A program made the position numbers and the translations under genes. From Amphiscolops sp. MND2022 (Eukaryota), in the NCBI GenBank assembly GCA_964187785.1, contig OZ076409.1:2170001-2234000 (forward strand): 64,000 nt of DNA, written 5' to 3'. Below, one piece after another: positions 1 to 64,000 of this stretch; position 1 is the first letter of the stretch, and each line of letters starts with the position of its first letter. Under the pieces are notes generated by a model. It was not told the origin of the DNA. It did no database searches and saw only the letters and a list, made by a program, of their open reading frames with translations.

Positions 1-119
1 TAAAGTTGTCTTAGTTCACCTTTCGTTCCCGAGTCTTCGTTTGGGTCGGATCTGAGGACAGGGGGGGTTCGGTTCTGTGGACATAAGACAATCTTTACTC
101 TCCAACCAATTTAACATTC

Positions 120-690
120 GGCGCTATGATATACCACCTGAGCGTGGTGACATGGTGCTAAATCAGGCCAAAAGTTACAATTGTATCAGCCTTTGCAAAT
201 AGTATCCATTAATGGTTTTAAAAAAGTCCTAAAACTTCTTTTATAGCGTGTTTTGTTTATCTAATCGCAACTTTCATTAATAAAATTTCACTAATGCCTG
301 CTTACGAAATTGCAACCCAGGCCAAAGCATTGGGTTCAAAGTTTTGTTTTCCATAAAACTTTGTTTCGTTTGCAGTTTGGTCCTCGTGGAAGGTGTAGAA
401 TCCTTAATTGGTTGGGAAAGTTGGAACAAGACAAGGTAAAATAAGACTCATCGTCGACCACCAACATTTCAACATTTTTTTCAAGAACCTTGATTGTGCT
501 AGTTTCAATGCTCGTTTCTCTCGCTGTTCCCGTGAGGTCTTTGCAACGCGGCTTCTTTTCCGACATCTAATATTCAGTTTTTTGATTGAGCGATTTCTGG
601 TGGAAATTTTGTGTGTTTCTGCCAATTTTCTCTGAGATTTTACAACTCTGAGAATACTAAATTTCATGAAGTGAAACGCGACTATTAAAG
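120..690 (-). pseudogene. Decayed IS630/Tc1/mariner transposase fragment
   Basis: VVDDESYF (first catalytic Asp) near 440-465 and WPDLAPCHHA (second Asp) near 140-170; frameshifted. Confidence 0.7.
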
Positions 691-694
691 TGAC

Positions 695-2430
695 TTTTTA
701 GTCGGCGCTTCATGAAGTGAAACGCGACTATTATAGTGACTCTTTTTTTTCCTATCCACACGAACTGACCAAAATAGTTCTTAAAAGTTCTACAAAATAT
801 TATGGTGTCAAATAGCACCATTTGGCCTAGCGAACTGGACCAAAATGGTTTTACCTGTTTTTCCGCGTAACATATCATACCGGGCGAGACCAAAGAGTCT
901 CCCCTTTCAATTTTTTCGGCACTGCGAGACATTTTTTTCGGAAATTTTTCCCCCTGCAATTTTTTGATGTTTTGCGACAGAATGGATGTTGGAAAATCCC
1001 GAAGGGTCCCCCCCTTTCAGTTTTTTTCGGCATTGTGAGATTTTTCCCGAAAATATTTTTTTTTCAATTTTTTCATGTTTTGCGACAGAATGGATGTTCC
1101 AAAAACCTCAAAGGGTTTTTCGGTCCATTTTTTTGAGTATGTAATATTTTCGAAAAAAAATTTTTTCGAAAAATTTTCGATTTTCGAGTACTGTAAAAGA
1201 GAATACTTGACACTTGACACAAAATTAATAGAAATTTGTAAAATCTGGCATTTCGTCGGTCTTAAAAAATATCCACTACTATAGTCTGCTCTTTTCAAGA
1301 AAGCGCCAACTAAAAAAACTTACCACTGTAGGAGTCGTGGTCGTTTTTTCCAAGAAGCGCGGACTAAAAATTATAATTTGTTTAGAAGTTATCCAAAGGA
1401 TGGAAACAACCCCGGAGTGAATCAGTGGCTTTCCATGAACTATCCACCTCGACCTTATTGATGACCGGTTCGGTATTCATGATATTTTACGCTGCGGTCA
1501 CTTGTGGGACCAATCCATTCGTACTAGTTTCCGAGTTTCCGCAACTTTGGTTTCCAATCTTGAGTTGACAATATAATTACCACGATTGATGAAAACTGCC
1601 CATATAAGGGTATCATTGAATTCTGAGTGATCGACGCGTCGAACGACCATCGATTGATAGCTCGTCCGACTACAGCAATGTTTTTTAGTCGGCGCTTCAT
1701 GAAGTGAAAGGCGACCATTATAGTGACTCTTTTTTTTCTATCCACACGAACTGACCAAAATAGTTCTTAAAGTTCTATAAAACATTATTGCACCATTTGG
1801 CCTAGCGAACTGAACCACAAAGGTTTTTCCGCGTAATTACCATACCGGGCAAGACCAAAGGGTCCCCCCTTTCAGTTTTTTCGGCACTGTGAGACTTTTT
1901 TCCGGAAAATTTTTCCCCCAAAGGGCCCGGCCCCCTTTCAACTTTTTTGCTGTTTTGCGACAGAATCTATGTTGAAAAATCACAAGGGGTCCCCCCTTTC
2001 AGTTTTCGGCATTGAGATTTTTTTCCGAAAATAAAAATTTTCCCTCCTTCAATTTTTTGATGTTTTGCGACAGAATGGATGTTGAAAAACCCCAAAAGGG
2101 TCCCCCTTTCAGTTTTTCGGCATTATGAGACTTTTTTCTATTTTTTCTCCAAAGAGTCCCCCCTTCAATTTCACAACAGAATGGGTGTTTAAAAATCCCA
2201 AAGGGTCCCCCTTTCAGTTTTTCGGCATTGTGAGACTTTTAGAAAATTTGTTTTTTCTCCAAAGGGTCCCCCCTCCAACTGTGACAAAAATGTTGACAAC
2301 GTCTAGCGCGCCACTCGGTCCATTGTTTTGGATTTTCGATTTTCGAGTACTGTAAATTGACACTTGGAAGTCCTTTTGCTATTTTTGAGCCTTGGATATG
2401 GCGCCGACTTGGGCCGGTCCCGGCTTGTTG
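695..2430 (+). mobile_element. Composite Helentron/DINE-like non-autonomous elements (family A)
   Basis: Starts ttttagtcggcgc at ~697 and ~1683. End ggcgccgact followed by hairpin gggccggtcccggc and ttgtt at ~2400-2430. Internal degenerate 'aagggtcccccctttcag' repeats. Confidence 0.65.
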
Positions 2431-2965
2431 TTTTTACCACCTTTCAGTAGCAGACAAGCTTCGTCTTCACAGTTTTCCAATTTTCTCCTTGTGCGATTCA
2501 TAGTTGATGTAGAAACTCCCAAAAGTTTGAGGTAGTTGGTGATCATCTTTTCTTTTTATGTCTTGATTTCTGCTTAAAAATTCTTCTAGGAGGTTTCGAT
2601 TAGAGAGTTCTTTGGATGGATTCATCGAGAACGGCTGAAGGAAATTGAACGCGAATCTAAGTTTCCGGAAATCAGAGCTTCCAGTTGGTATGAAAAAAGC
2701 TGAAATTCATAAAACTTGATTTTAAAAATGTTGTCAAGTTTGCCGTAACAGACTGTAACCAAAATGAAAGCCCACTACCAGACCTTTCAAACGCCGCGCC
2801 ATAGTTTATTCTCTGGTATGCGTAGTAGTGGAAATACTAATATTTAAAATTTTTAATCAGATTTTTCAAAAATTTGCAAAAACGCCCAGGTCAATTAGGG
2901 TTAAGACAAAAAACTTCTAGAGGAAAAATGCTCAAAAACGTTGAAAAGTTCCCATTGAAACTGAC

Positions 2966-3199
2966 CTGGGGTCAACGAAAGAGGTGCTGGCTGACACGCC
3001 CTGGGAGGCGACGCTGTCTGCTCGGGTGAACTCGTTGGAGCACTTGTACCGGATGTTGTTGTAGGCGGAAGCAGAAGCGGTCACCTTGGAGGTCGTGGAG
3101 GACGCATTGGCCCCAGTGGCAACAGAGGCAATCTCAGGGATAGATTTCCTCCTCGGGGGAGTGTTCTGTACTGCTGTTTGGTCCGAACTGCTCCCGCCG
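2966..3199 (-). CDS. fry: furry/FRY-like exon (low-complexity, Ser-rich)
   Basis: GC-rich open frame of 234 bp, phase 2 to 2. Acceptor gctatag, donor CAG|gtcagt. Phase matches the upstream exon. Confidence 0.7.
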
Positions 3200-3209
3200 C
3201 TATAGCAAA

Positions 3210-3697
3210 AACAAGACGAGAACGTCTAAAGTCGGCGCTACATCTAAGGCTCAAAAAGCGCAAAACATTTTTTTGGAAAAAACTTGAAATTTTTGAAAAA
3301 AAATTCTTTCAAAAAAAGTAGCACAGTGCCGAAAAATGTAAAAGGGGGACCCTTCTCGATTTATTAACATACATTTCTATGAAAAATATCAAAAAACTCG
3401 AAGGGGGACCCTTTGGGGACATTTAAAAATTTTCGAAAAGTCGCACAGTGCCGAAAAAATCCAAGGGGGGACCCTTTAGGCACGTCCGGGTTTGTAGGTA
3501 ACGTTTAAAAAGTAAAAAACCAAAGGGGGGACCCTTTGGAATAACTTAGATGCGTTTCCGGGGTATTCGTTTAGTTTCCTTTAGTTGAAGATCCTGAACG
3601 TTAACGTTCGTCGCTTCGAGTCTGTCTTTAAAAAAAGAAAAAAACGAGTGACTATAATAGTCGGGGGCTCTTTTATTAATAAAAGCGCCGACTAATA
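3210..3697 (-). mobile_element. Helentron/DINE-like non-autonomous element (family A)
   Basis: Subterminal inverted repeat agtcggcgc/gcgccgact, 3' hairpin agacg-ttct-cgtct, T-rich flanks, no TSD. Confidence 0.7.
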
Positions 3698-4683
3698 AAA
3701 GAGGGGTTGCAAATAACAATCGAAAGAGTAAAAAATTTAGCATTCGATGAATTACTCCAAATGACGAAGTGCGAATCCATAGCAAAACAACTCAATTTTA
3801 GTCGACGATTTCGATAGGAAACGCCGACAATAGTAGTGACGTTAAGTTTTTTAAGTTTCTTTGCTTTCTTGCCTGCAAGAAGGCCGCGCAGGAGAGGTAG
3901 GAGCAAAAAAAACCCTCTAGGGATTTTTTAAGGCACAGTGCGACTTTTTCTAATTTGAGCGAAGTCAAACCTTTGATCATATCAAGATGTGCAAACTTTG
4001 AAAAATTAGCCCCCGATCGGGTTTGAACCCACCACAATGGGCTTGGAGAGCGCGCATCCTAACCACTAGACCAAGTAGCGCCGTGAACAGACGACTCAGT
4101 TCGAAAAGTGGACCATTAAGTGAGAGGTCTGTGGTGTGACAAAAAACTTACTATCGTTACCAAAATTACTGACTAAAACAAAAGAACGTCGCGTCATCAG
4201 TTTGAACTCCTCAATTTCAATTGGATATGAAATTAAGTCACATAGATAACCACTTCGATGTTTTTAAACGCTTTTTTAAACTGTTTAGATTTTCAAACTC
4301 TGTTCATTTGTTTCGAGGTTGTCACATTTTGGATCGAAAACGCTTTCAAGACAGAAAACTTTCAAGAAAAATGCTCAAAAGAGCTCACACTCATAAGAGA
4401 GTGATATGAAATCAAGTCACATAAAACCGAAAGTTGGCTCCACAAAAATGATATTCCAAAATCATATGAACAATACAAGCCACCATCAAATATAAGATAA
4501 ATGCATTGCTTGTGGATACATATAAGCCGATAAATATGGATATAAGCCGCGGCCTATATTCTGCGAAATGAACAAGGTGATCGTTTGGACTTTCATAGAG
4601 TGAGTGCGGGAGGGGGGGTTTGGGGTTTAAATTATTAGCCGCGGCTTATATTCTAATAAGAAGTGAACATAATTGATTCCTAC

Positions 4684-4875
4684 CTGCTCTGTGCAGACTG
4701 GCCTGCAGTCACCCCAGAGGAGACGCCGGTGCCCCCCGAACTGGAGCAGGAGACGGATTTGGAGATGGAGGGGAAGTGAAGCAGGTGCTGGTTCGAGTGG
4801 GGAGAGCTGCACCCTCCGATGGGTGGGATGGGGAAGGTGTAGGTGAAGGATAGGGTGCGGCCCGGGATCTGACGC
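4684..4875 (-). CDS. fry: furry/FRY-like exon
   Basis: RQIPGRTLSFTY resembles furry KELPGKTLDFHF. 192 bp, phase 2 to 2, donor AG|gtagga. Confidence 0.85.
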
Positions 4876-5056
4876 CTGCTCATCACAAACCAGACACATA
4901 ATACATCACAAATGCTCTGGCTATAGTTGGTGTATAAATGGTTTAGTACTTCAACATTTCCTTTCAACATCTACTTTTTTCTAAGGCCTGTAAAAACTCT
5001 AAAAGTGAACTATATTTTCCAATTTCAGATGTAAACCTTTATATGGATTGAATTGA

Positions 5057-5343
5057 AAAAGGTTTGATAAAAAAGTGGCCTATTTAAACTCTTATTTCGA
5101 CGTTTCGTCAACCTTCTGTAGACCTTATCAAGATCTAAAAAAAATTGACAGGACTTACAGGCAAACAGGAAAAGGACCAAATTTTAGACTTTTGATTCTT
5201 CTATTTTTTTGTCATTTCTGGTGCTTTTCTGTTTACCTGTAAATTCTGTCAATTTTCTTTTTAGATCTTGATAATGTCAACAGAAGGTTGACTAAACTTT
5301 GAAATAAGAGTTTAAATCAGCCACTTTCTTATCAAACCTTTTT
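5057..5343. repeat. ~290 bp imperfect foldback palindrome
   Basis: 5057-5140 is an imperfect reverse complement of 5258-5343, and the inner sequence is also inverted. Confidence 0.85.
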
Positions 5344-7058
5344 ATGCACGACGGGTTTCTGGAGCATGCTTCAACTCTTGATGACTATAGGTAGGAGCAG
5401 AATACCACGTGCTAAACACGAATACTTTTTGACCTTCCAGGTTGAATGAACATTCGCTGAACAATTTTGTGAGTTTAATCCAAAATTGTCTAAAAACCCT
5501 TCTCTTCTGAATGGTCCGGGCAGCAACCCCACCAAAATTTCGCGGGCGACGGGCAGGGTCCTGTATGCCCGCATCTATGACGAAGAAACAACATATGGAA
5601 ATGGGGAAATTATGAAAAAACAATGAAAATACATCACTTTTCAAAAATCGAATTGGATGAAATTTTGCATAGCCCTCGAGGAAAGGACGCTTAACAAACC
5701 CGTAGGGAAAATTTTTTCTGGCTATAGAATTTAAAGGTGACTTTTTACCATTTTTGTGTTATTTTGTTACGTTTCTTATGTTTTTTTTGATTTTTTTGCA
5801 GGGCATCCTAGCGATTTTGGTTGCTTTTACGTTGTGTTGCAGCATCTAAAAATAAATCTGCTGAGAAATTTTGGTTGCAACAGGATCACCTCCTTCCGAG
5901 ATAGACAGCCCCTCCAATTTGACCCCCCAAATTCGGAAAAATGCCAATTATGCGCATGAAGCCGTGGATTTAGCGTGCTCGCACGTCGCTGAAGTTTTGT
6001 TGGGCGGAATGAGGTGAATCAGGTGACATGTGTCGTTTTAACCCCCCAACCCCCTGAGACCGTTTTCAGAGCGACTATCAGGGAATCAAAGTTGAAGTAC
6101 TACCTGTGCGCAACTTAGTGAACACAGGTTGGCCATTAGTGGGTCCCGCAGTGGTAGGAAAAAGCGTCTAAGCTCCCTTTTTGACGTTTTTTGACATTTC
6201 ATCATTGAATTCGATTCCCCATATTAAGATCACGTTTCAGTCGCGTAATTCCTATGAATTAGTAGAAAGAACGGCAAATTAACAGGGGACCCTTAAGTGA
6301 CACTAGCACAGACCGGAAGTAACCCACTCGTTAACCGGATGTTACCCGTTTTGACAGGAAAATGTCCCAAAAAGAAAACAAAAGTAAATTTTTGGTGGTT
6401 TTTTGTGTCAATGACTTCACATATTTCCGAACGTTAGGGTGCTAAGTTCAGTCTATCTTACTTACTGGATTTTGAATGGTTGTACATTGGTCACCTTTAT
6501 CACCCCCGATAGCCTTCCAAATTGACCTCGTGTCAATCTTGAAGGCTATCTTTACTGAAAAAGATAATAAAAACAGGTTGGAGCCTTCGTTCGTGTAGAT
6601 GTTTTTTCTTTCGAATTATCACTTCAATGCACCGAGACCTTTTTTTCAACCTAACCGCTCTAAACTAATTCCAGATTGTATAGAGACACCAAACGGTCTA
6701 GTGCCGTTCGTAATTTGCACTATGGCGGCTTCAGTTGACGCCACAAACTGTCACCAGCGCCCACCGTCCGTAGGCATGCCTTTCGACAACGTATGCCGAA
6801 TCCATCCTACCGGCGCCCGCGCTTCCCTAGGTTCTATCTAGTTTTCAGCTTAGGTCACCTACTTGTTTCCCCAGGGCAGAAGCTCCAAGAGGTGCAACAC
6901 CATTTTTCTGTCCTTATTGGATACATTCATTCAACCTGGAGTTTCAAGTTATCTATATGTTTTTGTGCTAACTTGCTTGTAGTCAATGAAATATTTTTTT
7001 CTTTTCTTCAAATACATTGAAATAGTGAATGAGTGAAAGAGTAGAGATGAGAGCATTC

Positions 7059-7139
7059 CTGTAAATGACAGCTTCCTCAAGGGTAGAACTCAATTGTTGC
7101 ACTCTCCTTTGGCTAGAGGTTGGCGAACAAAGAGTGGAA
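7059..7139 (-). CDS. fry: furry/FRY-like small exon
   Basis: Acceptor gtgttag. The join gives VTCSSTLCSP, resembling furry VSRSASLVLP. 81 bp, phase 2 to 2 if the donor is CAG|gaatgc; the 3' end is uncertain. Confidence 0.65.
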
Positions 7140-7890
7140 CTAACACAAGCACGAACAATGACCAATGAATTATTATTTCAGCAAAGACACGTCGTCAACG
7201 TCTTCAGAATTTCTCTCAAACATTAAGGCAAAACTCCGACTATGGAATAAAAAAACTAAACAATATTCAAGAAAGGCAATCAATGATTCGAAAAAAAGTT
7301 CCCCTGTTGTTTATGAATTTAAATTTCTTTCTGAAGAGAGTATCAGAAAGTTTGTGTCTTGAAACATTGTCTGTTTTGTCGCCCTCCATACCAACGACGA
7401 AGTTCATTCGAGTCTAATGTATGATGAACAAAAGAGTGTTCATCTTTGTTTTCAATCTACTCAATAAATGTGGGAATTGAAAAATTGTTGACTCATCACA
7501 TTGTATTGTACGAAACATATGCCATGATAGTGGCGACTTTTTGTCTGTTTCTTGTTGAAACATTTTTCAGTGCAGTCAACGTGGCCAAAAAACATTTACC
7601 ACGAGTTCAAAATGTTCGGCATATTATACAGAGAACATCTAAATGGAAACCTTCGGAACTCTGTATATTGCGTTTGGTTGCTTTTTTTCGATTTGTTTTT
7701 CTCATTTCACCAAAGAATTCCTCTGAAACTTTTTCACACTTTTTGATGTTTTCATTAAGATATCACTTCAGATATTTTTCGGTACTGTGAGATTTTAAAA
7801 TAATTGTAAATATTTGCCTTTGAGCGCATATAAATCACACTTAGCGCTATACAAGCGTTAAGCGGGCGCCGACTTGAATCGTTCTCGTCT

Positions 7891-8434
7891 TGTTAGTCGG
7901 CGTCTTCGAAGAAAAATCACGACTCTTACAGTAATTAGTTTTTTTCGTCAGTTCAACGCGATCGGTCCACTTTTTTGTTCATTTGTTCAACTTCTCGGCC
8001 GACTAATTTTCTGGAGTCTGAGAAGCAAGAGAGCGTGGGTTCGAGTCTCGCACTAAACCACAACCTTTTCTATGCTTCCAAAAGTTGAGGGGAGACCAAA
8101 GGGTCCCCCCTTTGGGGTTTTTCGGCACTATGCTACTTTTTTCGGAAAATTTTTGAATTCTATCGAAGGGTACTTCCTTGAATTTTTTTGAAGCTTTCGG
8201 TTTGTAAAAAAACGTTTAATGAGCCTAAAGTGACTTTTTTACCAAATAATTTTATTGAAAAAAATTCCAAAGGCAAATGCTTCCATGTCAGAAAAAAAGC
8301 TGTTTTCGAGTTTCGGAGAAAACCCTTCCGGGTATTTTTCGGCACTGTAAGATAATTGAAAAATTTCACAATAGTTGTTCCTTGAATATTTTGAGCCTTA
8401 GATAGGCGCCGACTTGGTCCGCTCCCGGTTTGTT
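7891..8434 (+). mobile_element. Helentron/DINE-like element (family A), abutting the 3' end of another copy
   Basis: Start ttagtcggcg; end ggcgccgact...cccggtttgtt. A preceding copy ends gcgccgact...ctcgtcttgtt at ~7894. Confidence 0.6.
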
Positions 8435-8449
8435 CTTTTTTTTTTACGT

Positions 8450-8451
8450 GA

Positions 8452-8487
<36 letters not shown>

Positions 8488-8488
8488 A
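8450..8488. repeat. (AAAG)n microsatellite
   Basis: Seen directly in the sequence. Confidence 0.95.
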
Positions 8489-8511
8489 GGCGTTTGATTG
8501 GTCATTGATGC

Positions 8512-8767
8512 CTGCAAGTGACGATGAGTTTGAGAGCCGCAAGGGCGTTTTTCCACTGGGCGTTGTTCTGCAGCATGAACTTGTGCAGCAGAGTGTTGAC
8601 GGTGGTGGCGTTGAACTTCTCCTTGGGCAATCTCTGCAGGTCTATGATCTGGATGAAACTGGAGACCATGTGCAGCAGACAGTCGTGGTAGTTAGGGGGT
8701 CCTCGCTCCAGCAACTGACTCAGGTACGTGATCAGCGAGAACAGCTTCGCGTTCGGAACGGCCTCGC
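8512..8767 (-). CDS. fry: furry/FRY-like exon
   Basis: LITYLSQLLERG...WKNALAALKLIVT resembles furry MVTYLAELLEKG...WREALNILKLVVS. 256 bp, phase 1 to 2, GC donor. Confidence 0.9.
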
Positions 8768-9058
8768 CTGTTAGTGGTTGGTTGTGTGTTAGTAGGGCCA
8801 GCCTTGCTTGTCAGCCCTATATCCGACTAACATTAATCATCAAACTTGTTTTACAAAATAGTTAGATGGTGGGTTTTCGGCACTGTGGGATTTTTGGTTT
8901 ACGAAATCTTTTTTGAAAAGCGCCGAAACTAGAAATTACCATGCATGAAAGACTAAATTTATGCAGGCTTATGACCCAGAATAATTCTGAATTGCCATAT
9001 TCAAACCTCCCAGCAGATGTAGACGTTGAGATTATTGATTTTTTTTGAAAATAATGTA

Positions 9059-9241
9059 CACTAAACTCCGTTTATAACGATTACGTTTATAACGATATTC
9101 CGGTTATAGCGATAGAGTTTCACTGTCCCGGCCACGATGCTAGTATATAACGATTTTCGCCTATAACGATATTCGGATATAACGATTAAAAGACACCAAT
9201 CCCCGGGCAATCCGGGCAATCGTTATAAGCGGAGTTGAGTG
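9059..9241. mobile_element. Tc1/mariner/pogo-type MITE
   Basis: TIRs cactaaactccgtttataacg / cgttataagcggagttgagtg, TA on the left flank, internal tataacgat repeats. Confidence 0.75.
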
Positions 9242-9505
9242 CACCAAAATTCCACCAAAAAAATGGCTGTTTTATGTAAGATTGTACAATTTTTGCATGA
9301 TTTTATCGGCATGAATATTCAAATCGCTCGTCATAAACCACTATTTTCTCTCGAAAAACTTCATTTAAATCTACTGAAGTTTTCAAAAAAAATCCGCGTG
9401 AAGTTTCGGCACTATTGGTCACCGCTAATCATTCTCTAATTATCTTTTTGATACTATACTTTCAGACCATAATAATATTGTTTGTGTTGACAAGTCAAGC
9501 CCTGC

Positions 9506-9758
9506 CTAGATATTTGCAGACAGCGGCTAGCCAGGAGACACTGTCCTTGACGTGAGACTGCCGGTTGTACATGCGCATAACAGTGGCCAGATTGTTCCAG
9601 GCGGCCGCCATCACTGCACTGGGCGCCGCAGTGGCACTGCCCAAAGAGATGGAATCCTCGTCCCGCTGTTGTTGTTGCTCCATCGACACTATCGACGCCG
9701 ATGTTTGGGGTCTGCTCTGTGCAGAGGCTGCAACCACCTCGGCTGCCTTCAGACACTC
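9506..9758 (-). CDS. fry: furry/FRY-like exon
   Basis: NLATVMRMYNRQSHVKDSVSWLAAVCKYL resembles furry [29 protein letters not shown]. 253 bp, phase 0 to 1, GC donor required by frame. Confidence 0.88.
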
Positions 9759-9844
9759 CTGAAATGACGTCATGTCAAACGCTATTGCCATGTTTTCTGT
9801 TAATTTGGTTTGTTTCACTCTTCACTAATTCAACGAGTTTCCAT

Positions 9845-10635
9845 CAGGGGTGTTCATTATTTTATTGTAATATATTGACCCAAAATATTCAATATATTTA
9901 TATATAAGCCTTCAAAAATCAATAATTTGATTTTTCACTTCTCAAAAATCAATAATGGAAATTATTGTGGTCAAAAACAAAGTGATGAAGAAGCTTGAAT
10001 TTACAAAACTTCTTGTACATCAAAATGAGTCCAAAATGCTTTTTTTATCATCAGAAACATTTGAGACTCAAAATTGCTTGGCGAAAGTTTCTTTCTACAA
10101 ACAGTCATCATAAATTTCGCTCGACTAAAAAGTCGCTCTGCCACGTTTGAGGTAGATTTGTAAATTTTTAGATATTTACTTGGATGTTTAGATGTTTAGA
10201 TAGTTTATACAGTCAAATAGTTCGAGAGTTAGAGAGTTAAATAGTTAGATAAGTAGATAGTTCGATAGGTAGATAGTTAGATAGACAGATAGTTAGCTAC
10301 CTAGAATCTTAGTTAGTTAGTTAGTTAGATAGATAGTTAGATAGATAGTCAGATAGATGATTGTTAGATAGTTAGGGAGCTAGGAAGTTAGATAGTTTGA
10401 TGGTTAGATAGTTAGATAGGTAGATATTCAAAAAGATAGATTGTTAGATAGCTAGATAACTCGATAGTTATAACTCGATAGGTGGAATTCAGGGAAAATG
10501 TTACACTGCAATTAATAATTTCCTCACAGGAATACGCGCAATCAATAATTGTTGGGAAATTGAGTCGTTAAATCAATAATTGTAATTGTTAAATTGCAAT
10601 AATTAATCTTTGCAACAATTAATTGAACACCCCTG
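9845..10635. mobile_element. hAT-type MITE containing a degenerate (GATA/TAGT)n tract
   Basis: TIRs caggggtgttca / tgaacacccctg with perfect 8-bp TSD GTTTCCAT. Simple repeat at ~10190-10480. Confidence 0.9.
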
Positions 10636-11405
10636 GTTTCCATCCTGCTTTCACCGTAAACAATTAGCAATGCTTTATATTATGCTATCAAAGCTTGAAA
10701 TACCATGTTTCTTTTATCATGAGACTTGAAGTTTTTCCCTTTTAAGTTTACTGGACCGTTATTAACACTGCTAATGAGTAGAGACCGGATATTAGTTGAT
10801 TCAACTATTTTCAACTATTTTCAGCTAATTGTCCAGTTTCTAAAATTTTCAACTAAAAGCCGGTTTTCACCAGTTTATTATTCCAGTTTTCAATAATTAA
10901 CAAAGTATTCGTTTAACAAAGCAAACAAAGGTAACGCGCGCAAGAGTTATTCGTCAAGCCATTTTTGGGCTAATTTTGGCTATGTTTCTCACATCCCAGC
11001 CATACGATTTTGATGCCATTGCACATATAGGACTCTAATATGGTGTTAAATAACTGTAGAAAATTTCGTTCGAATCGTATGGACAGTTTTTGAGAAAAGC
11101 GAAAAAAGTCGAAAAATGGCTGTTTTTTGGCCATTTTTGGGCTAATTTTGGCTATGTTTCTCACATCCCAGCCATACGATTTTGATGCCTTTGCACACGC
11201 AGGGGCCCCTTTGGGTGTAGAATGACTGTGCAAAATTTTGTGAAAATCGTATGGACAGTTTTTGAGAAATTTGAAATTTTCATGAAAAGGTCGGGAGAAA
11301 AAAAAACAAAAAAAACAGCACGATTGCATAAGTAGTCGAAAATTTTTTCCGACTCCTAAAAAAAGCCTATAATGATGTTCTAAAAGGAATTTCCTAAACT
11401 TATTC

Positions 11406-12452
11406 ATGTTACCTGCTTATGTCATCACGTGTGCCAAAAACGTTTTTCGCAAAAGCCCGAAAAATCGACACTTTTTCAAAACATTCGCACCTACTCTGCC
11501 TATGCCTCCTAGGCCTGTCCCTACCAGATGGGGTACTTGGAGTACAGCTGCAACCTATTGGTCTGAGAATCTAGAAGTTTTCGCCGAGACGGTTTATCAG
11601 ATACCAGGACAATCTGAAGCACTTACAAATGTCCGAGCAATTTTCTCAAGTAACGACGTTCGCAGGCAAGTAACGAAGTAGGAGTCGCAGGCAGCTGTGA
11701 TGCATTCGATTTAATTACTAGTCCCTGGCTCAAGTCATCACGAAACTTGAAGAACGCAGGTCCCTTAAGGAAGCTGTCGGTATGGTTGAAAATTTTGCCG
11801 AATCCATCAAACATCAACCAGGGAAAGCAAAACTTGCATCTGCTTTATGCTCAAACAGAGGATATCAAAATTTGAAGGATGCTTTACGTTCATTGTCAAG
11901 TGGCGAAATTTTGCAAGATGATTGTAACACAGAAGCGAAGCGGTGCTTCGCAACACATGACGAAGACAACGATTATTTTAATATGCGTATATATATTATT
12001 TTAATCGCATGCGTATATATTCAACAGTTCAACTTTATTCAATAACGTCCTTATGGCACAGTGGTTAACACTTAGCCGCGCAATCGGGAGGCTGCAGGTT
12101 CGAATCTCTCTGGGGTTTTGGCTTTTCTCTAAAAGGCGCTTATTATGAAGTTGGCTATTGTGGAAAAAAAAACTTTCTGAGCTGGACTGCAATGCACATT
12201 GACTTCGTCATGTGCAAAAACAGGTTTTCACAGTGGTCTTTGACAGAAAGGGTGTGCATCAAGTTTGCCCCCATTGTCTCAGTCGAGGTTGAGCACAACT
12301 TCAGCGTTTATAACAATATTTTTGGTGATAGGCGCCAGCGACTTACAAAGGAAAACATCTTATCTTTTCTGTTGTTCTGCTTTTGTAACAAACATTTGCA
12401 AGACATGAAAAATTCTATTTTTTCAACTATTTCGCCGTATTTTACCAACTAA
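11406..12452 (+). pseudogene. Decayed hAT-superfamily transposase, interrupted by an insertion
   Basis: PPRPVPTRWGTW (RW motif) and APIVSVEVEHNFSVY...DRRQRLTKENI (C-terminal SxxxER(S)FS-like motif). Split by the 11925-12220 element. Confidence 0.75.
11925..12220 (-). mobile_element. Helentron-like non-autonomous element (family B) with an internal tRNA-like segment
   Basis: Subterminal inverted repeat cacatgacgaag/cttcgtcatgtg and terminal hairpin aagcgaagcggtgcttcgc. Second copy at 25235-25659. Confidence 0.7.
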
Positions 12453-12519
12453 TTTATCAACTATTTTAAACCCTAAAAATCAACTATAAAAATTTCCCCC
12501 CTAAAAATCAATCCAACTT

Positions 12520-14990
12520 AACTAACAAACGTGGAGGTGTTTACTTTATCAGCAACCTTGGAGGTGTCCTAATTGGTACGAAATCACATTTCGATACTAC
12601 CCCACTAGAGATAACTAGTGCTCCGAAAGGATCAGCAATAGCATGTACATTGAATAATGACAATGAAAACTCCCCTAAGTGTGTTTTTATAACGCCCCAT
12701 CGGTCAGTCCTTATTTCATCAAAGCAGATAAAGTGGTCAATATTTTTGAGGAAATATTCAACCTGGGTAAACTTCATGACTACGTTTTAATTGGCGGCGA
12801 TCTAGACCTGCAACATATTGACTGGGACACGCGAAAGACAAAGAACGAACTCGATAAACCTCTACTAGGTTTATTAGAAGGCCACGATTTGAATCAAATT
12901 ATTGACTTTCCAACAGCTGCCTCAGAAATTCTCGATTTAATTTTGGTGAATCACAACATCGAAGTCATTTCCTGTAAACCATCTAATGCTAAAATCAACT
13001 CTTTTCAACCATAAAGGAGTAAACTTGAAGATACGCGTTCGGAACTTTTCGAACAACTATCTACGAACAAATTTATCTTTCTCAAGTCTCGGTTATTGTC
13101 GAGCCAACTACGAAGTGATGAACAAATTAATAGCAGATAAACCATTCAACGGTATTTGTTGGAGCAATGTTGAAGTGCTTCTTAAGCAGTGGTACGACTG
13201 GTTGAAAGATATTCTAGCAAGAACTGTCCCAAAACGTACCGCACATCGTAGCAGATTATCTCCCTGGGTCAAGCCTGTTACCTCCAATATTATAAAGAAA
13301 CTAGAAACTGGAAAATTTTACAAGAAACCTAAAATCACCAAAATCAAAAAACTTCAAACGTTTTGTGAAAAAAATGCTGGAAAAAGACGAATCTGACTAT
13401 GAAGCGAATTTCTCTACCTCCCGCGATACCAGGTCTCTATTTAAGTACTATCGAAAATTTGGAACCACTCACATTCCAACCTCAATTCATCTCAAAAACG
13501 AATTTGCAACTGACCCACTTTCACCAGCGAAACTTTTTTCGAAATTCTTCGCATCAATTTTCATCGAATCTAGTGATTTCATACCCACCTCCAATGTTTC
13601 AGTTCTCTCGATTTTAGAAGAATTTGACACATCTATCAACAGGATTGAATGTATCTCTGAAGGTCTTGATATTACAAAGGCTGCTGGGCCTGACGGAATC
13701 CCACCAATTGTGTTCAAAAAATGTGCCAAAACATTAAGCAAATCCTTATCCCAAAGATTCTACATAATAAAACAAACAGGTGTATTCCCAAATATTTGGA
13801 AAGTATCAACAGTATCTCCAACTTTCAAAAAAGACTTCAAATCTGATGTCGAAAATAACAGACAAGTATCACTCCTAACAATTGCTTCAAAACGCATGGA
13901 AAGATGTATTTACTTGGATCTGTATAAACACTTCGATCCTAAATAAATACTCAGTCCTGCCTAATTCGGATTTAGAAAACGGCGTTCTTGTGTTCTTCAG
14001 CTTCTGGTTACCCTAGACACTATCTATAAATCACTCGTTGAAGGTAAACAAGTCAATATGGTATATACAGACAACGAGAAAGCCTTCGACCATGTTGATC
14101 ACGGCCTACTGATGCGAAAACTCCACGAATATGATGTTCAAGGCAAATTGCTAAATCTCCTAAAACCGTATCTAACCAATCGACAACAACGTGTCAGAGT
14201 CAACGGTCACTATTCAGAATACGTCAACGTAACAAGTGGTGTCCCCCAACGCTCTATTCTCTCTAGTCTACTCTTCCTAATATATATTAATAAATTACCT
14301 GGAAATGGTCACAATTCTATCCCTCTACTGAATGCCGACGATGCAAAATTCTTACACATTGGAGCACCTGGTCTTAAATTTCAACTTGATCTTTCCCGAA
14401 GTCAGAGACGGAGTGAAATGCAAAAATTACCCCTAAACCTTGACAAGTGCTCACACATGTCAATCCCACCACAAGATATTGTCCTATACTTTTCAGATCA
14501 ACCAAAAGAAATAGCTTCAGAAAGATCTTGGTGTAGTAGTATCTGACGATCTGAAATGGTACGAACACATTAAAAAAGCAGCTACTAAAGCAAGGAATGT
14601 GCTCTGGATGGTCAAGAAAAACTCACCAATGCTATCTCCTACAACTAAGCTAAATATGTACAAATCCATGATAGTGCCCATTTTAATCTACGGCAGCAAC
14701 GTATGATACCCGAATATTCAATGTTGCAAAATTCTTGAAAAAATTCAAAAAGAAAGCTTGAGATGGACCAATGGAGACCAAAATTCTCTAGATAGTTTAT
14801 AAAAATGCAAAACTATCCTTCTTACACTTTATCTCCAACTCCAAGTTCTACTGACAATGTCAAAATGTTTAAACGAGCATTATGATTATAACTTTGATGA
14901 TTTTATTTGTTTCAGGGACTCGGACCGATTACTGATATCGAGTGACTGTTTGAGGTTTGACAACAAGGATCTTTTCAAATTAAACAATGA
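12520..14990 (+). mobile_element. Decayed non-LTR retrotransposon (CR1/L2/Jockey-like), AP endonuclease + reverse transcriptase
   Basis: Endonuclease: LIGGDLDLQHIDW, ILDLILVN. RT: KAAGPDGIP, YTDNEKAFDHVDH, GVPQRSILSSLLF, NADDAK. Many stops and frameshifts. Confidence 0.92.
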
Positions 14991-15164
14991 GGTGAGGTCT
15001 TTGTCCTCAGAGTAGAGTTCATTCATATTTCAAGTAAGTTTCAATCAGTGAAAAAAAATGAGACGTTAAGTGAATCTTTTCAAAATAAACCATGAGGTGA
15101 GGTCTTTTTCCTCAGAGTTATTTCATATGTCTTTGAGTAAGTTGCAAAGGGAAGGAAGACTCAC

Positions 15165-15262
15165 GGAAGCGATGGTGTCTGCACAATCCAGGTAGGGCTC
15201 AGTCGTGTCGTCATAGGACTCGAACAGCATCGGCAGCAGAGACACAATGTTCACTGTCAACC
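15165..15262 (-). CDS. fry: furry/FRY-like exon
   Basis: GLTVNIVSLLPMLFESYDD...DCADTIAS resembles furry GFPLNVLCLLPQLIQHF...AERIAQ. 98 bp, phase 1 to 0, donor gtgagt. Confidence 0.85.
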
Positions 15263-15353
15263 CTGGAACAAGATCTTTTTGAAGAGATTTCCTCGACTTT
15301 CTCAACAACTTGTAATCCGAGGAGATCGTTGATTGAATTAAAGTTTGGTTAAA

Positions 15354-15828
15354 ACAAGACGAGAACGTCTAAAGTCGGCGCTATATCTAAGGCTCAAAAA
15401 GCGCCTTAAAAAAAACTTGAAATTTTTGATTTTTTTCTTTCCGAAAATGTCGCACAGTGTCAAAAAATGTAAAAGGGGGACCCTTTTTGGTTTATAAACA
15501 TGCATTGAGTTGCAAAATAACAAAAAAACTCAAAGGGGGGACCCTTTGGGACATTAAAAAATTTTCGAAAAAAAGTCGCACAGTAGCCGAAAAAAAATCA
15601 AAAGGGGGGACCCTTTAGTCCCGTCCGGTTTTGTAGGTTACCTTGAAAAAGTAAAAAATGAAAGGGGGGACCCTTTGGACTAAGTTTGCCTTGGCGCGAC
15701 TTGGCCTTAGGTGGTTTCAGGATTGTTTCTAAAAAGTGGACCGATCAGTGTGAGGATTGTAGTCTGAAGAAAAAAAAGGTCACTGCTATAGTCGGGCATT
15801 TTTCCTTAAAAGGAGCGCCGACTAAAAA
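15354..15828 (-). mobile_element. Helentron/DINE-like element (family A)
   Basis: Ends aacaagacgagaacgtctaaagtcggcgc ... gcgccgactaaaa. Confidence 0.7.
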
Positions 15829-16089
15829 CGCTACGGTTTCCACGAAAATTTTTTAAGGTCTCATTTTAGTTGAATAGTTCCTTCAGACCGCTTCAATGAC
15901 ACCGTATATAGTTAGGAATGGCTTCAGGCCATACCTCGTCCTTTTGGATATCTTTATTTAGCCAAGAAATGAACTTTTCTAATACTTTTCTTTTGTACAA
16001 TATTATGAAACTAACAGTTCTTTTTGTAACATATCCGAACAAATTAACTCCTCTACTTTTTCTAAACAAACTTTTTTCTTGGCACGGAA

Positions 16090-16538
16090 CAGAGATTTGA
16101 CTCGCTAATTTTTTTTTGCTAATCGCTAACTAACGCTAACTATATATCGCTAATCGCTAACTTCGCTAATTGATAGTCGCTAATCGCTAACGCTAATTAA
16201 AATCTAGAGTGAAAAGTTTAATTCACATTATGTTTAAAAATCGATCTGAAAAAGAATTCATTACTGTTTACTGTGTAAAACTATGTTTAAAACATAGTAA
16301 AGTACATAAATATGATAATATATGACAGTTCTTGGGAAGAATCAGTATATGTAGAGACAATTTGTGATATGTATGTAATGTTCGATGCAAAATCAAGCGT
16401 TGTTATAGAAAATTTACCATTAGGAAAACGCCATCGCTAAGCGGTCGCTAAATAATGTATTACGCTAACTAATTTCCGCTAATGTAATCCTTCGCTAACG
16501 CTAAAGCGGCGCCATTAGCGATTAGCGTCAAATCTCTG
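16090..16538. mobile_element. hAT-type MITE with cgctaa subterminal repeats
   Basis: TIRs cagagatttgac / gtcaaatctctg; 8-bp TSD GCACGGAA. Confidence 0.9.
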
Positions 16539-16863
16539 GCACGGAAACTTGTTTTTATCTATTTCAAACGAGACTTCACGTAAGTCCATTTTCGAAACTC
16601 GAAAAAAAACCTTCTTTCAATTACAGCATTACAGGGTGAGCTCGTTTTGACGTGAAACCACTTGGAGAAATTGTTGTTCTTCAACGCTTTTAGTTAGTAC
16701 TTTCAAGAAAATATCCCATTTGTTTTTACCGCTTTATTCGAATTACAGTGCTAAATGACTGTATTTCTTTTTGACACGGCAACACACTTTGGGAGCGTGC
16801 GCGGTAGAGTATGGCGACTATTGAAGTAAGCTTTGCCCCTGACCGTAAATGGTCATACGAACG

Positions 16864-17384
16864 GGGGGCACGACAATTCGTACACACGAGACATTTCGTA
16901 CACACGACATCTCGTACAAAAACCTAAACCAGACATTTCGTACAAAAACGAAACCAGACATTTCGTACAAAAATGAAACCCGACATCTCGTGCAATTTAT
17001 ATTATACAACTTATTATTTTAACGTAGTCAGCTGTGTTCACATACCCCTAGTGCCCTAAATGCAGGAGCGAAGCGAAGCGACGTGCCATATGGCCATGCC
17101 TCAATGTTGCTACTTGGCGAAAGGAGCGAAGCGACCGAGCCATACAACATATATGCTAACCTCTTTAATTGAATCAAGTTCCATACATATTGGCTGTAAC
17201 AGCACTAGAAGCTAGTAATTCTGTTGTTTGAGATCTATTTTTGCAAATCTGTTCAATTTAATTTCGTACGAAATGTCTTTTGTACGAAATGTCCGGTTTC
17301 ATTTTTGTACCAAATGTCCGTGTACGAAATGTCGGGTTTTTGGCTATTGTACGAAATGTCGTTTGTACGAATTGTCGTGGTGCC
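16864..17384. mobile_element. Mutator-like MITE
   Basis: 9-bp TSD ATACGAACG. TIRs gg...cacgacaattcgtaca with inverted arrays of gacatttcgtaca. Confidence 0.85.
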
Positions 17385-17882
17385 ATACGAACGATATGGG
17401 CTAGCTGGTGTTAGGGAGTATGGCCGCTCGATAACTGCAGAAAAATTTTCAGCAGTCCGATTGAATTCTCAATTGTGATTGGTCGCTCTGTTCGACAATG
17501 AGCTTTATTTAATTGATGAAAATATTATGTGGTGTCAGGACATTTCATCTTATGCAATTTCAACCGCTCACAATTTCAACCTATTACATTTTCAACCTTC
17601 CGCAATTTCGACCGAAACTAATTTTGACTAATGGACCATAATTAGTTAGTTACAAAATTATTTTAGGTGGTTTTCATTTTCATACATTTCTAAATTCGAA
17701 TGTGCTAATTTTTACGCCTGTTTTGATACGCTTTGGCTTCTTCATGAACGCTTATTTAGGCCCGAAAAACTGAGGCCCGATAATGAAATGGTATTTGAGG
17801 CCCGAAAAAACTAAACAAACAAAAGAATTGAATTGAGACAGTACATGTATTGCAGTTCTTATTCTTGACTAATTTCCAAGCA

Positions 17883-18200
17883 CAGTGATGTTCATTTTTA
17901 TTTTTTAAAGTACTTTTTTTGATAAAAAGGAAAACAGTTTTTTTAAAGGATTCCTTTAAATTTTTATCATATAAATTGTAAAATATAAAGGAATTTTACA
18001 ATCACGGTTAAGGAAGATTAATCACAGGCATTGTAGTCTGAGTTCGACAGAGTCCATAGTTAACGTATATGACCTATTTTTTTATAGTAAAAAGGAATCC
18101 TTTAAAGGAAAATCCTTTAAAGGATTGGCATAAAAAGGAATAAAAATTAAAAGGATCCTTTAAATGATCCTTTAAATTTTCCTATCAATGTACATCACTG
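17883..18200. mobile_element. hAT-type MITE
   Basis: TIRs cagtgatgt / acatcactg; TSD tccaagca / tctaagca. Confidence 0.75.
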
Positions 18201-18525
18201 TCTAAGCACATTTGTGTTTAAAGAACAAATTCATCGGGCCTCAGTTTTAATAATTTCTGGCCTCAAATTACATTAGCTCCGGGCCTCAATTTTTCGGGCC
18301 TCATATATGCTACCCCATTAAAGCTGTTTGATTCATTACTAACTATTGCACTGAAATAATAACTCAACCGAATTAGGAGTAATTAGCCAAAATCAGTATA
18401 GGTCGAAATTGCGGAAGATTGAAGAAAATGCAATAAAAAAGAGCCTCGAACGGTTGTCACGGCTACCGAGCTAGCTAGCTCCTCAGATGGCTGACCCCTA
18501 CGAACACCCCCCCTGTGCGGCGTAC

Positions 18526-18707
18526 CTCTGTGGTTGTTGTCGATGAAGGGCACGGTCGCAACGAGGGGGGTGAACTTGATTAGCATCCTCTCGCTGAGGG
18601 AGACGCCCGAGGGTAGGGTGAGACCCTTCAACACCAGCGGCTGCAGCCCGTAGAAGGTGACCCACTTCATCTGATGGAACACGCGACACAGCGCACTCAC
18701 GTGCTGG
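18526..18707 (-). CDS. fry: furry/FRY-like exon (MOR2/PAG1 C-terminal region)
   Basis: MKWVTFYGLQPLVLKGLT resembles furry LKWxxFxGLQQLLLKGFT. 182 bp, phase 2 to 1, donor AG|gtacgc. Confidence 0.9.
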
Positions 18708-18726
18708 CTGCAACAAAATACACAAG

Positions 18727-19193
18727 CAGAGGCGTAAAAATTTATATTGTATTGCAATATATTGCAATTAAATACAATTAATATATTTATTTAGTTGGAG
18801 AAAAAAATACAATATATTTATTGAAATAAGGCAAATATTGTCAGAGCTCTACAATATATTGCGCAAAAAAATATTGCAGAATAGAAATAAAATTTCATTT
18901 AATATGCATTTTAAACGGACTATAGAAGTGAAAGACTATTAAGGGAGAAATTCACTAAGCTTTTCGCTTCCTATTAATTTCGAGAAGATAGTCTTTCTTT
19001 ACACAAATAAACAACATTGGGATGTTTGCCGTGTAAATGAATGTTTCTCTGCCCAATAAAATATTTCACAATCTATTGTTTTTCCAAAATATTGCAGGAC
19101 AATAAATACAAAATATTTATTGCTGAAAAAAACTCAAACAACATATTTATTTTTTTGAAAAAATGTATTTAAATACAATATTTCACACCCCTG
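18727..19193. mobile_element. hAT-type MITE
   Basis: Imperfect TIRs cagaggcgtaaaa / tttcacacccctg; perfect 8-bp TSD TACACAAG. Confidence 0.85.
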
Positions 19194-19550
19194 TACACAA
19201 GTCACAATCACTCACTTACTGATTTGTTAGATGGAACAATTCAAATACTTCCACATTTCCTTACTACATGCAAAGTGAATTTGTACATGTCGTGCGATGC
19301 AAAACAAGCAACGAACAATGGCCCAAATCGGCGCCCCACTCAAGGTTCAAAAGCAGCAACGTGTTTTGCACATGCGAAGGGACATTATTGTGAAAGTTTC
19401 AGTGCCAAAATTTACCCACTGGGTACCCATAAGACTCGAAAATCGCAATTACCGTATTTTCTCGTTTAAGAGCCGCCTTCGATTAAAAGCCGCCTTCGAA
19501 TAAGAGCCGCACGAATTTTTGAAATTAATAAATAAGAGCCGCCTTCGAAT

Positions 19551-20605
19551 CAGGGCTGGGTAAAAATTAAATGCAATTAAATGGAAGTTAATTATAAACA
19601 ACAATCAATTAATGGCAATTATTACTGCACCAAAATCAATTATGGCAATTAATGGAAAATTAATTGCCATTTGATGACTTTGCCATGGCGTCATTAACAG
19701 TACCCGAGTCCCAGAACTGATGGTTGACCTTCAGAAACAGCTGCTCTTCGAAATGAACCGGGGTAATTGATTGTCGTAAATCGTTGTCGTAAAATAACCA
19801 GCTGTGCTGAATAGACGCTCCAAGCGGTCAGAGGTAGGTTCAATAAACGTGCAGTCTATGTATTTGTCAGTCACTTGCATTCGCTGCCGTTTCCTCTCAG
19901 TTTCGTCCCTTGCGAAGTCTCCGGTTGAAGTAATGACCGCGAGACGACCTTCTACATCTTCTTTCGAAAGTAGTTGTTTGCACGCAAACTCTTCGTCCTT
20001 CGTCAGTGAATCATGAGCTTTGTCAATAATTTTCACTACACCCGACTCGAAGTCAGGATATTTCACTATGGGTGATTTTGGAAGTGACCAAAATAAATCA
20101 GTAAGCTGCAATATTTTTATTTGTTTTGTTAGCAAACGATGCACACAGTTAATGACGTTAATTGCCTCAGTCCAGCGTCGCTAAACTAGTCCAAGCAACC
20201 GAAGAAAGTATACGAAGCAAATATGCGAGCGGTGTGCCGGCTGGCGGAAGTGTGGTATTCATTACCGTGCTGTTCACTACCCTACCCAAAAGTACTCCCC
20301 CATCCACACAAATTAAACGTACCTATTTGAGCCAGTGTGATTAAATGTGAATTCCTGACAGTAAGCCACAGTGAGTCAGGCGAAATCCTATTGGCTGCTT
20401 ACTGGTTACGCGGCACGGATTCTCCGCACGCCGCCGTGTGAACGCAGTTTGCAATACAGCGTGTAACCACGACGAATATGGAAAAAATGGTAATTAATTG
20501 CTAATTTCTTCATCCATTAATTGCCATTAGCAAAAACAAAAATCAATTAATTTCTATTAGTTTATGGCAATTAATTTTTTCACCATTAATTTTTACCCAG
20601 CCTTG
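19551..20605 (-). mobile_element. Internally deleted hAT element nested in the pogo element
   Basis: TIRs cagggctgggtaaaaattaa / ttaatttttacccagccttg; TSD CTTCGAAT. ORF 19731-20144 contains PTSDRLERLFS (hAT C-terminal motif). Confidence 0.9.
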
Positions 20606-20732
20606 CTTCGAATAAGAGCCGCATTTTTTTCGAATTTATGGATCATCAAAAAATTTAGTTCATTTTGCAAACAATGAATTACACGGAAAACAACAAAGAC
20701 TCAAAACAAAGATACACAAATGTATTACACAA

Positions 20733-21891
20733 TCACTCCACAACAAAGACATTATCCAAATCTAAATTTTCGTCACCAATATCGTCCAAAATTAGATCAT
20801 TATCGAAATTTTCTTCAGGTTCTTCGACTAGAATAAAGCCAACTCGCGGATCAGTGACTGTAATTAGTGAATATGCAGCCTCTGCAGGCTTTCCAGGCTG
20901 GATATAGGAAATTTTTGACTTCTCAATTATGGTTATTCCGCAACAATCGAATGATTTTTTGATAATATCTGGCTTGACAGTTTCCCAGGCGTCAAGCACC
21001 CATTTTATTTGTTTTTCATAGGCGGGCGCTTTGACATTGCCCCCTTTTGTGTACTCAAAAATACCTTCACGATACCAAGCATCATACTTTTCTCGAAAAA
21101 TTTCCTTGAAAGGTTTGTTGATAGAGACGTCCAGATGCTGTAGAAACTTAGTACACCCTCCAGGAATAACAACCATAATACTGTTTTGCTTTTCAACTAT
21201 TGATTTGACTTCTTCGCTGATGTGACATTTGAAACTATTCCACACTAACATTCGCTTATTGAACGAAAAGCTGCCGTATATTTTCTTAACCCACTGCAGA
21301 GTCAGTGCGTCATTCATCCATCCGTTTTTAGAGCACACCACTTTGACCCCTTATAGTTTATAGTTTTCGGAACTTTTACACCAGGTAAAACGACAAACGG
21401 GGGTAATTTTGTGCCGTCACCCCTGACTGCTAGGCAAACTGTGATCCTCTGTTTTTCGTGGCCAGTGGTTTTTATAGGCACTGTTTTTGCACAAACACAT
21501 TCAATGGTTGTTGCAGATGGCATATCAGCCCAAATAGGGGTTTCATCCATATTTATGATCATTCCAGGCTTCAGGTCGAATTTTTGGACTTGCTCGGCAC
21601 TAGCTTGCATGGAACATGGTGGTGTTGTTCACGTTCGTGTAATATTTTCTGCATCAGTTTCTCCTCAATTTCACCAAGAACTGGTTTTCGACCACCACCT
21701 TGAAGTTTTCGTCGTTCGGCATCAGTTTCGGATAAAAAACTGTTTTTCTTCTTTTGTCTCCATCTTCTAACTTGAGACTCGTCCACATTGAATTTCCTGC
21801 CTACATCACGATTGTTGTTTTCCTCCGCAAAATTGATGACTTTTAGCTTAAAGGTAATATCGTAAGATTTTTTCGTATGTTTTGCACTCAT
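20733..21891 (-). pseudogene. pogo-type transposase (Brinker-like HTH + DDE_1), frameshifted and internally deleted
   Basis: SYDITFKLKVI...FNVDESQVRRWR; NMDETP; TTGHEKQRITVCL; NGWMN; IPGGCTKFLQHLDVSINKPFK. Confidence 0.9.
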
Positions 21892-22519
21892 TGTCCAAAC
21901 TGAAATGATAGAGTCCGCGCTGGATTTCTCAGAAACGAGAATGTTTAAAACGAGAATGTTTCTGAGAAATGTAATTCTCAGAAATGGGAATGTTTCTGAG
22001 AAATGTATTTCTCAGAAATGAGAATGTTCCTGAGAACATTGGTTTCTGGGAAAACTAAATAAATTTCGGTAAAATATTTTAAGAGCCGCCTTCGAATAAG
22101 AGCCGCGGAAAAAAGGCGTCGAAAAAAATAAGAGCCGCGGCTTTTAATCGAGAAAATACGGTACCTTATCTTGAAACATTGAAAAAAAACAATTTTTGAA
22201 GGAAAATCAAAACTTTTCTTCCTGAGAAAATCTCAGTCCTGAAAAAACCCAAAAGGAGATCATTCAAATTAGCAAAACGCTTTTTTTTGAAGTCCAAATT
22301 TTCCCAAAAACGAAGCGGCACCATTTGAGCAAATAAAAATTTTCTGAAGAAAAGCCACAGAGTGTCGAAAAACGTAAGGTCTTTTCCACAATGATTTAAA
22401 AAGTCTCATCAGTCACAAATGACCGAAAAATAATGCAAGAGGTCAATCTCAAGGCTCGGAAAACGGTTTTTCTCAAAAGAAAATCTCAAAAAAAAACAAA
22501 AATTGAGCGAACAATTTTT

Positions 22520-23010
22520 AACAAGACGGGAACGTCTCAAGTCGGCGCTATACCTAAGGCTCAAAAAGCGCAAAACATTCTTTTTGGGAAAAAAACTTGA
22601 AATTTTCGAAAAAAATTTTTCTTTCGGAAAATGTCGCACAGTGCCGAAAAATGTAAAAGGGGGACCCTTTTTGATTTATAAACACGCATTCTGTAGCAAA
22701 ATAACAAAAAACTCAAAGGGGGGACCCTTTGGGGACATTAAAAAAATTTCGAAAAAAAGTCGCACAGTGCCGAAAAAAAATCGAAAGGGAGTAACCTTTA
22801 GTCCCGTCCGGGCTTGTAGGTAACGTTTAAAAAGTAAATGAATGCGCTCCCCGTTTGCCTTTACCGGTCCAGTAGTTTAGTACTGTATTTAGTAGTTGAA
22901 CGTTAATTTTAACGTTCGTCGCTTCGAGTCTGTCTTGAATAAAAAAAAAAGAAAAAAAAACGAGTGACTGTAATAGTCGGGCTCTTTTCTTAAGAAAAGC
23001 GCCGACTAAA
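22520..23010 (-). mobile_element. Helentron/DINE-like element (family A)
   Basis: Ends aacaagacgggaacgtctcaagtcggcgc ... gcgccgactaaaa; highly similar to 3210-3697. Confidence 0.7.
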
Positions 23011-23418
23011 AATTCTCTAAAAACGTGTGCGAAACATGGCACAAATATAATTTGTAGCGCGACTCCTAGAATAATTTTCAAATTGACCATAATCTATAAT
23101 TTTTGTACTGTCAGTGCCAATTAGCCAAAAGGAATTCTGTTTGCGAAAAACATTGTGAAACGGAACTATGACAGTGTAAAGTGGCTGTAGCTATTGGTTG
23201 CTTATATTGACAGGAAAAACGTGTTAACGCAACGAGAACTTGAAAAGCAAAATCGACTTCAAAAACCCAAAAACCTACTTCCAAAACCGACTTCCAAAAG
23301 CGAAACAAAAGCCGAAAAAAGCAATTCCGGCTTATAGACCTCAAAAAAACGACGATTCATTAGCATGTTCATTGGAAATTAACTTCATCATTCTACGAGG
23401 AGGTTTCAAAGCACTTGC

Positions 23419-23841
23419 CTGGAACTGAAGTTGAAAGCGTCCAGCAGTTGATCCAGAAGTTTCAGACCCAGAAGGTATTCGTGCTCAAAGTCCGATTCCA
23501 ACAGAGACACCACAGCCCAGAATATCTGGCACAGAATGGACAACTTATCCTCGAAAATACCCAGTCTGGTTCCAGCCGGGTTGCGCTGGTTGACGAGAGA
23601 GTTGCCGAAGTCACGTGGTAAACACTGGCTCCTTGCTTTCATGTCTCGGCGCTTCATTTCCGCGTACTGGCGACTATCCAGGGTAGCGCTGGCAGGACCC
23701 GTCAGAGGCAGGGTGAAGTCGACATTGGGCAGTCCCTGGCGAAGGGCCTCGGCCGCGGGTCCATTGTAGGAAGAAGTGCGGCGATAGAAAACATCCAAGT
23801 CACTGGTTTTGTGTCTCGCAGATAACACAGTTACTGCTGAT
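23419..23841 (-). CDS. fry: furry/FRY-like exon
   Basis: QIFWAVVSLLESDFEHEYLLGLKLLDQLL is a furry hallmark. 423 bp, phase 2 to 2, probable GC donor CAG|gcaagt. Confidence 0.9.
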
Positions 23842-25234
23842 CTATAATTCAAATAGTATACTGTGTGAATCGTCTTTAAATTGTACAGTAACGTTCTAAA
23901 AATAGCAACCCCATTGCTCGAAATTGAAATTTTCAAATGCAAAGATCTTGAAAACTGCCAGGAATACGAAAGATGTCAGCTAGCAAGTTTCTTGGAATTT
24001 TTGTAGGTTTTAACAATGTTCTGCGACAAAAATGTCTGATTCAATGCAAATTCTCAATCAAGACTGAGAAAAAGTTTGATTTTGAGCTCCTAAATTTTCA
24101 AAAAAAAACTCAAATTTCAATTACAATTTCCCAGAATTTGCTATTCCCACGATACAAATCGTAGAGATTTCAAATAATTTTGTAAGCTAAGAATTTCTAA
24201 GAAACTTTTGTTGCAAACAAATTTTATATTTGTGACAGTTTGAGATATTTGGGTTTGAATTTTGATATTGTAAGTTATGGAGTTGCGGCTAGAAAGTTCT
24301 GTAAACGTTCAGTTATCCAGGTGAACCATCAGGCATCCAGTCTGCGCACGTTTGACCGAATCGGGCCGCATAAATTTCTCATGCAAAAGGTCTTATATCT
24401 CACGTGAAAACTCACGGAACTGTCAAAATTTAAACTTGGGACTTGGCATAAAAATTTAACAACTTATGTTGAATTAATACAGATTTTGCACGACCGAGGG
24501 ATAACAAATAAAGGGGTGTTCTAAATTCGGAGCTTGTCTTGAAAATTCACCGGATCGTAGAATTTCCTTTCGGCCGGACAACCAGATGGAACAGTCAATA
24601 TTCCTGAACTGTAAGTGATCAACTATTGGGCAGAATTGGGCAAAAAGTATGATGAAAAATGAAATACTTTTGCTCCTAAGTGACTCAACGTTAAAGCATA
24701 AGCATACATTCTTGATTTGGATTGCAATGATTGAGCAAGATCTACGATGTCGATGATGTAACAGACGGGTTTACACAATGTAGCAGCAACATTCAGCGCT
24801 TTTTGTTTCAATCTTGATTTTAATGCTTAAATCTCTCATTTTGTTAAATCTCTACATACATGTATTAGCGATAAATTGAAAAACGCTTATTCAAAAAAAG
24901 TAGCAGCTGTACGATAAATGCATGCTGGTCAGATTCTAGTTGTATTATGTACAATTTGAAGATTTTGAAACAAAGCCGTATGAACCCAAACTGATCATAT
25001 TCGTACTTTTCGAAAAAAGCCGTATAAAAAACCAAAAAAATCATCATTTTTGACAAATGGTGTAGCTTTTGATTACGTTAGCATGACAGATGCCTTGCAA
25101 GATTCTAATACATGAAATGCAAAAAATGGAATACATGGAATACAAAAAAACTTGCAAGAATAACATGTTTTGTAAGAAACTTGCAAGATTTCAAATTCTT
25201 CCTCCAAACAAGGAGAAAGACGAAAGTCCAAAGT

Positions 25235-25659
25235 GTTACACAGAGGCGAAGCGGTGCTCCGCAACACATGACGAAAACATCGATTATTTTAAAGATAGCT
25301 CTACGTTGTATATATATTAAAGATAGCTCTACGTTGTATATATATTAAAGATAGCTCTACGTTGTATATATATTAAAGATAGCTCTACATTGTATATATA
25401 TTAAAGATAGCTCTACGTTGTATATATAAATCGTACACATTCAATCGCATGCGTATATATTCAACAGTTCAACTTTGTTCAATAACGTCCCTATGGCACA
25501 GTGGTCAACGCTTATGCCGTGCAATCGGGAGGCTGCAGGTTCGAATCTCTCTGGGGTTTTGGGGTTTTTCTAAAAGGCGCTCATTATGAAGTTGACTATT
25601 GTGGAAAAAAACTTCTTTAGCTGGACTGCAATGCACATTGACTTCGTCATGTGCAAAAA
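25235..25659 (-). mobile_element. Helentron-like element (family B) with an expanded minisatellite
   Basis: Same termini and tRNA-like interior as 11925-12220. Confidence 0.7.
25291..25428. repeat. 28-bp minisatellite, 5 copies
   Basis: aaagatagctctacgttgtatatatatt repeated head-to-tail with no spacers. Confidence 0.95.
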
Positions 25660-25768
25660 GTAGCGAACATGAGTCTTGCGTTACTGTTTCAAGATGAGAA
25701 AAATTACAAAAATCTGAAATCTGTATTCAATGATTTTCCCTTGGGTAACCTGTATATATGCACAAAAC

Positions 25769-26129
25769 CAGGGTTTTGACATCGCTAATTTTTTTCCGCT
25801 AATCGCTAAACCGCTAATTTGAAAATCGCTATTTCGCTGAAAAACTTTTTCTGCAAACTATTAAATGTTTAGCTTCAAGTATGTTTCAAAATAACTTATT
25901 CGGTTTTTGAAAGAAAAAAGACTAGAATTTTTTGTACTGCGCTTGTTTTACAAGGATAACAGTTGGAATTTTTCCGAAATTCATTTGAAACACCGTCTAT
26001 ACCCAAAAGAAATTTTCAATTTGGAGGGTCTGCTAGTTACCGCTAATTTGAATCGCTAATGAAATCGTTGAAAAATTCCTGCGCGGCCGCTAATTCGCTA
26101 AATCGCTGATTAGCGGTGTCAAAACTCTG
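25769..26129. mobile_element. hAT-type MITE (related to 16090-16538)
   Basis: TIRs cagggttttgac / gtcaaaactctg; TSD cacaaaac / tacaaaac. Confidence 0.85.
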
Positions 26130-26150
26130 TACAAAACCATCGTTGCTGAC

Positions 26151-26470
26151 CTGTTATTTCTGCGGGCACTGAGAGCTTTTTGGGCGCTTTTCTGGTACTT
26201 GTTACAACGTTCTTCGGGTTCTTCGTCATGGAATCGCTTCTCGTCCAAAGTTTCAGAAACTCTGCAGCCGTAGTTCGAAGAGGTAGTAGTGGTCCTTCCA
26301 GTGAAGTCCGGCTGCGTGCAAATAAGTTGCGCTAACTTGGACAAAGTCTGCAATATTTCGACAACGTAGCCTTGTGTTTCTTCACCTGTTTCTGCAACTG
26401 TGTCATTCAGCCGGATGAGAATGTCAGACACGTCTCGCGAAACTGGAATCACCTCAAGACCTCTGTATAC
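26151..26470 (-). CDS. fry: furry/FRY-like exon
   Basis: VYRGLEV...SDILIRLNDTVAETGEETQGYVVEILQTL resembles furry [24 protein letters not shown]. Acceptor ttttcag, donor AG|gtcagc, 320 bp, phase 0 to 2. Confidence 0.9.
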
Positions 26471-26853
26471 CTGAAAAGGAAAGGAGTAAGGTATTGAAAC
26501 ATTCAGTCCAAAAATCTTTGTATAACATATTTATCGAAGTGATCTGTTTTGGGGTATGGTTACAGGGTGAATACTAGAGGACAAAAAACACTACAGTCAA
26601 AATAACATCGGGACAAAATACCAGACTCGAATAAAAAAATTCGAACTTTAACCCTGTAAAATCCGCACAGTATGAAAAATTCTAGTTTTTTCGCAAATTT
26701 ATCATTTAATTTTGAAACATACTTGAACTCAAACGTTCAATATTTTGAAAAAGCATTTCAGCGAAATAGCGATTTTGAAATTAGCGATTTCGTGAATAAA
26801 GTAGCGATGTCAAAATCATGCCGGCGACCATAGCCGGATGCTGGCATAATAAC

Positions 26854-27142
26854 CTGGAAGGAGCGGCTGGCGTAATGTCTGGATGAAGAAGAGAGAGCCA
26901 TTTTGAGACTGAGATCGGCCCAGTCGTTCCGGATACTGGCATCCAGGGGCACTTCGCTGATGAAGTAGTTCTCAAACATGTCGGCCAGCACGTTCACCAG
27001 GGTGCTGACCTTGTCCGCACTCGCTATCGTCTGGTTCCTGGGCGCCACGTCCTCTGAAGTCCACAGAGGCTGCGAGATCTTGTGCAGTAGGTATTCCGCC
27101 ATCTTGGTTGGGGGGTTGTCGTCGTTGGAGATCTCAGAAATG
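26854..27142 (-). CDS. fry: furry/FRY-like exon
   Basis: QPLWTSEDV...WADLSLKMALSSSSRHYASRSFQ matches the conserved furry motif (ALxxSSRHYAGRSFQ). AG acceptor, GT donor, 289 bp, phase 2 to 0. Confidence 0.9.
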
Positions 27143-28196
27143 CTGTGAGACAATAATTCTGAATTGTTGATCTCGACAGTGATTTAGTCCTCAAATGAGG
27201 ACAGCGATTTTTTTCGCAATCAGTAAAAAAATACGAAACACAAAAGCAAATAGGAAAATTGGTCTTTTCTAACGACAATCTATTGGTCTAACTGGGGTTA
27301 GTTGTTATTTGTTCCATTATAGTTTTTCCGAGCCAGAAAAAGTGACTGGGAAAAGTGAAAACTTGAAAAATAGTATATTTCAAAACATAGCCTTTTCTCA
27401 ATTCCTGAGCAACTGTTTGCTAAATTACTGTCCCACTAGTAATAGAGTAGGCCACAATTGAAAAGGCATATAGAAGTTTTTTCAATGAAACTTCAGCTAT
27501 GAGTACGATTGGCATTTGAAAGGCGTTCTTACTCCAACAAGTGGCGCCAACTTCCAGCCTAACTATTGTGCATTTGAATGCCTAGGCAGAGCGCTTTCAG
27601 GAACGAAAAACAGATTTGAACTGCGCCTCTTATTCGTGGAGAAATGAAGCTTTGAAAAATTTCGCCAAATTTTTGTCAATTTTTCAACGCGGTGTACTTG
27701 GTTATGGCAATAAGCTGTTGTTTCTACAAGCCCCCGCCCGCACGGTACCGGAAAAAGAAACTAAAACTCTACAGAATGGGTCCAGGGGCTCACGTAACCG
27801 AAATTGAAGCTCAAGACGAGACACTCCAAACGCACTATATTTCATTTCTCTGGTATGCGTATTTGTGGAGATATTAATGATTTGAAATTTTTGTGCGGCC
27901 CACTGCTCACTGCAAAACTTTTGAGAAAACTGGATTTTGCCAAAAGCGGAGATTTGGAAAAAAAAACATTTTTTTGTGCAAAAAAACTCATTTTTCTCAG
28001 TTTTTGAGATATTCACTTTTTCTAATGCTTGTGCCATTCAAACCAATCTATGTACCAAAGAATTGTCGAGAAAAAACTGTGCTAGAGAATATGGGCTACT
28101 GGCAAAACGGATCAGAAATTGAAAAAAGGTATGTTGCTTAAAAGTAACGCTGGGTTGATTAGGGTTAAGATTATTAATGAAGGTTGTTGCATGAAC

Positions 28197-28346
28197 CTGT
28201 AAGAAGAGGATACACTTTCGGATCTGTGGTTGTGTGGTGAGACAGCGGTGGTGGAGATGAGGTCGGTGCCCTTGAGAAGCAGCGACTTGGAGGCCTGGTC
28301 TGCGTCAGTATCCAGCTGCGTCAGAATGAGGTTAATCAGAGTACGT
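28197..28346 (-). CDS. fry: furry/FRY-like exon (most 5' exon found in the window)
   Basis: Acceptor ttggtttcag, donor CAG|gttcat. 150 bp, phase 2 to 2 (RTLINLILTQLDTDADQ...), in frame with the next exon. Confidence 0.65.
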
Positions 28347-31300
28347 CTGAAACCAACCAACCAACCAAACATGACAACTGGCCACCATTACACGTGGAAC
28401 ACCGTGCACAAATTTTCGTCCAAATGGGATTGAAATTGATTTTCTGACAATTTTTTTTCGGAAATTATAGTCGATCTTGGCTATTTTTGCAAAAATTTTC
28501 GAAAGTACACTCACAGCGGCTAACCTCTACCCAGTTTTCTGCCGAACTAAACCATTTAGCCCAGTTGTGTTCTAGCAATCCCCGTGAAAAATTATGGGAC
28601 TTGACGAAACTTCCGAATTTTTTTTTAAAAACTTCAGGCATCCGAAAGTGAAGAAAATTCCGCACAACTAGGATTGCATGTGAATGCATGTAGAAAGTCC
28701 ATGTCGCAAATCTGAGTAGCAATCACACAACAACGTAAATACTATCGCCGTAACTCATGAAACCCATAAAGCTCAGAAAACAGTTTCGGTTTCCATTTTC
28801 GCAAATATGGAATGTACTTACGAGCGACGTTAAATTCGAAAAGTTTTTTTGAACTTCGTTTCAATTCAATACAACGCTTCTAGAGCATTGGCGTGTCGAA
28901 AGTGCCTTATTATCACCGTAGATGGTAAGAAAATCATTTTATACCATTGCGTATATCATTGTACTAGAAAAATACAATAGATGGGGTTTGTAGATCATAG
29001 GGCGTTTCATGCGGGTTTAGGGTTCTGAAAAAATTTTCAAAGTTTCTTGGGCATTCAGGATTTTGTGATAAGTAGACTTTCAAGATTGCTTTTAAACGTT
29101 CCTTTCGCATAGAACGCTTATAAACACTTTTTCAGGCTTTAGATTCTAACTTAGGCTTCCTAACTTGAATTTTTATAGGTTCTTTATGAAGTATTAGGTT
29201 TCAATTTGCTCCGACGGGCATAGTATGCAGCGAAGGCGTCTGCTTTTTTTGATGTTGCTGTGGAGGACGCTTTTGTTGACCGTCAGGGCCTCGTTTGGTT
29301 GGGAAGGTGGTGTTGTGTTGTCGAGGGAGTGGAAAACGCGCCAAAACATGCTGGGGACAGTGCTGAACTCTTTTTTCATTGCAGGATCTCCAGCTGCGTA
29401 CTTTCCGTCTCACTTTTTGGCATGTTTCTATCCATTCTTTGCAGTGCATGCGTACCATCCTTCTAAACTTGTTCCGTTGTTTGATTCGACTTTTGATAGC
29501 CGGAGTTAGGTATCTCTTTGTTTTCGTGCCTGGTTTTGTTCGAGGGACCGTTTGTTTCGCTGCCCTGATGACCGCTTCTTGGAAATTCTCTCGATGGTGC
29601 AGCTTGTTGTACTATCTACCTTCTCTTCTAGTAGTTCGCTAAAGGCAGATAGGTTAGCGTTTTTCGTCCATCGCGATGTTCTCTGAACAAGCTTTATTGT
29701 TTTGCTTTCACAGAGGAGTGTGGTTTTTGACGACAAGAGATCTGAACCTCCAATGTCTTCTTGTGGTCCACTGTATCCTGTTCAACCACTGCGATGGCGC
29801 CAGGAAGACGTCTGCAGTGCTCTCGTTGCCAGTATCTCGGTTGATTCTGGCTGCTGAGCCATCGTTGGCGCAGTATAGGTTGCTGTCCGATAGCCACTCT
29901 TCGATCCGTTCTCCTCTACTATCTGGTGGTTGCTTTGGATCTCACAAGGCTGAATGGCAAAGGAAAGTTTGATGATGTTAAAACCAGGAGAGGCTGAACA
30001 GGTCAGGAGACAAAGAAGTTCATCAAAAAAGCCATAAAAGAACTTGGTTTTGTTAGTACTGAAGGTCAATTGAAAATGTCAACAGCTGGAAGAGAAGGTG
30101 ATGTACGGTGACGTTGACCTGGCTGACCGTGGTGGAGATACTCCAAATGTGATAACAAAAACATTGCCAAGGCTTTGTTTCTTTCCCCCGAGTATGGTAA
30201 GGTAATCATCGATCCGCGCAAAGCTCTCAACCGGAATTCATCGCGCCAAGCTTCGGATACCAAGCGAACCGAACTGCACAAAAGAGCGATAGAATTTGCA
30301 CCGGGCACTATCTATTCTGAGGAATTATACAGACACACTTTGAAGATACAGCAACTATGCAACAAATCTTGATTTATGCTTTTCGTTGATTTCACTAAAA
30401 GATCTAGATTTTGCTTTCATAATTTCTAGATAAAACAAACTCCGTTGTATCCAGTTTTCTTGTATAGCTGGGATTCGGGAAACAGCCGAAAAAAGCTCAA
30501 AAACGACCAAAAGACAACCTTTTAGACTTTTCTCAAAAACATTGTGAACGATGTCGATGGTCCGTCGCATACTGAAAACAAATATTGAGAGGGCTCTGTG
30601 CGTTCAGTTTTATTGTGAAAGTTTTGCAATGATGCACGATCAGCAAAACTCCCGTTTCCCAATTCGCTCTAGTGCCAAGGTCAGTTATTCAGAAATGGAC
30701 TGTGTTAATGTTCCGTCTCTAAAGTATGTCAGCTACTGGAAACGTTGGAAATTGAAATTAAACATTGGACAGCGATAGACGTGCAGCAACAGAATCAAAT
30801 GCTGGATGTGTATCAAACTTGAATCAAAAGTTAGTGCAATTTGATACCAGCAAAAAATTATGCGTTGGTCCCCACTGCGTCGTTAACTGATTTTTCAGAA
30901 TACGAAAAAAGCTCGGAAGGGTCTCCCAGTTTCAACCAACGAAAAATTGATGCATAAAGAGAAAAATCTGCTAGATTTCAGCGGCGGTCGACGTGGTTTC
31001 CGATCTGATGGTCGTTATCTAGCAAGGATAATTCACACACCGGAAGAACACGAACCATACTGCTTCTCACCGAGGAAGTTTTCACATCATGTTGAATTTC
31101 CACGCCAGTCAGCTATTGAATCTGATGCTAAAGCCTTTCGAAGTGAATGAAAAAGGTGCATTCTTATTGAAAAAGTGCACTGCAGCGTCATGGTCAAAAT
31201 GTGAAGTTTCAAAACAGCATTGAATAAAGACATCAAATGTGTGTCAACTCTGTGGGAAAGTTAACTAGGCTTATCTTCGCGCCAAGGATGCTGCCAATAT

Positions 31301-31849
31301 TGTGGGCCCGCAGGAGCGGTTCATGAGGAAGAAGAAACTTTTAAGTTCCCAAAAACTCTGGAAATAGCTGTTTGATGTGCTTGAAAAGTTAAAAAAGGGT
31401 TCAATTCACTTTTTCATGTGTCAGCTGTTTGTTGAACGTCTTGCAGTTTTTCCAGGAGCTATTTCGCTTTTCAAAATGGTTTGTTTCCAGAAAAATATGT
31501 CTCGTTATGGAGCAAGTGATGTCAAAGTTTCTTGGAGGACATTGTCATTGCAAAGATCCATGGGGCAGAGAAGAAACAATCAAACAAGGTTCAGAAGTTT
31601 CTTGACATGGTATATCAAGTGTGAAGCCCTTCAATGCGTTCATATCATCAAAGTTGACTATTTGCCTCAGATCACATTCACGCCTCTAGGAGTTTTCAGT
31701 AAAATGTCATGTTCTGTCGGTTCTGTAATTCCAGGAGTTACCGATTTCTTGTCGGAAATGGCTTCTGAAGACTTCCAGAAGGAGTCAATGATTTCTCCCA
31801 TCTGACTAGCTTTCGTACAATCCCAACATCAATTACATCGGAACCAGAT

Positions 31850-34290
31850 CAGTTCTCAAAGCGAAAGTATGCCGTGACATTGCAGAAGGTGTAGAAGAGA
31901 TGGTTTTTTGTGGTAGTCATTTTTGGGCACTTCACTGTAAATTGCTCGTGTGCCTCGAAAGAAAAGCATGCCGAACCCTTTGCAAATAAACTTGCACACC
32001 GCAAACGGAAGAAACGCAGATTTTTGACCCTTCGAGTGTTACAAAGCACCCCAAGCGTTCGAAAAGAACTATGTCAAGATCTCTTTTCATGTAAGAGATC
32101 CACGTCATCGATGTCGAACTGAATGTATTTCGCAATCTGAATTGTCTAGTTCGGACTCTTCCGGGATGACCATTCTGGATTAAGACGAAACTTTGCACTC
32201 GGGTGAACTCCCAACAGTATCTTCAATTATTTTTTGTCAAAGTGCAGAAATGAACTTGAACAACAGCGACAAGAAACTAGACAACAGCAACTGGGTGCAC
32301 GAGTGTCAAGAGAATAACAACGATTCGACATTCTCGCATGCAGGGATGGGTTTCACCGAAAATATAGGTTCAAAAAGCTCTTGATTTTGGTTTAAACGGA
32401 CGCTTTTAATCAAGCAATGGCTAGGAAGACGTAAGAAGGCGTCTCAGGTAATATAGCTTTAGTGTCTAAAAAATATTTTTTTCCTGAACATTTTTGAGAA
32501 ACAACCATGTTAACAGTAGTTTTGCTTCAGTTTTTTGAACTTTTTGTTGATCTTTTTGTGTTAAAGAGTTCCAATTAAAACTATCTTTTTTTCAAAGTAG
32601 ATGAAAGTGCGGCTTCTCTTTCTTCTCATGAAGGGGACAGTCAGTCCGTCTACAGTGAATCAAAAACCTCGTTCATTCGACGAAATAAGCACTATATTGA
32701 GTAATTTAGGAGCAGTTCCGACAAATCGCCATTAATAACCGGAATACCTCCAGTTAGAGGCGATGTTATTTTGGTAATTCATTCAAATCCCGGAAGTTGA
32801 GCAATTGGCCTTTTTAGCTGCACTGTTCCAACTTGCCACCAAAACTGAGATCTGCTTTTCAAAACATCTCACTTCTTGTTATCTGGTACAGTTCAACAGA
32901 ACCGAATTGGAGTCGTGTTTTGTCAAGTGAATTTCGAATTGGAAGCACTCATGCAGACTCAGGAAGATCCCCACTTAGGGAATCACCGATGTTAAATCTT
33001 GATTTCGGTATGTGATCTGCCCGCAAAAGCTGCTGCACCGAACATGAATCAGTTCAATGGGTTCAATGGTTGCACACATTGCCTACTCATTGGTACGCGC
33101 AAGGAAGCGAGGATGATTCATCCATTTGAAGCAGCTATCAAACCTAGAGACGCAGCATCGTTCAAACTTCATTCAGAAGAGGCTGAATTGAAATGAGTGG
33201 TAGCTGGTATCAAAGGTTCGTCACCGCTCAGCTCTGTTCCGAACTTCCCTGATGAAACTCTGGTTGAAGTTATGCATCGAGTTTTCCAAGGAACTGGGAA
33301 AACTTTCAAAAATGTTTTTAAAAGCCTTGAGGCCTCTTGAAATGAAAGAATTCAACTCGTTTTCGAAGAAGGCTCTGATACCAGCCGAGTTTTTGCGCAA
33401 ATGCAAAGACGTTGCGGAAATGATTTTTTGGAAAGCCGGGACTTCAAAGTTTTGTTCTTTCACCTAATCCCCTTGAGTTTCGACGGTTTTCAACGTTTAG
33501 ACAACGAAAACTGAGAGCTTCTACTGTCTCTGTCTGGCACTAAGAATACTGAGTGGGGCAACAGTTGTTGAGGACATCTTTAGCCCCGAATTGTTGATAG
33601 AAAAGTTAGCGCCGAAAAGAAAAATTGTTTGGAGAAGAACTGCAGTTATAATTTCCAATCGATGCGATATTTGTGTAACCATGTCAGGCGACTAGGACCT
33701 CTGTGGAATTGCTCAGCCTTCGGATTTGAATCGGCAAATCATTTTCTGGTACGTGCTTTGTCTGGCACGACAAAAACACCAGAGAGCCTTGTCGGAATGG
33801 TCGTTAAGAACAGGTGGACGTTAGTGACTTTCAAAGAGAAGGATGCAATTGATACCAACCAGGAAAGTATCGGAATGTTGACTGATGTTTATCAGGAAGG
33901 CGAACTTCAGCAAAAATTCGATTCAGTCGAAAGTTTTTCGGACGTTTAAAAAACAAGAACGGAAATCTTTCTGCCTCCAAATTGTACTCAAGGTTGAAAG
34001 GAAACCTTTCCAACTATGTTGCCTGGACTCGTCAAAGGCAATTTTTTCTCATTGAAACTTTTTTGACCTCGAATGGACGGAAACTTGAAACTGAAGATTC
34101 GGTGTGGTCAACACTAAGAGGAGATAGCCAATGTCTGATGGAGTTTCTAAGAAGCTTTTTCATCGTTTGAAAGACCCTGTAGATCTTGAATTCAAGGAAC
34201 CTGATGTCTTTAGGGGTAAATGAGTCCTGACGGCAACAGACACACCAAACGAAATTTTTGCCAGCTTGCTCAGCGAAGGATTCGAACACA
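31850..34290 (+). pseudogene. Decayed CACTA/EnSpm (Transposase_21-like) transposase
   Basis: LPPKLRSAFQNISL...WYSSTEPNW; VCDLPAKAAAPNMNQFNGFNGCTHCL; HVRRLGPLWNCSAFGFESAN. Heavily frameshifted; boundaries approximate. Confidence 0.85.
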
Positions 34291-34884
34291 ATTGAATGTT
34301 TTTCTATATTGTATTTTGTAATGAAACAGTTTTATATTCCTTACGACTAAACACAGTGAAAACAACTAGCTGTATGCTAGTTTTTTTCGATGATGTGAAG
34401 AGAGAATTTTTAAGATTTGAAAAGTACTAAAAAGCAAATGATATTATTCTAATCATCCCTGACAATCATTGTGATCAAAGAATATCAGTTTCATGAAGTT
34501 TCAGTCTTTGCTCAAAAAGTTTTTTAGAGCCTTCTTAAACTGTGGTTGAAGCGGAAATGCTGAGAAAATTGAACAATTGAGTGGAAAGGATTTCATTGGC
34601 ACGTGGTTTCGGAGCAATGCCGAAGGTTCCCATGAGGTAAGGTGTAAAATGACCGATCAATTTTTCCACATCGAGAACTTTGTGAGAAACTGTGAGCACC
34701 AAAGTCTAGTCAAAGAAACGATAGGATACTGAAGTAAGACTTGTCATACTTCTTTGAGAATTGAAAATATTTCTAAATTTTCGCAGCCACTTGATAGTGA
34801 AATTTCAGCATGTTCATTTTTTTTGAAAGACTGCCAGAATCAAAGAGTTCAAATGGTTTCGATGAAAATGAGAGCTGATGGTAA

Positions 34885-35327
34885 TAGGGATGTACCGGAA
34901 TGCGTTTTTGAGTTCCGGCCGGAACCGGACCGGAACCGCAAGTCGATTTCCAGTTCCGGCCGGAACCGGACCGGAACTTTGATTGTGCTATCCTACATTT
35001 ACGTAACATGTTTTTTGCTTTGTATCGATTGCTTTATATGCGATTTCTCAGATAAAAAACTTGCATACTGACTTTCAGCGTTTAATTTATTTTAAGATAT
35101 TTTATGGTATCAGCCGTGTGGACATATTTTACTGTAAAGTACTTTTATTTCTTCACCATAATCTGAAATTGTTTTAGTCCATCGTATCAATTCAAGAAAC
35201 AATTCAAAACAATTTGGAAACAAGGCTGTTTTAGGAGAATTTTGTTCCGGCCGGAAACAATGATGATTCCGGCCGGAACTGGAACTTTTTTGAAATCCGG
35301 CCGGACCGGAATTCCGGTACATTCCTA
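34885..35327. mobile_element. hAT-type MITE (ccggaac subterminal repeats)
   Basis: TIR tagggatgtaccggaat; TSD gatggtaa / gatggtag. The empty site is seen at ~55888 and ~59402. Confidence 0.92.
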
Positions 35328-36909
35328 GATGGTAGTATAACATCTGATGTGGAGTCAATGCCTTGAGCAAGGAATAGAATGTAGTGCTTAAACTAAAACA
35401 TTGGTTCATTTTCATTTTCGTATCTTAGTCCTCAAATTTATCGTTTCACTGGAAGTTATTCTCATAGTGTCGAAAACGATGTATGTTTTGTGATAAACTG
35501 CATTTTTGCACGAAGATTGAAAAATTGGAAAAAGGGCGTCACATCCAGCTTTTTTGGATATTCACGAGGGACCGTTCTAGTTTTTTCGACTCTCCACTAG
35601 AATATCAAGTATCCAAGAGTTATCAAAATTTCCATTTTCGAAATTTTTGCATCTTGGTTAGTCATTAAGTCTGTCAACGGATTTTGCTTCCCTGCTCAAT
35701 TTTCTTCCACTTTCTCAGCTGTTTTTTGCCCGCTGCATCTAGACTACTTTTTCTGAGTCACAGGCTATAGTAACAAAATTTGGTTTTTGTACTCTATGGC
35801 AAGTTTCTTTTATGGCAGGTTCTTCGTAAAACACACCAAAATGATTCATTTCACAATTTACACAGGCGACGCAATAGGAGCCAAAGAATCCGAATGTTAC
35901 AGTTACTAAGTGTTTTTTACAGCGGACGTTTCCCGAGAAAAAGTTTTTTCTCCAGTTGCGCTCAATGTAAATGTTCGTGGTCCGGGTCATCTCCCCCCAA
36001 CCTCTTCCGCCTCCATCGGGGAGGGCCCTGAGTGGCGGCTCCATGTTCAGAAAACTTACGTTATAAAACGACCCCTCAAAACAACTATCTCGAAAACGAG
36101 CCCTACGATTTGGCTGAAATTTTGCAATGCGGCTGCAGAATTCCGATACAAGGACAAATCCCTACCATTTTTCTGTCTATAGCCAAAATGTTGGTCAAAA
36201 ATGACAATTTTTGAGTGAAAAATGGTCATTTTTCAACTCTGAGCGGCTATAACTCCTTCCAGGGGGCTCGGAGCGATACCGTACCGGACGGCAATATTGT
36301 TCAGCGCTTCAAGTAGAACCTGTAGATGTATTTTGGTGCCATTCGGATAAAAATTGATTGAGTAATAGCCGCAAACCTGCCAATTTTTGCCCAAATTTTT
36401 TTCGAGATCTCCTAAAGGCCTCCCCTGGCCGAACTACCTCCCAGCAAAACCATTTGGCCCTTTTGCCGCAGTTTCAGCGTTCCCGCATTCACCGGGTAAG
36501 AGATAAATGACTTAGAATTTTATTTCCTCGAAAAATTAAAAAAAATTCTTCAATCCTCCCAAAGTCCAGAAACTTCCACACAACTAGTATTGCAAGTGGA
36601 TGCAAGTGGAAAGTACTCGGATAGACAAGAAAAATGGGCTATAAAACAGCTCTGTAGCTTAACCTGACGTTGACTTATGACATTTTGAGTGTGTGCTTGC
36701 TATGTGGTAAGCTTAAAATGGAAGCTAAGTATCATCCAAAACTCATCGGAAAGCGTTCAATCAACCCCAGAGCTGTCTAATTCCCGCTGTTTAGTGCAGC
36801 AACAGTGTTTAAGGCCTTTTGGCCCCTTTTTGGTAAGTTTTGAAACCGTCTTTTCCTTCGAATAGCACAAAACAGTTACGTACATTCTATCTCCCTTTCG
36901 GAGAAAATT

Positions 36910-37340
36910 TTTTCCTTATGGGTTGACCAGACGCCCAAGTAGGTCTGGCACGCTTTTCGGCACCGCGTTTCCTGAAGCCGCTGAGATAGGTAGGTTGTTT
37001 CTTGTAAAAATTCACTCGAAAATTGTTTTCTTATGGGTTGACCAGACGCCCCAGTAGGTCTGGCACGCTTTTAGGCACCGCGTTTCCTGAAGCCGCTGAG
37101 ATAGGTAAGTTGTTTTTTTGGAAAAATTCACTGAAAATTTTTTCTCATGGGTTGACCAGACGCCCAACTAGGTCTGACACGCTTTTCGGCACCGCGTTTC
37201 CTGAATCCGCTGAGATAGGTAAGTTGTTTTTTGTGAAAATTCACTCGACACTTTTTTTCTCACGCGTTGACCAGACGCCCCAGTAGGTCTGGCACGCTTT
37301 TCGGCACCGCGTTTCCTGAAGCCGCTGAGATAGGTAAGTT
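36910..37340. repeat. ~115-bp tandem repeat, 4 copies, with an internal palindrome
   Basis: gttgaccagacgccc(a/c)agtaggtctggcacgcttttcggcaccgcgtttcctgaagccgctgagataggt at ~36922, 37037, 37151 and 37266. Confidence 0.92.
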
Positions 37341-37925
37341 TAAAGAATTTTCATACTCTGCGTTTTAAGGTTGCGTTTTTAGGCTCAAGTTTTTTTCATA
37401 GAACTAGCTTTCTCCACAATTAAGTATGTAGGTTAAGTGTAGGTTTTAAACCGATATTAAGTGGGAGTGAATTGACTAATAGATTATCGTGTATTTTGTT
37501 TTTTATCAGGGACAGCAACGACGAAGAAAATGGTAGTAGATTGACGCAGCATGTTTTATCAGTTGAATAATACACTATTTATTTCTTTAATTCATCTATT
37601 GAAGAGTTTATTCTTGTTAATTGAAACCTTTAAAACCGAATCTTTTTCTAATCCATTTCGCATTCTTTCGAATATCATTACTTCTTCATCAAATGCTTAT
37701 ATATATTTCTTTGGTGTTGCTTTTTTCCATTTTCCATGGCGAGCGACGGTCTACCGATACAATGGTGGCCAAATGCTCCGAAATGCTTCTTTATGTCTTT
37801 GGTGTTGCTTTTTTTTCATTTTCCATGGCGAGCGACGTTCTACCGATACAAAGGGTGGACAAATGCTCTGAAACAGTTGCATAAATTTCTATTGGTATTA
37901 AAGATTTCCTCATTTTTTGAGAACA

Positions 37926-38593
37926 ATGCAAACAACTGAGAATATAAACGCCAAGTCGTTCCTTGTCGAACAAGTTTTGGACGCAAAACCCTTACTTATA
38001 CTTGCGGACAGTTTGCTATGGGGTTTTCGGATGTCTGAAGCGGATCTCATTTCCATAAAAGGCGCTAGACCTCAAGATATTCAACAGTTTCTACTTAATA
38101 ATCAAGTAGCCCTCAACGGATATAGAGCCATAGCAGTTGTTTGCGGAGGGAATTGCTATAAAGAAAAAAAGAAGAATGACATTAGGGCCAAACTGTTCGC
38201 CATTTCGTGTTAGTAATTGTTTTCTTTACTCAAAACTAATTCAATTTTTTCATTACAAATTTCGATATAGAGATTTAAAGATTGATTCACTTTAAAATGT
38301 CATTTAGTTCGTTTTCAGGCTTACGGTCTGCTGATCGATTTACCCATTTACTGATGGAGCAATCCACCGGTCGGATCAAAATAATTGGCGTGCCACCGCG
38401 CCATGATGGCACGAATGAATCAATCGACAAATTAAATTCGTTGTTAAAACTCGATCGAGGATTCGGGTACAAGTACATTGGAGTGTCATGCTCCCTTAGC
38501 AATGAAACCGTCCTCGGTCAAGACAAAGTCCATCTGGAAGCTGAGGGCAAATCCAAGTTAAAGAGAGTAATCAAGAACAAGATAATATGTTAG
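37926..38593 (+). CDS. SGNH/GDSL hydrolase-like gene, two exons (intron 38209-38318), probably transposon-borne
   Basis: Block I ILADSL, block II SIKGA, block III VVCGGN, GVPPR, block V DKVHL. GT...AG intron; the spliced frame is open. Confidence 0.7.
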
Positions 38594-39191
38594 TTTTTCT
38601 CCTTCTCTTTATTTTTCATGATAGAACATTGTTTTTATCATTTCTTTCATCACAATTATTTTCGAACTAATACCATTAAACTTTCTGTTCTATTATTTAT
38701 AGTAAGTACATTTTGTTTTCACAGTAAGATACCTTTGATTCAGCGAGTTATCTTCTATGATTGAACTTCTATGATTGTCCTAATGATTGAACTTGATAAA
38801 TGACTGATACGTTGCTTCTGATACTGCCTGAATATTATTTTGCTTCACTTCATTTGTATTATTCCTCATCATTGTAAATAACTTTTGCTAGGCTTCAATA
38901 AATTTGTCTCTGTTGATAAACTATGTTTCGTATTCAAAACAAGAGTGTAAGGCGGATTTCCAGCTGTCGGAGTTGACTTTTTCTGCACACAGGTAATGTT
39001 TGGTAACAGGTTACGTCTGGTAAGTTTGCGGGTAAAGCAGCGAATGGTTTCATCACTGATCGACGGACAGCGTGGTCAGTGATTAGGTGTTCAGAATATC
39101 GTGTCTATTAAAAAGCAGCGAATGAAGTGCATTTCTCTGGTGATGTCTAACACAACAGTTTTTTAAGATTTGATTTGATTCAACTTGCAAT

Positions 39192-39460
39192 ATGCCACGC
39201 GGAAGAGAAAGGAAAGCCAACAAATCTAGAAAGTGTGCAGTTCACAATTTGTTTCTGGCGAGAGATGGTGTGTGTGTAAGATGTGTGACAGAGGTGCAGC
39301 CGACGGATCGAGATGTTGAGTTAGACGATGTTGTTAATCCCCCAATTCCCCCAGATCCCCCTATTGGCGTAGAGATAGCAGAAGTTGAAACGACAACTAT
39401 GGAGATGTGTGAGATGTGTGAGAAGTGTAGAAGAACGTCAACAAACAACTACAGACTTTT
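39192..39460 (+). pseudogene. Possible truncated N-terminus of a related Rep-helicase ORF (Cys clusters)
   Basis: MPRGR..KCAVH..CVRC..CEKCRRTST parallels MPPKR..CTAC..CSRC..CSCCFRIST at 41625; both follow an SGNH copy. Confidence 0.45.
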
Positions 39461-39800
39461 TAATAATGGCTATTCAATAATCCATTTAACATTCTTTCGA
39501 ATATCGATTTTTTTTCATTGCCCTGGCGAGCGGTGGTCTACCGATACAAGAGTGGCCAAATGCTCAGAAATGCTTCTTTATTTCTTTGGTTTTGCTTTTT
39601 CTCCATTTTCAATGGCGAGCGACGGTCTACCGATACAAGGGTGACCAAATGCTCTGCAAGGCTTCTTCATTCTTTGGTGTTGCTTTTTTCTCCTTTTTCC
39701 ATGGCGAGCGACGGTCTACCGATACAAGGGTGGCCAAATGCTCCAAAATGGTTGTATAAATTTCTATTGGTATTAGAGATTTCCTCATTTTTTCAGGACA

Positions 39801-40480
39801 ATGCAAACTAGTGAAATAAAAAATTCAATGTCGTTCCTTGTGGAACAAGTTCTCGAAGCAAAGCCTTTGCTCATACTCAGCGACAGTCTGCTGTGGGGTT
39901 ACCGAATGGCGGAAGCTGATTTGATATCGATAAAAGGCGCAAGACCTCAAGATCTGCAACAGTTTTTAAAAAGAAATGAAGTAGCCCTCAACTAATATAA
40001 AGCCCTAGCAATTGTTTGTGGAGGGAATTGTTTTAAAGATAAGATGAAGAATGGCGTCATTAGGCCAAACTGTTCGCCATTTCGTGTTAGTAATTGTTCT
40101 CTTTACTCAAAACTAATTCAATTTTTTCATTACAAATTTCGATATAGAGATTTAAAGATTGATTCACTCTAAATTGTCCTTTAGTTCGTTTTCAGGCTTA
40201 CGGTCTGCTGATCGATTTAGCCAATTTACTGATGGAGCAATCCACCGGTCGGATCATAATAATTGGCGTGCCACCGCGCCATGATGGCACGAATGAATCA
40301 ATCGACAAATTAAATTCGTTGTTAAAACTCGATCGAGGATTCGGGTACAAGTACATTGGAGTGTCATGCTCCCTTAGCAATGAAACCGTCCTCGGTCAAG
40401 ACAAAGTCCATCTGGAAGCTGAGGGCAAATCCAAGAGAGTAATCAAATTAAAGAGAGTAATCAAGAACAAGATAATGTTA
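39801..40480 (+). pseudogene. Second SGNH hydrolase-like copy (intron 40086-40195; premature stop 39993-39995)
   Basis: Paralog of 37926-38593; the downstream half is nearly identical. Confidence 0.7.
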
Positions 40481-41000
40481 GTTTTTCTCCTTCTCTTTAT
40501 TTTTCATGATAGAACATTGTTTTTATCATTTCTTTCATCATAATTATTTTCGAACTAATACCATTAAACTTTCTGTTCTATTATTTATAGTAAGTACATT
40601 TTGTTTTCACAGCAAGATACCTTTGATTCAGCGAGTTATCTTCTATGATTGAACTTCTATGATTGTCCCAATGATTGAACTTGATAAAGGACTGATACGT
40701 TGCTTCTGATACTGCCTGAATATTATTTTGCTTCACTTCATTTGTATTATTCCTCATCATTGTATATAACTTTTGCTAGGCTTCAATAAATTTGTCTCTG
40801 TTGATAAACTATGTTTCGTATTTAAAACAAGAGTGTAAGGCGGTTTTCCAGCTGACTGAGTTGACTTTTTCTGCACACAGGTAATGTTTGGTAACAGGTT
40901 ACGTCTGGTAAGTTTGCGGGTAAAGCAGCGAATGGTTTCATCACTGAACTTTTTCATTACAATTTTCGATATAGTAATTAAAGATTTATTCACTTTTCAG

Positions 41001-41291
41001 GCGTATCGCCTGCTGATTGATTTGGCCAATTTCCTGATGGAGCAAGCCACCGGTCGCGTTATAATAATCGGCGTGCCACCACGCCATGATGGAACAAATC
41101 TATCGATCCAAGAACTAAATTACTTGCTGTCACTTGATGAAGGTTTCGGCTACAAGTATATTGGAGTCGCATGCTCACTAAGCTATGAAACCGGGCTCGG
41201 TGATAACAAAATTCACCTCGAAGCTGAGAACAAGTGCAAGTTTTCACAGCACTACACCTTCAATTCAGGGAGTTTTCCTCTATCCTCATGA
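41001..41291 (+). pseudogene. Third, diverged SGNH copy (exon 2 only)
   Basis: ttttcag|AYRLLIDLANFLMEQATGRVIIIGVPPRHDG...NKIHL. Confidence 0.7.
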
Positions 41292-41624
41292 CTGAACTTA
41301 AGAAAGACTGATACGTTGCACTTATTACTGCTTGATTATAATTTGCTTCATTGCATTTATAATATTCTGTCATCATTGTATATAACTGTTGCTAGCCTTC
41401 AAATAAACTTTTCTCTGTTCATAAACTATGTTTCGTATTTAAAACAAGAGTGTAAGGCGGTGTTCAGCGGAAATTCGTGTTTTCAATACGGTATTCCCCA
41501 CACTTTTTTGTCAAACTGGATATGAGTTGTGATTTTTTGGGTTTCAACATAAACATTATCGATATGTCGTTCCAGATTGCTTTGATACTGCTATTCAAAC
41601 CAAACGCATTCCTCGAAGTCAATA

Positions 41625-44600
41625 ATGCCTCCTAAACGAAGAATATTGAACAAATGTACCGCATGCGGAAGAATAATTAAAGGTGACAGATGTTCCCGTT
41701 GCGATGAGACTCAACAATTTAATGACGATGTATTCGAAGTTTCTGTTCTACCATCTACCCTGGAATATCAAACCACAATGAAAGACATTTGCCCAGAAGA
41801 TGAAACGTGTTCTTGTTGTTTTCGAATTAGTACTATTTTTTATCCCTTGCAGTTTACATTTATTCAATCGAATACCATTATACGACGTCATTTTACTCCT
41901 CTTCTAAATTCTGATCGTGTTACACTGTGTCATATCTGCAACAACTATTTAAATCCACTCTCGCCACAATTTAAACACACTCGTCACTTCAAATTTGCTT
42001 GGCCATCTGTATTCTGGCAACTGCTGAAAGATCAAACGACGACGACTTTTTGGAAATTTTTGCCGTTTGAAATGAGGATTAGTTGGCTCAATAAAACAGC
42101 GTGCAATGAGGAAACATTTTTTAAAAACATCGACTTAGTTACGAAACCTGTATTTTTTGATGTCTAAGCGGATCGAGTCCTTCAATCAGTTCAAAATTAC
42201 ATGGAAGCTTAGGGATATGATAGAAAACGTCGACCGAGAATATTTTCCGTCCATAAAATGTCCTGTAGGATGTGAAGAATTTATTGACGAGTACAAGACC
42301 ATCGACTTTGTTCATTACCTTGGAAAGATTTTCCCGTCCTTCAATCAAATCAATTCCCAGCCGAACGAGTTTTCACGAGGCATGCGACCCGACTATCAAC
42401 AGCACGATGCACTCTTCCCCAACGATATACAGTCTCCCTCTAAACACCCTTCTTTATTAGTGAACGATAGCGGAGTGTTTTTGTTAACTTGTAGGGATCA
42501 CGGTGTTAAAATCAATAAGCAATATATACATTCACCAGAGCATACCGCAGGTAGGGTTTTCAGTCCATTTGCTGATCGTTTTGCTCAGCTGTCTTGAATA
42601 CAAGAACTATGAAACCTTTCAGAGTAAACTATTCAACAGCTTCTTACAAAATGTTCAAGCTTGATGTTTCTTTTGCCGGTTTGAATACTTGTTTTTTGTC
42701 AGAAAATAGGGTTTTCGACAAAGTTTCGAACGAAAGTGTTGATCATGAGACGTTTTATTCACATCAGAGAAAAGACACACAAATAGTTCTGAAACAGTTT
42801 GTTGCTCAAGGATTGTTGTCTCAAAAAACAGCCGAAGAATTGTTGAACTTCAGGAATGAAAAATGGTTGTAAATGGTTGACCACTTGAAAATTTTTTCCA
42901 TTTTGTTCCCCTCGAAACAGTTACCTTCATGCGGCGTATCAATGATCTAAAGGAACAACCATTACCAAGTGGTTGCTGAACCCGAAACGGAAGTTCTCCC
43001 GCAAGAAGATAATCTTGACCATGAGTTTGAGGGACTAAGTTCCGCAGCGGATCAAGCTTCTGCAAATGCGAACAATGTTTCTTCAGAGGAAAATAGTGTA
43101 AAAACCGTCATTGAATGGGATAAGTTTGAATATTCCTGTTTAAAAGTTATGGATCGTAAATTCGGAGCGCAAGCTAAAACCTATCTTGTAGGAAATACCA
43201 AGGAAAAAATTGTAATCGATTTGACTGCTAATTCGGTTCTCTTTCTCAGTAATGTTATCACTTGCCATCTCGCTCGCCATCAAATGTGTTGGACAATTTT
43301 GAATTGTTTCACAAAAAATGAAACAGCGAATAAAAATTTCAAACAAGCTCAGACTCTTGGAACGAAATCTAGAAAACGCTTCTTTGTATGATATGTTTAA
43401 TCTTCTTCCATGTGTTAACGTTATCAATAATCATTCAAGGAACACGCCCTTGGATTCTTCGATGATCGTTCGTGAAAAAAAAGACTTCCAGGTCTTCATA
43501 GCTTTTTCTGGAACAAGTTCCTCATTGCCGCCACAGGATGTGATCGAAGTTGATGATCGATCGTTTCGTTTAGTTTACGTTGTCGAAGATAAATTGAACG
43601 CCAAGTTTTTCTTACGTTACAAATTTTGCAAAGGTTGGCGGAATATTTGTAACCCGGGTCGCCCAGTCGACACGCGTGATACCGACATTTCCAACTTACT
43701 GCAAAGAAATTCTTGGAAAATCGCAATTTTTGAAAAGTTGACTCTGATCTTTCGATAAAAGAGAAAAACATGTCAATTGCGAATATCTGCGGTCAAAACT
43801 TAGCTTTTGCAGCCAACACAAGTTACCTTTGGCTTGTGATTTTCCCAAAAATCCTTGACTCTGTCAAATTGATGACAATTGTATCCGTAAATCTGCGTGG
43901 AGATGCCCCGAAGAAAATTAAGAAAGTGCTTTGTGCAAATCACATATGGCAGGGATCAATGAAATAAGACTGGTGACTCCTTTTGCAGCAAAAATCGGAA
44001 TTCCAACCTCGTTTCCTCAAATAAAATGGAAACGATTTCTGATGAATATGAATCGCTCGAAAACGATGAGGATTTTAATTTTGATAGCAACAAGCCCAGC
44101 AACTTGGTTGATGTTCCTGTTGATTCAGGAATTGTTGAAAATTTTGAAATTCAGGAAACTAATGCCGGTGCTGAAGCTGTGCAATACAACTCAAATGACG
44201 ATTTGAAGACAATAGGGAGCCATGTGATCCTAAATGCTGTTTGTTCTCTTTTAAATAGACCAAGCAATCCAACGCATTTCAAAAAAAAAAAAGAATGGCG
44301 TTTCCTCCAGTCTTTCATTTCCAAATGTCCCGGCGAAAGTGTTCCGTTAACATTCCCGGAAGCTGTTTTGTTCCCTTCGTTGTATTATCAGACTGGGGAG
44401 GGTTCGTTTTGTGGCGCTGTTTCGTCTTTTTTGTTTGCTCCTTTTAATTGCAACGTGTTCAACAATTTTGCTGATATTTTGTCTCTCGTTTGAAATTTTT
44501 TTCTCTTCTTACATCTAGTGACCCGAGGATGATTCAGTTCTTTTTTGATTGTTTTCTGAATTTCAATATGATTTGTAGGGATTCCAGGTTTGTCCTCAAT

Positions 44601-47600
44601 CGTGGCCTGCAAGAACTTTCAGACATTGACAATGAAAAATGCGGGGCTCAAATACGAAGGAATGAAGAAGATAGCAGGAAAATAGTAAATGAGTTAGCTT
44701 CTGCTATTAGATCTGAAAAGCCTACGTTTTTTTGACTTTGACATTGAATCAGTCAAGAATGTTCGGTGTTGCGCCACTTTATTAACTTTTACAGAAAAAC
44801 ACTGAAAATATGGAACGTGGAAAGCGCCGAATTTTCATTGAAGTATTCATGCCACTTTTTGAGACTATGGGAAAGGGCTGCCACGTTTTTCTTTAAGTAT
44901 ATAGAGTTTTCTGCTGACAAGCCCCTCGGGACAATCACAAAAAATTTTCCACGATTTGAGTTCCAGACTTCTAAAGGTAACGCGCCTCATTTACATATAA
45001 TTCTTTGGACACAAGAAAAAAAAGCGATCCTTTAATTAGGAATAAAATTGCAGGGTCATACAGGCAGTTACTTCGTGAACTTGGACTTGAAAAAGTCGAT
45101 ATAAGCAATCCATAAGCAAAAGCTACGTTGAGCCACAGTTGTCAAAAAGCAGAATTCCGGTGTCATAAAAAATGCGACAGCAGTGGCAAAACTGTTTGTA
45201 GATTTAAAATATTTGAACCGTCCAATAAAACTTTTTTAAAACTAATTGAAAGACCACATTCTGAAGAGGCTGGGGAAATATTCAACGAATGGGGATTAGC
45301 AAAAGCAGTTGAGGGGGATACCAAAATTTGTATGAGTTGTCCAACGAGATGCAAGATGGTAAGTTCATTTATGCCGCTGATTTCGGGGAGACCTTCTCGC
45401 CTGTAGTAACGAAGATTTTTTCAGTTGTTCAGTGTAGCATGAATTGTCTACTTTGTGATACAATTATTTCATCAGCTTATTTAGCGAAATATGCAGCTGG
45501 TGTAGAAGAACATGCTGAAGTTAACAGCGGGGGAAAATCAAATGACACTGAGTCTGTTACCGTTAAAAGAATGAAAAACATCAAAATAGCAGGAGCCCAA
45601 ATAGCGGCTAAAAATGAGAAAGAATGCCGAATTCTATCCTCTACTGAAAGCATCTGGTCAATTTTAGATCTGAAATATGTCTTTACGACGTACACGTGCG
45701 TTCACGTCAACACAAAACCCTTGGAGAACAGGGGAGGTGTCGTTCGAAGGAAGTCACATAGGCGTATCGTTGACCGCCCCGGGCAATACGATTCGAACTT
45801 ACAATTTGTTAACTACCGCAATACCTCACAATTAGATACATTCCGACATTTCACTGCTAATCAAGTTCGTACGGTTAAAGAACATTTGAAATCTAACCTT
45901 CCCATAGGACAAAGCGTCTTTGTTTGCGGTGCGACCATCTGAGCTTCTTTTTGTTAACGATTTGGAGTTTTACTTCAGGCATTTTCGTTCACAAAGATAA
46001 AGGAAGCGATGTTGCATGAAAAATTAACTGAAACATTGGGTGAAAGTGGTTGGATAGATGGTGTTGGGAATCTTGTCAAAGTTCGCGGCTTTTCTGTAGA
46101 AACATTCAAGGACCTTCTGGCCAAAAGGAAATTTGACTCCTGTACCAAATATAGTTATGTTGCATCCTTTTACTTGGATTTGTTTTCTAGTCCCGATGCC
46201 GCTCAATTTCTCATCGACAATCGTCCTGAATTCAGAAAACCAGCGGTTGTTGTTCTACCGAATGTAATTCCAAAGCATGTACCTAACTTTCTTATTAGTC
46301 TTCTTTTACAATTTGGTAGGTACGAAACAGAGTTTGACTTACATGAGGGGGGAAATATTGCTACCGCTTACCAAGCTGGAGGTTTAATGAGGAATGCTAA
46401 TTCTGTTACGATTGACAAAGTTGAAAGATTTTGAAAGATTTTGTTTTGAAACGCGTTGTCTTTGTCCCGGGTTCTCATGTGTCACAGGATAGACAGGTAA
46501 TAGACGCCAAGTTAGCTCTTAGCGCTTTGTTGAACAATAACGAAGATGAAATTGAAACACCTACCATTGTTTACCAAGCTTTACAGGAGCAATGTACTGA
46601 CGAATTGAACCAGTCTGTTTCAAACAAATTTCACAACGTTAAAGTTCAATTACACAAATTAATAGGAGATACAGAAAAGCTTATAACCCATTGGCTAGTA
46701 GAGACTTGAATATCAATGATAAACAGCAGGTTGTTATGGCTTCTTTGATGAATTCAGTTGATAAATTTTTAAGTTCTTCCAGATTTGTCAAACATGTTTA
46801 TTGTGGGAATGCCAGGGTCGGGTAACATTTTTGTAATAAATCATCTTCTTCTTTACGTTATGTGCAAAGGATTGATTGTCACGGTCACTTCCTTGAGCAG
46901 TGAACGGTCCATGCAGTTTTCTGGTATACATATACATGATTTGTTCTGTCTTCCGGTTTCCAATTCCAATATTGTTGATCAAATTGTACAGAAAGCTCTT
47001 AAAAAGTTGACATTTGACTCAGCAAAACTAACAGTGCTTAAAAGGTAGGATGTGATTAATTTTGAGGAAATTGGTTTGATTTGTGCGGAGGAGTTTGCCG
47101 CCATTGATTTGATTCTTCAAAGCGTTCGAGATTCGTTTCTTCCATTTGAAGGTGTTCTAATTTGCGCAACAAGAGACCCGAAAAAATTAGCACCTCCCCA
47201 TGGCAGACTAATTTGGACTTCACCCATTATGTTCACATGTGTCCGAATGTTTGCTCTTAAGAACTGTGTGCGAATGTTAGATTTAATTGGTCCAATTTTT
47301 GATCATGTTGTCTTCACCTAAAATGACTGACGAAGTTGAGAGCATTTTGGAAATTTTCAAAAACCATTGTAATTTTTGCCCACTTGACGACAGCCCTCTT
47401 GACTCTGTACGTATTTTCGCTACTAGAGCTGCTGAACAAAAGGCTATTGAACATCATATAAAACGTTTCTTCGGCAGGTTTGAGCGTTGTTGAGATTGCA
47501 AGTTTAGATGAAGTGAAATCGAATCCTACAAGTAACTGGAAAAAAATAACAAATAATAAAATTCTCATCCGATTATGCTTAGAACCTGAAACGTTATTTT

Positions 47601-48582
47601 GCTATAAAAATGCTTTGATGCGAATAACCTGCAATTTACCACTTTTGAGTGTTTCACAAGGGCGAGTGTGTGTTTTTAGAAGTTTTGACGGTGCTAATAA
47701 AATTGAAGTAGTTGTTGCACCGCCTGGTGTTAGGAAACTACCACGCCTAAACGATAGTGGCGAATATGGCCTCCTTGAGAATGGTTGGTTTACAATTGTA
47801 CCCCACAAACAGGTCGGTTTTGTGCACAGCTACAAGGGGTCGTCAATGAGGAGAACACAGTTCCCGCTCAAAAATTTTATGGCGATGACAATTCATAAGG
47901 CTATCGGTGCAACAATTGGGAAGGTTGTACGAAAAATTGATTGTTTCGAACGGGAATATTGTCTCTGGGAAAAAGAACAATTGTACGTTCTTGTAAGTCG
48001 TGTCCAAAATTTGAATGATTTGACTTTCGTGGGGGATAAAGAAACAACGTTAATCACAAATAAACGCCTGTTACGTCAAACTGCTCAATGGGACGAAAAT
48101 ACTGATAAATTGGTTGAAACAGCGTGTAACCAAGCCCCAGTTGTCTTTGATCTCGCGAGTACATGTCCCTTCAAACCTCGTTAAGTTGAAATACCACCAG
48201 GAGACGTTGGGTTTGTTTACCTCCTGGTGAGCACCAAGGATATTTCGGTATCTTACGTTGGTGAAACTTGCAACATCAAGCGTAGATTACGTGAGCATAA
48301 TTCGGGCAATGGTTCTTTTTTGACAAACAAAAGACATCTTAGGCCTTGGGGAGTGCTTTGTTTTGCTACGGGTTTTTCTGACGACTAACGTACAAACCAA
48401 ATTCAGTGCAAACGTTTGAGTCAAACATTCATGATAAAATGTTTTTTTTTTGTTAAATGTTCACAATGGTTTCGGTGCCCCAAGTCAAGTTAGTTTTGGA
48501 AATTTACATTAAATGCGTGGAGGATTTTATTGTTGAATGTGAGGGTTTACGCGTTGTTGTCACTGGGAAAATGGTTCAGTAG
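41625..48582 (+). pseudogene. Helitron/Helentron-like Rep-PIF1 helicase with a C-terminal GIY-YIG domain (decayed)
   Basis: Rep motif 1 PTFF.TLT (~44721), HUH motif RFEFQTSKGNAPHLHIILW (~44950), YLAKY (~45478). PIF1 motifs GMPGSG, FEEIGL, RRTQFPL..AMTIHKAIG, LYVLVSRV. Then GFVYLL..YVGET..RRLREHN. Confidence 0.9.
48185..48430 (+). pseudogene. GIY-YIG (SLX1-like) endonuclease domain
   Basis: My translation VEIPPGDVGFVYLLVSTKDISVSYVGETCNIKRRLREHNSGNGSFLTNKRHLRPW is in the same frame as helicase ORF 47480-48184, separated by one TAA. Confidence 0.85.
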
Positions 48583-49801
48583 GTTTCAGTTGATACCACA
48601 AAGCTCTACCATATGATTGAGGGTGGGCGCTGTGGATTAATTTTCTTTGTCCACTTCTTTTAGCTGTGGTCTCTATTGAAAGAGTAAGTTGTTGTTTATT
48701 GGAGTCATTGTCTAAAACTTAAGCTGTTTTCATTAACAAAGCTCTACTATCAAACGGTGGGCACCGTGGATTGAACAGCTTCATTTTTATTGTTCATTCA
48801 GATAGTCATTATATTTTAAAAAATATTACCAAGAGCTGTGTCAGTAAATGTCATAAGCTTCAGCTGTTTTGCTTCAGAAAGCTCTACTGACTAAGGGTGG
48901 GCATCGTAAAATAAGCAGTTTAGGTTGTGACAGTTCCATCTGACACTCTCAGAATTTCAAATTACAATCGGTTTATTATAGCAACTTATGGATCCCTACA
49001 AGTTTCTGCTTGATTTATTCCATTTTTTGTAAAACAGTTTGATTTTAAAACTGAATTCATTGTAGTTTCACACATTGTCAACTATTGTGTTCTGTTGGAA
49101 GTTGTTACAATTCTTATTCAACTGTTCAAAACTCATCATCATGCAACATTGAGTGTCAATTTAAACTACCGTTAACTAATTTAAATTTTTCTCCTTGTTT
49201 AGTGTATACTGTTTTCAATAACACAAGTTTGTTCAAAGTATAAATCCGAGTGATTTGTTTCGAAGACATTTTGTCGAAAAGACCATTATTAATGTTTGTG
49301 CGTGCTTCGATTCATATATTTCTCATCATGACTGCAATGTAATGATGCTACCCGATTGTGGACTATGGTTGGAAAAGCGCAGCATCAAAAAAATAGTGCA
49401 TCATAGCCTAAAGAAGATTAAATCGCTGTTAGGGCTGTGTGTGCGCGCGACCTATCGCTTTTCTTTCCACTGTTCCTGTCAATTATTGATTCTTCTCAAT
49501 GGTTTGGTGATATTAACACTATATAATTAGGTTTTGTTCATTTGAATTATTGGTCGCAACAATGAGATTGTCCCAACAAACAGCACCAACAATTCTCTTA
49601 AACAGTGAAGACCATGACTTTTTAATAGATGATCTCTGTCATACAAATAATACCATGCAACAGATAGTTTCCGCAGAAGGAACATCAATTGCGATTTGTA
49701 AACGTCCTAGTGTTTAATCATCCAGTAACAAACGGTTCATTTGATTAATAATTTACACAAACATTTAACGTCTACTTATTCATGTCGTTGGGTGTTGCAT
49801 C

Positions 49802-49977
49802 TAGATTATACATTGTCTTTTGATCCGTTTGTTAATTGGTGACTTAGTAAAACGTTCCCTCCTACACTCTTTTCGTACCTCGTTATAGATAGATTATACA
49901 TTGTCTTTTGATCCGTTTGTTAATTGGTGACTTAGTAGAACGTTTCCTCCTACACTCTTTTCGTAACTCGTTATAAA
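49802..49977. repeat. 88-bp direct tandem duplication
   Basis: tagattatacattgtcttttgatccg... at 49802 and 49890. Confidence 0.9.
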
Positions 49978-50475
49978 ACCAACCGTTATGCAAACATTGT
50001 ATTAAATGTATTCTGATTAATACAATGTTAAATTGTGCATATTGTAATTACTATTTTAAAATCAAATGTCCAGTTTCAATTTACACTTCTAATGTCCGCG
50101 TTTCATTGATCTTCTTTGCTTTTTCAACATAATAGTGGTCAGTTGAAGTCCACATTCATGATATTATGGGCCCTCCTGATAAATCTGTCAGCAAACACTA
50201 GGATACGTCAACTCTACGAATTTCATTATAAGTATTTTCTTGATTCCTTCAGACAATTTTAGAATCAATTGCAATTCAGTTAAGAACTTTTGTATAATTT
50301 GACTTTTCTCGTTTCACAAAGACTAAAAAGTGACTGTTTTTGACTCGTTTTGACTACTTTCCTACAAGATACCTTAAAATAAAGATCAGTTTTGAAGCTT
50401 TGAAGATTTTGATGATACAATTGACGGTCGCTATCGAATGATATTAACAGTTCTTTTCGGCAACTCAGTAGAACC

Positions 50476-51534
50476 ATGAATTCAGCATTACCTACCTCGT
50501 TGAATCTCAATGCATCAACTGAAATGTCCCGAGAATATCAAGAGATGAACTTTTTTGATTTCGAGAGTGGAGAAGATTCCGAGGACAAGAAAAAACTAGC
50601 TATCTTTTTGCACGGTAAACGGCTAGTCGAACCTGTCAAATATCAAGCTAAAATGTTGGAAAGGGACCTTCGAATTCGAAAAACAGTCGTTCAGTCTTCC
50701 TACGACGGTTTTTTTTGTTTGGTGATGTGGAGTTTAATAAAGTGTTAGCACTTTTTGCTGCCACCGATAAAGAAAGCCGGGTGCTAACAAGATACCACAC
50801 CCAAATGTTCCCAGGATGTTGTGTGGCTATTATCGAGCCACGTATGAAAGGTGTGATGATAGACACTACCAACATTCTCATCACCACCACTGAGCCATTT
50901 ATCCCTTTGAAAAAATGTTGTCCACTAAGACAAAACGTATTGCCGCCATATGACCTCAGCAGTGAGTCCGACATGATATGGTTCCACTTTGTCACAACGT
51001 CCTTCAGTTTGAAACTTCCGGTGCCAACTGTGGATCTCTGTTCTGGCCATTTTTGTGATGATCAAGGTGCAGGCAGCTCACTTTGTGTTTGTGTGGAAAA
51101 AAACAGGTTTACCTGAGTGGGGTATACGCTATTTAATTGCATGTAATGAGCTGGACATGACGCGAACAGCCCATCAAAAATCGACTTTCATAAGCGTCAA
51201 GTTCTCGAAGCTTTGCGTCGAGAACCACAATTTCAATGAGCCACAAGATTCATCGTTTCAGTTGATAACATTCAGGCGCAATTTAAGGGAATTTATCAAT
51301 GGAATAAACAATCTTCAAGACAGTGCAGGTTTTGAGGTTATGGGCTGGTTCAAACCCTCCAAGCAAGACGGCGAAAGTTTTCCCGAGGTACACGAGTACC
51401 ACATCATTTCAATAACGCCCTTGGTAAATCCGCTCCCTGATTCTGTGATGCTCCTTCGACACCCCAGGCCACCACGAATAGAGTCACCCAACGCCCCATC
51501 TGTTACTGCTTCCGTCGCCACAACTTCAAACTAA
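50476..51534 (+). pseudogene. Frameshifted ~350-aa Cys-containing ORF of unknown function downstream of the Rep-helicase
   Basis: Three overlapping ORFs (50476-50748, 50715-51116, 51055-51534) can be joined at homopolymer runs; contains CSGHFCDDQG..CVC. Confidence 0.55.
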
Positions 51535-52812
51535 TAAATTACAAAGGTCTACCGTTAGGGAGGTCATGGTGGTTGAAGAAAAACTAGATTCAGTTCCTGA
51601 ACATTTTTGATTATTTTCTGTCATCTTTTGATTCGTTTTACAAAAACTAGTGTAAGTTTAAGCACTTGTTTCTGCATTTAGTGCTAAGAGTTCATTGTGA
51701 ATTTACCAATACCATTTAACATTTGATTGTTTATGTTACGTTGTTCTTTTCCAATATCACAATGAAATAAATAGAAAAATTTTGAAACTTATCATTTTGT
51801 TTGTTCAGTATTAGGGTTTGTTCAGTATCAATCATTCGAACTACCTTTTTCAACTTTGACATCTTTTTAATCTCTAAATAGTAAATGAGTTATAGTACTG
51901 ACAAAGCAAACGTTGTGATTAGGTTTTTTTAAATACTTTGTATTTTTGCAATTATTTAGTCACGCCCACTTCAGGAGGCAAAAAAACATTTGTTGAAAAA
52001 TTAGAAAAATTCTATTTCTTGATATTATTCAAGTAATTACAATTCTTTTCCACTCCATTCAGTTCTTCTCCGGCTCTTCCTACCCTTCCTCCTCATTCTC
52101 CTCTTCCTCGTACTCCTTCTCTCACGGTGCTAGTAACACACAAGCCTGCAGCGCTAGATGGTGCTCAGAATTGATTTTCCTGTGAACTAATCATTATTAG
52201 GTGTTGTGAAATTTCAATGAAAAACCGTTTCACATTTTCACATTCTAATAGAAAGCCGACATAAATGGGGGCAATAATTCAGATATGCGAGAACAGCTGT
52301 CATGCACTCTTGGAGAAAACTGTTGAGTTTTTCTCAACAAAAAGACATAGATTTGGGCGATTGTGACACACAGTACCACCAAGGAGAGTTGTGGAACAAA
52401 CCTGCGAACCGCCATCAAAATCAATTATCAAACCCTCTGAAAAGAAATATTCCACTTTGAGAAGTCACATTTTATCATAATCGATGGCACCCATTTCATC
52501 AAAAAAAATGTGCAATTTCGAAGAAATCAAGTGGAAGTTCAATGGGGTAGCATATTTGAGGCCCGAAGCTAGTGTAATTTGAGGCCCGATCAATTCAGTG
52601 ATTATTAGCGTCAGATGATATTATTTAAGCCAGTATGTATTGAAATTGATTAATTTGAAGAGGTTAGCATATTTGTTGTATGGCTCGGTCGCTTCGCTCC
52701 CTTCGCCAAGTAGCAACATTGAGGCATGGCCATAGGGCACGTCGCTCCGCTTCGCTTCGCTTCTGCATTTAGGGCACTAGGAGTATGTGAATATAGCTGA
52801 CTACGTTATAAT

Positions 52813-53225
52813 TAGGGATGTACCGGAATTCCGGTCCGGCCGGAATTCCGGCCGGATTTCAAAAGAGTTCCGGTTCCGGCCGGAATCATCATTGGTTCCG
52901 GCCGGAACAAAATTCTCCTAGAAACAAACTTGTTTCCAAATTGTTTAAATTGTTTCATAAATTGATACAATTGACTAAAACAATTTCAGATTATGGTGAT
53001 GAAATGAAAGTACTTTACAGTAAAATATGTCCACACGGATGGTTCCATTAAATATCTTGAAATAAATTAAACGCTGAAAGTCAGTATGCAAGTTTTTATC
53101 TGAGAAATCGCATATAAAGCAATCGATACAAAGCAAAAAACATGTTACGTAAATGTAGGATAGCACAATCAAAGTTCCGGTCCGGTTCCGGCCGGAACTC
53201 AAAAACGCATTCCGGTACATCCCTA
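52813..53225. mobile_element. hAT-type MITE, inverted copy of 34885-35327
   Basis: TIR tagggatgtaccggaat; perfect TSD GTTATAAT; empty site at ~57785. Confidence 0.92.
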
Positions 53226-53480
53226 GTTATAATAATAAGTTTGATTAACAAATTTTCGGGCCTCAGATAATATTTCATTATCGAGCCTAAATAAACGTTC
53301 CCGTTCAATGCAAACAAATACCAGACCAACAAATTCTGATCAAATTTGCCATCCATGTAAGCCAAAAGCAGCCGAACAACAGCAATCCAACATCTGCACC
53401 TGAACCCCCCGTTTCTAACGCCGAGATTCCGCAGTCCGAGGACACTGTTTTGGACCCAAGTTCACATCATGTCTTCATTA

Positions 53481-54525
53481 GAGTGCACAGACAAGCCTTA
53501 TTTGCTCAAAGCGCAACATAGTGCTTTCAATATCTCGGATTCCACGACCATACCTTTAACCGTGCAAAATTGGCAAATTACGTCAATTGTTCCGGATTCC
53601 ACGGATTTAGTCGTGGATTCCAGTAACAAATGCTTAGCTGTTCGAACTGTCGGCATGCAGCGGTGTCCCGGATTCCACAAAAACGTAAGTTTTGCGAAAT
53701 GAACCAATCAGATTGCAGAAATCATAAATTTCCTGGATTCCACGACTTTATGCTTGACGCGATACGCGGCATCTCTTCTTGAAGTAAATTCAAGTGGACG
53801 AATGAACAAACATTATATTATGCACTACTTTTCGTATATTAATTCAAAATGATTCAGACAATCACACCAATATCACACAAAATTTTTGTATTTTTCAGTT
53901 TAGTACCAGTTTTGAACAAACTGCCACATCATCACAATCTGCCATTATTTGATGACATGCTTTCATTTTGGTACCAGTCATGAGTATCTCTATTCGTACT
54001 TTTTGGATTTTTCGTGTCAATCAAAACATTTTCCTTCGATGTAAAATTGATTTAGTTTAAGTTCTTCTGCCTTTTTAATTATAATCATGCAAGATGAATA
54101 TAATTATATTACACAAATGTTCGTATTTTTCATAGTTTAGTACCAGTTTGAACAAACTGCCAGATCATCTCAATCTGCCATTTTTGATGACATGCTTTAA
54201 TTTTGGTACCAGTCATGAGTATCTCTATTCGTACTTTGGGACTTTTCGTGTCAATCAAAACAAGTTCCATTGATATAAAATTGAATTAATTTAAACTTTT
54301 CTACCTTTCCGAAAATGATTACTCAAAATCAGCGGACCAATCAGAGAGCAGCGGCAAAAGTGTCATTATAGCAGCAGTATTGGCGTGGAATCCAAGACAA
54401 GCACTGTCGTGGAATCCAAGACACGCTTAACGTCAAAGAGAAATTTTGTCCTGGATTCCACGACTTTTCTCAATTTTCGTGTCCCGGATTCCACGAAAAC
54501 AGCAAAAGAGCTTGCCTGTGCACTG
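53481..54525. mobile_element. TIR element with TA flanks (Tc1/mariner-like, non-autonomous)
   Basis: ta-gagtgcacagacaagc ... gcttgcctgtgcactg-ta, with ggattccacg subterminal repeats. Absent from the paralogous sites at ~58045 and ~61110. Confidence 0.8.
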
Positions 54526-56197
54526 TAATATTTGGCAAAATCATGAGTGCATTTAGTGATTTGGTTGCCTTTGATAGGAACTATTTATTCGACTTGGACG
54601 CTACTTCGGAGGTGGATTTGCAAAACTTCAACAGTGCGTCGTTTGCCTTATCTGCTGAAGAAGTTGGGCATCAAACCCATCCATCAATTGACTAATCGAA
54701 CCATTAAGTAGAAACATCAGTTGACCAATCGAACCGTCGAATCGATTCAACAGAAGGGCGGAACATTTCGTCTAAAACTTCCAAATCTGATTCCTCGTCA
54801 GAACGCGAGGGCTCGTCCGAGCGTGAGAAGTCTCTGTTTGTAGCTGACCCCAATGGGAGAGCAGACAAAAGAACCTTTCGGAAGCCCAAACGACCCAATA
54901 TTTATTTTTGTTCGATGTGCGAAAGAGCTTGTTGATTAGATGATAAATCACTTGAACAACTCACACAACCTCCAGATTGACCCCAGGATCAAGCGCTCCA
55001 TTAGCACTTACTTTTCGACACTATTAACAAAAAGAAATGCTATCAATGTCTATTATGTATGGAACGAATGGGATTGAAACAAACCCACATCATAAACTTG
55101 ATTGTATGTTTGATCGACAGAATGTGAAGCTTTTCCCTATTGATATACATCTTTCTCTCAAAAAGTCTAGTGAAGCTAGTGGTATTCAATTTGAAGAAGT
55201 CGTACATCAGTTTGATCAACACATGCAGGGATTAGCTTACATCACCCGTAATTCAGGTTCGATTCTCACTTTCTGCTTGATTGCATCTTTTGAAGTAAAA
55301 ATGCAATCGTGGAATGTAAAGTGGAAAATGTAATCGGTGCACTGACAACAGACATAGCCATGCCAATGGTGGAATTCAACGATGCTGACTTCTCGGATGC
55401 GGGGTGGAAACTGCATTTATTAGGACCTCAAGACTCAGCTGCAGTTTTCTGCTTGGCCCGCCACACAATAGAGGAAAGTCCCGTAGATGGTGAGGCACTG
55501 AATATAACGTGTCTCAGCATCATATGGGTGAAAGCAGTTGCCAACACTACTGCTTCTGCAGCAGGGATGCTGGTGATGGGGGGTTTGATTTATTGGGACT
55601 CCAATTAGGTCAAAAAGCAGCTGAGCCTGGGATCAATACCGAACGTTCCCATGAGGTAAGGTGTAAAATGACCGATCACTTTTCCACATTGAGAACTTTG
55701 TGAGAAACTGTGAGTACCAAAGTCTAGTCAAGGAAACGAAAGGATACTGAAGTAAGACTTCTCAAACTTCTTTGAGGATCGAAAACATTTCTGAATTTTT
55801 GCGGCCACTTGATAGTGAAATTTCAGCATTTTTTTGAAAGAGCTAGAATCAAAGAGAGTTGCAATGGTTTCGATGAAAATGAGAGCTGATGGTAGTATGA
55901 CATCTGATGTTGAGTCAATGTCTTGAGCAAGGAAGAGCATGTAGTGCTTACACTAAAACATTGGTTCATTTTCGTTTTTGTATCATAGTCCTCAAATCTC
56001 TCGTTTAACTGGAAGGGTTTCTCACAGTGTCAAAAACGATGAATATTTTGTGACAAACTGCATTTTTGCACGAAGATTGAAAAATTGGAAAAAAAGGCGT
56101 CACATTCAGCTTTTTTGGATATTGACGAGGGCCCGTTCTAGTTTTTTTGACTGTCCACTAGAATATCAAGTATCCAAAATTTGGGCAATAAATTTAA

Positions 56198-56638
56198 TCC
56201 TAATGGACCTGGGCATTTTTGCAAAAATTCAAAAATTCGGATTGAAAATTTTAAATAATTAATATCTCCACAACTACGCGTACCAGAGAAACGAACCATA
56301 GTGCGTTTGAAAGGTCTGGTATTGGGCTTTCATTTTGGTCAGGTGTTTGTTGTGCAAGTGTAGGGTTGTTTTTGGTATGGGTCAAGATTTTTTGAGAAAA
56401 CTGGATTTCGCCAAAAACTGAAATTTAGAAAAAAGTAACAATTTTTTTGCAAAAAAAACTTGATTTTCTCAGTTTTGGAGACATATTTATTCTTCCTAAT
56501 GCTTGCTCCATCCAAATCAGTCTATGTACCAATGAACTGTTGAGTACAAATTGTGCTAAAGGATATGGGCTGCTGGCAAAAGGAATCAGAAATTGAAAAA
56601 TGGTAGGCTGCTTTAAAGTACCACCAGGTTAATTCGGG
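56198..56638. mobile_element. piggyBac-type MITE (further copies at ~60084-60518 and ~63147-63586; single ends at ~2900 and ~28163)
   Basis: TTAA flanks; TIR (c/t)cctaattgacctgg / ccaggttaattcggg. Confidence 0.7.
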
Positions 56639-59600
56639 TTAACTCTCTGCGTGAGAGATGTCCACCTTTCAACAATATGAAATTTCTATAGTATAGGTTC
56701 CAGTAACAATTTTTTGTGGCTTCCCAAAATTTTTATGGCGTACATCAACAGCTTCTTTGAACTACAAATAAACTTTAACACACATTGTTTTTGAACATGA
56801 GTCATCGTTATTCTCAATAGGTGTCTGATTTTTACACACTTACTTCACTTGGGGCCATACCTTTCTGGGCATTAGACCATGCACGAGTATTGCCTTATTC
56901 ATTGACATCGAACATTGTTTCCGAGTGATAGAACAAAACGAGGAGAATGATGTCAAACGAGTCTTGAATATTGTTAGTCTGATTTGAAATAGGCAAAAAC
57001 TTCTACGAAACTTCCAAAAGAAAAGACCTGAGTGATGAATTGATGAAAAACATACGCTTAAAAATAGGATTCATGTGGGTTTTGGCATGCTTCCACACAA
57101 ATCTGCTGAAGGTTTCATTGGAATAACTATTGAAACAATTTTTTTGAAAATTACATTCAATGAAAAACCGTTTCACCTTTTCACAATCTAATAGAAAGCC
57201 GACATAATTGGCGGCAAGAATTCAGATATGCGAAAACAACAGTCATGCACTCTTGGAGGAAACTTGAGTTTTTCTCAACAAAAAGACATAGATTTGGGCG
57301 ATTTGACATCCACAGTACCACCTAGGAGTGTTGTGGAACAAAGCAGCGAACCGCCATCAAAACCAATTATCAAAGCCTCTGAAAAGAAACATAGCACTCT
57401 GAGAAGTCCCATTTTATCACCATCGATGGCACCACCCATTTCATCGAAAAAGTTGTAAAATTTCGAAGAAATCAAGTGTAAGTTCAATGGGGTAGCATAT
57501 TTGAGGCCCGAAAAATTCAGTGACTATTAGCGTCAAAGACATTTCGTACAAAATTAAAATAAACAGATTTGCCAAATAGGTCTCAAACAACAGAATTACT
57601 AGCTTTTAGTGCTGTTACAGCCAATATGTATGGAACTTGATTCAATTGAAGAGGTTAGCATATATGTTGTATGGCTTCGCTCCCTTCGCCACGTAGCAAC
57701 ATTGAGGCATGGCCATATGGCACGTTGCTCCGCTTCGCTTCGCTCGTTTAAGGGCACTAGGGGTATATGAATATAGCTGACTACGTTATAATAAGTGTAA
57801 AAAATTTCGGGCCTCAGATAATATTTCATTATCGAGCTTCAGTTTATCGGGCCTAAATAAACGTTCCCATTCAATGCAAACAAATACCAGACCAAAAAAC
57901 CCTGGTCAAATTTGCCATCCATGTAAGCCAAAAGCAGCAGTCAGGCCAAACAACAGCAATCCAACATCTCCACTTAAACCCCCCGCTTCTAACGCTGAGA
58001 TTCCGCAGTCTGAGGACACAGTATTGGACCCAAGTTCACATCATGTCTTTGGCAAAATCATAAGTGCATTTAGTGATTTGGTTGCCTTTGATAGGAACTA
58101 TTTATTCGACTTGGAAGCTACTTCGGAGGTGGTTTTGAGAAACTTAACAATGCGGCAGCCTTATCTGCTAAAGAAGTTGGCCATCAAACCCAACCATCAA
58201 TTGACTAATCGAACCATCAAGTAGAAACATCAGTTGACCAATCGAACAGTCGAATCGATTCAACAGAAGGGCGGAACAATTCGTCAAAAACTTCCAAATC
58301 TGATTCCTCGTCAAAACGCGAGGGCTCGTCCGAGCGTGAGAAATCTCTCTCTGTAGCTGACCCCAATGGGAGAGCAGACAAAAGAACCTTTCGGAAGCCC
58401 AAACGACCCAATATTTATTTTTGTTCGATATGCGAAAGAGCTTGTTGATTAGATGATAAATCACTTGAACAACTCACACAACCTCCAGAATGACCCCAGG
58501 ATCAAGCGCTCCACTGGCACTTACTTTTCGACACTATTAACAAAAAGAAATGCTATCAATGTCTATTATGTATGGAACGAATGGGATTGAAACAAACCCA
58601 CATCATAAACTTGATTGTATGTTTGATCGACAGAATGTGAAGCTTTTCCCTATTGATATACATCTTTCTCTCAAAAAGTCTAGTGAAGCTAGTGGTATTC
58701 AATTTGAAGAAGTCGTACATCAGTTTGATCAACACATGCAGGGATTAGCTTACAGCACCCGTAATTCAGGTTCGATTCTCACTTTCTGCTTGATTGCATC
58801 TTTTGATGTAAAAATGCAATCGTGGAATGTAAAGTGGAAAATGTAATCGGTGCACTGACAACAGACATAGCCATGCCAATGGTGGAATTCAACGATGCTG
58901 ACTTCTCGGATGCGGGGAGGAAACTGCATTTATTAGGACCTCAAGACTCAGCGACAGTTTTCTGCTTGGCCCGCCACACAATAGAGGAAAGTCCCGTAGA
59001 TGGTGAGGCACTGAATATAACGTGTCTCAGCATCATATGGGTGAAAGCAGTTGCCAACACTACTGCTTCTGCAGCAGGGATGCTGGTGATGGGGGTTTGA
59101 TTTATTGGGACTCCAATTAGGTCAAAAAGCAGCTGAGCCTGGGATCAATACCGAACGTTCCCATGAGGTAAGGTGTAAAATGACCGATCACTTTTCCACA
59201 TTGAGAACTTTGTGAGAAACTGTGAGTACCAAAGTCTAGTCAAGGAAACGAAAGGATACTGAAGTAAGACTTCTCAAACTTCTTTCAGGATCGAAAACAT
59301 TTCTGAATTTTTGCGGCCATTTGATAGTGAAATTTCAGCATTTTTTTGAAAGACAGCTAGAATCAAAGAGAGTTGCAATGGTTTCGATGAAAATGAGAGC
59401 TGATGGTAGTATGACATCTGATGTTGAGTCAATGTCTTGAGCAAGGAATAGCATGTAGTGCTTACACTAAAACATTGGTTCAATTTCGTTTTTGTATCAA
59501 AGTCCTCAAATCTATCGTTTAACTGGAAGGGTTTCTCACAGTGTCAAAAACGATGAATATTTTGTGACAAACTGCATTTTTGCACGAAGATTGAAAAATT

Positions 59601-62600
59601 GGAAAAAGGGCGTCACATTCAGCTTTTTTGGATATTGACGAGGGCCCGTTCTAGTTTTTTTGACTGTCCACTAGAATATCAAGTATCCAAGAGTCACCAA
59701 AAATTCCTATTTTGAAAGTTTTGCATCTTGGTTAGTCATTAAATCATTCAGCGGCTTTTGCTTCCCTTCTCAATTTCCTTCCACTTTCTTAGCTGTTTTT
59801 TGCCCGCTGCGTCTCGCCTAGTTTTTCTGAGTCACAGGGTTTAATACCGAAGTTATTCATTTCACAAGTTAAACAGGCGACGCATTAAGAGCCAAAAGAA
59901 CCCGAATGTTACAGTTACTAAGTTTTTTACAGTCGACGTTTCCCGAGAAAAAGCACGGCTCTTGCAATGATCAAGTTTTTCTCCAGTTGGGCTCAATGTA
60001 AATGTTCATTGTGCTCAGAATTGTTTTTTCTGTTAACTAATCATTATTATTAAGTGTTATGGAATTTGGGCAATAAATTAAATCCTAATTGACCTGGGAA
60101 TTTTTGCAAATCAAAAATTCGGATTGAAAATTTTTAATAATTAATATCTCCACAACTACGCGTACCAGAGAAACGAACCATAGTGCGTTTGAAAGGTCTG
60201 GTATTGGGCTTTCATTTTGGTCAGGTGTTTGTTGTGCAAGTGTAGGGTTGTTTTTGGTATGGGTCAAGATTTTTTGAGAAAACTGGATTTCGCCAAAAAC
60301 TGAAATTTAGAGAAAAGTAACAATTTTTTTGCAAAAAAAACTTGATTTTCTCAGTTTTGGAGACATTTATTCTTCCTAATGCTTGCTCCATCCAAATCAG
60401 TCTATGTACCAATGAACTGTTGAGTACAAATTGTGCTAAAGGATATGGGCTGCTGGCAAAAGGAATCAGAAATTGAAAAATGGTAGGCTGCTTTAAAGTA
60501 CCACCAGGTTAATTCGGGTTAACTCTCTGCGTGAGAGATGTCCACCTTTCAACAATATGAAATTTCTATGGTATAGGTTCCAGTAACAATTTTTTGTGGC
60601 TTCGTTTCGTACAAAATTAAAATAAACAGATTTGCCAAATAGGTCTCAAACAACAGAATTACTAGCTTTTAGTGCTGTTACAGCCAATATGTATGGAACT
60701 TGATTCAATTGAAGAGGTTAGCATATATGTTGTATGGCTTCGCTCCCTTCGCCACGTAGCAACATTGAGGCATGGATATGGCACGTTGCTCCGCTTCGCT
60801 TCGCTCCTTTTAGGGCACTAGGGGTATATGAATATAGCTGACTACGTTATAATATTAAGTTCAACAAAATTTCGGGCCTCGGATAATATTTCATTATCGA
60901 GCTTCAGTTTATCGGGCCTAAATAAACGTTCCCATTCAATGCAAACAAATACCAGACCAAAAAACCCTGGTCAAATTTGCCATCCATGTAAGCCAAAAGC
61001 AGCAGTCAGGCCAAACAACAGCAATCCAACATCTCCACTTGAACCCCCCGCTTCTAACGCTGAGATTCCGCAGTCTGAGGACACAGTATTGGACCCAAGT
61101 TCACATCATGTCTTTGGCAAAATCATAAGTGCATTTAGTGATTTGGTTGCCTTTGATAGGAACTATTTATTCGACTTGGAAGCTACTTCGGAGGTGGTTT
61201 TGAGAAACTTAACAATGCGGTAGCCTTATCTGCTAAAGAAGTTGGCCATCAAACCCAACCATCAATTGACTAATCGAACCATCAAGTAGAAACATCAGTT
61301 GACCAATCGAACAGTCGAATCGATTCAACAGAAGGGCGGAACAATTCGTCAAAAACTTCCAAATCTGATTCCTCGTCAAAACGCGAGGGCTCGTCCGAGC
61401 GTGAGAAATCTCTGTCTGTAGCTGACCCCAATGGGAGAGCAGACAAAAGAACCTTTCGGAAGCCCAAACGACCCAATATTTATTTTTGTTCGATATGCGA
61501 AAGAGCTTGTTGATTAGATGATAAATCACTTGAACAACTCACACAACCTCCAGAATGACCCCAGGATCAAGCGCTCCATTAGCACTTACTTTTCGACACT
61601 ATTAACAAAAAGAAATGCTATCAATGTCTATTATGTATGGAACGAATGGGATTGAAACAAACCCACATCATAAACTTGATTGTATGTTTGATCGACAGAA
61701 TGTGAAGCTTTTCCCTATTGATATACATCTTTCTCTCAAAAAGTCTAGTGAAGCTAGTGGTATTCAATTTGAAGAAGTCGTACATCAGTTTGATCAACAC
61801 ATGCAGGGATTAGCTTACAGCACCCGTAATTCAGGTTCGATTCTCACTTTCTGCTTGATTGCATCTTTTGATGTAAAAATGCAATCGTGGAATGTAAAGT
61901 GGAAAATGTAATCGGTGCACTGACAACAGGCAGCCATGCCAATGGTGGAATTCAACGATGCTGACTTCTCGGATGCGGGGAGGAAACTGCATTTATTAGG
62001 ACCTCAAGACTCAGTTGCAGTTTTCTGCGTGGCCCGCCACACAATAGAGGAAAGTCCCGTAGATGGTGAGGCACTGAATATAACGTGTCTCAGCATCATA
62101 TGGGTGAAAGCAGTTGCCAACACTACTGCTTCTGCAGCAGGGATGCTGGTGATGGGGGGTTTGATTTATTGGGACTCCAATTAGGTCAAAAAGCAGCTGA
62201 GCCTGGGATCAATACCGAACGTTCCCATGAGGTAAGGTGTAAAATGACCGATCACTTTTCCACATTGAGAACTTTGTGAGAAACTGTGAGTACCAAAGTC
62301 TAGTCAAGGAAACGAAAGGATACTGAAGTAAGACTTCTCAAACTTCTTTCAGGATCGAAAACATTTCTGAATTTTTGCGGCCACTTGATAGTGAAATTTC
62401 AGCATTTTTTTGAAAGACAGCTAGAATCAAAGAGAGTTGCAATGGTTTCGATGAAAATGAGAGCTGATGGTAGTATGACATCTGATGTTGAGTCAATGTC
62501 TTGAGCAAGGAATAGCATGTAGTGCTTACACTAAAACATTGGTTCAATTTCGTTTTTGTATCAAAGTCCTCAAATCTATCGTTTAACTGGAAGGGTTTCT

Positions 62601-64000
62601 CACAGTGTCAAAAACGATGAATATTTTGTGACAAACTGCATTTTTGCACGAAGATTGAAAAATTGGAAAAAGGGCGTCACATTCAGCTTTTTTGGATATT
62701 GACGAGGGCCCGTTCTAGTTTTTTTGACTGTCCACTAGAATATCAAGTATCCAAGAGTCACCAAAAATTCCTATTTTGAAAGTTTTGCATCTTGGTTAGT
62801 CATTAAATCATTCAGCGGCTTTTGCTTCCCTTCTCAATTTCCTTCCACTTTCTTAGCTGTTTTTTGCCCGCTGCGTCTCGCCTAGTTTTTCTGAGTCACA
62901 GGCTTTAATACCGAAGTTATTCATTTCACAAGTTAAACAGGCGACGCATTAAGAGCCAAAAGAACCCGAATGTTACAGTTACTAAGTTTTTTACAGTCGA
63001 CGTTTCCCGAGAAAAAGCACGGCTCTTGCAATGATCAAGTTTTTCTCCAGTTGGGCTCAATGTAAATGTTCATTGTGCTCAGAATTGTTTTTTCTGTTAA
63101 CTAATCATTATTATTAAGTGTTATGGAATTTGGGCAATAAATTTAATCCTAATTGACCTGGGAATTTTTGCAAAAAATCAAAAATTCGGATTGAAAATTT
63201 TTAATAATTAATATCTCCACAACTACGCGTACCAGAGAAACGAACCATAGTGCGTTTGAAAGGTCTGGTATTGGGCTTTCATTTTGGTCAGGTGTTTGTT
63301 GTGCAAGTGTAGGGTTGTTTTTGGTATGGGTCAAGATTTTTTGAGAAAACTGGATTTCGCCAAAAACTGAAATTTAGAAAAAAGTAACAATTTTTTTGCA
63401 AAAAAACTTGATTTTCTCAGTTTTGGAGACATATTTACTCTTCCTAATGCTTGCTCCATCCAAATCAGTCTATGTACCAATGAACTGTTGAGTACAAATT
63501 GTGCTAAAGAATATGGGCTGCTGGCAAAAGGAATCAGAAATTGAAAAATGGTAGGCTGCTTTAAAGTACCACCAGGTTAATTCGGGTTAACTCTCTGCGT
63601 GAGAGATGTCCACCTTTCAACAATATGAAATTTCTATGGTATAGGTTCCAGTAACAATTTTTTGTGGCTTCCCAAAATTTTTATGGCGTACATCAACAGC
63701 TTCTTTGAACTACAAATAAACTTTAACACACATTGTTTTTGAACATGAGTCATCGTTATTCTCAATAGGTGTCTGATTTTTACACATTTACTTCACTTGC
63801 GGCCATACCTTTCTGGGCATTAGACCATGCACGAGTATTGCCTTATTCATTGACATCGAACATTGTTTCCGAGTGATAGAACGAAACGAGGAGAATGATG
63901 TCAAACGAGTCAAAGAATTCAGATATGCGAAAACAACAGTCATGCACTCTTGGAGGAAACTTGAGTTTTTCTCAACAAAAAGACATAGATTTGGGCGATT

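Follow-up and report, generated by a model that had tools for sequence, protein, structure and literature searches.

An insertion of 16,181 bp at positions 35977 to 52157 (forward strand) of the stretch of Amphiscolops sp. DNA analysed here (64,000 nucleotides, hereafter the window) is very probably a decayed autonomous Helitron-like rolling-circle transposon, in which the main reading frame (ORF1) carries an ancestral fusion to a GIY-YIG nuclease that would act in transposition as proposed below.

The extent of this dead autonomous copy was obtained from a comparison of filled and empty sites within the window, combined with homology to other copies. The insert is absent from paralogous host repeat units, which run uninterrupted at 60007|60008 and 63071|63072 (empty-site paralogues of the target at 59930 to 60080 on the forward strand and at 62994 to 63144), and homology to the C2, C3 and C7 copies covers the same range. 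The element reads 5'-GTGGTC...CTAG-3'; comparison of the empty with the filled site revealed no target duplication, and the insertion target is C^A on the basis of this one insertion. Its 5' terminal region (35977 to 36901, forward strand) is common to 1278-bp non-autonomous units, being about 80% identical to L042 566-1557 and L043 576-1568 with a common start of GTGGTC(C)GGG, and has at least 100 genomic matches, many of them in arrays with a period of about 1281 bp. At the 3' end, a conserved terminal sequence that closes with CTAG (52127 to 52157, forward strand) recurs at 97% identity in L042, in L043 and on the downstream side of copies C2 and C3; every copy diverges immediately beyond it, and the end is fixed by the empty site. 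The 1278-bp units have in common with the element 1 kb at the 5' end and 31-36 nt at the 3' end; its autonomous copies are 14.6-16.2 kb long in this genome. Homology to the C2, C3 and C7 copies is interrupted at 51977-51980, but a 3' end at this point was rejected, since these copies are alike past it and the conserved terminal motif is located farther downstream. CTAGGTGGT, which occurs at either end and could be taken for a direct repeat of 9 nt, is better read as a head-to-tail junction, in which one unit finishes with CTAG and the following one opens with GTGGTC; the empty site supports this reading. No terminal inverted repeats were found: aligned locally with the reverse-complemented last 60 nt, the first 60 nt of the element reach a top score of 5, a value that 499 of 500 shuffles also reach. 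Nor did DNA folding of both ends in two copies give a significant terminal hairpin (z 0.22 and 1.18 vs shuffles). For the L030 lineage, with too few close copies, the ends are not definable from genomic copies. Genomic copies are dispersed and of differing ages, and are concentrated in a few chromosome regions.

Within the element, residues 51-2367 of the intact relative P0001 tile the ORF1 remnant (41637 to 48445, forward strand) by tblastn in ten pieces and three frames, covering the N-terminal region, Rep, helicase and GIY-YIG domain. This 41.6-48.4 kb interval consists of many short frames with at least eight frame changes, and over 7.7 kb its DNA identity with copies C2 and C3 is 82.4%. 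The HUH motif of Rep, APHLH (44982 to 44996), aligns with HxH of the HLE1 and HLE2 Rep, and the two-tyrosine motif YLAKYAAG (45478 to 45501) with YLYKY of the HLE1 reference. The helicase Walker A motif (46806 to 46826) is inactivated by a Lys to Asn change, reading GMPGSGN where intact copies have GMPGSGKT, and motif III is degenerate (RDPKKLAPP at 47175). The helicase frame (47462-48184) and the GIY-YIG frame are separated by one TAA (48182 to 48184), followed by the first two thirds of an SLX1-type GIY-YIG domain (48185 to 48388; PF01541 E 2.5e-9, 37.7 bits with a cut-off of 22.6), in which Ser replaces the residue that aligns with the catalytic Glu of the family in P0001. All these motifs lie on the forward strand.

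These results bear out the decayed ORF with HUH-Rep, PIF1 and SLX1-like GIY-YIG parts described in the initial annotation, with amendments. The length of about 7 kb given there holds for ORF1, while the mobile element is larger; and the nuclease does lie in frame after the TAA, but that is not its only stop, as a second at 48386-48388 truncates the domain. Likewise, the Pfam families expected there were recovered in part: GIY-YIG clearly, PIF1 weakly in the window ORF pieces (46773-47048, E 0.006, under cut-off) but strongly in intact ORFs, and Helitron_like_N without a match in the window pieces but above cut-off in relatives.

Two further coding remnants accompany ORF1. A segment at 37546-38955 is repeated at 39568-40848 and 40950-41492 (37546 to 41492 as a whole, forward strand), and all three repeats correspond to one and the same stretch in copies C2 and C3; it holds remnants of an upstream ORF with SGNH/GDSL-like motifs (37992-38183 and 39867-40088, tblastn with the upstream ORF of L027). 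At 50476 to 51507 (forward strand), tblastn with P0164 found the remnant of a second conserved ORF (ORF2), a predicted protein without assigned function that is 461-471 aa long when intact (as in L041:1076-2488) and has six database homologues. Its AF2 model, built on 6 sequences, was unusable (pLDDT 30.9), and our suggestion of an RPA-like zinc ribbon is a guess. Pfam gave no match for the upstream ORF with SGNH-like motifs, ORF2 or the neighbouring ORFs.

Intact ORF1 (about 2400-2500 aa) is ordered as an N-terminal region, an HUH-Y2 Rep, a PIF1-type SF1B helicase and a C-terminal SLX1-type GIY-YIG domain. The fusion is in frame in the intact ORFs of L027 (2411 aa) and L030 (2507 aa), in which Pfam detects PIF1 (E 1.1e-12 and 4.1e-15) and GIY-YIG (E 6e-4 and 3.7e-11), respectively; PDB PIF1 helicases match the helicase, which sits downstream of Rep in the same ORF, at E 1e-12. 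The N-terminal region of about 1000 aa is Cys/His-rich and clade-specific, its profile giving a probability of 0.2% against the N-terminus of the HLE2 reference, and the relative P0014 has an OTU domain by Pfam. UCH proteases came up as N-terminal look-alikes in the Atlas (score 0.80), weak leads that were unused as evidence. Helitron_like_N exceeds its cut-off in P0012 (39.9 bits vs 28.9), P0013 and P0014, relatives at 33% identity, and is missed by the window copy and by intact P0001 and P0002. Assignment of the Rep to its family therefore rests on these relatives and on profile alignment, which was made on excised domains. With hhalign, a 28-sequence Rep profile matched the HLE1 and HLE2 of the same genome with probabilities of 96.4% (E 1.3e-9) and 95.4% (E 1.8e-8), respectively, with the motifs FTxTxN, HxH and YxxxY in register. 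Profiles were needed since pairwise BLASTP against the HLE1 and HLE2 references found the helicase alone.

The GIY-YIG fusion is ancestral to a large clade, and the TAA that precedes it here is private to the window copy. As the initial annotation had anticipated for intact copies, the position of this stop is a Lys or Asn codon in all 15 other genomic copies (AAA in 12, AAG in 2, AAC in 1), and the nuclease is retained, with 29 of the 88 PF01541 matches in this genome lying in open frames of 2231-2853 aa. DNA homology is unbroken across the junction between helicase and GIY-YIG in all full copies. The same C-terminal tail is present in 112 of the 150 best representative relatives, which stand for clusters less than 50% identical to each other; 35 of the remaining 38 are fragments ending before the end of the helicase, and two of the last three have a GIY-like tail by eye.

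By profile and by predicted fold, the nuclease is of the SLX1 type. Against the PDB, the family profile scored best with SLX1 structures (4xlg 5.4e-15, 7cq2 4.3e-14, 7wme 2.3e-12, 6seh 5.3e-12) and more weakly with UPF0213 (1ywl, 2.4e-8), and the AF2 model of the domain (pLDDT 91.9) had SLX1 or At-HIGLE as all ten of its top ten Foldseek matches. The motifs GxxYLL, YIGxT, RRLxxHN, RPW, GF and FExxW are common to the clade and to SLX1 (4xlg, 7cq2, 6sei) and At-HIGLE (7wme), which have the same GIY-YIG subtype and a matching fold. Among 118 aligned domains, the conserved residues are kept in 110 (Tyr), 101 (Tyr), 97 (Arg), 104 (His) and 115 (Asn), and Glu83 hardly varies (at least 90% conserved) across the 22 rows of alignment A5, the one visible exception being a Val. 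We count the kept catalytic residues as a probable sign of selection on the nuclease. However, the P0001/P0002 subfamily has LE(R/E) in place of the FExxW of SLX1 and most of the clade, and Arg and Glu are apparently lost in P0014, so that some lines may be able to do without the nuclease. SLX1 requires SLX4 and a C-terminal RING/zinc-finger domain. Here the nuclease is covalently tethered to a helicase within a transposase; no Cys/His cluster occurs in the approximately 50 aa after the nuclease core, no RING/zinc-finger Pfam match in ORF1 and its relatives, and no SLX4 partner is evident. Thus, it may be likened to SLX1 in its action, judging from sequence, yet is not an SLX1 orthologue.

In a quick Rep plus helicase tree, the GIY-bearing proteins sit together on a long branch that includes neither the one HLE1 nor any of the 25 HLE2/Helentron proteins sampled, and PF01541 is found in 0 of 120 HLE2 relatives among the matches listed; the distinct Helitron-like lineage suggested in the initial annotation is upheld by both results. 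The element has an HUH-Y2 Rep, a PIF1-type helicase downstream in the same ORF, no target duplication, and non-autonomous copies with the same ends, which are Helitron-like characters. The first three are common to canonical Helitrons (HLE1; Helraiser, PDB 7lcc). HLE1 elements start with 5'-TC, end in 3'-CTRR after a hairpin and insert between A and T (PMC11417382). The CTAG of the present element conforms to CTRR, but the element starts with GT, the target (one insertion) is C^A rather than A^T, the 3' hairpin is not significant, and the N-terminal region and GIY-YIG tail are extra; the match of Helraiser to the clade is weak and confined to the helicase (E 1.3e-4). Helentrons (HLE2) resemble the clade in a giant ORF of Rep, PIF1-type helicase and C-terminal second nuclease, in accessory protease-like N-terminal parts (here the OTU of P0014) and in protein size (2000-2600 aa). 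By contrast, their nuclease is an AP (Exo_endo_phos) endonuclease, they have short terminal inverted repeats and a T^T target, and DUF6570 upstream of Rep serves as the HLE2 marker in HELIANO (PMC11417382). Neither PF20209 (DUF6570) nor PF03372 (AP endonuclease) matched in the 8 clade proteins scanned by Pfam, DUF6570 being present in the HLE2 reference of the same genome; terminal inverted repeats are likewise missing from the element, and C^A (one insertion) takes the place of T^T.

The idea of a GIY-YIG domain in Helitron-like elements is not wholly unrecorded. HelenSM92, an HLE2 family of the moss Sphagnum magellanicum, has a GIY-YIG domain noted beside its RepHel in one sentence of the HELIANO report, which calls it captured, and its autonomous copies of 16-18.6 kb resemble those of the present element in size (PMC11417382). 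That sentence is the sole precedent found in print, the branch is barely described, and our comparison of this one moss family with the clade is by description. The clade may represent a deep lineage of Helitron-like transposons in eukaryotes, the third after HLE1 and HLE2, defined by the ancestral SLX1-type nuclease on its helicase, a conserved second ORF, an N-terminal region of its own and GT...CTAG ends that lack inverted repeats, with the nuclease as an integral second catalytic centre that would process branched DNA made by Rep and helicase.

The mechanism we propose is drawn from general knowledge of Helitrons and of SLX1. Rep would nick the top strand of the element at its 5' end and stay attached via a tyrosine, the helicase would strip the nicked strand in 5' to 3' direction, the second tyrosine would cut at the CTAG 3' end, and the strand would join the target without target duplication. 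HUH enzymes act on single strands; a tethered SLX1-type nuclease would therefore add a cut beyond their reach. By analogy, this cut could be made in two ways. In the version towards which we tentatively lean, the nuclease would cut the helicase-made branch or flap at the donor or target, turning a one-strand insertion into duplex. The other, conceivable if rather doubtful, is that it would create an entry site by nicking the target duplex, as has been proposed for the AP endonuclease of Helentrons.

That the domain most resembles a host-type enzyme raises the possibility that it is a captured fragment of the host SLX1 gene, a passenger without a transposition role, for which the degenerate look of P0014 and the report that extra domains such as the captured GIY-YIG of HelenSM92 are often non-essential (PMC11417382) could also be cited. 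However, a domain that directly follows the helicase in those 112 divergent representatives, retains its catalytic residues, stays in frame in the 29 long open frames and is modelled as an entire fold and not a fragment is unlikely to be a passenger. We consider it very unlikely that breaks made by the nuclease instead drive copying by host repair in a homing-like manner, or attack competing DNA, with no role in strand transfer. Many GIY-YIG enzymes are homing endonucleases, and the clustering of copies in a few chromosome regions would agree with such a drive, but the domain belongs with the structure-specific SLX1 enzymes and not with the I-TevI type (1mk0, Foldseek E 0.76), the tail after it holds no separate DNA-recognition domain, and the junctions are Helitron-style with no homing footprint.

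An independent insertion, for example a Penelope-like retroelement lying beside a Helitron remnant, would account for the stop that separates the segment from the helicase frame. Penelope-like elements carry a C-terminal GIY-YIG endonuclease, thought to nick the target, and so share a nuclease at the C-terminus of the main enzyme (PMC6431247). There, however, the nuclease is joined to a reverse transcriptase, here to RepHel, and Pfam scans of the ORF and its relatives found no RT domain. Profile and fold searches of solved structures, which may hold no Penelope-like protein, returned SLX1 and UPF0213 and none of that kind. With the segment in the same frame as the helicase, a sense codon in place of the stop in every other copy, homology continuous over the junction and an SLX1-type domain, this explanation is scarcely credible, and the Penelope origin that the initial annotation had named as a threat to its reading falls away.

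To our knowledge, it is not yet settled how Helitron-type elements open duplex targets and finish the second strand, and Helentrons are thought to use their AP endonuclease. That an SLX1-type nuclease stands in its place argues for a second nuclease having been recruited convergently, and the type suggests flaps, forks and junctions as substrates. The clade is large, old and apparently still coding. Where a relative has a source name at all, which few do, that name says no more than 'hypothetical protein' or 'predicted GIY-YIG superfamily endonuclease'. Given these uninformative labels, weak or partial Helitron_like_N matches and the lack of DUF6570, the clade is probably under-annotated in genomes. 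If the reading as a third lineage is true, it would provide an experimental handle on the unsolved second-strand and target-entry step of rolling-circle transposition, for which this genome offers natural intact ORFs and many short derivative units to study.

On the plus strand, no long ORF spans ~41.6-48.4 kb of the window, where short frames form a chain instead. P0001, an intact 2411-aa protein of the transposase ORF (ORF1) from another locus of the same genome, covers 41637-48445 (+) in ten tblastn pieces over three frames, indicating at least eight frame changes in the window ORF1. The same alignment locates the Rep HUH motif APHLH at 44982 (+), the two-tyrosine motif of Rep (YLAKYAAG) at 45478 (+), a Walker A motif of the helicase in which the lysine is lost (GMPGSGN) at 46806 (+) and a degenerate helicase motif III (RDPKKLAPP) at 47175 (+). 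Pfam scores for PIF1 and Rep in the window ORF pieces were sub-threshold only, and GIY-YIG (PF01541) was matched at 48185-48388 (E 2.5e-9; 37.7 bits, cut-off 22.6). The helicase frame 47462-48184 runs into one TAA (48182-48184), and GIY-YIG follows in the same frame, ending after GFSDD; at the position of the catalytic Glu, the window copy reads Ser. This ORF1 copy is dead. Given the P0001 tiling, the motifs, the PF01541 match and the shared frame, the initial annotation was correct in describing Rep, helicase and GIY-YIG in a decayed frame.

Searching the window's own eukaryotic assembly (G000, 1.07 Gb) with 47462-48582 gave 22 matches, the window counted in. At the TAA position, a sense codon is present in all 15 other copies with a readable junction (AAA in 12, AAG in two and AAC in one), which continue into the GIY-YIG segment in the same frame and represent several subfamilies with 40-85% amino-acid identity to the window. 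ORF1 is fully open at L027:1017-8249 (P0001) and L030:569-8089 (P0002, 2507 aa), with Pfam E-values of 1.1e-12 and 4.1e-15 for PIF1 and of 6.2e-4 and 3.7e-11 for GIY-YIG, respectively. Genome-wide, 29 of 88 PF01541 matches lie within uninterrupted frames of 2231-2853 aa, and on those same long frames the PF14214 scan matched part of Helitron_like_N (profile positions 108-190). The stop is private to the window and the fusion is ancestral: the comparison of genomic copies, proposed earlier as the check on a nuclease read in frame after a single stop, yielded two intact fused proteins without the stop and with GIY-YIG. The long open frames are strongly clustered in few chromosome regions, several close to contig ends (for example G000:C1:73.4-76.5 Mb, C2:102.3-103.9 Mb at a contig end, C3:2.4-3.9 Mb and C1:2.2-3.6 Mb). 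Many of these clustered copies have frames of 2373-2386 aa, whose near-equal scores hint at recent spread.

Homology of the window to three further full copies in this genome (copies C2, C3 and C7) extends from ~35977 to ~51977 and beyond, far past the 41625-48582 annotated initially. The surrounding host DNA is a local tandem repeat of ~3.06 kb (window 55888-64000, with units near 59402-60067 and 62466-63131). Because the element was inserted within one such unit, an empty-site comparison was possible, two paralogous units being uninterrupted at the insertion site (between 60007 and 60008, and between 63071 and 63072). The empty site reads ...ATGTTC/ATTGTGCTCAG..., the filled 5' junction ...ATGTTC/GTGGTCCGGG... 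and the filled 3' junction ...GCAGCGCTAG/ATGGTGCTCAG..., which places the whole element at 35977-52157 (+), 16,181 bp in length. It starts with GTGGTC, ends with CTAG and sits between C and A; comparison of filled and empty sites revealed no target duplication, and the element has neither terminal inverted repeats nor a significant terminal hairpin. The extent of ~7 kb first assigned thus fits the ORF1 remnant and not the element itself. The window copy is old and dead yet complete, and its ends are exactly defined.

The extra length of the window copy over copies C2 and C3 (14.6 kb) comes from the triplication of an internal segment (37546-38955, 39568-40848 and 40950-41492). An ORF upstream of ORF1 (L027:122-691), left as triplicated remnants in window 37546-41492, contains GDS, GGN and DxxH, which we take to be SGNH/GDSL-esterase-like motifs; no Pfam family was matched in this ORF. 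GDSL esterases occur in giant Terminon retroelements according to the accessible text of PMC6431247. Downstream of ORF1, a conserved second ORF (ORF2) is left as remnants at 50476-51507; its intact form (L041:1076-2488, 471 aa, within a range of 461-471 aa) has six database homologues, no Pfam family and an unusable AlphaFold2 model (pLDDT 30.9). A Cys cluster (CxxxxC...CxC) is visible in ORF2, and Tandem Repeats Finder reported repeats of 115, 89 and 88 bp in non-coding parts of the element (36903-37340, 37691-37873, 39524-39743 and 49802-49975). In units of 1278 bp (L042:566-1843 and L043:576-1854), ~1 kb from the start of the element is joined to 250 bp of unrelated sequence and to the element's terminal 31-36 nt. 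More than 100 such units are present, frequently in ~1281-bp-period arrays near long-ORF copies (e.g., G000:C1:73700704-73709279) in which CTAG is directly followed by GTGGTC, and we read them as non-autonomous derivatives joined head to tail.

Three database relatives of ORF1 at ~33% identity (P0011-P0013) all possess Helitron_like_N, PIF1 and GIY-YIG, with P0012 reaching 39.9 bits for Helitron_like_N (cut-off 28.9). As references from the same genome we used L044 (G000:C8:51737300-51743300) for canonical Helitrons (HLE1), with an open 1320-aa ORF (Helitron_like_N 199 bits, PIF1 238 bits), and L045 (G000:C1:34707800-34715800) for the Helentron group (HLE2), with an open 2304-aa ORF containing DUF6570, Helitron_like_N and PIF1. 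The N-terminus of L045 also shows a weak JAB/MPN match. Pairwise BLASTP of the GIY-YIG-bearing clade against both references matched the helicase only. A clade Rep profile (28 full-length proteins out of 30 picked by hand, two being left out for poor coverage) matched the Rep of HLE1 with a probability of 96.4% (E 1.3e-9) and that of HLE2 with 95.4% (E 1.8e-8), with the FTxTxN, HxH and YxxxY motifs in register. The corresponding helicase profile (29 of the 30) matched the two references with 98.1% and 99.2%, respectively; among PDB sequences the helicase matched PIF1 helicases (5ftb, E 1.3e-12), while the match to Helraiser (7lcc) was weak (E 1.3e-4). By this homology, the ORF1 product is a predicted Helitron-like transposase.

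The nuclease was compared through A5, an alignment of 22 GIY-YIG domains, two from the intact copies and 20 being segments of database relatives. Gly13, Tyr16, Ser20, Tyr28, Gly30, His42, Thr51, Pro58 and Phe68 are invariant, and Thr32, Asn43, Gly45, Gly47, Trp59 and Glu83 nearly so. A custom HMM was built on seven of the eight rows of another domain alignment, A1 (P0014, a database relative, left out); after seven of 125 matches under 25 bits were dropped, the 118 aligned domains retained the first Tyr in 110, the second Tyr in 101, Arg in 97, His in 104 and Asn in 115. The A5 profile placed SLX1 structures on top of the PDB (4xlg 5.4e-15, 7cq2 4.3e-14, 7wme 2.3e-12, 6seh 5.3e-12), followed by bacterial UPF0213 proteins (1ywl 2.4e-8, 1zg2 7.6e-5), and the clade Glu aligns to the glutamate of SLX1 FEHAWQ. 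For the L030 domain as modelled by AlphaFold2 (mean pLDDT 91.9), the top ten Foldseek hits among PDB structures are all SLX1 or its plant homologue At-HIGLE (E 7.9e-6 to 4.4e-4). By contrast, I-TevI scored E 0.76. The matched PDB entries, titled 'processing of branched DNA substrates' and 'in complex with 5'flap DNA', describe SLX1 as structure-specific. The clade nuclease core differs from SLX1 in that no RING or zinc-finger domain lies 3' of it, the tail being ~50 aa. Profile and predicted fold both assign the nuclease to the SLX1 type, as the initial annotation had it, and the retained residues suggest that it is functional in the family.

On the observed architecture, ancestral fusion, retained catalytic residues, SLX1-like fold, Helitron-style junctions and copy decay, a transposition scheme may be built from what is known of Helitrons, reportedly from work on Helraiser, and of SLX1. 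Rep would nick and bind the top strand at the element 5' end, the helicase would unwind, the second Rep tyrosine would cut after CTAG, and the strand would be inserted at the target. HUH enzymes act on single strands. By analogy to SLX1, the tethered nuclease could plausibly cut a flap, fork or junction left at donor or target, a reading that we hold tentatively. A more doubtful possibility is that it nicks the duplex target, comparable to the AP endonuclease of Helentrons, which has been proposed to do so. That GIY-YIG is a passenger of the transposase is improbable because the domain is conserved.

Searched exhaustively by phmmer, a set of 1.84 billion representative proteins contained 6500 matches to the P0001 Rep and helicase (1191 aa, GIY-YIG excluded) at E <=1e-3, 984 at 1e-10 and 309 at 1e-30. 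Among the best 150, 112 have a GIY-YIG HMM match directly 3' of the helicase; 35 of the remaining 38 end before or at the helicase end and are not judgeable, two have tails that are divergent GIY-YIG by eye (GVYM...YVGYSTD...RR..H), and one has a tail of another kind. The HLE2-reference search passed 146 proteins, and among the best 120 of these DUF6570 is present in most, AP endonuclease (PF03372) or OTU in many and PF01541 in none. A quick IQ-TREE analysis (LG+C20, SH-aLRT only, 950 Rep and helicase columns) compared the clade and HLE2, each represented by 24 proteins picked by hand (with L045 added to HLE2), and L044 alone for HLE1. A branch of length 2.11 (support 100) sets the GIY-bearing proteins apart, and the HLE2 proteins form another group (support 96); this tree carries a long-branch warning, one HLE1 and an HLE2 sample of relatives of a single query, and it does not give the sister order of the groups. 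These results bear out the proposal of a distinct Helitron-like lineage with respect to the sampled HLE2 and one HLE1. Of 23 clade members tested, 19 share the conserved N-terminal region of ~1000 aa, which by hhalign resembles the N-terminus of neither the HLE2 reference (DUF6570 included) nor the HLE1 reference (probabilities 0.2% and 0.1%); P0014 begins with an N-terminal OTU domain. The N-terminal 965 aa of ORF1 (L027:1122-4016) contain many invariant Cys and His, and the ESM Atlas proteins most like them, ubiquitin hydrolases of the UCH type with a score of 0.80 that is weak, are a lead only.

Full-text literature on Helitrons, Helentrons or rolling-circle elements with GIY-YIG yielded one relevant statement, in the accessible text of HELIANO (PMC11417382), which ascribes a GIY-YIG domain, called captured, to one HLE2 family of the moss Sphagnum magellanicum (HelenSM92) and whose recurrent extra domains do not include GIY-YIG; an entry elsewhere (e.g., Repbase Reports, subscription journals) is possible. 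GIY-YIG belongs to a Mariner element in PMC3627910 and, in the accessible text of PMC6431247, to Penelope-like elements and Terminons. Where clade proteins carry a source name, it is 'hypothetical protein' or 'predicted GIY-YIG superfamily endonuclease', and ESM Atlas contains clusters of PIF1 and GIY-YIG proteins, in one of which diatoms are the commonest recorded phylum (recorded for four members only), indicating a taxonomic range that is wide but poorly recorded. With open HLE1- and HLE2-type ORFs in the same genome, three Helitron-like kinds coexist in this Amphiscolops, and the GIY-YIG-bearing kind belongs to a branch of Helitron-like elements that is large, deep and poorly annotated and has a predicted SLX1-type nuclease as part of its transposase.
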